Assembly (NCBI GenBank): GCA_964035545.1
Contig: OZ037771.1
Location: 8,301,408 to 8,365,407 of the forward strand
Direction: 5' to 3'
Length of the DNA stretch: 64,000 bases
Origin: Bugula neritina
Lineage: Eukaryota > Animalia > Bryozoa
This document shows positions 1 through 64,000 of the stretch, one piece after another. The position numbers and the translations under genes are program-made. Position 1 is the first letter of the stretch, and each line of letters opens with the position of its first letter. Under the pieces are notes generated by a model, which worked only from the letters and a program-made list of their open reading frames with translations, had not been told where the DNA came from and did not search any database.

Positions 1-3000
1 TTAAAACTAAGGTTGTACAAAAACTAGTAGTTTTATTAGAATTGTTAAAACTGTAGATGCTAAGAACTTTAAACACTTGTCAGCATCCCAGTGGAGGAAA
101 TATTGTAAATAAGAGGTTTAAACTAAGTCATTTATCCTTTACTGATAGGGCAGCTCACACTTAAAATGGCCTCATATTGGATGATGGCTCATCACTTAAA
201 CTGAAGGCCCTGCTATATTTTATCATTTGCAAGTGGGGATGATATGAGCTGCACTTAGGCATAGTTCCCACCATCGTATATGCCAGGGGTGGGCAACTTC
301 TTTTCCAAATTCGGAAGTCGGGCAAAACGAAGGACCACATGATTTTACATATATCAAATTTTATTATGATAAAGTGATTTGTCATTAATTACCCATATAA
401 TGTGCTAATCAGAATGCATATAACAATTTTCACTTATCTTAAGCATTAAAAAGGCCAGGCAAAGGGCCACAGCCTGGGGCAATAACTGTATCAACAGCAA
501 AATAGTGAAATATTGTGACTGCGGATGCAATGGATATAAACTATTTTAAGAACGAACATGATCGAGTCAGTATATTATTATGGTAGTTATAACTTATAGT
601 AGTACTGAGGGTAACTGTTGAACTGAACATGACCTTGACCTAGGAAACATAACATTTAACACCTCCTCTCTTGAGATAGTACTGCAACTAGGGAGAGTAT
701 AAAACATTAGTTTGGTAACACAGCGCATGGTATGATAACATACCAAAAATGTTAGCAGTATGTTTCAGAATAGCAGTAAAATAACGACATAAAGTTACCA
801 CAAAATATAACAGACAGTGATGTGTTTTGTGAATCTAAAATTTGTTGAAGTTTACTAGTTCTAACAAAACTGAACTGGTTAATGTGATGCAAACATTATT
901 ATAGATAACAGATTAGTTTTCAATGGTACTAGAGTGGCAATAAATTGTGTTTGAATATAGAGCACCATTAGAGCTTTTACCCTAAATGTTTAGTAGTAAA
1001 TTAAATAGTTAATATATCATACAATACTGTGTGTTATGTTTAAAAGTTTGCTTGTATTCTTTTTATTTTTTAAGCAATGTGCCATTGTATTCACCTTATA
1101 AAGTCCTACGCTAGCTACTATACCTCACTGCTCTTTATAATATTATTGTGATATATAGACAAAGTTTCATCACATTGCGTATAACTTACAGGGTGGCCAA
1201 CAAAGCTTAACCTAAAATTGAAACGACTTAAGGCTACACATAATATGTAGTGTCACATAAACAATGTAATGTCAATATTGGATATCTGAGATCAATAACA
1301 TGATGAGCTGCTGTATCTACACAGAGTAAACATCTTCCAAAATAAGCTCAATATTTTCATCACTATAGGAGTACAAATGTCAGGTAGGTAACTGTGGCTA
1401 CATGAAGATAGTGTGTATAGCATCAGAAAATTATAGTACAGATTAACAATATTTGTATGTTACAATATATTATTGTAATATATTTTACATATATTATTAA
1501 TATATGTTGGACATTACTAATATATTCTGTTATATATCAATACTCTATATAATTATCATAATGATATAAGTTATATATTAGTATTATAAGTTTTGATAGA
1601 TGCACATTAGTAATTCATGGTAGACTTAAAAGCATAAAATGCACTGGTTTTATCGACAAAGCAAAGAAGCGAATGTATTTATATAATAAACATATTTTCT
1701 TCCAATGATACAAAATATGCTGGATAACAGTAAACTACTAATGATAATCTTGATAACAATGGTTGCTTTGTAATGCTTGCCTCACATTGTGTTTTATTAT
1801 TCCACTAACTAAGCACTATAGGATGTTTTAATTTAATTAGAATAACTTGTAATTAGCTATTTTTAATAATGAATTAAAATATAGCCTAGCTTTAGCCCAA
1901 CTACATTATTTGTATTTGGCTGCATGTGAACCGAGTTATAAGAATTTTTTGATAAAACTGTTGGTTTTTTACAATTTTGAAAACAAATGTTGCAAAATAA
2001 AATTGAAATAAAAGATAAAAAATTGCGAAAAGTTCGAGAATCAGGTTTCAGTTACAGAGTATAGCTATAAATTCACTGGTCACGACTTTTTAGTTTATAT
2101 AGTTTAAACTTGGCTAATTGCTGCATCTGAACTTTGCACTTTTTTTCTTCATAATAATATTGGTATACTGGTATAATTTACAGGCAAGTACACCAAGTTA
2201 CAACTTTTTATTATTGTTATGTACTTGGAAATATTCAATTATGGCAAATATTATTGTTAAATTCTATAATATCTAAAAGGATCATTGTTAAGCGTTATTG
2301 TAAACAATCGCAAGACTGCACTCTGTGTTTGTTTGCCTTCTTCGCTGTTTCACTGTGAAGGCAGGTTACTCAAGAGACATTCAAAAGGATTATATCAAAC
2401 TACAACCTAAGGCTATAGGGTAAAACATCATTTGGTTTTACTTAGATTAAGAAAGATCAACTAAACCTAACTCTTTATAATATATGTGGTATATAATTAT
2501 ACTTGCTTATGCTATAATCATAATGATAAATGCATCAACATGCTAGATCATATTGTACTATAATTATATAATATAATATAATAATATTCTATCCTTTATA
2601 TTAATATAAAATGCAGCATATAAATATTATAGGTACATATTTCATCTCTCATGTGTTTTATAGTATAATTACATATTTTGTAATATAATATTATATCCCA
2701 TGATACAATATATTATATAATAATACTGTTCTATGTCTATAGTATGTTATATATCATCTTATTATTATAGTCTACGATTCTTATACAATATATTATTTTA
2801 TGTTGTCCTATATCATATTATAATGTTTTATATCAAACTGTATTATGTTTTATTATATTGAATTTTATCAAATTACTACGTATTACACTTCATTATACAA
2901 TATTATATTTTATGATTTTATATTGTATTATATTGAAATATGATACATAATAATATATAATATTGTATGACACTTTAATGTATTATATTGTAGTATAGCA

Positions 3001-3288
3001 TAGCATAGCTTAGCATAGCATACTACATTATATATATTTGAGTGATTTTTGAAAGTTGTCATCTCTTACATTAACAATTGACTGGTATTATACAGCATAT
3101 ATTATAATCAGGTACATAATAATTCTAATAATTATTATAATAATATATTATATTATATATACACTTTCACTCATCAGATCTCATCACATGAGATTTGATG
3201 GGTCAAATTGTAAGAGATACACACCTGGACAGTTCACACTACTAAGCAACCAATCACGATCTTGGAAACAGTGTATAGTTATTAAACG

Positions 3289-3507
3289 TATAAAACTCGC
3301 GCAAGTTTATAGTCGTTATCTCTGTGAGAAACCTCTGATGAAAAGTGTTTTTGTTAGAACGGGCCAAGGACTTATTTAAATGAGGCACAGGAGCAATTAT
3401 GACTGGATGCTCTTCCTAACATCACCAATGGCCTTTGTCGGGGTTTGAACCCATGACTTCGTGTTCACAAAGCAAACGCTCTAACCCCTAGACCATGGCT
3501 GCTCTCC
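3289..3507 (-). mobile_element. tRNA-derived SINE, near full length
   Basis: A-box TGGTCTAGGGG and B-box GGTTCAAACC on the minus strand; body shared with the 29096 and 51865 copies; TSD TAGTTATTAAAC at 3276-3287 and 3508-3519. Confidence 0.85.
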
Positions 3508-3747
3508 TAGTTATTAAACATATATATTTTGTAAATGATTATTTGTATTTTAAATATGCCTGGTACGCATATAACCACAATATTATAGGCATATATATTG
3601 ATTTATTTATTATTGCCCAAAATACTGTACATTATGCAGTGCAATATAATATGTTATAATAGCTTAATTTTACAACCTCTCCTTACTTTATTTGATATTT
3701 ATTGAAAAAGCTTAACCGTCAATCTCTTTACTTATAATACAGGTAGC

Positions 3748-6207
3748 ATGAAGTCAATGAAAGATCAGCCAATTAACAGTAAGTATGAATTAAGTGTACA
3801 TGAGTCATTCACCACAGTACTTTAGCTTCTGAGTCATCAAATATTGGTATGGAATATAAATGATCAAATGACAGCCTATGCAAGTAATAAATAGCATAAG
3901 TTGAAGGTGCTGGCTTGTTTATAATATGTTGAGTTTTGCTCTTGTAAGTTTCCAGTTATTGATGAATAACTAATAAATATTGTTACAATGACTTTTAATT
4001 ACTGTTTAGTAGCAAGTGTATTACATACTAAATTACATACTATATTACATACATACTATACTACATCCTACATATGTTATGACATCATAATTATTTTGAC
4101 CCTTGACCTCGTTTACTTGGTGCCATTAGCCTTAGTACCTGAATTATGTTTTGTAAAATAACTTTTATCTCTCAATATTTAGATACTTTAATGATTACTT
4201 GTAAACTTTTCCATTCCCATAATTATCTTGATAGGCAGCTTCTGTGTTAATAACGACAATTTTAAAACTTTTACAAATATGCACTTTAATTGTCTACTGT
4301 ATCATCCTTTGCATGAAAAAGCGACTATATTTTCACATTTTTGCCACTATTCCATGCTAGAGTTGCATTTATACAACGCCAATGACTTCTCTTCGTGTAG
4401 GAATAGTACCAGATATACTGTATGATGAGAGATCTCTCTACAGGCAGGAGTACGTCAACATTCCTCCTCCATATTCTGAACAGTTACCATGGAAACCAAA
4501 CAGCTGCAAGACAGCAGCTGCTGCTGCAGGAGGAATTAGTAAGACAACATATCAGTGTTACATCTAGTAGAAAGTTTAATAAATATTATGTTTTTTAACT
4601 ATTCACCATCCTTTCTTAAATTATAGATCTTCAAACTCCATTTATTTTTTAATCAAACTTTGTCTCCTTAGAAAAAAATAGAAGTATGTGATTACGGAAA
4701 GGAAGAATGGTCACACAAATAAATTTTACAAAATTATTTCTAGCTACTTGACAGTGCATATCATTAAATATACTAATTATAATGAATAAGAAAATAACTT
4801 TAATCTGTTTGCTACAGTACCAGGTCAAAATGGACCAAGGTATGACAACCCTTATGGATTACTGAGAGTTTCTAATGAAGCTCAACAATATGAGAGTGCT
4901 GGAGAAAAGCGGACAAAACAATTAATAGCAGATAAAAAGCTGGCGGACCAAGAATTTGGGAAAGGTTAGTCAACCGAATGTATAGGTAGTTGTATAAATT
5001 AATTTGTTTTCTGCATTCTGTACTCCACAAACTCATGAATATGTATAATAAGGGTACTTTCAGATTCCCTACGCGCACTAAATGCATGATGAGGTATTTT
5101 GATTGTTTAAAGGATTGCTCTATCTTGTCTAATAAATGGTCATTTAGGTCAAACACACATAATATTGTGTTTTTCTAAGCATGCATTGACAAAAAGCATT
5201 TGACCAAAGGTAAAAAAAGTTAGTTGAAGTTAAGGGTGTAAATTGGTAACAGCCAAAACGCCGATTTTGAAATGAGCTGGGAAATGTGACGTAACAGCGC
5301 CAGCATTCCTGCTGGTCACGTGACTATACAAATGAATAACTATAGAAATATGACTGTGAGATGTGATCTTTCAGCTCGTAATTAAGTGCAAATGTGAATT
5401 ATCTCAATCTATAGTTTTTTGGCATGTTAAATAACATGTATGTGATAACATTAGGCCATATTTTGCTTGTAAGCATAGAAAAAAGCATTGCAAAAACATG
5501 CATTCTTTAGGATGAATGCCTGCGATCGATCTAAACTAGGCCAGATTGTGCAATATTACGGGCACACCAAAGCTGAGCTATATAGCGCACTGTAACTGCT
5601 TGAGCGTTATTGGTTGATGTTGCGCTCAGCAACCTTGAATACTAGCGTTATAGTTAGCACGTGCAGCATAGTTACTGGCGTTCACACGTCACGTATTAGG
5701 CTATTCTTTTTCATGGCTGAAAATTTTACCTCCCTCAAAATTGGAATTTTGAAAAGCTGTTTTCTAGGCATATATCCCTTTGCAAAGTCACAATTGTTTG
5801 CATACACATTAGATTATAGTTCATAATTATAATGTGATTGTAATAAACTAAGATAGAGCAATCCTTTAAGTCATTTTCATTTTGCTGAGTTTATGATTGG
5901 AAATCACTTATACTTATTGACGTTTTTAATTATGCTAGACAAAATATAATATGCTTTAAGAAAGCGTTCAAAACTTTGTCATAAAATGCTGACTCATAAT
6001 GTTATAGCAATTCCAGTTCCACGCCTAATAATGGATGAAGAGCCAATTGACAAGTTCACAGAGTACCGCTCTAGATACTGCAAGGTACTTCCTGGCAATA
6101 TGGAGCCTGTACCAGATGTGAAGCCAATCAGTAAAGGGCTCTATAAGTATTACCGAAATGCAGATAATTTTACATATAATCAGCAACATTCAAATAAAGC
6201 TTACTGA
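3748..6207 (+). CDS. Uncharacterised protein of about 171 aa with Mn-like motifs (possible ciliary/sperm microtubule inner protein)
   Basis: Exons 3748-3778, 4401-4538, 4818-4964 and 6008-6207 join through phase-1 GT-AG introns into an open frame: MKSMKDQPINRIVPDILYDERSLYRQEYVNIPPPY...IPGQNGPRYDNPYG...DKFTEYRSRYCKVLPG...KAY*. An acceptor at 3741-3742 implies an upstream exon (candidate ATG TCA G|GT at 1377-1383), so the N-terminus may be longer. Confidence 0.75.
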
Positions 6208-8298
6208 TTGGCTAGAAAAGTATGATGTCACTGCCACAGCATGTCTTAGTGATTATATTACCAGCACTTATAAAATCATCATAAAGTAAAATGATGTCAT
6301 CACATCTTATGACAACATAAGGCCATGAAATAATATCATGAAATAAGACATAAAAAGTTATGTAGCTATTGCTTACTTTTCAGTTTCATATTCATGTGCT
6401 TAACGAAATATAACAATTTTCATGAAATTTATTTATTTATATTTGGCAAAATAAACAGTTTTTTAGAATTTATTTTAACATCAAAATATAAACAGGAAAA
6501 CAAAGTATCTAGTCATGTAATTCAAAGGGTAATAATTCTGTGCATATCTAAAACTACATGCCATGGCAAAAATGTATAACCAGTAGACTTTTCCATCATA
6601 ACATACAGTTTCTGTAGCAGTAAGAGTTATTGTAGCTGGGGAGGTGCGTGAAAACCTAGAGATATGCTAGCCTGTAGTATATTAGCATAGCTCAGCTGGT
6701 GCTAAAGGGCTGTAGAGGTTGTGCATTTTTTCTGCGCTATTTCAATTAGTTATATTACAGCTCTTAGTACAGGGTAGCTCTTGGCTATCAATTTACATGA
6801 TTCAAACAATTTCATAATTTAGAGTTTAAAATTTATGTTGTTTAGACTATGTAGTCATCGCATATTAACCTTAAACTATGTATACTATATATATATATAT
6901 ATAAGTTATAGTATATTAACCTACAACTATGGGTATCATAAGATATGAGAAAACAGGCATTGTCGGTGTTGTAACTTACTGAATGAACATAACTATTTGA
7001 TAACTTTACTTTATACTATTGATGGGCTTAGTTTTTTTAATTATTATTAGTGCAAAAAATAAAATATAAAACACAGAAAGCAAGATGAAAATATGGATAT
7101 CAACTGTGACATCACAATTAGAATAATCAGTTATGTCACCTGCAACTATACATAGCCCACACCTGAGTGAGCCCATCTATGCTCAATGGAGAAATATTAC
7201 ATTATATACAACTCTACTCTAACCTGTAAAAATTGAGTAGTCAGGCTGAATTTACTTACAAAGAGACATGGCTATAAACGTTACATTACATTACATAAGC
7301 ATTATCTCTAATATATATAATCATTTAACTTGAGCTCCATATCATATGATGTGGCCACTAAACTCTCAATACATGAAGTATTTTAAATCCTTCGGTGATT
7401 CATGTTATATATTGCTCATATAGATGCATTAAAAACAATGATATTTACACTATTATTAAACTACTACATCTACTGTTCAATTAGAAAAAAAAATTCGGGT
7501 CACTTCACCTTAGCATCTGAGAGTTGTATTCCCTTGATTGACTGTATGACATTTCTGAGAGCTAATTGAACTTCTACTTGCATATTATTCTCATATGCAT
7601 ATTATGCTGATCTTTCTACTTTCAAATGAAAACAAATTGATATGTTTTATCATCCTATAAAATAACAGTGACGCTCCTTATTATTACCTAACCTTTATGT
7701 AGTCTCTAATATCAAAGTTTTAACTTGAATTAAAAGATGCATCACAATAATTTTATATATAATTGTATAATTTGTTGTCTATATTGAATCCAATGGCAGA
7801 TAATTACATAAAGAAGCAGCAAAATTTATCAATTGTAATCAACAAGGCAATTGCTTGCTTTGTATGAGTTCTGCTATATTAAGAAGCTATTCAATAGAGG
7901 ATATCCTACTGCTAACTAACAAAAACTCAACTTTCCATGAATTCAGCTATATTATTATTTGTAAGATCATATAAATTAGCATATAACCTCAAGTTGAAAA
8001 TGTTTTATACACACGCGATATATAATGTATAATAATTATTCTACTTCTGCAGCTAACAGAAAACAATTAGTAAGTTTGAGTGAAACTAAGCAGACTGATT
8101 GGTGCCATATTAGAAGATTCAGCAGATTAAGGGTGAAAAATGATAAATATTGTACAAATATTTACACAATGCTCATCATAAAAGGATTAATTACAAGTAA
8201 ATAAATATGCTGTAAATATACATTATTCAAAGTCAAAAAATATAATATAAAACTTTTGATTATAGAAAACTACTAAAATAGTTTAGGTGTTGATTGTA

Positions 8299-8651
8299 TT
8301 ATATTTCACTGTTAGTAACTGTAGCATTGAGTTTAACAACAGCATCACCATCTATTGAGTCACTAATAGACACGTCCCTTCTCTCATCCGCATGCATTGG
8401 TAAGCTCTCGGGCCCATCGCGTCTTTCACTTTCTTTAAGCCTATTTTGCTTTTTCTTCTTCAATTTTATGATTTTGACAGTAACTAATGAAATACCGAGC
8501 GTGACTAACACCAGTAGAAGTGTAATAACTCCAACAGCTACGGCCCATATGTAGGTGGGGGACTCAGGCGATGATTTAGCACTAGCAGAAGACACATTTG
8601 GTTCAGTCAAGTAGAGAAAGGCCATGTTTGTGCCCTTAGCATGCCCAACCT
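8299..8651 (-). CDS. FREM2: FREM2-like last exon: GTNM motif, transmembrane helix, basic stop-transfer, cytoplasmic tail ending NSEI
   Basis: [26 protein letters not shown] followed by [10 protein letters not shown]; C-terminal S-E-I fits a class I PDZ ligand. Confidence 0.88.
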
Positions 8652-11600
8652 CTACAAAAATATCGTAGACTGGTAAAGCTGGAAACTAAAAACAACTAAA
8701 ATTAAACACATCTAATAAAAAGATTTGCTACAGGAATGCTGTTTGACTAGAGCAAACTTAGTACCTGTTAAAATGTTTCATTGTATGTTGTGATTATTTC
8801 AAACACAACTAGTCTTTAGATCTTTATTTAAATCAACTGACCAGAAACTTATTCAACAAAAAACTTACATTAACTTTTAATGTATATATTTCACTTATCA
8901 AATGTTTGCTTGAGTAACTATTTTTCTATTAAGTTTCAAATATTCATTTTTATGTAAAACTTGTTTACATAAGTGTGTCTACACTTTAAATAAATCACAT
9001 TTTCACTGAGCTAAACTTAGAGTTGTTTAGAATCTGAGCAAGGTTTTATGAGTTTTCCATATTGAAAACCAAAGTTTTTGAAATGGTATTACATTCTATA
9101 GAAGTTATTTATTAACAAATTATTAAGATAGAGAATTTACCAGAAAGTTCAGTCAGCTGTGCTCTGCGAAATCGTCTTATCATCTTGAGAGGATTAGTGA
9201 GTGTGTCTACTGAGTATATAACGTGTACAAACCACTTCCTTTCCAGCTCCTGTCAAAATGAACATTACAATAAGTTGTCCCTTAAGTTCTGTGCTTACAT
9301 GTTTACCCTATGTACCTGTAGTAACTATGTACTGTGTGTGTAACTATATACTGTGTCTGTAGCTACGAACTGAATGTAAAAATGGTAATAATGGCACAAA
9401 TGGAAAAGTAGGTAAAAGGCCACTGATGTTACATTTTCTCATACCCCAAACCCAAACTCCCCACTCCAAACCTAAATCTCCCATTCCAAACCCCAATATT
9501 AAAAATGTGTCATTTTTACCTATTTTGCCATTTGTGCCAATATTACCTGAGCCATTTTTACTGGTGCCATTTTTACTGGACACCACGTAATGACTACACA
9601 GGGACATCCTGGTAACCACATAATAATAATATCACACTTGATGAATAAAAGTAGATCACATGACTGTACAGGCTGCTATATTTCAACTTGCATATTGATA
9701 CAAGATTGTGACAAATTGACTGCATGTGGGCTGAGCTGCACCTGCCAAGTACATGTGACACATGTCACAACTAGCAAGAACCAAACACTTACAGCATTTA
9801 AAGGTTTACTGTCAAACATGAAGCCATCAGTGCCTGGCATGTTGTGTATCTGCTTGCCTTTCCTATCATCTGCAGCAAACTTAGCATTGAATGGTATACC
9901 ATTTAGAAGTTTCGTGACAGAATCAGGGTTGGTTTTGTCCTACAAATGCAAACATGTCTGTTAGCAGTGATAGTGCAACATCAATATTATACTGATATAT
10001 AAATATAAACCACAGATTCAACAATTCTATAGCTGCAGTTAAAGTTGTCTTACTTGCAGCTGATCGGAGTATTAATACGAATCACCTAAAAGTCTAAACC
10101 ATTGTTAATATTTATAGTGATGATGACTCCAAGTGATAGTAGATTGTGACTGAAAAGTGAGTAAAATAAACAAACAAAATACAAATTGATCTCTGGTGCT
10201 TTTTATCAGAACTATTGCTAAAATGCTTTTTAAAAACCATACATTTTGCACAACTATGAATGTCGGCTGAAAACAAAAATACCAAAAAGTAAGATAACTC
10301 TTGTATTTGATAAACACAATCTCCCTGGAGGAAAGTTCAGTGCCACAGCCATCTAATTTACTAGAAGTGATCTAATAGCATTATAATATATTTCTTAATG
10401 CGTATTTCTACAAGGTTTTATGATTTTTAAACTAACCAGAATAGTTTATATATTTGATAGTTTGAACACATTACAATAGTTGCCAAAAACATTTTACTCA
10501 ATGAGCTACTAGCAGGACTCACCAATATTATATATTGAGGTATTAGCAGGACTCACCAATATTTTATATTGAGCCTGAAGGTCCCCTGTCATAGCAGCAC
10601 ACCCGTATTCCTGACTGTCTGGTGCATATTTTGGGACAAAACCATTTTTCCCAGCACAAACATACACCTGGAACCAAAGTCACACCTCACATTTATAAGC
10701 ATAAGCACTCTATGGTGGATGTTTAACATTTTAATAAACCAGCCATGATATGCACCATGTATACACTTTACATGCACTAACTAATAAATGCTGTCAAACA
10801 ACCTGGTCATATATAATTTAATATATCTTTATATTGTACATAGCTGTTGTAAAATGATAGATTGATTAGTACTAAACTTAAATTTAGGTTGCAGAAATTT
10901 GGATGAATATAGTAATTATAATTTTATAATAATGTATGTACACTCTTTAATAAAAACCGGATAGCAACAAATGTAAGAGTTACCTTATCTACAAAAACTT
11001 CATGTGGCAGGGCAGTGTCATTCAGCTCTCTGGTATCCACTCTGCCGTAAATTCTCTCTCCACTCTGAAACGCCACATCTGATAAATCCTATAATATGAG
11101 TGTAAATATGCTTATTATTGGTTAACTTACACTAATAATACATATACTGGTACATCTACACAAATTACATTGTCTACATTCACACTGTATTCTTACACTG
11201 CATATACTGTGCTTACACTGTATGTACATGTATCGTATGTACACACCCTGTATGCATATGGACTGCATACACCAACACTGTGTGTACATGCACTGTATAC
11301 ACTTGCACTGTACGTACATGCACTACACACACTTACACTATATATACATGCACTGTATACACATACACTGTATATACATGCACTGTATACACTTACACTG
11401 TACGTACATGCACTACACACACTTACACTGTATATACATGCACTGTATACACTTACACTGTACGTACATGGACTACATACACTTACACTACACTGTTGTC
11501 TCTTCACATAATACTAACATAACCTGCCTCTACTGTCCTAATATAAATTATACATGAGAACTGTGTAAAGTTATGGAAGGTAACCCAGCGGTTCATCGCG

Positions 11601-14600
11601 TGCAGTGTATATCAATAAAGGCATTTCCAGACAAACTACTGCTTTAAAAACTGTCTGGTGTAATAAGCAACATGCTCTGTAGGTGTAGATCTCAATAGCT
11701 AGGAATCAATAGATGTGATTGACCAATGATGTCTAATTTTATTTTATAGATCAATTATTAACTGCCTGTCATTATAATATAATTAGAGTTTTGTAGGTGA
11801 GAGAGTAGAATTGGGTGTCAAAAAGGAACTCCAATATAGCAGTATTCCGCCATATTGGAGCTTCAATTCAGTGTTAAATGATTGCTAAGCCTTAGCTAGA
11901 AACAAATTAATAAAAAAATACTCTTGTATTTGATTGTTAAAGATTGAATATACATATGTTAGTTGTTTAGATAACAGAAAGGTTCTAGTACATTCACCAT
12001 ATGTACTATTCTACTACTAGACAGAGAGTAGCTGTGTTAAGGCTAAAAGTGAAAACTTTGATGTATTGAAGTGCTAAATATCCACATTTTAACCAAAATT
12101 CAAATGCATCAAAGTTTTCACCTCTGCAAGCAGACTAAAACCAAAATGCTGGCTACAGCTAAAGCTACAATAGAATAGGAGATGGTCTCACCACTTCAAT
12201 GGCCAGCTAGAAAGGCAATCAACACCAGCTGTATTTATCTATGTCATTATTTGCTCAACATTAGATGTAAAAGTATTAAACTTGACTCAAATAATAAACT
12301 GCAAGTAAATATGAAATTATATTCAGTCAAAACTTTAACATTTTCCTCAAACACCGTGCCACCACTAATTATGTTGCATACAAATGTTACATTCCCTAAC
12401 AAGGATATTTCAAGTACTCAACAAAAACAGTTTGTGCAACACGTGTTAGTTTGCATTTGAAGTGAGTCTTGGAGAAAAGTTGTGCTAGTTCACACAAATA
12501 TACTAATATACTTAATTTCTGAACCGCTCAGCCAACTAAAGTTTTCCTAGTTGAAAACCTGTGCTTAGCTAGACTTTACTGACTGCGAAAAATACTATAT
12601 CTCTGAGAGTTTACTAGTTCCCCAAACAACAACAACCAAAATAGCTGTAGTTCTTACAAAAATGTGTTCAAGTTTTATAGTTGGCCTGAATAAAAATTTG
12701 TGAATATTCTTCACCAATCAAAAGAAAGCAAGTCAAGTTTAGAAGTGCATGTTTCCAAATAAAAGTGCATACAATCAGGTTGATTAGATATGCAAACAGG
12801 ACACACTATTTTATTAAGACAGACTGAAAAGTAGCAACTTTACACAGTTACCTCTCCTGTTCGATTATTTGTAACCCAGGCACGCTTGTTCCTAGTTAGA
12901 GTAAGTTCGGTGTTGAGGTTAAACACCTTCGCAACCGGATTAGAGACTTGCTGCAATTCAATGTCAAGGTAAAAGGTGAGAGGTCGCTGTGCAGTGCACA
13001 CGGCGTCTGCAGAGTATGAAGTGTCAACAGGTACAACGCAAGGTATGAGTTTCACAATGTAGCTGCCAGTGTAGTCCTGTACCTGTGGAAACAAAGAGAA
13101 CACTACTGTAAACATTTCTTAATATGTTTGAACACATTTTTATTTGAATTATAAGTTGTCAATTGGTCTAAGATTCGATATCCTTAAATATATTATAATA
13201 ATTATAATCTAATTATTATTAAATTAAAAATTGCAAAACGTGTTTATGAATCGTCAAAAATAAACCTTATGCTAAGATACTAGAAGTACAGTACCATGTG
13301 TTTCAGTAGCTTTTTGGCAGCTTTCCAAAAACCATTGTGTAATGAAAGCTATTTGTGAAAGCTTTCGCGATAGCTATTTACTGACAGTTTTTGGTTGATG
13401 AGTCAGTGTAGCTCAGTTTTCCTCCTGCTAAAGATGCAGGCAATCTATACTTAATTGTCAAAATAATTGTGAGTATCAAGTATTATATTATCTTTTGTTT
13501 TGAACTTCATTAACTAAATGTTTTGTCAGCTATGTAATTAATGTTAAGTTAACAATATGTTTGTAATTTTCATGATTATAGGTTACAGTAAAGTAAAGTA
13601 AAGTAAAATACGAGTAAAGTATGAGTTCAAGTGTGAGTCTGAATTCAAATATACTGTTGGCAATAGACAAAAAATAGAGTTGTGGCCTGCATCTGTGTCC
13701 TCCATCCATTCACCCTTCATTAAGTGAATTACAATACATGGGCATCCGTGCCAAACAGCATCCGTGCTGACACAGTAACAATTATTCTGAAAGATAGTAG
13801 TCTACCCACTCAACATGGAGGACAAAGAGGAAATTGTCCAACTGAAGTTACAAAGATCGAAGTTGAAGACCAGGATAACTTCATTGAGCAAACAGCTAAG
13901 TACTAATTCCAACTCCAGTGACTTAGAACTTTTTCAGCAGCTATATAGACAGTTAAATGAAGCTTACTCAGAGTTTAATGACATTCACGCAAGTTATTGC
14001 GAACTAGTAGAGGCAGATGATAAATATGAAGAGTACAGAGTTGTCTCCTCTTTAGACTTGAATGCGTATTATGATGTAGTGAAACAAACATATGATGAAG
14101 CTGTTACTGCTTTTAATAGAGTTAAGTTAAAGCTAGTAGAATATGACATTGAGTTTGCATGTACCACTGCTAAGCAAATGCTACATGAGTCAAGTGACTG
14201 TGATATTTTAAATGAACATATTATTTTATGTAAAGAATTATCTAAGAAATATTTTGATATAGTTGGGCAAATTCATGTAGATTTAAGAAATGTAATATTG
14301 GAAATGCAAACCTCATTCCGAGCTCGTGTTAACATTTCACATTTACCTGTTAGTCGCAATAGTAGTTCAACTGTTTTGTCTGGCACCGATAACGGGCATG
14401 CGGCGCAGGATCGGCTGGGGCGAGGCGGTGTTCGCGATGTAGCCGGCGTTTCATTCGGTGGGGCTTTGCAACCTGAACAAACACCAACTGATGACAACTT
14501 GAATAAATATCCTGTAAATAAGGATGAGCAAGTAGATTATTCTTATCTAGCAAACAATAGCGCAAGCAAACTCCAGTCTCCGCGTTATGCAATTCCATCT

Positions 14601-17600
14601 AGAGATCTTACCAGCAAACGATTCTCCATTGTTTCAGCATATGCAGGGTACGAACCTCCACCCCTTAACCTTTCATTGAGTAAATCACAGCGCGAAAGTA
14701 ATGAGCCTGTTAATCGTGAACATGCTTGCAATTCTAAGTTTAAGAAGTACCCCCCACCTACATTTAGTGGCATACGCCGAGAATGGCCCGAATTTCGCAC
14801 AGTCTGGAGGCGTTACGCGGCTTTCGAGTTTCAAACAGAAGAGGAAAGAGCAGCAGCTCTTAGAAGCAGTCTCAGTGGTGCAGCATTCGACTGCATAAAA
14901 TCCATATATTCACACCAGCCTAATGCCTATGAGCGACAATGGGATAAGCTAGAGAGAAAGTACAGTGATGTGAGCTTGTGTGTGCAGAGTGTATATGATG
15001 AGTTGAGCAGGTTAAAACCAATATTGAGCGAGGACCACAGGGCGCTAGTTCAGTTTGTCGATGAGATAGAGCAATGCTACAGCCAACTTGCAGAAATTGG
15101 CCAAACGTCTGCCATTACAATGTCACATATTGACGAACTGGTTGATAAGCTACCGAATTCTATCAAAGAGCAATGGTGTGAGATATATGAAAGCTTGAGT
15201 GTTGAGTGCAAAGTTCACCCGTTGCCAAGTTTCATGGGATTCATGGAAGACCGCAGACGAACAGTATCACGGTTAGCTGAACGTCAGACATATATCAATG
15301 AAAACAAGACCTATGTGGTCAAACAGAATAAAAGTCATGCAAGAACATTGACTTTCCACACAAAATCTCAAAGCGATAGCCAAAATTGCTTAATTCATGT
15401 TCAAGCTAAGCATTCAACTGTGGAGTGTAAAGTATTTCATGGCATGTCAATGGATGATAGATTTAAGTTAGTGAAAACCAACAGAGCTTGTTTTAGATGT
15501 TTTGGTGCTCATAGAAGAAAAGATTGCAAATCGAAAAACAGCTGCAGTAATTGTAATGACAATTACCATCATTCATTGCTATGTAACAGACAGAAAGATC
15601 ATGCTAAAGTAGAAAATGCATGCCATAAAGCTGTGGGAAAAATTGTCAACAATCATCTGGTACAACCTACTGTAGAGGAAATTATTTTTCCGGTTCAAGA
15701 GGTTCCTGTGGAAGGGCTTAGTGCCACAGCACTACTCATGTATGACAGTGGTTCTAATTCATCATACATCAGTTTTGATGCAGCCCAGCGAGTACAAGCA
15801 AAGCCAGTGAAAAGTGATATTTCACTAAACATTGCAGTGTTAGGGGGCAAAGCTAAGAGTCTTAAAACGAAGCTATATGAAGTAAAGCTGATCAATCAGG
15901 AAGGTAAAACAGAAAGAGTGACTGCTTATGGCATTGACAACATAACAAGTCCTGTAAAATTACCAAACAACACTAAGATAGCCAAGATCTTCCCTGACAT
16001 CGACCTACGACTTTTGTACAGGAAGTCATCGACTGTTGACATCCTCATAGGGTTGGACAATGCGCACATAATGCCAGAAAGGACAGTGGTCAAGACAGAA
16101 CAAGGATTAAGGATTATGGAAAACACATTCGGAATTATGTTGCAGGGGCCGATGACCGATTCAATTCGATCCTCTTCAAGATGTAATGTGACACAAATTG
16201 AAGGCAGCGATCGGGTTTCTCATGGAGCTCGTAAGCTTCAAGTACAAAACAATGTTAATGCTCATGAGAACTTAGAAGTATTGAAAGAAATACTGCCTGA
16301 GTACTATCTACAAAGTTGCAGTGAGAGTGAGCCTGGAGACAGTAGTGAAGTTAGTCAGTCAGTGTCTGGCACAAGTTCCAGCCAACCACCTGAATCTCAG
16401 TTAGGTCTCTCGCAAATGAAACAAGAGGAAGGCGAAGGTGACGCTGAGCATCCAACAAATTTGTTGCTGCAGACTTTAGATAGTTTAGCAGATGAGCATG
16501 ACCTCCAGTCTGATGACAGCAACCAACCTGTCATCCCTTCCACAGTAGAAATAGACAAGTCCAACAAACCATTGAATTATGAAGAAAATACTGCTCAAAT
16601 GTTTACCTCTTTTTGGAAGTGCAAAAGTTTTCCGAAAGAACCAGAAGTAAAATTGAAAGAAATCACTCCTCAAGAGCCGCGCCAACAAAAAGTCTTCACA
16701 AATCCAGTGTATGATAAATCTCAAGCAAGTACTGCAAGACATTTTTACAAGGCTAAAATAGGAAAGATTCAAATTGCTACGGAAGGTAACGTGAATGAGT
16801 GGTGGTGGATTAAGAGCAATAGCAATTTAGCGGATTGGGTAAGCAGAAAGTTAAAAATCATTGTAGCGACGCCCAGTGATCATAGAGAAAGTTGGAAATG
16901 TAGTGGCAGTAGCAGACAATTTCAGTACAATACGAAACATTTAGAGTTGGCTCTAGGGTGGAGTTCATACAGGGTGCAAAGAGGCCTGGTGATTCATGCG
17001 GTGCAGAACCTGGCATTGCTCGTCTCGGTCGATTAGGTGCGCTTGTAGGTTCGTGTCGGTGCCAGACCAAACAATCATTTTACACTAAATTTAACAGTGA
17101 GGTTTGCAATATATCTGATAAGCCAAATAGTATTTTTGCTTACTGTTAAGTTTTTCACATTCCAATGTTATGTTTTTTGTTGCCGTTAATTTTTTTCTAC
17201 TGTTATTTTTTGATTAAATTAGAAATTTAATTTAATCAACCCCGCCCCTCCGGTGTTTCAGTAGCTTTTTGGCAGCTTTCCAAAAACCATTGTGTAATGA
17301 AAGCTATTTGTGAAAGCTTTCGCGATAGCTATTTACTGACAGTTTTTGGTTGATGAGTCAGTGTAGCTCAGTTTTCCTCCTGCTAAAGATGCAGGCAATC
17401 TATACTTAATTGTCAAAATAATTGTGAGTATCAAGTATTATATTATCTTTTGTTTTGAACTTCATTAACTAAATGTTTTGTCAGCTATGTAATTAATGTT
17501 AAGTTAACAATATGTTTGTAATTTTCATGATTATAGGTTACAGTAAAGTAAAGTAAAGTAAAATACGAGTAAAGTATGAGTTCAAGTGTGAGTCTGAATT

Positions 17601-20600
17601 CAAATATACTGTTGGCAATAGACAAAAAATAGAGTTGTGGCCTGCATCTGTGTCCTCCATCCATTCACCCTTCATTAAGTGAATTACAATACATGGGCAT
17701 CCGTGCCAAACAGCATCCGTGCTGACACACCATGTATGTTACAACTTTTTAGTGAAATTTAATAAAAGTGATGCAGCTGTAAAAGTATATAAATATGATT
17801 CCTTGTTTAAGTTAGAGAAGATATGAAATATTCAGTTAGTAGTCAAAGTCTTACAAAGGGTTATCTTAAGTGTTGCTTGTTGAACAAGTTTCAAAAAATG
17901 ACAAGAGCACATGACTCACAGCACTTTCAGAAACAAATTGCCATGTTTGTTTAGGATTGTCAAAAGTATTTTCTGATTGGATGAGTTGCAGTTGAAAAGT
18001 AAGCTGCAGATGGTCATGTGACGTGACGCTGGATTGAACTCCTCTTTCCTCCATGATAAATTGTCCGTAGAAGTTGGGCTGAGTCTGGAACTCAACAACC
18101 AGCTGACCATTCGTCTGGATTTTGACAGAATGTAGGAACAGTCTTCCAGATACGTCTGTGGAACTGTAAGTAGCAATGGAACAGTATTTATGTCTACACA
18201 GAGGCACTGTACTGGGATAATATAGTAAACAAGTCATGCCTTGAACATATGTGATTAGTAATCATTTGATACATAATAGTATTTTTTTCTCCATAGTCTA
18301 CGTGGTGTGGGTAACAATCGCACTCATTTACTATAGTCTCTCTTTAGTAAGTATTACACATGGTGAATCCATCTTAGCGTTAATAGCAGACAACCAATAT
18401 TTACCAAACAATAACAACACTTTGAACATGTGCAGTTTGTTAATATAAAAGCTTTCAAAACTTTGAAGAAAGGAGTTTTGGCCGATTATGACAATTCTCT
18501 GAACAATATCATGACATTATAAGAGCCACACATCAGATATAATTGTAAATTAAAAACATATAGAATGTGAGTCAAAGTATCCCAGCATGCAAATGAAAAC
18601 TATGCTCAATATTCTAGAATTAATGTAATAAATCTGACAGCTTGTTAGTTGTTTGGTCGCACCCAACAGATAGCAAAATTAAAATAAAACATTAGTTGAA
18701 ACAATATTTAATGATGCTATTAGCGTAAATTTTTGATATTTTTTATTGGAATACAATGAGGCATTGCAACATTAACAAGAAAAAAATGCCTCACTACTAT
18801 GGAGGCCATCATAAAGTTCTCAGTTTTCATTTTAGTGCATAAAACTTAAGAAATTAAAATAAATCTCTAAATGCATTGCGTTTACCTTGGAGCACCTTGA
18901 TCGGCTTGTATGTTGGATACACCATCCGTGAGAAGCATTGCTGTGTCATACACAAATGTGATTCGCTGATTGCTGACGAGGTCATAGTGCAACCAGCCAC
19001 CCGGCGCTGACGGAGAGTGGAAAACATACGACACGTAGATTGGTATGACTAATGAGAGGTAGGATTCTGTCAAGTCTGCATTCTACATTGAATAAAAATA
19101 TATTTGCAAACCAATTTTTCAGCTACAGTGATCTAATCAATGCTTTAGCATATAGACAGTCATTTACCTGGCCACTAGTCTCGACTACTGCTCCGCACAC
19201 ATTCACAAGTTCTGATATCTTGAAAAACCCGTGGAATTGCCACATGCAATTCTCAAGGTCAAGGTTGCTGTAGAATCCAACAGATTTGTCTTCCCTTAGT
19301 TCTCTGTCATACTGGTATGGAAACAATGGCTCATCAGCTTTTTTGTTTTCTCTCCATCCAACACTTAGACTATTTTCTGCTCCCCACACTAGATTTGAGC
19401 ACCTGCAGTAGTTATGTAATAGTAGCTTAATGCAAATTTAATTATAAAAATAACATTTTAATAATATAAAAATTATAAGTAAAAATAATAGTAGTTTAAG
19501 TATGAGCCATGGTTGATTTACAATAAAATTTGATTGCAATCTATTTAAATGCAATTTGTAAAATGAAAACTTTACTGTGACAATAAAGTATTTTACTGTA
19601 GTGACATTTTGAATAGCAGCACCTGATTTTGCTGACAAAGTTAGAAGAGAGTTAATACCCGCTACCCAAACAGGACAAATCGGAGATAGGTGAGAATACG
19701 TGAGAATTAGAAGAGAGTTAACATACATACTAAATGATAGACAGACATACAGAAATATGAAAAGAATAGCAACCTGTGAAGACCAACTCTGGATGCAGAG
19801 GGTGACAACATATACTCAAAGTTTGTCAACTTCTCTGTAGATATTGTTGGCAACATGCCATCTCTGTGAGGTATGGACACCGACAGCTTGAGATAGTTTG
19901 TGTATCTCTTGTGTTCTTTGCCTTCAAAAATAGGAGTAGCTATCATCAGTCAAAAGGTTTAATATGCAAGCTTAACAAGACTGCATGCAAACAACACAAA
20001 TGACTTTAATATATGTTTACAAATAATACCACTATTACATCTTTATAGCAAACTCTAGTATAAAATGAGCATGCAGGTAAGAAAAGTTGTTAAATTATTT
20101 TTAAAAAATATTTATTAGTTTGCACTCCAAGTCTCTAAGAACATTACTCAAGTATTTAAAAGCATGACTCAAGTATTTAAGAGCCTTACCCAAGTACTTG
20201 ACTTTAGCAAGATACGGCTCATCACCAGAGAAACCAGGACGACGAGGTTTGCATATGCCTTCAGTAGAGCTGATAGTTACAATGTTGCTCTCTCTTTCTA
20301 AACCTTGGTACAGCGAGTTACTGCAAGCTGTGGCAACGCACTGTACTCGAGACCCTGTATGACAGAAGAAATGTGGTATACCACTCACAGCAACCATAGT
20401 ACTAAAGCTTGTCTTAGAGAATACATTAGTAGATATTAGTTGTCAATGTTTAATCATTGACATAAACTAAATTTTAAAGACTCTTAAAATTCACTTCAAC
20501 AATTCACTAGACAGCAGCTCTAACTATGGAGACAATCATTTAAGTGCAGTGGGAGAAACATTTAGTTTTCTCACTAAATTTTAGCTTGGGGCGCAAGCTG

Positions 20601-23600
20601 AAATTCTTGTGAAAAAACAACTTATTTTGCTACATTTCTTACTTAGAACACAAGTTTTTCTCTATGACAGCGCCTACCATGGCAGTATGAGTTTTATGAA
20701 ACATGACATTTTTATTAGCTTATATTTCGATCAGAGAACAAATTGAGTGTTTGCACATTTCATCTTTGGTTTTGAATTAAAACTTCTAATAAGTAAAGTA
20801 CTTAAAATAACCTTGCGGCTACTTTATGCACTATATCTGTAGAGTTGAGACAAACCTGGTCCGAAGTATATACTCTCCAGGGTTTGCACTTGAGTTGTTG
20901 CTATAAAGCTGTCACTAGATGCCGTCTGAAGATCCATGGTCACCCCATTCCTTCCTACGGGTGCTCCAACCTTCCATCTGTATGTGGTAAAGGAGTTGTC
21001 TATACCCTCATTGTCACATATGACTTTAGTACGGCTGTACTCGGGGTGTCTCGGGTCACAGGGCTGTAAAGATATTAATAGCACCAAGTGGCAGATTATA
21101 TATACTCTAAAGTCTAGAGTATATTAAAAAGCAGCAGAAAAATAATTTTTGCTAAAAATCAGCTTGTTAAAAGCAAAAATATATTAGGAGAAAGTTTAAA
21201 ATACCAACATTTTCCTCTGTAAGTATATAAGTTGACAATTTTTTTCCAAATAATATGATCAAATTTACACAAGTATAACTTACATATCTGTAATACTACA
21301 AATTAAAAGTTATGACATTGTAATATTGTGTAGTATGTAAGCTTACCGTGACACAAATCAATGGGTAGCCATTGACGTATGTGCTAGCTTTGCCAGCATT
21401 GTCGTAATCCTTGAGTGAAACAACTACCGGGTCGATGGGGAATATAAGCCCAGTGACACTCCCCTCATCCGTGATGTAGACTGAGCACCTGCTGGCATCA
21501 AGGGAGGCAACTCCATTTGAGTCGGAGGAGAGCAGCACCTGGAATATATCAGGAAGAGTTGTAGAAGGATATACTAGCTGTTGTAGACTCAGGCCAGCAG
21601 GTCAATTGTGAGTTATAGAACTTGAAGAAAGCATAGCTATGTTGAGTTTGAATGGTGCTAAGAACTAATTCAATTCTATATCATGAATGATTTTTTACTC
21701 ACAAAGAAGTTCTTGCGCAGTTCCGGCTCTCCGTCATACAAGATGGTAACTTCCACTACGCGTTCATTGACACCCGGCCCAAACTCCAACTCTGTAACAG
21801 TAGAAATATGTCGTGAGAGTTGGTTCGTAGTTTTCACATAGAACGATGTAATACACACGGAAAATCCAGCTGATTACCTCGTGTCAAGTCAATATAGTCT
21901 ACTCCATTAGTCGCGGATCCTTCTTTAGTATAAACAGTGACTATCGAAACTCTACTAAGGTCTCCCTGTCTTTCAATTACAATTCTAGCAGTGCTTGCGC
22001 TTGTGTTTGACGATGGCTCAGATGTATAGACATGAGTGTCAGCAAAACCTATCACAGGTTCTATACAAAAGAATAAACAAGAATACAATGACAAAATACA
22101 ATATGAGAGTTAGACAACTTTGCAAAGAGTAATTTACTACAGGGTGTTGGTTGAAACTAATATCTGTATCTCTCAGATTACATGTATGCAGTTGTTTTAC
22201 TTTTGACTAGGTTTAGCATGGTATCACAAAATAACAAAATAAAATTACTAAGCTTCAAACATAACATATCATAGCGAAACCTACCTTTTACTACTTAATT
22301 ATTGGCAGTAAAGTCAGATTAAGTGACAATAAATTTGGCAACTGTTCTTAAAAACTAAACAATTGACATAATTATCTACACAATACATACTATCTTCATC
22401 ATCTGTGATAGTAACTATAGCAGTTTTTACTTCATCCTCCACATCACCAGTCAGTATCATCAATTTGAAAGTCTCGTCTCCTTCATAAATGCTGTCATTA
22501 ATTATTGTCAGGTCAAACGACGTTTCCCGTTCACCTGTTCAATAGAAATTATAATTTTTTAAACTAAAAAATTCTAATACACACCCCATTATGATATCAG
22601 TTTCTAACTATTTTGCTCTTGATAGTTTAGTAAATAGCGCTAAAACATTACTGAAAAAACTTTATACTGTCCAACTGGCACCAGAAAATTACTTTTATAT
22701 TATATTTATAAATTTCTTTTTATTCTTGAAACAATATAAATGTCGCTTTTTAAATTTAGGCCAGCAGTATATCACTTTCTAGAACTGAGGCATGCATGAC
22801 ATCAGTATGAGTCATTTATTCTACCTGGCTGAAAAGTCACAGCTGAGAGAGCTGAGCCACTTCTCCTCGCAATGAAGTCTACATCCTGACTAGCGGTTAT
22901 TGTGGTGGAGACGCACTGAATTGTACTGGTAGTGCTGACATCGCCGTATCTACCCACTGTCACAGTGAGGGTGCCGTTAGACTCGCTGACTTCATATCGA
23001 CTCGCAGTGAATGCAAACTTGGGGATATCAATCTCGTCTTCTATAGCTATCGTGGTGTGGCTAGGGTTGGCTATAATCATATACTAGTGATATAGAGAAA
23101 TGAAATACATAGGCAACACATTGTGTTAATACCATACTATACATGTCACGGGCATATCATTACACATAATGATATGTCAGTAACACACAAGCTATGCATT
23201 TAGGAGCAGTGGCGGAGAAATTGAGATAGCCTAAGTTCTCTAATTTGATACTTTTACGAGGACATAACTTCTTATGCTACATTTCTAATCTATAACAAAG
23301 GCTTTTCTAAATTCTTCCATCACTGCACCTACCTCAAGCTATGCTTGTTTATGACTTGCAAATCAATTTCTCAAATTATGTAAAGCTTTTGTTGCAACAA
23401 TCTGTAGGTTATATATAGGCTGGTACAGACCAACACACATGTTGTTTTGTTGTCATTAGTTTCCACAGGGCCAACACCCAGGTACATGAATATTACACAC
23501 ATTACCAGACTTACCAACAAGGGCATTGTCAGGCAGACTGAGGAGCAGCTGAAAAGTCTCTCTCCCTTCCACCATCGGCATACTTCTATCATCGAGGATA

Positions 23601-26600
23601 GTGACCTTTACCTCTTTGAGCATCTCACCAGGACTAAATGTTATGGATTTGCTGATAGGCATATAGTCTGAGAGAGGCTCAGCTTTGTCGTAGTTATACC
23701 TGCAAACACTCAGCTACTGTAACACCCAACAGTGAAATTAGTTTGTCTCGGACTACATAACAGATCCACTCTGCACCAGATCCACTCTACACCATAGACA
23801 CCAACCTCTTTGTCATAACCAGAACGATAGACTGCTGAGTAATATCTCCCCCCTTCCTCTCCACAATCACTGTAACACGTCCCTCGCCTTCAGTCACATT
23901 GTACGCAGAAGTCTGAAAACTTATATTTGGAAGGTCAGATTCATCTTCTAGAATAGTGACTCTAGTGCTATTTGGCTGGCCCACAGCCCCTCCCTCAACC
24001 TGCCAGGTCAACAGAATAGAAACTGAGTCTAGAGGTATTAGAAGAGGTTATAGAATAAGCTGCCTATACTTTAGACTATATTACATGAACTACAGGTGTA
24101 ATAAATAGAGCATGCATGTGAAAATTTAGCGCAAGTACATTTAGTAATAACAACCTTAGTTACTTATTGAAAAGCGATAACTGATTGTACCTTTTTGATA
24201 AACACATTAAAGAACTCCGCTGGCTCAACATAGGTATCATCTATAATATCAACATAACAGTAAGCCGTGTCCTGCCCAGGTGTAAATCTTGCAGCACTGG
24301 ATCTTAAGATAAAGTCAGTGTATAGGGCCGGGTGGTTGGTGCCCCGGGTAGTTCCCTCTCTGTAGTCACACACAGCGATCACTTCTGTGTTGATATCACC
24401 TGTCCGTTTGATCTGTATTGAATCATATTAGTTTTAACAGCATAAATTGGCAGAGGTCAGTATTAGTGCAAGTTTAATATGAGCTTTTCAGTCTCCATAA
24501 ATATTGGGCAAGGATCAGTTATCCAATTAAAGAAAGCAGAAAATGCTACACTCAACTTTTATTCATACGAACAAGACAATTACATGTACTTCAAAGTCCA
24601 AATAAAAATTCATTAAAAAAAATTCACACAAAATAATATATCAAACATGACCAAAATACCGACACATGGCTACTTAGGAAGTTTACATAGCCTGATGACA
24701 CTGCAAGTAGTAAAAGATGCGCTATCATGGTTTGGGTATTACAGGGGTACATTTACTGCGAGACACACCTTAATAGAAGCTCGTCCAACATTCTCATTGA
24801 CCTCTATGTCTCCGGGAGAGGCTAGTGCTACAGTTGGCTGATCATCTGGGTCAACTATTGCCAAAGTTGTCCACTCATGTGATTCCAATATTGTACCCAC
24901 AGGGTTGGACAACTCCAGTGTGAGCATTTCCTGTGTTAATAGCAGACATTGCTTATGACATGAACTCATTGAGCATAAAATAATGAGCATCCTAATGTCT
25001 TTTAGACCCAGGAGAAGTAATACGATAGCTATTGTATGCTTCTGTAGTTGGGTAGCAATTTCCTCTCATAACAGTATTGGATGTCACAACAGAGTAATAG
25101 CATTATTCAAGCTAATAATTAATATAAAATCTATCTCCTACTTTGAATTAACATTTCAACAAAGATTTCCCAGAAGTGCTAACCTTTACTTCGTACTCAT
25201 CATCATTGACAACTTCAAGCCTCCATGTTTTTTCATACTCGCCAGGATTAAACTGAACTTGCTGTGCGTAGTTACCAGAATAGTCTTGGTGTCTAGTAGT
25301 CGTAATATCTCTCACATTCACAGCTGTTTTGTTAGAAAATATTCCATTACATCAAAAGTACATAACCATATACCTTGCTGTGTATATAAATGCGTTTTTA
25401 CACATACATGCATACGTGTAAATGTATGTGTAATGTATATATTATTTGCATATAATTTATGCATGTAAATCTACATATACATTTACAAGAAAAATTAATA
25501 GGTGTTGACAACTCCCGATTTTTCAACTATCATGACCAAAACACAAAAGCATAGTCTCTGTAGCTGTATAACAACTTTCAATAACTTGAATATATTTTTA
25601 TCTTAAAGTATAGACAACATTATTGAAAAATCATTCGTGTCTGAGAATTTATTCAGACATAAAAATATCAAACCAAAATAATTTATACTTACAAACGAAA
25701 ACAGTATTTTTTAGAGAGCCCCGGCGCTGTAAGATGACATTAGCGACTGCGTCTGTTTCATTGACTACCACCGTGGCATGCTTGAAGCTAACATATGACC
25801 AGGTCAAGGTAAAGAGAGTAGAAGGAATGTCATTCCCACCGCCATCTTGAATTCGGAATGTAAAGTGATCATTTGTGTCTTCCACTCCGTCATTCAGCAA
25901 GTAGGTCAACAAACCATTGTCAATGTCAACTGTAACATCAGGAAATCTACTTCATTAAAAATAGTTAAAATGCCATATTTAAATTTTAAAATAGTTGGAA
26001 ATTGCGCTTAATAAAACTTTAGCTTAGTTTTCTGTAAAAAATTTGCCACCACCAAGAATCGAACCCCAGACTTTTAACTTGCAAGTTAGCAAGCTAACCA
26101 TTACATTATAGAGGATTCTAGAATCTAGAGAAACAGAGCACTTTACTATCAACATGTTAAGATATCAGTCTTTCACGGCTGCTTCAATATGTAGAATTTG
26201 TTAGAAGATAAGAAAGGACATCTCACCCTGAGTCCACATGTTCACTGGTTGGCCATCTTTGATCAGCTGACCATTTCCTGGTCTATCAATTAGCCAATAC
26301 ATTATGTAATCATTGGATGTATCTTTGTCAGTGACCTTGAGATTCTGCGAGTTCAAGGTCATACCTAATCTCTGGAAAGCTGGCAGTACTTTGAGGTTAG
26401 TGATGGGACGATTCGTAATCAGCTGAGGTATGCTGTCGTCAACGGCAGCAATGTAAATAGTCACCTTGAATTAAAGACACTACTTAAATAAACTCGAACT
26501 TGAACTAGTAACATTATGTAAGCATATGCTTACAAAGAAGGAGTTGCACACTCTCATGAACTCACACAAATTGGGTTTAGGTGATAATAACTAAAATAGT

Positions 26601-29600
26601 TTTTCAAGTTACTACATCAGTTCAGCCAATCAAATTAAGCTACTCCATCAGCCAAGAACTTCACATGACTGCGTTATATGACATCCTAGAGTCTAGACAA
26701 ACATTACTGTTGGAAACATATATGTATATAAAGTAAAAATTATTTGCTAAAAGTGTTAATTTCTGCTATTAAAAATGTACTCTGTTTGCGCTGAAGAGGG
26801 GACAAACCCCAAAATAGCTGCTGCATACAGATTGATGCATGCACTGTACTGTATGCACTTTGCTACAGAGTAACACATGGACACAGTATCAACATGCGTG
26901 TTGCAGCAGCTCTCTGGATTATAGTGCTACGAGACCTGAATTCCCAACAGAATAATAATAAAAAAGAAGAGAAATTATCATTCAAAGAGCCGAGCTCACT
27001 TTCTGGGGCCTCCTGACAGGTGTGTTGAGGTTTGGGTAAACGTAGAACCTGTTGTGAGTGCCATCTGTCACCTTGACCTTGAAGCTATCCTCTATAACCT
27101 GATTATTTGAAGCCTCTGGCCCCATGTGTTTGTATGTTATTAGACCATTCTCTAGGTGATCTTGAGTGAACTGTGTGGTCGGCTGGCCAGATAACAATAT
27201 GGATCCAAACAGTGATGGCTGAAAACAATCACCGAACAGGTATAAATGAAAATGAATATAAACAAAAAAAACCTAGCAAAATAAATTGATTAATAGTTTA
27301 TAAATAATTAAATATTGTAATTCAACATGTTTAGTGCTCGTTATGCAGCACAGCATGGAATAAGCCGGATAGAATATATGTGGATGTGTATCTAGTGGAA
27401 GAAGTTAGAGGGGATGGGAGAACATGGTTTACAATGAAACTAAATGTTTTTTCATTTCACAGCTATAACATTTAAGTTTTAAAAAAGAAAACAAATTTAC
27501 ACAACTTTTTTCAATCACAAAAAGATTTTAATTAAATTATGATGGAAGTAAATTTTATAACCCATTAGCAAATTTTGAAACATATTATTTATAGATGTGA
27601 AAATTCTGCTGGCTATCTAGACAACTGAGTGGCAATATTTCTTCCAATCAAATTAGTTTAGCATTTGCTTCACTTTCCAACTTTCTCCTAACTGATGGTA
27701 AAGTAGGCAATGCGTAAAGACTCATCTTTGTCAAAAATAAAACATTAGATACAACTTAGTAAGGGTTATACACTATACTGAACTATAGTCTTGTATAATA
27801 AAAAGTGTTATCTCTAAGAATATTCTAGACTTAGTTTTTTTTGCTGTTATGTGTTTGCAGTTACACAACCAACTGTAATAACATAACTATGCATTCGGTA
27901 TTGCATTCTGTTAAAATCAGAAACTCTCAGCCTAAAGTGCAGCTTATTGCCTCTATTTGCAAGACTGCATGTTTACATTGTCAACTTTAGCAATTTGGGG
28001 ATGTCTTGTAAATTAATGCCAAAGAAATTAGATACAACATACTTATTAAAACATTGCAATAACTTTCTAGGCTCATCATTATGTATTTAATCAAATTATT
28101 ATCAAAACATTAAATCCTGTTCCTGAGCTGCTTTTATTTACAATAATGGCTATATTCTGGGTTATGTAGATAAGTGAGGCCTTTTTGCTTGTTAATTTTT
28201 ACACTAAAATAGTTTGTAGAGCCTCCAATCACTGGAGAGAACATTCAAAACATTCTGCATAGCCTATATTACAGACAGTATCCACATAAGTAACAGGCAA
28301 GCATCTGCAAGCACCTGTTGCTGTAGAGACAACCATAACTACCGACAGAGCATACAAAGAGAAGCTGAAAGTAAACAGCTCAAGAGTGGCGATGAAACCA
28401 TCTAGCAAAACAAACCTGCGTGACGGTGAAAGTCAGCGAGTCAGATGCTGTGTCTCTGTCTCGGGCAGTCAGCTGACTTGGGGTTATATAAGTTGACCCT
28501 TTTTCTCTCAATCTGATTGGCTGAATCATGAGAATCGGTAGTTGATTGTCGGCTGGTATAATGGAGATGCTGAATGCCCGGTGAAGTGGGTTGAAGCCAT
28601 CAGTTACCTTCAGGGCAGATAAAAACAACAACCATTTGAAGAAGAACGTCATAACTTACTACAGCAATTTGTATTAATAGATTGATTAAGTTGATTCTTT
28701 TTTGTAGAGAAACAGCTTCTGCAGAGACAGATGTTTTGCTTCAATAAAATATTACAATTGCTTTACCTTTGCCAGTTACATGTGATGATTTATGCTGTAC
28801 ATTGAGCACAGAAATACCTCAAATTCGAAGGCATCAGAAGCCTGGCGACTAGAGCCAGTGTGTGTATACTGAACTCTGCCAGCCACCAGGTCTATCTGAG
28901 TGAAGGTGCTAATCTTTCTCCCGGGACTTGTGATGAGTTCTAGACGACCGTTTTGTGGCTGTGCGGTTACAGTGAAAGTGATAGACTCGGCGCTGGATTT
29001 GTCATCCCATGCACTCAACATGTCAGTGGTCAGAATAACACTACAATAACAAAGTGTGACACAAAATATAACTGTTTATATAGATACACTAATTAGGGAG
29101 CAGCCGTGGTCTATGGGTTAGAGCTTTACCAAGTAAGCACAAAGTCATGGGTTCGAGCCTGGACAAAGGCCATTGGTGATGTTAGGAAGAGCATCCAGTC
29201 ATAATTGCTCCTGTGCCTCATCTGAATAAGCCCTTAACCCGATTTAACAAAAACCCTTTTCATCAGGGGTTCTTACAGGGATGTTGACTATAAACTTGTG
29301 TGAGTTTTACATAGATACAATAACTAGACACACAGTGAGGATGTGGAAGCCCTAACATCTAGCATATTAGTAAATACAGTTAACCACAGTATATACTGTG
29401 CTACAGACTAGTAGACTATGGACTAAGTTTTTAGTCTGTACCTCTGATTAGTAGGGAGCTCTACCCCCCTGTTCACCACATCCGGATACACCATGTCCAG
29501 TGGTTCTACACTAATATAAAATCTCTGGTTTATCTGGGAGTTTCTCTGTCTATCACTGATGTCTAGTTTTATCACATCTCTGACACCATATCTTCCATTG

Positions 29601-32600
29601 TGAACATATCTGCAAGAGGCACAGAGTTGTCATTATCATCCCAATATAAACTATACACTACAGTATATATTATATGACAGTATGTGCTACAAGATATACT
29701 TCAATATATGCTGCAATAATATATACTACAGTATATATTATTTTTTAGTATATACTGCAGTGTTTACTAGCAAATAATGGCCTAATTAGACTAATTGACT
29801 TCAAACAATTCAACACTAGCCACTAATCACTAATTTAAATATTTTATCCCTTTAGTTAGAGCAAATAATTACTACTACATTGATCCCAATTATAACCACA
29901 TCAACACTAAATGCAGTGATTACCAAGTATCTCCCCTTCCACAATTGTGGCAGTACAACTATATATCATCTGAAATGGTTTTGGGGTGAAGTTATTAAAT
30001 TTTAAGAACTGGCTTAGCACTAGACTGCATACTAAAATAGTATATAAATATTACAGTACACATTACAGTACATACTACAGCATACAATACATAATGCAGC
30101 ACACATTACAGCATACACTACAGTGCACATACAGTACACACTATAGTACATATTACAGTACACACTACCGTACATACTACAATACACACTAAAATGTACA
30201 CTACAGTACACACTACAGTACATACTACAGTACACACTACAGTGTACACATTACAGTATACACTATAGTACACACTACAGTATACACTACAGTATACACT
30301 ACAGCACATACCACAGTACCCACATACTAATTACCTAATTATATTATCGTCAATTTCCCATTGCTGGAATGTCATGTGACGAGTTATGTTGTCCCAGCTG
30401 TGACCGAGTTGATCCACTCGTCTTTGTAGAAATCCAAACACTGGCTGCTGACGTATTCTGAAGGAAATGTTTCCTGCAGCAATATTATCAAAGCAAATTA
30501 AAGAATAAATATGGATAATAATTGTGTCAAAATAACATGAAACTAGTTTTCACAATCGCTAGCCGAAACATATTTGTATACTTAATAGCAGTCTAGACTG
30601 AAAAAGTTGGCTGATACTAATAGACACAGAGAACTTATGTAAGTAGAACCAAATGTAGGTCATTGGTTGTAAATAAGAGAACAGAAGTAATATACAATAT
30701 ATCTTGTTTTACACAGGAATAACTTTAGTTATAGGTTTAGGTTCAAATTACAACAGTTATACTACCATTAGGGGAGTCCAGATCTTCAGCCCGCAGTTCT
30801 GTGTTGGTAATGTACTTCCACTCGGGTCTCTCTGCCTCTACTGCAGCTTCAATGTATAGACCAGTGTTGACGTGTAGCTGTGGAACCTCGTCATCTACAG
30901 CTATCACTTGTATGGGGATCTAAACAGCGTGCCACATCATGCATTACTTGTGCATCACATAAATTATTACATTTCATCACAGAACTTTCAACTGAATGCA
31001 TCTTGTTCAGAGGAGTTAATACAAGCACATGTATCTTTCTGAGTTAAGTATAAACTGTAGCAGCTTATTCCATGCTATTCACAATGTAACACTATCCATT
31101 CTGAAAGTCGCACTTCAGGCAGTATATTACCCCATATTGATGTGGTATTCATTAAGAAAATTAGAGAACTTAGGCTATCTCCACTACTGCTCCTAAATGA
31201 TACTGATCACATTACATTGCATTATGAATGACATGCATATAATATCAACTCCTGCACATCTGCAACTCCCATAACCTCAAATTGACAATCTAAGAGTCTA
31301 GTCTGAATAATATTTTACCAGCTGTTGCTTACCTTCTTAGTAGCTGTGTGCTTGCCATCAGTCACTTGTAGGACAAGGGAGTCGTTGGTAGTCTCAGTCC
31401 CACTGTGTTTGTACGATATCTTGGACATCAGTCTAATGTCATTGAAGTTGAACTCAGTAACCTCCCGGGCACCCACAGTCGTTGACTCCAAAATCTTGCC
31501 ATTCACTGGTTGTGTGAGAATCTGCAGACATGAATAAATTGCTGGTTAAAGTTGAAGGTTGCAGAGCAATACTCACAGAAAAACATTTGCGCCTCATATT
31601 AAAACAAAACCAGTACTGAAATGTAGCCTTTGACTTTGCTACGTTGTTGGTATTTTAGCTGCAATAAAATTACTGTAATATTAATTGAAAACAGAGTGGG
31701 TATATTTGTCAAAACCTCTAATTTTAATCATTTTTAAATTTATTTGGTAAAACATTATGTAATATATTCTATGATAGGTTTTGGGGTTGAGCTTTTCACA
31801 TGCTATTCGCTCCTAGTAGCTAATTTCCACTTTATTCAGATGTAATTGTGCATTTCTGCAACACCATTTCACTTGGGATTCAACAAAAACTGTATTTTGA
31901 TTATGTTTATTATAACATTCAATCAATCAATCAATCAATATAAATTGATCATAAAAACAAAATTTTTTAAAGCATTTTTTTAACATAAAAGAAATATTGT
32001 AGTTTAAATGCTTAAAATTCTAGGACCTAGGTTATAATAATCCTGCCCTTAAGCTGCAAGATGTTTAGACCTACGATAGAGCCAAGTGAGGTGATAACTC
32101 TACAGAGGGGTGAAGATGTAGAGTCATTACTACTTACTTCAAGCAGTATTAGGATCTGTTCACATTACAGGTGTTTACCTCAACAATGTTTTGAAAACAG
32201 GTAACATTTTAACACCTGTATAGTTCACAGGTTGAAAACTTTCTGAATAATCAAGCAGTTTTCCAGAATCATACTATTTTTGTTGGTTGAAGAGTTTGGA
32301 TTTTTCTGTACTTCCATTTAGAAAGGTAAATTCCTTGACATGAATCAATATAAACATATGAAGTACCACAAAATGGATTAAAAAAATACCAACTTTTTTC
32401 GGCAAGATATATTCAAGTTTGAAGCATCACGGCCACATTATGTTTTTATCACCATTCCATTTTTGTGACAGTTGATTTTAACAGAAGTATTTTTTGTGAA
32501 ACTTTGCCAATGTAGGCAAGTTTCTAATGTAGATATTGGCATATAGAAAGTTATAGTAGTAGCTGCCACATTTTATCACATTCTGCAGGAAGTAACGCTG

Positions 32601-35600
32601 CATAATCAACAGGATGCAATAATATTTTGGCTACACCCCAGTCTTGCTAATTTTAAAACATTGCCAAATGAAATATGAAAAAGAATATTTTTCCAAGTTA
32701 TTATGAGGTTTGCATACACTTCTTGGCATCTAGGCATCTCTCCTGTTGTATGATGAAAAGATAATAAATATATTAACATCTCTACAGCACCAACACCGTG
32801 TAGTCTAACTGTTGCTAGACTTTAAATCTTATTGATTAATATATCTAATATTCAATGTAGTCATTTATGTTTCAGAGAAAAGGCTTTTGCATAGGACTGT
32901 GTGAATTTTCTGATCATCAAAAATCAGTTTAGAGCAATCTAAGACAAGATGAAGAAATAAATGTTTACATTGTTCATTGGAGAGAGTAGTTAAGTCACCT
33001 TAAATTTTCAACTCAAATAAAATTATATGACACAATACACCTCAGTTTGCCAAAATAAATAAAAAAAAAGAAAATAAAAAATAAATAAGATAGAATGATT
33101 TATGAATTATACACAATCAAATTTCAGCAACATTTTCTAAAACACAAGAATAAAAGGTTTTAGTGATAAACTCTGTTGCAAATGTACTTATATATCTAAA
33201 TATTAGAAACCTAAATTGAATTATGTGTGTGTGCATGTGTGTCTACATACATGCATATATGTATGTATGTAAATAATTATAATTACAAAAATTAAATTAT
33301 CTAATGTTTTTTAAAACAACTAAATTATGTGCCAAGGAATTTAAAAATTTGATAAATTTTGTAAAAACTTGGGTTTCAATACCTAATAATCTATCTAGTA
33401 TATAATTGAATATTCAATTTACTTTTCTTTAATAAAATAAACCAATAATTTAATATTAAACAGTAAACAAGTATTCTATTTTGTTGTTTTAGTAAGTGCA
33501 AAGCTTGATTCCTGGTATTTTAAGGCTTTAAAGGAACTATATCAATTGAATGACATCATATATATGTCCTCTCCAAGTACAGCTTGCACTAGTGATGGTA
33601 CATTAGCATTTTGTTTATTTCTCTAGAAATTTAAATGTATGCATGTAACCCAGTGCTATTTATTCCCCTGTGACGTGACGCACTAGATGTTGTAGATACT
33701 TCATAATTTAATTTGTATTCTAGGTATTGTATAATTTATACAACATTATGCATATATTGTATTCAGTACATATACTATTGGGTTTACCATATAATGTTGT
33801 ACATACTACATACTGAGTATAACATGTATACTATTGTAGGTGTATGGCACCATAATTATTGTAGATATTTTCAATCTATAAACTGGAGTCAATTTAAATG
33901 GAAGTATTTCTCTAGGCAACAGTTAGATTAAAATATCAGGTCATACCTGTTTTGTATCTTTCCTTTATAAACATAAAACTGGCAATAACTAATAATGTTT
34001 TACTCTAATCTATTTTGAAACAGAGATGTTAGAGCAAAGGTGTCTAACTTTTTCAGAGTGAGGGCCACTGAAAGGGAGTATCTTGGTGGCGAGGACCGCA
34101 TTACAAACTTTAGCATGTACTGGGGGTGGGGGGGGGACAGCGTCAGTATTTTTCCAACTACTTTTTTATTCCAAAACTTTATGAATCGTTACACAATTAA
34201 GTGCCCATAGTTACTATAGGCTGCATATTTTGTAGCATGTGTATAAATAAAGCATTTGAAAGAAGTTTGTTTTTCTTCAATTCACTGCATACCTATATAT
34301 GTGAAAAATAATCTTAGCTTTATGCCTTGGAGGGTCACATAAATGTAGGCTGGAGACCACATCCGGCCCTAGGACCGCCTGTTGGACAGTCCTGGGGCCG
34401 CCTGTTGGCCAGTCCTGGGGCCGCCTGTTGCACAGCCCTGCATTAGAGTATAAAACAGTTTGGTGGGTCATTCTTCCATCCCAACCAGTAGCAGCAAGGA
34501 GCCATCACAAACAGCTCTATGAAACACTATAACTATTTCAAAAGTTAGAATATCGTTCATCACACAGTCGCGATGCCAGCTAAATTTAATAATAAACATG
34601 GAAAAGCTAGAAATGAATTTTACTATTTCAGTTTTACATAATGGATGCAGGGAATTTTTCTCTAAAAATTGGTCATGTGAAACTTTTTACAGAATTTATT
34701 GAAATATTAGCATGTGTGCTACTGCTCAAATAACACATACACAATATAGTTGAAATTTCATGTAACATCATAATTACATCCAACATTGTTATGATACTGT
34801 GCACTTGATGATTTGGTTGAAATATGTGAAGATATTGTGGACACAACTCTTAATAAAAAATTTGATGGCCATGGGAATAAGTTGTAAATGAAAAGCTGTA
34901 TATTATTACACAATGTTACTTTATCACCATGTTTCCATGAATAAAATGGAAAATCCCATCGCATAATGCAAAGGATGGGAATGTAGTGGTAGTGTATAAA
35001 AGCTGCATAAGTATCCCACTTCAAATTTGATATAGAACATTCCAGTGACTTTGAATATTGAGTGAGAATTGCACTTACCAAGTTGGGCAAACATAGTTTT
35101 AGTCAAAATCACATAAGGAACAATAGTACACTAATTATAACTTATTACTGCTATGTGTGTAGTAATTAACAACAGATCTATTGAGGAATGGATTGGAGAT
35201 GATGCTTCAGCTTGACGGGCTATTGGGCAATCACTGCCAATCACATTGCCATCCTTATCGTGGGGCATACATAAGGAGCTCTAACTTCAGGATCTAATTA
35301 TCTTACAACTGGCAGCAGTTAAAGCAGCAACCTAAATACATAATGCAGAATTTCTGTGTTCGGATTTTATTTCTGTTAGCTATTATAAAAGGTTAACACT
35401 TTTAGTAGCAAACATGTTACTCATTGCTCAAATACACATGCTGTTTAAAGTTTTGTACAGCTGAATGAGGTTATACTGAAACTGCTTTATTGTAGAGAGC
35501 AGACAAGTACAATGCTACAACTGTTATACTAATAGAGACTCAAAGTCTGGCTTGGACAGGGACACAAAATGCCGACATGCGGTAAGTGTATGTGAGCCAT

Positions 35601-37468
35601 AAGGTAAGTACATGACAGCAATAGTGTAAGTACATAGCAACAATAGTGTAAGTAGATGGCAACAATAGTGTAAGTACATAGCAACAATAGGGTAAGTAGA
35701 TGGCAACAATAGGGTAAGTAGATGGCAACAATAGGGTAAGTACATAGCAACAATAGGGTAAGTACATAGCAACAATAGGGTAAGTACATAGCAACAATAG
35801 GGTAAGTACATAGCAACAATAGTGTGAGTACATAGCAACAATAGTGTAAGTACATAGCAACAATAGGGTAAGTAGATGGCAACAATAGGTAAGTAGATAA
35901 TTTGTCTGTTGCAGCTGCAACACTTTGCCATGTCGAAGTACTTTTAAGGACACTGGATACTGGATGGTGAAATGATATACAGAGTTATAGTTGCACTGAT
36001 AGTAGTCACTAGTGTATTCAATAGAGCATGCAGTATTGTGTGCTGATCAATGCAATTAATCAATAGGTTATACCAAAGTGCAAACATCTGAGGCACTAAG
36101 AGGTATAATAATGGTTATATAATACACATAATACATTTTATATTATATTATTAACTATATGTTACACATAACATAATATATCTTATATTATAAACTATAT
36201 ATTACCCACAACATACTTTATATTATATTATAAACTACATATTACACACAGTATAATACATTATACTCATTTATTTATTAAAATTAGGTTTTAACTGCTT
36301 TCTCGTTATTTACTGGGATCAGGGGTCAATAAAAATTCGCAACTGTCCGGGAAAAACGACGCACTGTGCAGAAATTACAACATGGCACAGAGCAGACTCC
36401 CCACCTGATATTGAAAGGTGAGATTCACATGCTCTATTAGATTATATATTACCTGGTGTTACCAAGCTATGCTCTGGTACTCTATTATATTATTCCTTTT
36501 TATTCCTAGCAAACCTTCTTACTATATTATTACATTATATGTAGTATTTAATATATCGTATATCTATCACACTACAAATAAGATAATTTAACATATTACG
36601 AACACGTACATATAGCTCATTGCATCACAGGTTTGTGTTATTGTGCTGCAAACCTACAAATATTAGCTTGTAATGTATAGTACACTGCATGTAATACTAA
36701 TTGTAATTTGTAGCTGTAACATACCACACTTGTAAACTGAGCTAATTAATTAGTATAAGTACTATGGTAATATAATCTGGCATACTGAAAATACACAACA
36801 CTGCTACAGTAAAGCTCCATGTCATAAACCTACATATGACACATAAACATGACACATAGAGTATGACACATACAGTATGACACATAGAATATGACACATA
36901 CAGTATGACACATGAGTATGACACATACAGTATGACACATATAGTATGACACATACAGTATGACACATATAGTATGACACATACAGTATGACACAGGATT
37001 GCTGCAGTAAAGCTACATATAATTATCTTCTAGAGAATGTGCTGATCCCTCTGCTCAAACAGTTGAATGTAAAAACCTTCAGTTAATAACTGGCAACACT
37101 ACAATGTGTTACTGCAACACATCTCTGTGTAACATAGACTTGAGGCCCACCACTCCGTCTACTGCTGCAGAGGTTAATCAGAGCACAGTGTTCAACCCAA
37201 TGATCTGGAGCACTACGTTTAGCGGGTCAACGACTCTTGCATCTTTTGCTAGTCTCTATGTTTCTATATTTGTTTATTGTATTCAGTATTTATTAGTTCT
37301 TTAAGCAAGTGATTAATTATTGATGTATATTGTGCATTACCAAAACATAGTTATATACTTTTATGAATTTATTATAGCCTACATTTAGGCTACGAGCACT
37401 CATGCATACATATGTAAGTGTGTGTGTTTGCGCCGTGTTTGTGTGTGTGTGCGTGTGTGCGCGAGTGC

Positions 37469-37548
<80 letters not shown>

Positions 37549-38376
37549 GCATATATATACATATATATATTTTTTATATATATTTTATATATATATATCT
37601 ATATATATATATTATATAATTATATATATAATGTATATATATGTAAATGTATATACAAATGTGTATATATAAAGTATCATTAAATGGGTACAATATGAAA
37701 ACTTATTTTTCACATTTGAAAATTAAATCCAGGTGTAGTTGTTTGTCACTAATATAATTTAGTGTTGGAATCACATTTTAAGATTCACAAAAAGTAATTT
37801 CACAATGCCTTAAATACAAAAGTGTCTACAAGAACTAAAGCTCAAGTAACAAAACAACACTATGATAGTGGTGAGTTAAAACCAAAGTGTGAGATATAAT
37901 ATGCAGGTACATCCCAGCTTGTAGTCTGCAGGTATAATATTATCATAAATAGCAAAGTAGCTAAATATTCAGATATATCTATAAACAGTGACTTTGGTAA
38001 GCAACTGCTAACTGTTACTAATTACTGCAAGCTCTTACTTTCTTAGTTTAATGTATATCTGTTAACTATTAAGGAATAGCTTCAACTTAAAACAATTTAA
38101 TTTCTCACAGAAAGAATAGCATAACACGGTGAATGTTGAAAAATAGCTTGATGCAGCACAAATTGTGTTGCCATTGAGTGCAGTGGTTGGGGGTTTGGAA
38201 TTCGGACAATGACATGTATACAAACATTGCACTCAGTGACTCCACACTTTGTGCTGCACCCAGCGATCCCTTTGCCGCTGATGAGCTAGCATTACATTTC
38301 AAGCCTACAGTGGTTTTCTAAATAAGCTTATGTTCACTACGAGGTGTAGTTTTAATTTGCACACTGAAAGAAGATT

Positions 38377-38467
<91 letters not shown>

Positions 38468-41400
38468 GGTGAGCAACCAGGACAATATAGAAGCATGTGA
38501 GACTGCATAACCCAAGTGCACCTAGTATTCGTCATATTTGCAACATTAAAACGAGACTGTGTATAGACAAATTTTAGATAATTCACTCAAGTAAAGCATA
38601 AAATTTAAAAAATTGTTAATAAAATCAAATACAAATAATTTGAGTGTCACGCTGCACTGTATATTAACACACCACTATGTGTCAACTCATACTAGCAGCT
38701 TAGCATAAAATCTAACTAGCATTTTACATGCACTATAAGTTCTCACCTGTCCCTAACTTTTTTCAAAACCTTCTTTAAGTTAATAGGTCTAAACTGAATT
38801 GAGGCTGAGCCATGTTACACAACCAGGTCTAAAGTTGAGTTTATACCTCTACTGAGAAAAGTTCCGAGTTTCAGTTAATTTTACTCGTCCGAGTGCCTCT
38901 TTATAGTTTTACTGAAAATCGCTAAAGTAATATTGATTCAGAAGCTCACTTTCTCGTTGTAAAATATGACTCGCTTATTTGCTATTTGATGCCCTTTGAA
39001 AACGTAGTAGATTAGTAAAGTTGACAGCATAAAAGCGATAATTGAGAAAGCTTAGCCGCTATAATTTTTAACAAATAAGTACGTCATCTAGTCGCCAAAG
39101 TCACAATCAAATATCGATATTTATAAGAAGTTATAATTCCTTTTGATTATTATTCTGAAATCGGTTGATTAGGTTATCACGGTACACAAATTTCGACAAG
39201 TGGCTCTTACAATGCAATGCAACTCGGTGAAATTTCAACTCGGCCAAATTAAATTTTTGACTGAAAAACGTGAAGGTATAAATGCAACTTAATAATTCCT
39301 AAAAAGAGCCTAGTTACAAGACCCACAAATCACTTACTTTGAACTTCAAGTGATCCTGGGGAAAATCATGGTCTATCACATTGAGGATGGGTAGATCTAT
39401 AAGCAGGAAACGCCCCTCCTCCACAACAAAATCATTAACAAAGATTCTGGGCTTCTCATCATTGACCGGTATAATGTCTATGTTGAATATAAGTCCCTGG
39501 CTGTCGGTATTGATACCATCTGAGCAAGATATGTGAAATGAGTCACTCGCTGGCTCCACCCCTAAAACAGATTACATCAAAAAGACCTTCACAGCTGCCA
39601 TGTTGTGGTTACTGAGCCAACACTTGCTCAGTTGCAGGTTCTGTATTATTTCAACAATTGGATTGTGTACTGGTAGACTTTGCATGAAACTTGAAAAATA
39701 TAACAAACAGAACATTGGCATACGCAGCTATACCTGATCATAAAATTAAATTAAGAGCCAACAGGGAATTACTTTCTCTTGTATACTATTTCCCAGCAGT
39801 AAAAAAAACAAGTAGAAAAAAGGGAAGACGGAGGGAATAAGTAAGACATTTGAGCAGGCTATGAGTCATGGCCCAGTCACTTGGAGACAAAATGTTAGAC
39901 GCAACGGCAATGTGACCTTGACTTTAGGCTACACAATGATCTCTTCAGCTATCACAGCTCATACCTTCATAAATACTTTGCTTGTAATTCACATTTCCCT
40001 TGTTGATATCTAACAACTTGAACGCCGTGATTGGCTGACCAGTACGTGGATACTCCGAGCCAGGTGCAGGGGATGATAATTCCAAGTAGCCATACTGTGG
40101 CTGTATGGTGATGCTGCAGACAACGTCCTCTGACGCACTGTCTACGTCTATGATTTGTAAGTTAGAAGGAAGTATTGTAGCCGCACCGCCTTCAACTACC
40201 TCAAAGCTAGAGCCAAGAGAAAGTACTGGAGGTGTGTTGTCTACAGGCAATATGGATACCTGCAACATGACATCACTCTTCTTATTCTCAGACTATTCTT
40301 AAATTTACTATCAGTTAATCATAAAGCTGCAATGCAATGAAATTAATATGCTAGTAACAAAATTCTCAATCTTCTTTCTCAAGAACCCGTATAGAACAGT
40401 TGTATCATAAATAGAACCTTATCCATATACATTATTAAATTGTTATAAAGTTAACTAAAGTTCATGTCTTGCTATACTTAATAGTTATAATTAGTAGATC
40501 TATGTGAATCACGCATTTCCTTATTATTGTCATAGTCAGCATCTATATATAATGCTTGTGTAGTTCTTGCTAAACAGTTAGTTAGTTGCTAGATTCCAAA
40601 GTGTTATTATCATTTTATATTCATAGTAGTTGTACCAAATAAATACACAATGTAATACATTACAAGTCAGCACCATCTTATCACATACCATTATAACATA
40701 AATAAAGGAAAGCAAGACAGTCCAAATGGCAAGTAACACCAATAAGCCATTAGAACGGCCTTTAGCTGTCACAATATATTGTTGTCCAGTTATACAGTTT
40801 AAAACACTCATTTGTGTTTTCCTTCTCTTGCTACATTCAAACATTGGCTGCATAGTACCGGCAACTGTTAACCACGGCATGTAATATTTAACTTACATGC
40901 ACCAATATTTCTGAGACTATTTTTCTATTGATGAAGAGTTGTCCCTCACTGACAGTTAGATTAAAAGTATCATACAAGGGCTCGGCCCCTATTTCAACTT
41001 GTAACGGCGAATAGGAAACTGTGTCATTTTTCAAGTTTTCTAGTGTGAAACTTTGGGGTGAAACAACTCCTAAAACATGTAACAGAACCCATCATAAGCA
41101 TGTATGCAGACTATTGTGATTAGATAATTTTAAATTAAGTACATGATTAGGCTAAGTTCTAAAATGATCAGATTTATCACTTCGAAAAAATGCAAGCTTA
41201 GTTCTCTTAAGAAACAAGGAATGATGGTGGCCTGCAATAACCTCGAGAATAATTGCCAAGAGCAGCATCGGCACATGTTATGTTGAAAAAATCATTCCGT
41301 CACCAGTAGTTCTATGCTTTACCTTCACTACTTAACTGTTTCTGAAATGGTATGAAATTGTAATAATAATTTTCAATTTTCAAACAGTAATACTGCAAAC

Positions 41401-44400
41401 ATATACAGCTATAAACAATCTCAGGTGAGTTGAGAGAAGTTGAATAACCTGCAAATTATAGACAAATCGTATTAGCAATATCCAATTTATTAGGATGTAA
41501 ATGCATTGTGTTCACACATAAACTATGCTATGCATGCTGAAACTATAAAGCTCCCAATTGTGAATAGTTGTGAGCAGAACTGTTATCTCAGAAGCTGGAT
41601 AAGCTAATTGTCATATACCAGCCATACTTATGGCAAGTGTTTCCATAAATAGACTCAACTATGTCGTCTCATTATTGTGAAGGGAAGAAGTGCTGCTGTA
41701 GTGGCACTTGCTAAATATGATGACAGTGTGAACATTAGTAGCTGACATCAAAGCTGATAGGTTGTCAGTCTACATAAAATTACCCCTCCCCCTCCTACTG
41801 TAAATGATATGTTCATGTAGAGGAAAGAGATTGTGCACCTATTATATTACACACCACAAATATCACTGATTATTTCGGTCTAGTTGCTATGAATGCATTT
41901 TAATTACATGAGCATAGCTATTCTGTTTTATACTTGAGTTCTATGTGAACCAAATATAAAGGTGAGGTGTATAATGATTTATGTCAACTTTTAAAATTAG
42001 TTGAATAATATTTTCTGAGTGGAAGTGTTATTCCAGCACAAATTTTTCAGTCTTGAATTTAGTTTTGCACACAAAATATTTCTCATCTTTGACTGACTGC
42101 TCAGGTCGTGTGCCAATCTGTCTAGCCACGAAACTTACATGAAAGGTGCGTCTCTCACGTAGGTTTGTCTCTGCATCCTATAATCAGCCTACAACTACAA
42201 ATAGTGTTTTGTTTGGCATGCAACACTAACCTCTGATTGGTTGATGGGAGAGTGTAAACACAAGATCATTGAGTTGTGAGGGTATCATGTTTGAGGGCAG
42301 ATAACTAACCGTCCCTTCCTCAACATTCAAGTTGTAAACCAAAGCCTCTCCATCTTCTACAGATATTTTACAAAATGGAACTGTATATTGAGAATATATT
42401 ACTATGCTAGAAACAAACCATTACTGGACTGGTTTTGGTTAATTTTTTTAACCAATATACCTTTTATTGGTTTTCAAATACAATAAATGGATCCACTAAA
42501 TAATCTCTATTTGTTGAACATCTAGTCCCTTAAAATAATAGAAGGAAACTATTGATCAAAGCAAAGTGTTTTACAGCTTTCCCAGTTGCAATAGACTGCC
42601 TAACGCCGTTTCTTTCTCCTTTCCATCCTACTTAATATTTAGTTTGTTTTAGGTTTTTTCAAACATATCAAGTTGGGACACTGTTTTCAAAAGCACTAAT
42701 AAACTTTTTACAAAGCTCAATAGTTTCTTACAGACTTGCTTTTCACAAGAACCGGGCTGCAGTGAGCAGTTTATATCCAAACCTAGCAATAAGTTTAGTT
42801 TAGTTTAGGGTTAGTTGGCATAAAACTCAAGTAACGCTAATTTTTTTAAATACATAATAAAAGGAAACTGGGATTTTACGTGAACCAAAAGATGGACACC
42901 TTAAGCTAAAATTCCAAGAAGTATAAGTAAGAGTAGAGGCTTACCATAAGTAGGAAAGCCATCATCTACTGGCACAATTCTCACTCGTACATGAACCGGG
43001 ATGTGGTGCATTCCATCCGACACGTCTATTAGTACAGAGTCTGTAGTGGCTCCACTAGTGGATGATGTGTACACAACTCCTCCATTAAATATATCTGTCT
43101 TGGAAAACTTACTTCCTTCCATTACATCTACTCCTATTATACAATGAGACACATAGAAATGTGATAGCAACTAATTGCATCACGTCATACTGAGTATGAT
43201 TGGCTATTTTAGTAAAAAAAGGAGTCAGATTTCAAGCAGAAAAATTCTGTAGCTTCTAAACCTCAGTATTCTAATAACGCTAGTTCTGTTTGCTAACTTG
43301 AACAACTAATATAATTTTTCACTTAGAAGTCAACTGTAACTCTTAGATCTGTTCCATCACCTGTGTTACTAAGGTGTTGTCTGCCACAGCTGACTGAAGG
43401 GATTGAGTACAGGTAGTTGTGTTGATACTATACACAAGCTTAGCACTTATTACTAAAATACAAACCTTGTAGCTTCAGTTTGCCGTTCCTCGGTGGTCGC
43501 TCAACAGTGAACGTGAGTGACTCATCAGAAGTGTCGGCATCGACAGCGTCAAGGTGACTGGGCATGATGATCACATAGCCATTCTCAAACACTTGCAACG
43601 GTTTTACCACAACTACTGGTGGCTGATTATTGATTGGCTGAACAAACACCTTCAGAAACTGACCTATATTGAAATCATTTGTAGGAAAGCATTACACACG
43701 ACTTTGACTAGAGAAACCTGCAAATCGGCCACAACAGTTGCCCCTATGAAAGGCATTTTAAGCATATCTATAAATTAATTTAAGCTATATAACATATTTT
43801 ACAAAAATATAAAAACTCAGTCACTCCATTATCTAACCAACTAAAACAGAATTAGTTGAGTTGTCATACCAACCTGTTTCAGCATTTCCACTGGAATCTT
43901 TTACATCAAATGTTACTTGAATAAGGTGAGGTATAATGCCAATCTCTCCGAAAGCAGGTTTGTAGGATATCTTGCCTTTGCTGAGCTCAGCTTGCGTAAA
44001 CTCAGACACAGTGACATCAGGTCGGTCAGAGTAAACCAGATCACCTGGCAACTAAAAGCCAAACTTACCTCTTACATTACAGAAATGAAGAAGTATGCAT
44101 TTTACAGTTTTAAGTCTAACTAAAATCCAAACTTTAATCTGCAAGTTCTAAACACATAACTGGTTCCACTGATCCTCAATGATATAGTTAGTAAAGTGTG
44201 AATTGGTTAAAGGCAAGAACCGATTAAGAAATGAGAGAATATGTTCCACATCCTTTGAGCACTCAGTTAATAGTTTCTCCTTTGTTCTATCCATGGACAT
44301 TTTTCATTAATAGCTCTTTCATATGGAGAAATATATGTCATCCTTGCAGATATTTACATTATACTTTATTGCAGCTAAATTCTCATGTGAGTGAAATATA

Positions 44401-47400
44401 CAAAACCAATCGATGTAGGCATTCTTTTATAACTCAAAAGGCTTTCTAACAGTTTTATTCTGTAATGAGCTACAAGAATATTAAGCGATTCCTCTACTTA
44501 CTTGTCATGCTAAACTTTGATGAAACTAATATACTAAAACTTTATAACTCTTAGATGCACAGATCAAACTCAGCAGTTAAGCACCAGTCTCATGGCTGAT
44601 GGAGAAAAGAAACAGACACCTTTAACTTGTAGCTTTGTTTACCTGCGTGTCAGAAAGAGAGGTGATAAGAGTGATGGAGTAAATTATATCTTTATCTTGA
44701 CTTCCTGCGTCAACATAACGCAAAACTGTATCTTCAATGACTGTGATTTGACCTTCCAATACAGTGAGGTGAAAACTTGCATCTGCAACAAACATTCTTC
44801 TTTAGCATTGAAATGAAAATTAATGTTTCGCTTACTAAAAACAAATGAATTCAAACAGTAAGATAGTTATTTCAAACCTATAGATGGCGTGGGTGCCTCT
44901 ACATCTCTTTGTAAAACCTTGACTTCAAATGACTTTGAAGGAGAAATATTGGGTGGAGAATTGTCATCTCTTAGTTTGAACTTGATTGTGTCAGTCATTG
45001 GAAGGTTTTGGGCACTGGCCGTGTATTTATAGTTCAAGTAGCCTATCAAATCAAAAATAAAATAAACAGTATGGAGAGGATTAGTAGTGTGAATATTTTA
45101 TTTGATTGGCAGGCTTGAAAGAAATATGAAATGATTTTATCAGATATTCATTTCGACTCTTAGTAGAATATTGACTAGCTGGTCACAGAAAACTATAATT
45201 TTTATTCACAGCATAGTTAATCATAAACAAAGACAACCTAACTAACTACTAGCCCAATCAGTTTACAATTGAGAGCTTGATCAGTATCTTAGACAGCACA
45301 TTAAATTAGAAATATGCAAAATATTATTTACACACTAGCCTACTCAACTTTGAAAATTACAAATAATAAAAAAAGAATTTATTTTAGAAACTGATTTGTT
45401 AATAAAAGAGTTGGTAAACCAATTAGAGATTACCACACCATTATCAATATCTCTCTGTGTCCATGAAGTCACTACTTTCTCCCAGATTTGCCCAACTTGT
45501 CTCCAATTTCTGGTATCAGTAGGTAGTTTCTTGTGTAAGACTAGATGACCAACAGCTGAGTACGGCTGCTCTAAGGTGAAGGTCACCAGAGAGTCCTCAG
45601 AGTCTTCATCATGAGCTCTGAAAGACATGGAGGCATCATCAATCAACTTTAAGTAGAATAGCAATAACAAGCCTTTATTTTTATGCAACAAATAGGATAC
45701 ATTGAGAGCCCCGTTTAATCTATGTGTAGTTGTCATACCTCAAATAGATGGGCGTTATCATGCTTTAAGTGCATAGTAATTGTCATACCTCAAGAGTATG
45801 AGAGTTTACATATTCTAAGTGTATGGGAGTTATCATACCTCAAATGTATGGGAGTTATCTGAACGGTCAGTCCTTTGAACACCTGAAGGCCAGTGTTGAC
45901 CAGTAGAATGGGGGCGGTGTCATCAACAGGAAACACCATAACAGGAAACAGAAACTCTATCTGTAAAACAGACAGTAGAAGTTCTTAGTTAATGGGATTA
46001 GACCGACACACACTAGACACACATGTATTATGGCAGTTTATAAAATTTAGTCAGACAACTCTAATTTATATCTTGAAACAAGGTTAGCCGAATTTAATAA
46101 AGAGTTAAAATTCCACATTAGTGAATTGTACAGAATAGTATAATGTATTACAGAAGAGACAACACTCTAGGGAAAAGCCAATGTCTAGTGGTTAAAGTAT
46201 AACACAAGGTCAGGGGGTCGATCCCCAGCAAAGGCCACTGGTAATATTAAGAAGGGCATTCAGTCACAATTGCTGGAGGTAGGTGCAGTAATAGAGAAAT
46301 TGAGAAAAGCTTGTTTTCTGGATTAGAAAAGTAGCAAAAGAAGTTATGTTCTCGCAAGAATTTCAGCCCGAGCCCCAAACCAAAATTTATTGAGAAATTT
46401 AAAGAGCTTAGGCTATCTCAATTCCCCCACTACTGCTCCTAAATGAATTGCTGATTTGTCATAATAAAATAAATCTTTAACCAACTTAAAATGCTGTTAC
46501 TATCAGATGTTGTTTTAGGGATGGAGACTATAAACATATGTGGAAAAACTACTCTAGTAACACTGCCCCTTCATTAATAGCTACTCTGTATTAGTTCACC
46601 TCATGTTGACCGTCAGATGCCTTGAATATGATGTTATCAGTGAGAGTGTTGGAGCCGTCATGCACATACACGACACCGTCATTAAGATCTGCGACAGTGA
46701 AATAGTTCCGAGAGTTGGGTGCAATCAAACTTCCGTGATTCAGTCCGTACTCGACGGTCAGTTTGACTTCCTCCAAATTATCTTCATCAGCAATCTGCAG
46801 ATTACTCCTGCTAGTGAGACGGCCCCGCTCACCCTCATGCAGTCTCAAACCTTTCACAGAATACATAGGCTATCAACATTAGCATCCAGAAATTTCATGG
46901 TTATAGGCAGATACAGACACTTCAAGCATCGTGTTCCTATAGTCAGACTTGCAAGACAGGTTTAGTAGTTTCATTATAATATTTGCAATACATTCAAGAT
47001 TATAACACATTTCACTACTACTAAATTTACCTGTCTCATTAGTATTTTAGAATTCTAGTTGATTTTTTCAATTTATAAATTTTCAGTTCATTTTTTTTAT
47101 TTCTTAGGCAAATGTAAAATGTAGCTCTAGCCACAATATCATGTAGTAATATTCATAACATTGTTATTGTAATACGATGGGCATTACAATATAGTAATAT
47201 AGTTGGTAATACAACTATGATATAGCAGTTATAATATGGACAAGGAATGCCCTATTGCTGCTAACAATCTACACACAAAATCTAAAACTTGTTATGGTCT
47301 GTGTCACACATTAACTTACCAATATTTTTCACAACAAGAGGAGACAATGTATCCATCGGTCTAACAGTCACCCTCAGGTCAAAAGTGTTGGTGGATTTCA

Positions 47401-50400
47401 GACCCTCCCCATCCATGATGTAGAGTGGAACTCTTACTATTCTTATTTCATCACTATCTTGACTCGGTGGTCTAAACATCATACACAGTCAGTTGGCATT
47501 ATTATTAATATCATTATATTAATAACATTTATGGTAGGGGTAACCAGGAACGGTCATAGGGGCACAAAAAGCCGGTCAGATTGTAAGAGAACTTATTGAC
47601 TTAGAGTTGTGATTTTTTCTTTAATAGAAAAGAAATAACATAATTATTCAGCTATTGTATTTTCAGCACTTGGAGAAGCTACATGTTGAAGAGGTGAGTC
47701 ATAATCTGTTTTTAGATACTTTTTGCAAATTTTTTAAGATGTCATCCAAGCTTTATAACTTTTTATACTTAAAGGTGATAAGCCTAGTTTTTACTAATAT
47801 TATTGCCACCCCTTGTCTCTGCCTTGCTTAACTAGCATAACAGCAAATTCTAAAGCAAAATTTTCTTTATGACGCATTTATCTTTAACTTTGTGCCCTGG
47901 TTACCTCTACACATTATATGCATTCGATTTTAAACCATAATACTTATTAGCTAACGCAGAAATTCCAATATAGAATAGGCTGCTTAGATATTATGATATG
48001 TTTCTACTTTTTCCAAATGTACATTAAAAGACATTACTTGTATGCAATTTTCAACAGCAGCAGATCAGCTTGTGTGAACGACTCTACCGGCAAGTGTATA
48101 TCGTCAGTAGACACGATGTCTCCAGAGAAATCATCTGCAAGTAGAGAACAATGTTACTCACTAAATTTATACTGTGTTATTATGACGCATTAGTGATTAC
48201 AGTTTTTTGAATTCAGAGTTTTCTTTTTACAGACCAAACAAAAATTCCCATAAATATAGAAAATAACTGAGTTAAGATTATACTGTTGATAGAATACAAT
48301 CTTCTGCTGATATGACAAAGAACATTTATAACTAATAAATAACTATACTAGTAATTGTCTTCTCTCTGAATGAATAATTTATTATATTACCCACAATACT
48401 TCTCTTCTTCTACATACATAAAATACAACACTCGTGTCAACCACAACTCTACTAAATTCATCCTAATATTTAGCACAACCAAGATGGCATCATTCTTCAA
48501 CTCAACATACACTACTGCTGATTGCTACAGGTTATAAAACATTCAACAAAAACCAAGTGTTGGGGAGAAATTGTTTTGATACAAATTTGGTTTAGATTTT
48601 AGTTGGTTAGTAAGATAGTCAATGTTATTTAACACCAATATATTATTCAAACATCTACCACCTCTACTACCATAACTAAGTACTATCCTCACAAATACCA
48701 CAATAACCACTATTACTATTACTATACTATCACTATGTCGTTACTGCCACTACTACCATTATTACTACCATCATTACCACTTTATTAGATAATAGCTGTA
48801 GAACTGCCAAAGACACTCATTTTTCCTTGAATTGATTCTTAGATCAGCAAATACGACAGTAATTGCAAGATGCTCTAGGCACATGGGTTATAACAGCAGT
48901 ATCTACCTACCATCAGCTATTATGAAAATGAGGTCCTGAGTTGGAGTGAAGTCATCTAGAGCACTTAAGATAGAGGTGTTGAGAGCTGTGATCATAAACT
49001 GGTTGACAGACAGCTGCAGGAGAGAGGTTTCACTAAAAGAGAATGGAATACACATAACTGATACAGTTGTAGCCTTCCCTTGAATATAACTAATATTAAC
49101 ATTTGCTTTTATATGCACATCACAAATTTTTCAGTCGATATAAAATTATTTTTCTGAAAAAATTAATTGCAATTTATTGCTAAATTGAGACAGCAAAAAG
49201 AAAGCTAGAAACAGAGTGGCCTACCACATAAAACCAAAGAGCTTAAGATACTGCAGCTGTGTTTTATTCAATGATTATAAATTACATTTTTCTAAACATA
49301 ATTGTGTGAAATTCTTCAAAAAGGTTTTTATCGACACTGCTTTATATAATTATTCATTAAAAACTATTGGAGAATAATTAGTGTGGCATTAATCCAACAT
49401 TTTTAGTTTGATAAAAATTGCAGGCGCTACTCAGAAAAAATAAGACAACTTCTATTAAAACCAAAAGTTAATGAAATATATCTTGCAAACTATTCTATCA
49501 AAACTACGGAGCAGTATACTACAGCTGGTGTCATATTTCTAATGAATTATGGACTTTCTAGAGCAAAAAGAGAACAATAAATAAATGCATTACAATTTCA
49601 ATATTTACACATGTATAATATACATATTTTGCAGCAAGATAAAAATATCTTTTAAGCACTAACCAGTCATTTATCACACTTTATGTGTAATCTGACATCT
49701 ATGTACACAAGACATGGCCTTGCAGCTACTATGCAGTATGCACTTGGTAACATTACATCCTTTAGCAATATTACACTGCATATACCTATTTATACTCCAT
49801 ACCCAACCTAATTGTGTGTCTACCACCTAACTCACCTAAAATTACTTGCTATTACTAATATATTATTATTATTATTACTAATAATTTTATATCACTATTA
49901 CTATAATATTACTATTACCATATAACTAATACTATACTTACAATTATAATGCTTCAAATTAAAGGTGAATGTCACAATGAATCAACAACAAAAACCTAGA
50001 CTACTGTAGCATTGTATAGCTACAGCACTGTAGTATTGTAGCATTATACATCTACAGTACTGTAGTATTGTAGCATTGTACGTCTACAGCACTGTAGTAT
50101 TGTAGCATTGTACGTCTACAGCACTGTAGTATTGTAGCATTGTACGTCTACAGCACTGTAGTATTGTAGCATTGTACGTCTACAGCACTGTAGTATTGTA
50201 GCATTGTACGTCTACTGCAGCACTGTAGTACTGTAGCATTGTACGTCTACAGCACTGTAGTATTGTAGCATTGTACGTCTACAGCACTGTAGTATTGTAG
50301 CATTGTACGTCTACAGCACTGTAGTATTGTAGCATTGTACGCCTACAGCACTGTAGTATTGTAGCATTGTACGTCTACAGCACTGTAGCAATGTAGCATT

Positions 50401-53400
50401 GTACGTCTACAGCACTGTAGCAATGTAGCTATACAATAAACTCAAAACATATCTTCTTAAACAAAATTAAAGCTACGGAAGTAATGCCTGTGTCTCAGAG
50501 CAGATAATAACTTCTATAAACATTTACAGTGTGAGCCTATCATTGGCTGTGTTAAATTATTAATAATTAGTTTGAGTCATGTCACGAAAGTAAAGGAGTG
50601 TCTACATAAAATTATGCCATGACAAAACAACTTCGAACTTTTTCCACAACATGCAATCAGCTAAATTGAGCCAAAAGACATTTAAAAGAAGAAAACTCCA
50701 AGTTACAATACGTATTTATGCCATATAAAAGAGTTGGATCCATTAGAGATGTGAAAACTTGGTGTGAGTATTGAAACTGATGTTAGCCAACTAAGTGGTA
50801 AAACATTATAGTATTATCAGTATCTTACTGTTTGCTCCTGAATTAAATTATGTTTTTCTTAATCTCAGTAGATGAAAGGGTAAGAATTGAAGAACAATAG
50901 TACGCTGTGTTTACCTCCAGGAAGTTCAAATTGACCATTCAAGTTGATGATTGCACATACTTGGAATTCAACACAGATATCATACTGAATGTACATTATA
51001 TAATATGAAAGATGCACTGCAGGCTAGCCGTAGGCAATGACATGGTACTTCAACATCATACCTGCACATGTGGGACATGCAAGCTGCTGAAATATTTCTG
51101 GACACTGCTATAACTTATCTAAATCTTAAGGTTTCATTAATATCTACTTTAACCTAGGTGGTTTTCTACTCTAGACATAGCTGTGATATAACACCTAATA
51201 AATGTGTTGATTTACAGCAGAAAAAATGCATATTTATAATGTAGTAGTAACACAATTATTTCCAATAATAGAAGTTGCTTGGCCACTAGCTAGAGCTAAA
51301 CTAAATAAAAATCCGTTTAAGATGAGGCAGGAATATTATCACCCAGCTCAGGTGAACTTAAATGAACTCAGCAAAGCTTAGCTATTTTATGGTAAAACGA
51401 TTTTGGAAATTCAATGGTCAAAGTAGCTAATCACGAACATATACTAAGCAGTAACCAGCTTAGAGTAAACAGACACCATTCAGACTGACTGTGGAAAGAT
51501 GCTATCACTCTGACACTAATAATAATGAGTTGGTAATTTATTCAGCTCTGCATTGACAACTTTGCTGGAATAACATTCAGATTGTTTCAATGAAATACTG
51601 GCTAATTTACATCATAAATATTATGAAAATATTGACCAACTTGTCAGCTATTACCTGGACCTGTCCTGTGCTGTATAATATTTGATATATAATAGTGATA
51701 ACAATGCAAAGGTGACAGGTAAATCATATCAATATATCAAATATTTCAGAATGTTTGTCTCTCAATGGCTTCCAGCCATGCAGAGTATCAACTTCAATTC
51801 AATTCTAAGAGATGTTATAAAAATGTATTCTGGGAGTTGGATACAGTTACCTTCCCTAACCTATAAAAAACTCACACAAGTTTATAGTCACCGTCCCAGT
51901 GAGAAATCCCTGATGGAAAGGATTTTTTAAAGAAGGCTAAGGACTTTTTCAAATGGGGCACAGGAGGAATTATGACTAGATGCTCTCCTAACATCACCAA
52001 TAACCTTTACTGGGGTTCGAACCCATGACTTACTAAGCCAAATGCTCTAACCCCCTAGACCACGGCTGTTCCCTAATGTTCCCTAGGCTATAGTTTATGC
52101 ATATATGATTGCACTGGACAACTACTTGTACCGACACTATCTGTTGGAACTTGGACTTTTTCTGATTTGGGCATTTTTCAGAAAAAGAGAACTGTGTTTC
52201 CATGACTAAACCGGGTAGGTACACTGTACATGTATATTTACCAAGCACTCTATTATAAATACCATATCGAAGGTTACTGCCAGAGAGTGCACATTAAGCT
52301 TGTCCTCTTTCAAAATATTATATGTGAAGAGAAGAGCATCTAAGAATTGAACATTTTGTTTCTATTTTGGACAATAACAGATGAAATATGTTTCAATTGT
52401 AAAGGCATTGTAGTGTCAAAAGGCATACTCAAGAGAACAAAAGGTGAAACTGTAAAGCAATGATTAAACAAGACATTTAGGTAGCCCATGATTGGGGATT
52501 AGCAAAGGTTGAATGAAAGAGTAAGCAAGATTTTGTGGTTTTCATCAATACAAAGCAAATAGGTTGTCACTATGCCAATATTTTAATATTAAATGCAAAC
52601 CATTGTCAACTGATAATACATGAACTAGTTGTAAACAGTAAATTAAAAAGGATTTGTTTTACTTTCAATGATGTTAAACTGTGATTAATTATGTTCAAAC
52701 TGCAGAGTTGTGTTGGATATCAGTGTAGCCTACAACCAGTGGGTCTTCTAGCCTGAGTAAAGCATGTTATGACACTCCACCAGACTAGGTGTTAGTATCA
52801 CTAGCAACTCCTATGGAGCTTATACCAATATGGCCTCCCATACACATCGCACTAAATAGATTTTTTGCACTCCGTTCTACTGTTATATCAATTAATCACT
52901 GATAAGCCCAGCTATTATCATAATTCCAATTGAAAAATCCTATAATATGTACATTTTTTTATTGTTCTGGAAAGAAGTGGAATTGTGTAACTGTCATTCC
53001 AGAGGTAGAAAGCCAGGCAGGCACTAGTATATGTGTGAGAGACTATAAGCATTGCTAGACTGTTGTCACTGTGGAGGGACATGGAAGTTGCAGTTGTTAC
53101 TAACAGCTCCAGTTCTTAGATACTTTGTTCAATATGAAATAATACAACTCTAAATTTTACACCCAAGTGTCAAGCAAAATTATAAACTAATATAAGAAAA
53201 ACATAACTGCATCTTTATATCCAACAGAAGCTTTCTTAAATATATACAAAGTTTTTACCTGAAGTGGGGTGGTTGATTATCCGTTCCATCTTCTATTGTA
53301 ATAGGAATGAAGAACCATTGCTTTTTTACTATCTCAGAATTAGATGCATTTCTGATGGTAACAACAGCGTGTAAATAGTCTGCTTTAGGGGAGGATATAG

Positions 53401-56400
53401 CGGTGCGCCGGTATGTTACTTGGGAGCTAAGGAAGGAATCACAGCCAGCATCTATGTATACTGAAGACTCATTCACAATATTACCATATCTGCAACATAT
53501 AATATTATGTTATTCAAGCATTCACTGCTCCACAGAGTAGGTTTACATGGTTAGGATGCAACAAGACTTCTAGTAACAGTAAATTTCATTTCCTTTCTGG
53601 ACACAAAGTATTGGTAGGTTTGACAAGACAGTAACTTTCCAACCACAGAATTATTATATCCTTTCCACATCCCTGACCTAATCTACAGCAAGCTAATCTA
53701 TTGTTCTTCTAGGGATCTAAGTAACTTTAAATCTTAATATTCTTAACCTATAGTGAAGGTTGTAAAGGTGTTTATGCTGGCCACTAATTGCAACTATCTC
53801 TTAGAGCTAATCTCCAAAATGACTGACAACAGTGGTATTTAGTGAAATCACAAACAAAAACAGGAAAATCCACCTGTCTACTGTTTTTGCACACTGGTTC
53901 AAGTTATTACAGAAAATATTGTCAATAGACAAAAGGCATCAGGCAAAAGGCTGGGTATCATTGCATATCCATTAGTATATGCCAGATATTATGGTAGAAA
54001 GAAGAATAAGTTTAAATTCAGTTGGGGAAGTAAAAATATATAATTTTGATGTAAATCATTTAGTGCATGGAAATCGGCATAGGCTTTGAGATATTTCAGG
54101 TTCACTATTACGCCAGATCCTTGAATCATAAGTCTAACTTTAAAATAATATTATGATGTGCAGGTTTTTTCCCCAATTAGCTAAGAAAAAAGACAACTCT
54201 TTTACAACATACTGATGGATAGTTTCACTATTAAAGTGCAGAAATGCTGGCACATCAAAATTCTAAGTACTGGGAAATTCTCTCATCAAAGCCTAACATA
54301 ACAGACCCCTTCAATGATTATATAATAAAAACAGCAAAACATTATTTAATAAACAATGTATGTAATATTTTTAATCAGCAAACTGAAGGTGGAGGTGTGG
54401 TGGGATTGCCAAGTTATTTCAAGCAGGTACATGTACTGCATACTGTGCAAGAAAACAATGGAACCTACAAATTTTTATAACAAAACTAATGTGATTAAAA
54501 AAGCAGTCATCTAACTTTGCTTTAAACAAGTCCTTAAGTTCATTATTTGCCTCATTTGTTTGACACTTTGTTTAAAATGTTATGAATGTAAATACTGAGT
54601 GGTGATTAGTTTAATTGATAATTATTTCTATAATTTATAATTTCAATTGATTAGTCCCACCTGAGTTTATGAAATAAACAGAAAAACTTTGCCTTTAGTA
54701 TCCAACTGTTATGGAATAAACCAGCTGAATATGAACATGTAGTACTCTGTAAACACCCCCTCCCCTTCTCTGTACCATATCTGATCATGTGAGATATTCT
54801 ATGCAACAAAATAACGGTTGATTTGGTGGCAGGTGTTTTGTTGAAAGTTATTCTTATTACAAAGTAGTTTAGTTTTATGCCACACTCTCCCCTTTTTTCT
54901 GAAAACTTTGAGAAGTAGTTTAGATTATGTATTTATATTTATAGAATTCAACAAAATGGTGAATGCACTACCCGCCACCCGGCCTCAAACAGGTACTAAG
55001 GTGGTATTTATCTGATGACAGTATCAGTGACTAAATAGTTGATGTTTTTTTACCAGACAGTAAAACCTAACAGAAAGCTACCTAATTTAATGCTTTCACA
55101 GAAACAGTTTGTAGTGATACATCTTTGCTTATTTTAATTTATGAATCCATTTAGAAATTGGAAATAATAATAAAATAGTGTCGACAAGGTAGTAACTATA
55201 TTATATTAAGTTGTTCGAGCAGCTTTAGCAGACGAAGTAGCTTTACATATGGTCAGCAAATTAGTTCACAGTGACTCATTTACAGTATTACGACGCAGGT
55301 GAAGCATGTCCTAATAGCTATTGAAAAGCCTTCACTGTCTTCAGCTCTCACCAACTGCTAACAGTTAGAAAACTGGAGAAGCTTGTGCTTTGAATAACAG
55401 AAACCCTTATCTGGTCTTAGAAATTCCAATCAAATGGGTTAATTTGATATTCCTTCATTGTATAGCATGAAATACTGGGTGATTAGTTGAGACCCTTAGC
55501 TCTTGTTACAATTGTTTACTAACAATCACTGAGCATCTCTACGGATTATTTTCAAATTCAGCAATCTAATGTATATTGTTATTACTGCATTATTACCCCA
55601 TGTTTATATTTGAATTTAATAATTAGAATTGAAAAGACAGCCTCAAGTGTTGCATGAATCTTCAATCATAGACTTGGGACCAATAACTGCAGCGTAACCC
55701 TATTGTACGAGGCTGGCAATATGGCACCCTTGAGGAGAGAATAGGAAATGCCACAGTAACAGCAAGGTTTACATAAAGTTTCTTTCAACTATTGTGATTG
55801 AAAGGGCTTGCTAATATTTAATTTTATTCCTAACATAAATAATTGTGTGGGAATATTTTCAACCAATGGCGGCTGCAGGATGATACAACATTTTACCAGT
55901 TATATACGCTAACACAGCACTGCTGCTGCTGCTGCCAAAGCAAGAGAAGTAGAATGACTCAGCTGGAGATTTAGCTGGCTTATCTTTCAAGACAGCATGA
56001 AACTCAAAAACAGTGGCTTCAAAACTTTTTGCAACATTTAGGTGCAGTAATGGAGAAATTCTAATAGTCTAAAGTTTTTTTAATTTATCTTATGGGTTCG
56101 AGATGGAGGTTGAAAATATGATGAAAACATAACTTCTATTGTGATAATTGTCCTCTAGTAAAAATACTTTTCCCAATTTCTCCATTACTGCACCCGCACT
56201 TCCTTCGCAAGAAGTGACCCAACAGCAGCTAAGCATTGATTACAGGTCAGAAGAACATCAACAGAAGTGTGCAACAGTAAGAGTAACTGATGCACTGTTG
56301 ATAAATAAATCTCCGGATATATGAGACACTAGAATTTTGAGTGAGAATATAGAGGTCTTATAATATACACAACTGTATCACCTGATCTGTACAGCTACCT

Positions 56401-58525
56401 AATATGTCTAACTTACTCCTAATATTTATACAGATGAGACTGTAAAAGGTGAGAGGGTCTACCTATATCATCTATCTGACAAAGTTTGTGATATTAAGTA
56501 TTATATATATATAGCATGTCCTCCATGTATAGATTGATGAAGGCCACCATGATATTATGTATTCAACTCATGCATAGCCTACTATTTATGATCACCACAT
56601 GTGAGCTTCAGATTCAGATAAGGGGATTAATATGCTAGAGTTTACACCCCCTAATACAGGTGGATAAACTTTCCTGGACACCACTGCATTACTGTGCCCC
56701 CTGCTATACAGCCATGTGTAAAAAACATCAATTACTACCTTTAACGTAAACTAGATAAATGTAAATTGTATAGCAAGGGGTGTAAACCCAGAGGTAGGGA
56801 TGGGTAGTGTAAACCTAAGGAGTGTAGTTAAATTATAGAATTGGGGGTGTAGATTAAGGAATGTGTAAGAAATGTAGAATTAAGTGGTGTAGAGTCAAGG
56901 AGTATAGAGTTAAAAAGTGTAACTTGTCAGTTAGTGTTTATTTGGAAATAAAAGACACTCAGAGTGGTGATTTCATTGCTGAAAATAATGTTGGTGTATG
57001 TTTATAGTTTTTATTGATTATGATTGTGGTTTGAGGATAACGATGATGTTGATTGCTGCATGTAGACTGCTGACCACAGATGCAATATAATTGCTAAGAT
57101 AGACAGATAAAGTAATAGAAACAGCTATTAGGAATGGTAATTAAGGACAGTCAGCATTTGGCAATCTGATATAAAAAGGGTGATGGGTGCATTTGGGTTC
57201 AAGCACAAGTATCAGAGACTGCATTTTAATGTCACTGACTGTATTCATCAATTAAACTTAATTGCATATGCCATGATACAGTAAAAAATGATTATATTAA
57301 ACTGTCTTTCTGGTATATACATGCTGGCATTGTCATATCAGTGCAAAAATGAGTTTCTGGTACAGAATTGCAGCTTTTTTCTAATTGTGCAAGTGCTGGC
57401 CAAACTTTGTACCACTAAAATTCTTCTGACTGAAATAAAGCAACCAGACTTCAAACTCAAACACCAAATTAATAATCATAAATCTCTGCTGCACCTAGAA
57501 TTTTTCTAATATTTTATTTAAAACCCTGTTTTCAGATTATATATTTAGTAGAGTAGCAAAAAATAATCTCAACAATTGAAATTTCGCCAGCAGATTTTGT
57601 ATTTCTTACCCCAGCAAAATGTGAAACTTGCAAAAAAATAAGAGGCAAAGTTGTTAACCAAGGTCATTCTAAGGTATTATGAAGCTCCTAATCCTATGTA
57701 GCTTCCTTGGTTGTCACCAAATTGTTTCAACACTTGTAATGTCTATTGCATACAATTTCAGTAATCACTTTCACTTTGCAGTATCAACACTCTGGCTGTG
57801 AATCTTTAAACTCCACTTACGACTGCTGGTCAGGGAAGAAAAATAAATTTATGTAAATTTATTTAAATGAATTTCACAAAGCTACAACTAAATTGGACTG
57901 ATGTGCTCACTGTTATTAGTAACTGCATGATTAGGTTAAGGTTTATATCTAAGTGAACTTACCTTGGCCAAGTGTAGGGGGCAGCCCCATTGAGCACAGA
58001 TATGCTACATTCTTCTCTACTTCGATTATAGAGAAATGCAAGGTTAGAGCTGGAAATAGGATTAGAGAAATCACTGGGATCTCCGGCTGTTAGTCCTAGA
58101 TTACGAACAATACAATTGAAAGGAGAACTGCTCGCAGGTGAAATGTCCACCTTGAGGTAAACAGGAAGAGAGATTCTCTCTGACTCGTTAGTAAAGTATG
58201 TAACCAGTAACTTCACAGCAGTGTGGTTAAGCAAGGAAGAGCCGTAGTGTTCATAGAATACAGATCCTTCTTTATAGTTACAAGAGAACTGGGATGGAAA
58301 CAGGCGACCTATGCGGCTGTTGAAGGATGTCTCTTCATATAAGACTTTCACTGAGCAGTCACTACTTTGGCTTCCTGGTTTTATCCTTAAATCAGACTTC
58401 TGGATGTAAGTTGTTTGTCCAAAGTTTGCAGACAAAGGTCCACTGTTTCGTATTACCTCGCTATGGCAGCATATGAAAGTGCTGACTAAGATGAGAGATA
58501 GTATAAATAGACATTTGAACTCCAT
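8299..58525 (-). CDS. FREM2: FRAS1-related extracellular matrix protein 2 / ECM3-like, 48 coding exons, about 3063 aa
   Basis: Hand-spliced exons, all GT-AG, phases consistent, total 9192 nt: 58525-57963, 53489-53259, 49032-48911, 48134-48038, 47471-47320, 46850-46600, 45960-45839, 45617-45439, 45042-44878, 44782-44643, 44051-43874, 43663-43466, 43133-42945, 42356-42231, 41069-40897, 40259-39965, 39561-39338, 31521-31333, 30919-30766, 30473-30335, 29609-29442, 29040-28818, 28607-28416, 27218-27000, 26464-26227, 25929-25693, 25323-25184, 24930-24769, 24412-24191, 23999-23806, 23699-23515, 23070-22825, 22534-22391, 22060-21878, 21791-21703, 21538-21347, 21063-20856, 20354-20190, 19939-19774, 19402-19168, 19082-18886, 18163-17920, 13082-12852, 11088-10984, 10667-10557, 9939-9793, 9249-9141, 8651-8299. 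Signal peptide [22 protein letters not shown]; CSPG repeats (FTQxDL..G.V.Y.H.G, DxF.F.VxDG, PVNDxxP); Calx-beta repeats; TM; C-terminal NSEI. Confidence 0.93.
9370..9584. mobile_element. Palindromic non-autonomous element with a CCAAAC-rich core
   Basis: Arms GTAAAAATGG..TGGCACAAATGGAAAAGTAGGTAAAA and TTTTACCTATTTTGCCATTTGTGCCA..CCATTTTTAC around degenerate CCCAAAC repeats. Confidence 0.55.
11180..11495. repeat. 30-bp (2x15) minisatellite CACTGTATATACATGCACTGTATACACTTA
   Basis: About 10 degenerate tandem units; source of several spurious ORFs. Confidence 0.9.
13299..13774 (+). repeat. 5' LTR (476 bp)
   Basis: Starts TGTTTCAGTAGC, ends GCTGACACA; direct repeat of 17254-17729. Confidence 0.96.
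13815..17036 (+). CDS. Bel/Pao Gag-aspartic protease polyprotein with internally deleted pol (1073 aa)
   Basis: N-terminal coiled coil; DUF1759-type Gag ([14 protein letters not shown]); Bel/Pao zinc-knuckle cluster (CLIH...[33 protein letters not shown]); protease [13 protein letters not shown] and VDILIGLD; RNase H C-terminal remnant [16 protein letters not shown]; DUF5641-like tail remnant. No YxDD RT motif and no integrase HHCC/DDE core. Confidence 0.9.
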   Translation: MEDKEEIVQLKLQRSKLKTRITSLSKQLSTNSNSSDLELFQQLYRQLNEAYSEFNDIHASYCELVEADDKYEEYRVVSSLDLNAYYDVVKQTYDEAVTAFNRVKLKLVEYDIEFACTTAKQMLHESSDCDILNEHIILCKELSKKYFDIVGQIHVDLRNVILEMQTSFRARVNISHLPVSRNSSSTVLSGTDNGHAAQDRLGRGGVRDVAGVSFGGALQPEQTPTDDNLNKYPVNKDEQVDYSYLANNSASKLQSPRYAIPSRDLTSKRFSIVSAYAGYEPPPLNLSLSKSQRESNEPVNREHACNSKFKKYPPPTFSGIRREWPEFRTVWRRYAAFEFQTEEERAAALRSSLSGAAFDCIKSIYSHQPNAYERQWDKLERKYSDVSLCVQSVYDELSRLKPILSEDHRALVQFVDEIEQCYSQLAEIGQTSAITMSHIDELVDKLPNSIKEQWCEIYESLSVECKVHPLPSFMGFMEDRRRTVSRLAERQTYINENKTYVVKQNKSHARTLTFHTKSQSDSQNCLIHVQAKHSTVECKVFHGMSMDDRFKLVKTNRACFRCFGAHRRKDCKSKNSCSNCNDNYHHSLLCNRQKDHAKVENACHKAVGKIVNNHLVQPTVEEIIFPVQEVPVEGLSATALLMYDSGSNSSYISFDAAQRVQAKPVKSDISLNIAVLGGKAKSLKTKLYEVKLINQEGKTERVTAYGIDNITSPVKLPNNTKIAKIFPDIDLRLLYRKSSTVDILIGLDNAHIMPERTVVKTEQGLRIMENTFGIMLQGPMTDSIRSSSRCNVTQIEGSDRVSHGARKLQVQNNVNAHENLEVLKEILPEYYLQSCSESEPGDSSEVSQSVSGTSSSQPPESQLGLSQMKQEEGEGDAEHPTNLLLQTLDSLADEHDLQSDDSNQPVIPSTVEIDKSNKPLNYEENTAQMFTSFWKCKSFPKEPEVKLKEITPQEPRQQKVFTNPVYDKSQASTARHFYKAKIGKIQIATEGNVNEWWWIKSNSNLADWVSRKLKIIVATPSDHRESWKCSGSSRQFQYNTKHLELALGWSSYRVQRGLVIHAVQNLALLVSVD
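17254..17729 (+). repeat. 3' LTR (476 bp)
   Basis: Identical by eye to 13299-13774; followed by TSD CCATG. Confidence 0.96.
19656..19706 (+). mobile_element. 51-bp insertion, probably the 3' end of a 5'-truncated non-LTR element
   Basis: Perfect 15-bp flanking direct repeat TTAGAAGAGAGTTAA (19641-19655, 19707-19721); insert ends in tandem GTGAGAA. Confidence 0.5.
21347..25770 (-). CDS. FREM2: FREM2-like five Calx-beta repeats, exons 26-36
   Basis: V.E..G.....V.R.GD, FxPG(E/Q), I.DD...EG.E.F motifs recur five times (e.g. [29 protein letters not shown]). Confidence 0.88.
23197..23335 (+). mobile_element. MITE with asymmetric termini and 8-bp TSD
   Basis: CATTTAGGAGCAGT...ACTGCACCTACCTC flanked by AAGCTATG at 23189-23196 and 23336-23343. 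Confidence 0.8.
25693..49032 (-). CDS. FREM2: FREM2-like CSPG (Cadherin_3) repeat region, exons 3-26
   Basis: Recurring motifs such as [58 protein letters not shown] and LPVDNTPP. Confidence 0.9.
29096..29310 (+). mobile_element. tRNA-derived SINE, same family
   Basis: GGGAGCAGCCGTGGTCTATGGGTTAGAGC...GGTTCGAGCC...GGCCATTGGTGATGTTAGGAAGAGCATCCAGTCATAATTGCTCCTGTGCC; degenerate TSD ATAGATACA(C/A)TAA(T/C)TA. Confidence 0.85.
30050..30320. repeat. TACAGTACACAC-type minisatellite (12-bp core)
   Basis: Degenerate tandem units directly next to the FREM2 exon 20 donor. Confidence 0.85.
31155..31199 (-). mobile_element. Fragment of the same MITE family
   Basis: AATTAGAGAACTTAGGCTATCTC...CTACTGCTCCTAAATG matches the left end of the 23197 copy in reverse complement. 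Confidence 0.55.
34035..34440. mobile_element. Non-autonomous hAT (Charlie-like) element with a triplicated right end
   Basis: Ends CAAAGGTGTCTAAC / GTTGCACAGCCCTG; degenerate 8-bp TSD TGTTAGAG/CATTAGAG; GGGCCG subterminal motifs. Confidence 0.6.
35343..37304 (+). CDS. Nested Ly6/uPAR (three-finger, quiver/sleepless-like) GPI-anchored protein, 4 exons, 166 aa
   Basis: Exons 35343-35391, 35496-35581, 36323-36417 and 37034-37304 join in phase (1,0,2): [117 protein letters not shown]...[28 protein letters not shown]. Ten LU-pattern cysteines (CxxC...CxCxxxxCN), Ser/Thr stalk and a hydrophobic GPI-type tail. The first (signal) exon is less certain than the other three. Confidence 0.88.
35582..35897 (+). 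repeat. 22-bp minisatellite; each unit carries GTAAGT or GTGAGT
   Basis: Unit GTAAGTACATAGCAACAATAG(T/G); GT at 35582, 35604, 35626 ... 35868, 35889. Confidence 0.95.
36835..36995. repeat. 14-bp minisatellite AGTATGACACATAC
   Basis: About 11 tandem units in the last intron of the Ly6 gene. Confidence 0.9.
37417..37670. repeat. (GT)n followed by long (TA)n microsatellite
   Basis: Directly visible. Confidence 0.95.
38380..38462. repeat. (TA)n microsatellite
   Basis: About 40 TA units. Confidence 0.95.
46170..46545 (+). mobile_element. Degenerate SINE copy interrupted by a MITE
   Basis: SINE head at 46170-46275; body resumes after 46453 and ends GACTATAAACATATGTG. Confidence 0.65.
46276..46445 (-). 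mobile_element. Same MITE family, inserted in a SINE
   Basis: GAGGTAGGTGCAGT...CTGCTCCTAAATG flanked by AATTGCTG at 46268-46275 and 46446-46453. Confidence 0.8.
47534..47910. mobile_element. MITE-like element with 15-bp terminal inverted repeats
   Basis: GTAGGGGTAACCAGG ... CCTGGTTACCTCTAC (14/15 complementary). Confidence 0.55.
50001..50430. repeat. 32-bp minisatellite TCTACAGCACTGTAGTATTGTAGCATTGTACG
   Basis: About 13 tandem units, highly homogeneous in the centre. Confidence 0.95.
51865..52073 (-). mobile_element. tRNA-derived SINE, same family
   Basis: Reverse-complement match to the 29096 copy, including A/B boxes and the GACTATAAACTTGTGTGAGTTT tail. Confidence 0.85.
56035..56202 (+). 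mobile_element. Same MITE family, older copy
   Basis: CATTTAGGTGCAGTAATGGAGAAATT...AATTTCTCCATTACTGCACC; degenerate TSD TTTTGCAA/CTTCGCAA. Confidence 0.65.
57963..58525 (-). CDS. FREM2: FREM2-like first coding exon: signal peptide and N-terminal NV/Frem_N region
   Basis: ATG at 58525; hydrophobic leader; [24 protein letters not shown] resembles the FREM N-terminal motif G.L.P..F.C.F....V.Y.H.G; GTAAGT donor after 57963; upstream acceptor at 58611-58612. Confidence 0.88.
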
Positions 58526-58731
58526 GGTTATTTTGTCTTTGTTGTAAAAATTCACACTGTCCCAGCAAGAAATTATTGAAACAAATTTTTGCTTAAATTT
58601 GTTAAATAATCTGAAACAGAGTTAAAATACTCTGGTTACCTAAAATACTGAAAAAATTAAACTTGAGAGAAATGCTGTAGCAAGTTCCAAGCTTCAGACT
58701 AGGTTTCGTGAGTTGTACTTGTTGAACTTAC

Positions 58732-58850
58732 TGAAACTCAATCACGTTTTATCCCCTCAATTGTGAGTACAAAGTCAACGTCGGTGATCTCCGAGTAAAA
58801 GTATCACTGTTGCTTTGCATTTACTTGTACATCTAATAACCTATATACAC
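58732..58850 (-). promoter_or_regulatory. Candidate FREM2 non-coding first exon and core promoter
   Basis: Minus-strand GTAAGT donor at 58731-58726 would pair with the acceptor at 58611-58612; TATA-like TATATAG at about 58847-58841. Confidence 0.3.
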
Positions 58851-60889
58851 TGACATAGCAAAAGTATGTGTCCGAAACCTCAGCTCCAAGTGTATTAGTG
58901 CAGCACTAATATATTACTTTAAAAGTGTTAGTAGAAAAAGTTAACGAAGTTCAATAATCATGAAAATAATTGTTAAAGCTGCAAACTTTTTGAGATAAAC
59001 TCAACACTTCACTTGTAGTATAACGAGAATTAACGTTTTAGTTCTTCTTCATGTTTGTAGCATAGAATTAGCGTACAAAAAGTTATTCAGTAATATTAAT
59101 AACGTAAGAGGGTTCTCGTAATCTCCTGCGCTGTCTCTTTCAAATCTAAATACCGTGCTTGATGAGTTGATTATTATCTCAGAGATTTCGCGTGCTAACC
59201 ACGTGCACAATATTTCATTGACCTTTAACCTGCACATTTTATGAAGAAGACAACTTCGACTTCTAATCATTGAAGCTCATAACTGCAGAATAACTGAGGT
59301 CTATAATTATTATTAATTATTGAGAGACACAAAAAGAATTTTGCACTTTTACACCATGCAGATGGAGCAGAGACATGATTCTCACCACATTTAAAAATTA
59401 TCATAATGATTGAAGCCCGTGTATTCTTTACTTATCATCACTTCACAAGCAAACAATTTGTACATTTGAGCAATAAAAATAATTTTACTTATACAACTGA
59501 AATCATGTACAACTAATACATGCATATAAAATGTATGAACATACGAAATACCCATAACTGCATGCAAGACTTTTCATAGCTTGGTCAAGTTTGTGACATT
59601 ATGATGTGTAAAATGGCTGCAGAGTATTTTACATGGTCATATGCCAGATATATGGTAAGCATGCCGAATCTGTAATGAAAACCACAAGCTTTTAAACTAC
59701 TGCTTTCAATTAGTTTTACAAAGTTATTACTAGTCTCAAGTCTGAAGAAATGGCTTTTTTTCAAATAATTGCTAACTTTTTTTCAATCTATTATCAATGA
59801 GAATAAAGTAACAGTTTTTGCCATCTCAAAAACAATGTTGTAAAAATACTCTCCTTCCTTTCTCAACTCTGATACAAAGTAGCCTATAAGAGAATATAAT
59901 ATACCTATAAAGTTCTTTTTTTTATCTATTGGGTGTTATAGCCAAAATATATCTTCTGCTTAGGGTTGATCAAAGAGTATAACTGTGATGACCAGCTCTG
60001 TACATGATAGCTAGACAAACTTTTCAAAGTTTTTTGCTTCTTGCTCTCATGTAGCTGTATGCATTTCAACTTGAGTAATTATCTATATTTACAGTTCCTA
60101 TCAAATTTACATTATTATAAAGGCCTTTATTACCATGCAACAATCTATTCAGTGTACAATTGTAAGTGTTACCATTGTCATATAATTGTCTTTGAGTGCA
60201 TACAGTAAATAATAAAATTGGTGGTGATTACTTAAGTTATATAATGTCACATCTGACCCCCTTGCAGACAAAAAAGACCTTTAACTGTAACTGGTCAAGC
60301 CATGTATTCTGCAGTAGCATTCTACTGATGTCCCTTATAATGGAAAGTTTGCCACATTTCAAAATAAAGCATAACATGTTATATGATCTGGAAGTGAAAC
60401 AGGCTATAAACATTTGTGTTTCCAACTAGTAGGCTATGGTCTCTCGGTAGTAGCAAAGAAGAAAACAAACCTTTACAGTGTAAACTCTTTTTTAGCAACA
60501 ATGGTAATAGAAATTGGCTTTTTTATTTAGCCATATATATCATGATCTCTTTTTAGTAGTACAAACAGACATACCTGCACTTTAAATTTAAATAGAACGC
60601 TTCAACACACTGAGAAGCAACAAAATGTGTTGGACTATTAATACAACAATAACAGCTATAATAAAAAACAAAAAGTCTTAGAGCACTAGTAGTTTAGTAC
60701 TAAAAGAACAAGGACAGCTTCAACTTTGTGTTTGGTAGAAAAAAGTCCTATAAAATTAGGGAAGCTTCAACTTTATTGTCACATTTTTAGTTGATATACA
60801 CATATTTTCTGTTTGATTAGCACACATTAAAGGTACTTTGTTACAGTTTATAACAGCTATAAACTGCTAAAAGAACATTGCTAAGTGAT

Positions 60890-61090
60890 AAGTGATGACG
60901 TTCCTATCGGTGTCTGCTCGCCGGACCATTCAACAGTTGAGATGCGGGTTTGGTATCACGTGCAAACGATCAGTCGCTAACAAATAAACATAGAATGAGT
61001 ATTTGCTTTTTCATTTGGCGGGAAATAGTAAATCCAGCAGCTTCAGTTTATGTTCATTAACAAGGCAATCTGATTGGTTAGTGGGGCATT
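60890..61090. promoter_or_regulatory. CpG-enriched motif cluster (E2F, E-box, CCAAT); candidate NPAT promoter
   Basis: TGACGT at about 60896, CACGTG 60957-60962, TTTGGCGGGAAA 61014-61025, ATTGG 61073-61077; lies between the divergent FREM2 and NPAT starts. Could instead be transposon-derived. Confidence 0.35.
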
Positions 61091-61707
61091 ACTTCTAATA
61101 ATTAGTACTATTACTACTAGTGGTAGCACGACTACTTGGTTAAATAATGATAATTATTGAGCACATTAAATTCAATTATGGTATAATAAATACGCTGCTG
61201 TTACAGTTATAAAGATATACAAATACTGTAAAATATTTTGTTTTGTCACTAATACTAAGTATCATACTTGTACTAATAGTAATTAATGGTAATACTTTGA
61301 CCAAAACTAACTTTGAGAAAGAGTCAGTGTTACTCTACTCTTACTCTTAGTCTTACAGTTAGTGTTACAGTTAGACTTAGAGTTAGTGTTACATTTATTT
61401 TCAACGACAACTGTAAATTCGTTAAAGTTAACAATATCAAATTCAATATGAATATCAATGTGTAAGTTTAACTTTAACTTTAAGTTTGACATTATCATTA
61501 TGATTATGATTATTAAAGTTAATATTATCATTATGATTATCATGAAGTGATTAGCATTATGATTATGAATATCAATATGAATTATTGCTAGTGCTACTGT
61601 ACTAATAGCTAGTAGCAGTGCTAGTAGTAGTAGCCAGTACTAGTACTAGTAGAGCTAGAAGACAAAAGTCAATGAATTTATCACCAACTTAAAAGTAAAA
61701 CTAAAAA

Positions 61708-61824
61708 GGAGCAACCATGGTCTAAGGATTCGAGCATTGCCATTGGCTTAGTAAACCCGAGGTCATGGGTTTGAACCTCAGTAAAGGCCATTGGTGATTG
61801 GTGATGTTAGGAAGAGCATCCAGT
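61708..61824 (+). mobile_element. 3'-truncated SINE copy, same family
   Basis: GGAGCAACCATGGTCTAAGG...GGGTTTGAACC...GGCCATTGGTGA...GTTAGGAAGAGCATCCAGTC. Confidence 0.75.
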
Positions 61825-63193
61825 CTTCTTTTATTTAGTTTTACTAATACTATTATTATTACTATTAATATTGTATTTATTTATTGTACTGTTGGCCTAG
61901 TAGTAGTACTAGTAACTATGATAGTTTAAAATCATTGTAAATATTTGTCTCAAAGATTGACAGTCAAACTCAATGGCAATGAGTTTTTCTTGTCATAAGA
62001 TAAAATTAATGCTCAAGTTTAGTGGTGAAATTTGAAAGTTTAAGACTGCAAGTCCTGCTTTCATTCTCTTAACAATTGGTTACTAATACTTAACACTTGA
62101 TGTAATGTAACTCTTAAAGTTAAACTAATAATAATCATAATTGTTTATGAAACTGGTGTTAGAGTCACAGTGTAAGTAAGAGTTAGAATGAGTCTGAAAT
62201 CAAGGGCCGACTAAAAGACTAATCTTATATATAAGTAATAAATTTTAAATCCTATCAAATATTTTTGTTTTCTTTCCCAATTCCAAGTCAATTCCAAAAT
62301 TTTACAATGGCAATGAATAATTTAAAATCTTTAATTATTCTCAAAACTATTATTTTAATTCGTTCTCATTGTAAATGCTAATATTGATGTTATATCTGTT
62401 GTGGTATTTTAATACTAATAGACATTAAGAATTCTTGATATTAGGCTACTAATGTTAATAACATTGCAATTATAGTTATATATTCACAACTTGACAAATT
62501 AATAAAATAATGCTAATACTATGGGTATAGTTTAGAGCATAATTTATTAATAAAGGCTGCTATGTCATAAGAAGACTGTGAAAAAAGTTTTGGCAAAAGG
62601 GTTTGAAAAAAAATTAATTGCATGTTAAATATAAATTAACTAAAAACCATTATTGTGATTTTTTTATTGTAGTTCTTATTATTTAGTAGTGCTTATTGTT
62701 GGCAGCAGCCAATAATGTCCTCCTACAGATTGGCAAATATTTGGCTATCTGTAGGTGAACATTAATTACTGTTCCCTATGTTGTTATCATTAGTCAACAC
62801 TTTTAATCTTGACCCTCCAGCTAACTACCTTCAAGTATACAAAGGTGCAGGGACCATACTATGATATTGTGCTCAGTCAAACCTTAAACACTTGTGCTCT
62901 ATTACGGTAACACTGAATGCATCTTCATGTTTTCACCTAAAACCAACAGTTGTGAGAACTAAAATTATTACAATGACAACATAAGCATCTTTTTTACTGT
63001 GAGTAATACCAAGTTACCATATTTAATAGGACTTCTACAATAAAATTAATTTAAATATTGTTTAAATTTGAGGACATTGGGTTATTTGATATTGTTAGCG
63101 TGTCCACTTTTTGATAATTTTATGTTTTATATTTTTAATACTATTTTTGTAGACAAAGATTTAATATTCTAGATTTTCTGATATAATTTCTTC

Positions 63194-63705
63194 ATGGATG
63201 GTGGATTGAAGACTACATTTTTACCATCAGAGGTGGCCAGGCTTGTACTGGGTATGCTACTCATTTTATAAAGATGTATCTTAGTGTGAGGCTGGTCTAT
63301 ATGATAGAATGGTATAAAACTGGTAGAAGTCTGTAGTGTGCTGGTTTAAAATTATCATTATATTATTAGATAAATCTCGCTCACTAGTGTCACAACAGAG
63401 TAGAAGAATTGTAGTGGTACATTGTATAGCTGTAGTGATCTGATGTAGAGCTGTAGTGATGTTATGTAGAACTGGGGTGTAATAAAAGAGTGTAGGTATG
63501 TATTTCGTTACATTCTTATATCACAGTAACTCACGTCTAGGGTATCTGAAGGAACAGCTGTGCACCAAAGCTGCGGAGTCGTTCCTCCGAGACTGCATTC
63601 ATTTGGCAGAGTACCGAAGCATGTTGGCTCAAGGGTTTTCCGCCCCTCTCACTATTGGTGGCAATGGCTTGGTTGAAATGCTCTGCCACTGTGACATCTA
63701 TTCAT
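63194..63705 (+). CDS. NPAT: NPAT-like protein, N-terminal LisH exons (gene continues beyond the window)
   Basis: Exons 63194-63251 and 63541-63705 give MDGGLKTTFLPSEVARLVLGYLKEQLCTKAAESFLRDCIHLAEYRSMLAQGF...IGGNGLVEML, matching the NPAT N-terminus pattern LLPSDVARLVLGYL..E.....F..ES..L.EY. Confidence 0.85.
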
Positions 63706-64000
63706 GTAAGTGTGATTTGTTCCTGCTTTTCTACAGAGCACAGGTTTACTCCTGCATGCAATTTCTTTTCTATGAAACCAGTTGGAATGTCTATTTCCTT
63801 TTTAAAAATATTTAGGTGATCCATTCAACTGAACATTTCATATGTTCTGTATAATATTATTTTCTGCAAGTTTTAAAAGGAGTACAATTAATAGTGATTT
63901 GCTAGAAATCTTAAACTTCAATTGGTATTTTGAGAAAAAACTTTAGTTAGATTAGCTATTCTGTAATTTAGAATTAATATTACCTTCAAAAAGTCTAGCC

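Follow-up and report, generated by a model that had tools for sequence, protein, structure and literature searches.

The window analyzed here, 64,000 nucleotides of Bugula neritina DNA, carries an LTR retrotransposon whose features all lie on the forward (+) strand. Its 5′ LTR (13299..13774) and 3′ LTR (17254..17729) are each 476 bp long, run from TG to CA, and are 100% identical. The exact repeat measures 477 nt, rather than 476, because one flanking G matches by chance. The same 5-mer, CCATG, adjoins both LTRs as a perfect target-site duplication (TSD; 13294..13298 and 17730..17734). These ends and this 5-bp duplication are as expected for the Bel/Pao superfamily, in which 4–6 bp of target are duplicated. 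Because the LTRs are identical and the TSD is perfect, this copy is a recent insertion made through an integrase-type reaction. An earlier interpretation of the letters alone (the sequence-only reading) had described the mismatch-free LTRs, the TSD and a very young insertion, and our measurements agree with it on each point. A block of the LTR at ∼13436–13478 is conserved when LTRs are compared and is probably the promoter region. No second copy of the element is present within the 64-kb window, where neither Rfam nor a tRNA scan gave a match.

A single ORF of 1073 aa (13815..17036, stop included) encodes Gag, a protease and a relic tail. It is the only ORF longer than 200 aa in the 64 kb and covers 92.6% of the internal region, in accord with the nearly complete stop-free frame first described. 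The start codon is the native one, since the N terminus of the ORF aligns with the N termini of full-length relatives. The N-terminal region of Gag (aa 1–262, 13815..14600) is coiled-coil-like, and its residues 1–105 resemble the N termini of P0019, P0021, P0012 and other proteins. The Gag core, DUF1759 (aa 317–459, 14763..15191; Pfam E 7e-11), and two CCHC-type zinc knuckles (aa 559–571 and 577–590, 15489..15584), identified in the translation and aligned to a profile of full-length relatives, are followed by a Pao-type aspartic protease, DUF1758 (aa 637–775, 15723..16139; Pfam E 2.7e-6). Both Pfam matches exceed the curated cut-offs. The protease motifs DSG (aa 644–646, 15744–15752) and ILIGLD (aa 743–748) align to the same profile (alignment E 1e-131); the catalytic DSG, ILIGLD and both knuckles are intact. 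Pfam, this alignment and a quick tree, the only phylogeny built, thus agree with the Bel/Pao identity and the intact Gag and protease that had been read from the letters. In the tree, the element falls with full support in an 8-member clade inside the Bel/Pao Gag-protease sequences.

Remnants of the missing enzymes

The profile, built from 18 full-length relatives, was run against all three forward frames of the element. Neither it nor Pfam detects a reverse transcriptase (RT), an RNase H core or an integrase (IN) in any forward frame. There is no RVT_1 match and nothing at profile positions 615–1168, and no match was found to the HHCC and DDE parts of a Bel/Pao integrase or to the DUF5641 C terminus. 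These empty searches, together with the mere 257 nt of internal sequence outside the ORF, constitute the evidence that RT and IN are absent. The sequence-only reading had noted the lack of both enzymes; the Pfam search of the ORF that it proposed recovers DUF1759 and DUF1758 and neither RT nor IN.

The element lacks profile positions 615–1168 and 1212–1768, and what lies between them survives. The region of RNase H (PF05380) is represented only by a 45-aa vestige of its C terminus and the RNase H–IN junction (aa 969–1013, 16719..16853), which is in frame and matches profile positions 1169–1211 (19 bits, E 8e-9). The same residues match seven relatives of ∼2000 aa by BLASTP (best E 1.4e-7, P0021) directly after the PF05380 domain, so the RNase H motif proposed earlier is well founded. 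Because the vestige is in frame and colinear with full-length relatives, the element descends from an autonomous one. Two other proposed remnants fared worse. A post-protease linker, FWKCKSF, does not align to the profile, and a DUF5641-like end scores −0.9 bits, a value reached or exceeded by 1400 of 1923 shuffled sequences.

The position expected for RT and the RNase H core is occupied by a family-specific tail of 174 aa that is rich in Ser, Glu and Gln (16197..16718). Searched alone, the tail has no Pfam match at E ≤ 10, and it has no homolog except in copies of this family and none in full-length relatives. It is not a frameshifted RT, as the other two forward frames have no profile match. 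Nor is it a shared “new domain,” given that the C termini of 15 other Gag-protease proteins are mutually dissimilar. In B. neritina, a spliced transcript incorporates part of the tail as an exon.

Diverged copies, relatives and priming signals

At least five diverged copies (L005, L006/L007, L009, L010/L011 and L012), 82–91% identical in nucleotide sequence, are found at other loci. Their contigs are B. neritina DNA: the contig names begin with the accession of its mitogenome, and an identical protein occurs both in assembly GCA_010799875.2 and in the two JGI samples. The ORF of the window itself has no exact match on record among public assemblies. The window LTR is likewise 82–91% identical to those of L009, L010 and L012, and the 5′ flanks of L009 and L010/L011 differ from that of the window. 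The protease-to-tail junction is present in L005, L009 and L012 and the tail-to-vestige junction in all of the copies, of which L010/L011 and L012 run on through the 3′ UTR into the 3′ LTR. No RT or IN is present in any of these copies. Every one is damaged, and L006/L007 and L010/L011 are further-deleted variants that have LTRs and lack the knuckles and protease. The host group of the family is probably the bugulid bryozoans. Repeats that the window shares with B. neritina loci are only 70–82% identical to them, and the GC contents are alike.

Comparison with the copies also revises the 3′ end of the ORF. A segment of ∼144 nt is present at 16846..16847 in L006/L007, L009 (whose sequence ends soon after it), L010/L011 and L012, which reveals an in-frame deletion of 48 codons in the window lineage only, missed by the sequence-only reading. 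The last 60 codons (16854..17033) have no similarity to integrase or DUF5641 and are not conserved as coding sequence. In the copies the ORF ends ∼40 codons sooner, with a TAA stop in L009 and L010; indels that shift the frame lie within these last codons in L010 and L012. The stop had been regarded as native, with large deletions leaving the frame open up to it. The loss of RT and IN holds, but the first gap is filled by 174 aa and the stop is unconserved.

The copies bear on whether this is a one-off, dead-on-arrival derivative of an autonomous element that was deleted during its own reverse transcription. Reverse transcription commonly yields deletions, and the window contains a single copy. 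However, the same junctions recur in copies that are 9–18% diverged and lie at other loci with different flanks, and the tail is without a homolog in any full-length relative, which makes such an origin exceedingly improbable. Judged from the aligned copies, the RT/IN-less layout is old. This agrees with the old deleted lineage supposed earlier: the copy search that had been suggested yields shared junctions, related LTRs and differing 5′ flanks at other loci, although nothing beyond the one copy in the 64 kb.

The closest full-length relatives are only 33–39% identical in Gag-protease, so the near-identical full-length relative that would have spoken against an old lineage was not seen. The nearest relatives of any kind are two Gag-protease-only LTR elements from other samples. 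L001 (P0001) has LTRs 4761 nt apart that enclose gag-protease and a different RNase H remnant, and L002 (P0012) is a contig whose ends overlap by 48 nt, giving a 4223-nt unit with gag-protease only. The arrangement therefore recurs in the clade, and these three elements, each from a different sample, are only ∼40% identical to one another. An autonomous partner, the search for which had also been proposed, was found neither in protein searches nor in two metagenome scans. An ORF-based search for related loci in metagenome contigs gave 54 pattern matches and no relatives. A conserved-tail DNA pattern gave no matches in a contig collection that excludes small JGI contigs, and when the extended RNase H junction of P0160 was used as the query, the sole matches belonged to this family.

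The primer sites are unusual. The position directly 3′ of the 5′ LTR (13775..13786) reads GTAACAATTATT and has no TGG, and the tract preceding the 3′ LTR (17235..17253), in which a polypurine tract would be expected, is C-rich and pyrimidine-rich on the coding strand; its role in priming is putative. Neither a TGG-type tRNA-complementary site nor a polypurine tract was thus found at these positions. Substitute primer-site motifs are conserved within the family. The first motif is conserved in L006/L007, forms three repeats together with the LTR end in L010 and again in L012, and has similar counterparts after the LTR in L001 and L002. The C-rich tract is conserved in the distant element L001, the only hit when its motif was sought in L001–L008, and, by alignment, in L010 and L012. 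The primer-site position also contains a 9-nt complement to a conserved LTR block, and the two pair in the minimum-energy fold. As a sign of Tf1-like self-priming this is a lead only, since chance alone would produce such a complement in 6% of shuffled sequences. If real, the non-canonical sites would be relevant to the way DNA synthesis is primed in this clade.

One tentative and rather doubtful extension is that the window element, L002 and L001 form one ancient lineage. RT and IN would have been lost once, and the lineage would since have persisted, diversifying in different hosts as a lasting parasite or partner of Bel/Pao elements that are autonomous. Its priming signals would be conserved, non-canonical and its own, with GTAAYA...ATT next to the 5′ LTR standing in for a tRNA site and a C-rich tract for the polypurine tract.

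Selection on gag and protease

The dN/dS comparison suggested with the sequence-only reading was made pairwise with the decayed copies (dS ∼0.2). The ratio is 0.24 for gag (p = 1e-10) and 0.25 for the knuckles and protease (p = 1e-7); within Gag, it is 0.28 for the N-terminal region (against L006) and 0.18 for the DUF1759 core. The tail gives 0.58–0.73 (p = 0.06–0.16), which is not distinguishable from neutral, and Fisher's test separates the two classes (p = 0.001–0.007). By these comparisons, purifying selection continued to act on gag and protease once RT and IN were gone, whereas the tail has been drifting and looks like a neutral relic.

The best explanation, which we consider quite probable, is that the window holds a recently inserted member of a semi-autonomous Bel/Pao family. 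RT, the entire integrase and the greater part of RNase H would have disappeared in an ancestor, and the family would have continued to transpose with enzymes supplied in trans and with its own Gag and protease. The LTR-bounded element has an intact gag-protease ORF without RT or IN, and the same deleted layout occurs at several loci in B. neritina contigs. These enzymes were lost before the lineages diverged to dS ∼0.2, and the identical LTRs and TSD of the window copy are recent, so transposition followed the loss. In the mechanism that we infer, the element RNA would be packaged in particles made at least partly of its own Gag, and the protease of the element would mature them. RT, RNase H and IN for reverse transcription and integration would come in trans from an autonomous Bel/Pao element resident in that genome.

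A second possibility is that the element is a passive, LARD-like passenger for which helper proteins do all of the mobilization. The ORF would then be intact through youth, and the constraint on gag-protease would come from repeated template switching with a helper of similar gag. The tail, neutral yet still open, is consistent with this idea, as are the LTR-bearing variants without knuckles and protease and the broken state of each related copy. Indeed, recombination with an unseen helper of near-identical gag could mimic selection on gag. However, the ratio of ∼0.24 for gag and protease accumulated between lineages that both already lacked RT and IN, and all three independent contigs that extend past the protease (L005, L009 and L012) show the tail and not RT. 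Moreover, protein searches revealed no RT-attached, helper-like gag above 42% identity. We therefore regard a passive passenger as improbable.

Purifying selection on gag-protease without RT or IN could also be produced if a host had kept the Gag-protease for a cellular or antiviral role, as with PEG10 or SASPase, and the spliced exon could be read in the same way. A domesticated gene would be expected to lack LTRs and a TSD and to reside at a single orthologous locus. In contrast, the identical LTRs and TSD record recent transposition, several decayed copies lie at separate loci, and the exonized piece belongs to the neutral tail rather than to gag-protease. Domestication is thus extremely unlikely.

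Within the semi-autonomous reading, the relation to the helper may be one of help or of competition. In the latter case, the Gag-protease product would lower helper activity, in the manner of a defective-interfering genome or of Gag-derived copy-number control, and the host would tolerate or favor the element. All of the evidence for a semi-autonomous family is shared by this alternative, and selection on gag-protease in an element that cannot replicate itself fits interference. It fits cooperation equally and does not separate the two, and we consider an interfering element very unlikely.

Comparison with known systems

The autonomous lophotrochozoan Bel/Pao element encoding Watersipora subatra XP_067939577.1 (P0018) belongs to the same fully supported 8-member clade. 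It has a homologous DUF1759 Gag, knuckles and DUF1758 protease (39% identity), and its domains follow in the same order, down to the RNase H-end motif. P0018 and similar proteins have PF05380, an integrase zinc finger and DUF5641, all three of which the window element lacks.

Among mouse elements, IAP I-delta-1 and ETn/MusD are internally deleted or noncoding LTR elements and, within their family, the most active sources of insertional mutation. I-delta-1 and ETn rely in trans on full-length relatives, and high-identity helpers are known. The bryozoan element resembles them as a deleted LTR element that would use full-length relatives. I-delta-1 encodes a gag-pol fusion and ETn encodes nothing, and these are vertebrate endogenous retroviruses with young deletions and known helpers, in contrast to the old layout in a bryozoan. 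TR-GAG elements of plants are also non-autonomous LTR elements that keep a gag-type ORF. They are short and, as the name says, have gag only, whereas the window element also has a protease and is 4.4 kb long; no sequence relationship is expected.

Close parallels are the semi-autonomous families RLG_Sabrina_SA and RLG_WHAM of wheat and barley (Ty3/gypsy) and subfamilies 1.4 and 1.5 of RLC_Fatima, from wheat (Ty1/copia), in which a GAG-protease ORF is intact, RT and INT are absent population-wide, and recently transposing copies are thought to depend on a partner such as RLG_Wilma (PMC9744471, PMC6097303). The window element shares the LTRs, the intact GAG-protease ORF, the absence of RT and IN, and the recent transposition. 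The plant families are Ty3 or Ty1 elements and this one is an animal Bel/Pao element; with superfamily and kingdom both different, the likeness is therefore convergent. Copies of the plant families also run into the thousands and their partner is identified, compared with a handful of copies and no partner found here. The window element, in addition, retains an in-frame RNase H vestige and a long relic tail.

With 4.4 kb and one ORF, the element offers a compact natural system in which to ask why Gag and protease are retained by a parasite of a parasite; candidate reasons are packaging with a cis-preference, capsid dosage and helper interference. For annotation, an ORF of ∼1000 aa in an invertebrate genome or a metagenome whose only domains are DUF1759 and DUF1758 may represent a whole element and not a broken piece of one. 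Plants already provide well-described examples of this kind of arrangement, to which the present element adds a case in Bel/Pao and in an animal. The strategy of the cereal elements, to keep capsid and protease and borrow the enzymes, would thus have arisen in an animal Bel/Pao lineage as well, and would have lasted long enough to leave a signature of selection.

Structure and coding content of the element

The retrotransposon is bounded by two 476-bp LTRs, located at 13299–13774 (5′ LTR) and 17254–17729 (3′ LTR), which are direct repeats that each start with TG and end with CA. The two LTRs match at every base, and the exact repeat extends to 477 nt only because a chance G precedes each copy. 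The 5-mer CCATG flanks both LTRs as a 5-bp target-site duplication. The element therefore integrated recently, and the mismatch-free LTRs and perfect duplication described by the sequence-only reading are borne out. The same is true of its intact 1073-amino-acid ORF. This single ORF (13815–17036, plus strand) occupies 92.6% of the internal region and is the sole ORF longer than 200 amino acids in the 64-kb window, which contains no further copy of either the LTR or the ORF.

The window as a whole is AT-rich invertebrate sequence and does not resemble human DNA. Minus-strand exons across 22802–58552 encode Frem_N (57959–58552, E = 1e-20), CSPG/Cadherin_3 (45344–45733, 39945–40265, and 28380–28649), and Calx-beta (22802–23077) domains, and belong to a FREM/FRAS1-like extracellular-matrix gene. 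The retrotransposon is antisense to this gene and ∼5 kb past its last recognized exon, at a site that may be an intron or the 3′ side of the gene. The window also carries, at 11184–11520, 35537–35932, 49906–50493, and 37431–38500, tandem arrays whose unit lengths are 15, 22, and 32 nt, along with extended (AT)n and (GT)n microsatellites. Dispersed short inverted repeats that are 80–88% alike occur at 3330–3468 and 29133–29271, at 23246–23342 and 46269–46365, and at 46276–46445 and 56034–56194. The last two also match positions 456–625 of a Bugula neritina genomic locus (L014) at 69–82%. These dispersed repeats are probably an interspersed family common to the window and B. neritina loci, between which the identity of such repeats is only 70–82%.

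Pfam searches of the ORF reveal DUF1759 at residues 317–459 (E = 7e-11) and DUF1758 at residues 637–775 (E = 2.7e-6), both above the curated cut-offs, and no match to RT, RNase H, or integrase families. To a profile built from 18 full-length Bel/Pao polyproteins (1650–2400 amino acids) among the search results, the ORF aligns in two colinear segments. Residues 6–794 correspond to profile positions 3–614 (E = 1e-131) and include Gag, two zinc knuckles, and a protease with DSG and ILIGLD motifs. Residues 969–1013 correspond to positions 1169–1211 (19 bits, E = 8e-9), and were matched independently by BLASTP in seven relatives of ∼2000 amino acids (best P0021, E = 1.4e-7). In these relatives the matching segment lies directly after PF05380 and well ahead of the integrase zinc finger, a position that identifies residues 969–1013 as a vestige of the RNase H C-terminus at the RNase H–integrase junction. 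The RNase H remnant noticed earlier is thus real.

Translation of the element in all three forward frames reveals no counterpart of profile positions 615–1168 (RT and RNase H core) or 1212–1768 (integrase and DUF5641). As had been claimed, the element is without an RT or integrase of its own. The other proposed remnants did not withstand comparison. A DUF5641-like C-terminus was rejected because the last 68 residues score −0.9 bits against the DUF5641 sub-profile, a value equaled or exceeded by 1400 of 1923 shuffles. Likewise, the supposed FWKCKSF linker gives no alignment to the profile of full-length relatives. Between the protease and the vestige lies a Ser/Glu/Gln-rich tail of 174 residues (795–968) that has no Pfam match at E ≤ 10 when searched alone and no homolog found beyond its own family.

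A Bugula neritina family without RT and integrase

When 1.84 billion representative proteins were scanned in full with HMMER, there were 7277 matches, which fall into three groups. The first comprises short fragments of 67–90% identity that jointly span the entire ORF, tail included. The second contains many proteins of ∼850–1020 amino acids that match in Gag–protease only (36–42% identity). The third consists of full-length polyproteins of ∼2000 amino acids, which are equally distant (33–39%) and include XP_067939577.1 from the bryozoan Watersipora subatra. The close fragments derive from JGI samples 3300002729 and 3300003318, whose contig names bear AY690838, the accession of the B. neritina mitochondrial genome. 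Because an identical 71-amino-acid protein is also present in these samples and in B. neritina assembly GCA_010799875.2, the contigs were taken as B. neritina DNA.

Five of these loci (L005, L006/L007, L009, L010/L011, and L012) align to the window element with 82–91% nucleotide identity. LTRs are recognizable in L009, L010/L011, and L012, and the two readable 5′ LTR edges (L009 and L010/L011) both have flanks unlike those of the window element. Past the protease, all three contigs that reach this point (L005, L009, and L012) enter the same tail, and the same RNase H vestige follows the tail in every contig that covers it. The sequence extends via the 3′ UTR into the 3′ LTR in L010/L011 and L012, and L009 stops shortly past an extra 144-nt segment. 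None of the five loci carries an RT or integrase. The occurrence of the same layout in contigs of this identity shows that RT and integrase were lost before these copies diverged (dS ∼0.2). The earlier suggestion that the deleted form is an old lineage is therefore upheld by common junctions, and the window element is a member of an old, multicopy lineage lacking both enzymes.

The copies also differ among themselves. The 144 nt (48 codons) that follow the vestige are present in all B. neritina copies and absent from the window element, which has undergone an additional in-frame deletion at ∼16846. A sub-family represented by L006/L007 and L010/L011 also lacks the zinc knuckles and protease (window 15053–16194), and retains the tail, vestige, and LTRs together with a fragment of gag. 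L010/L011 has an insertion of ∼754 nt within its 5′ LTR, and further internal deletions occur in L009, L010, and L012. Relative to the stop in the window, the ORF ends ∼40 codons early in L009 and L010, and L010 and L012 carry frameshifting indels in the stretch of the last codons. Thus, the last 40 codons of the window ORF are not conserved coding sequence, and its stop is not the native one that had been assumed.

A fragment of the family was also found in L008, a spliced B. neritina transcript whose blocks 400–776, 776–850, and 850–1075 match genomic locus L014 at 100%, and whose last exon encodes KAF6021070.1. Nucleotides ∼76–642 of this transcript are 77% identical to the tail and the start of the vestige (window 16197–16763), and this part straddles the first matched block and sequence upstream of the start of L014. 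A piece of the element family has thus been exonized into a 344-amino-acid ORF (P0052).

Distant relatives, selection, and priming signals

More distant elements have a similar content. In L001 (sample ERZ25072490), LTRs that are 4761 nt apart and 96–98% identical enclose a frameshifted gag and a 967-amino-acid protein (P0001), whose Gag–protease is 38% identical to that of the window and which retains a different RNase H remnant (profile positions 998–1136). The 4271-nt contig L002 (sample ERZ6864376) contains only a 996-amino-acid Gag–protease ORF (P0012). Its ends (1–48 and 4224–4271) overlap exactly by 48 nt to give a 4223-nt unit, which is the usual outcome when assembly collapses two LTRs. 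This overlap would fit a collapsed two-LTR element, a tandem array, or a one-LTR circle, each carrying Gag–protease only. In L004, no RT was found in the 218-amino-acid tail of its protein (P0015) or in the next 490 nt. The tails of P0001, P0012, and P0015 are mutually unrelated.

A quick maximum-likelihood tree of the Gag–protease region joins the window protein with P0012 (SH-aLRT 85) and then with P0001 (80), within a fully supported eight-member clade that includes the full-length Watersipora element. On this quick tree, the absence of RT and integrase from the three may reflect a single ancient loss or repeated losses. Two protein models, W. subatra XP_067939577.1 (P0018, an NCBI annotation model) and an ORF from an unnamed ENA contig (P0027), combine parts of a Bel/Pao polyprotein with a C-terminal Fibrinogen_C domain and with proteasomal ATPase OB/AAA domains, respectively, and are probably chimeric predictions.

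Selection was assessed by pairwise Nei–Gojobori estimates in the reading frame of the window. The dN/dS value is 0.24 for gag against L006 (51.5 nonsynonymous and 51.5 synonymous differences) and 0.25 for the knuckles and protease against L005, whereas the tail gives 0.73 against L005 and 0.58 against L006; all of these values are inflated by decay of the comparison copies. Relative to a neutral expectation of 79% nonsynonymous changes, such changes are strongly depleted in gag (p = 1e-10) and protease (p = 1e-7). In contrast, the tail is not depleted (p = 0.16 and 0.06), and the two classes differ (Fisher p = 0.001–0.007). Gag–protease is under constraint. Since both lineages compared already lack RT and integrase, Gag and protease were maintained after the loss. 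However, an unseen autonomous element with a similar gag that recombines with the family could also produce this pattern in place of selection on gag itself.

The 12 nt that adjoin the 5′ LTR on its internal side (13775–13786) read GTAACAATTATT, lack TGG, and contain no tRNA-type primer-binding site. This motif is kept in L006/L007, occurs with the LTR end in three repeats in L010 (9400–9475) and L012 (3690–3755), and has similar counterparts in the distant L001 and L002 (L002 positions 22–33). At the polypurine-tract position, the 19 nt ahead of the 3′ LTR (17235–17253) are C-rich rather than purine-rich, with the pattern ATCAAC..CGC..CCTCC..GG before TGTT. The B. neritina copies retain the tract, and L001 (13022–13043) has it too apart from two small gaps, although protein identity between the window element and L001 is only 38%. 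Within the LTR block that is best conserved, 9 nt (13462–13470 and 17417–17425) are complementary to the primer-binding position and pair with it in the minimum-energy fold of 13449–13800, although such a complement arises by chance in ∼6% of shuffles. As a lead, this predicted pairing would fit Tf1-like self-priming.

Propagation and comparison with known systems

To propagate, the element would use its own Gag, perhaps together with Gag of a helper, to package its RNA, and its own protease to cleave the polyprotein. This helper, an autonomous Bel/Pao element, would supply RT, RNase H, and integrase in trans. The relationship may be cooperative or interfering. The search for an autonomous partner proposed by the sequence-only reading identified none among the HMMER relatives, the best full-length ones being too distant for a partner, and a search with the extended RNase H junction matched only the element's own family. 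About 100 nt upstream of the 5′ LTR in L010 is a degraded integrase/DUF5641-type remnant (7833–8060) that belongs to a different Bel/Pao element; because it is interrupted by stop codons and has no C-rich tract, it was rejected as a helper with the same LTR.

In a full-text literature search, we found no report of a semi-autonomous Bel-Pao element, and only noncoding or truncated cases of non-autonomous ones, neither of which proves their absence. TR-GAG elements are a recognized Gag-only class in plants. In wheat, Gag–protease-only LTR families lack RT and integrase population-wide and yet have been recently amplified; RLG_Sabrina_SA and RLG_WHAM, termed semi-autonomous, are linked to RLG_Wilma, and RLC_Fatima 1.4/1.5 is a further example (PMC9744471, PMC6097303). 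Like these wheat families, the window element is Gag–protease-only, lacks RT and integrase, and was recently inserted. By descent, it derives from Bel/Pao elements without having the RT, RNase H, and integrase features of that group, and it is placed in the same functional kind as the plant elements by convergence rather than by common descent.
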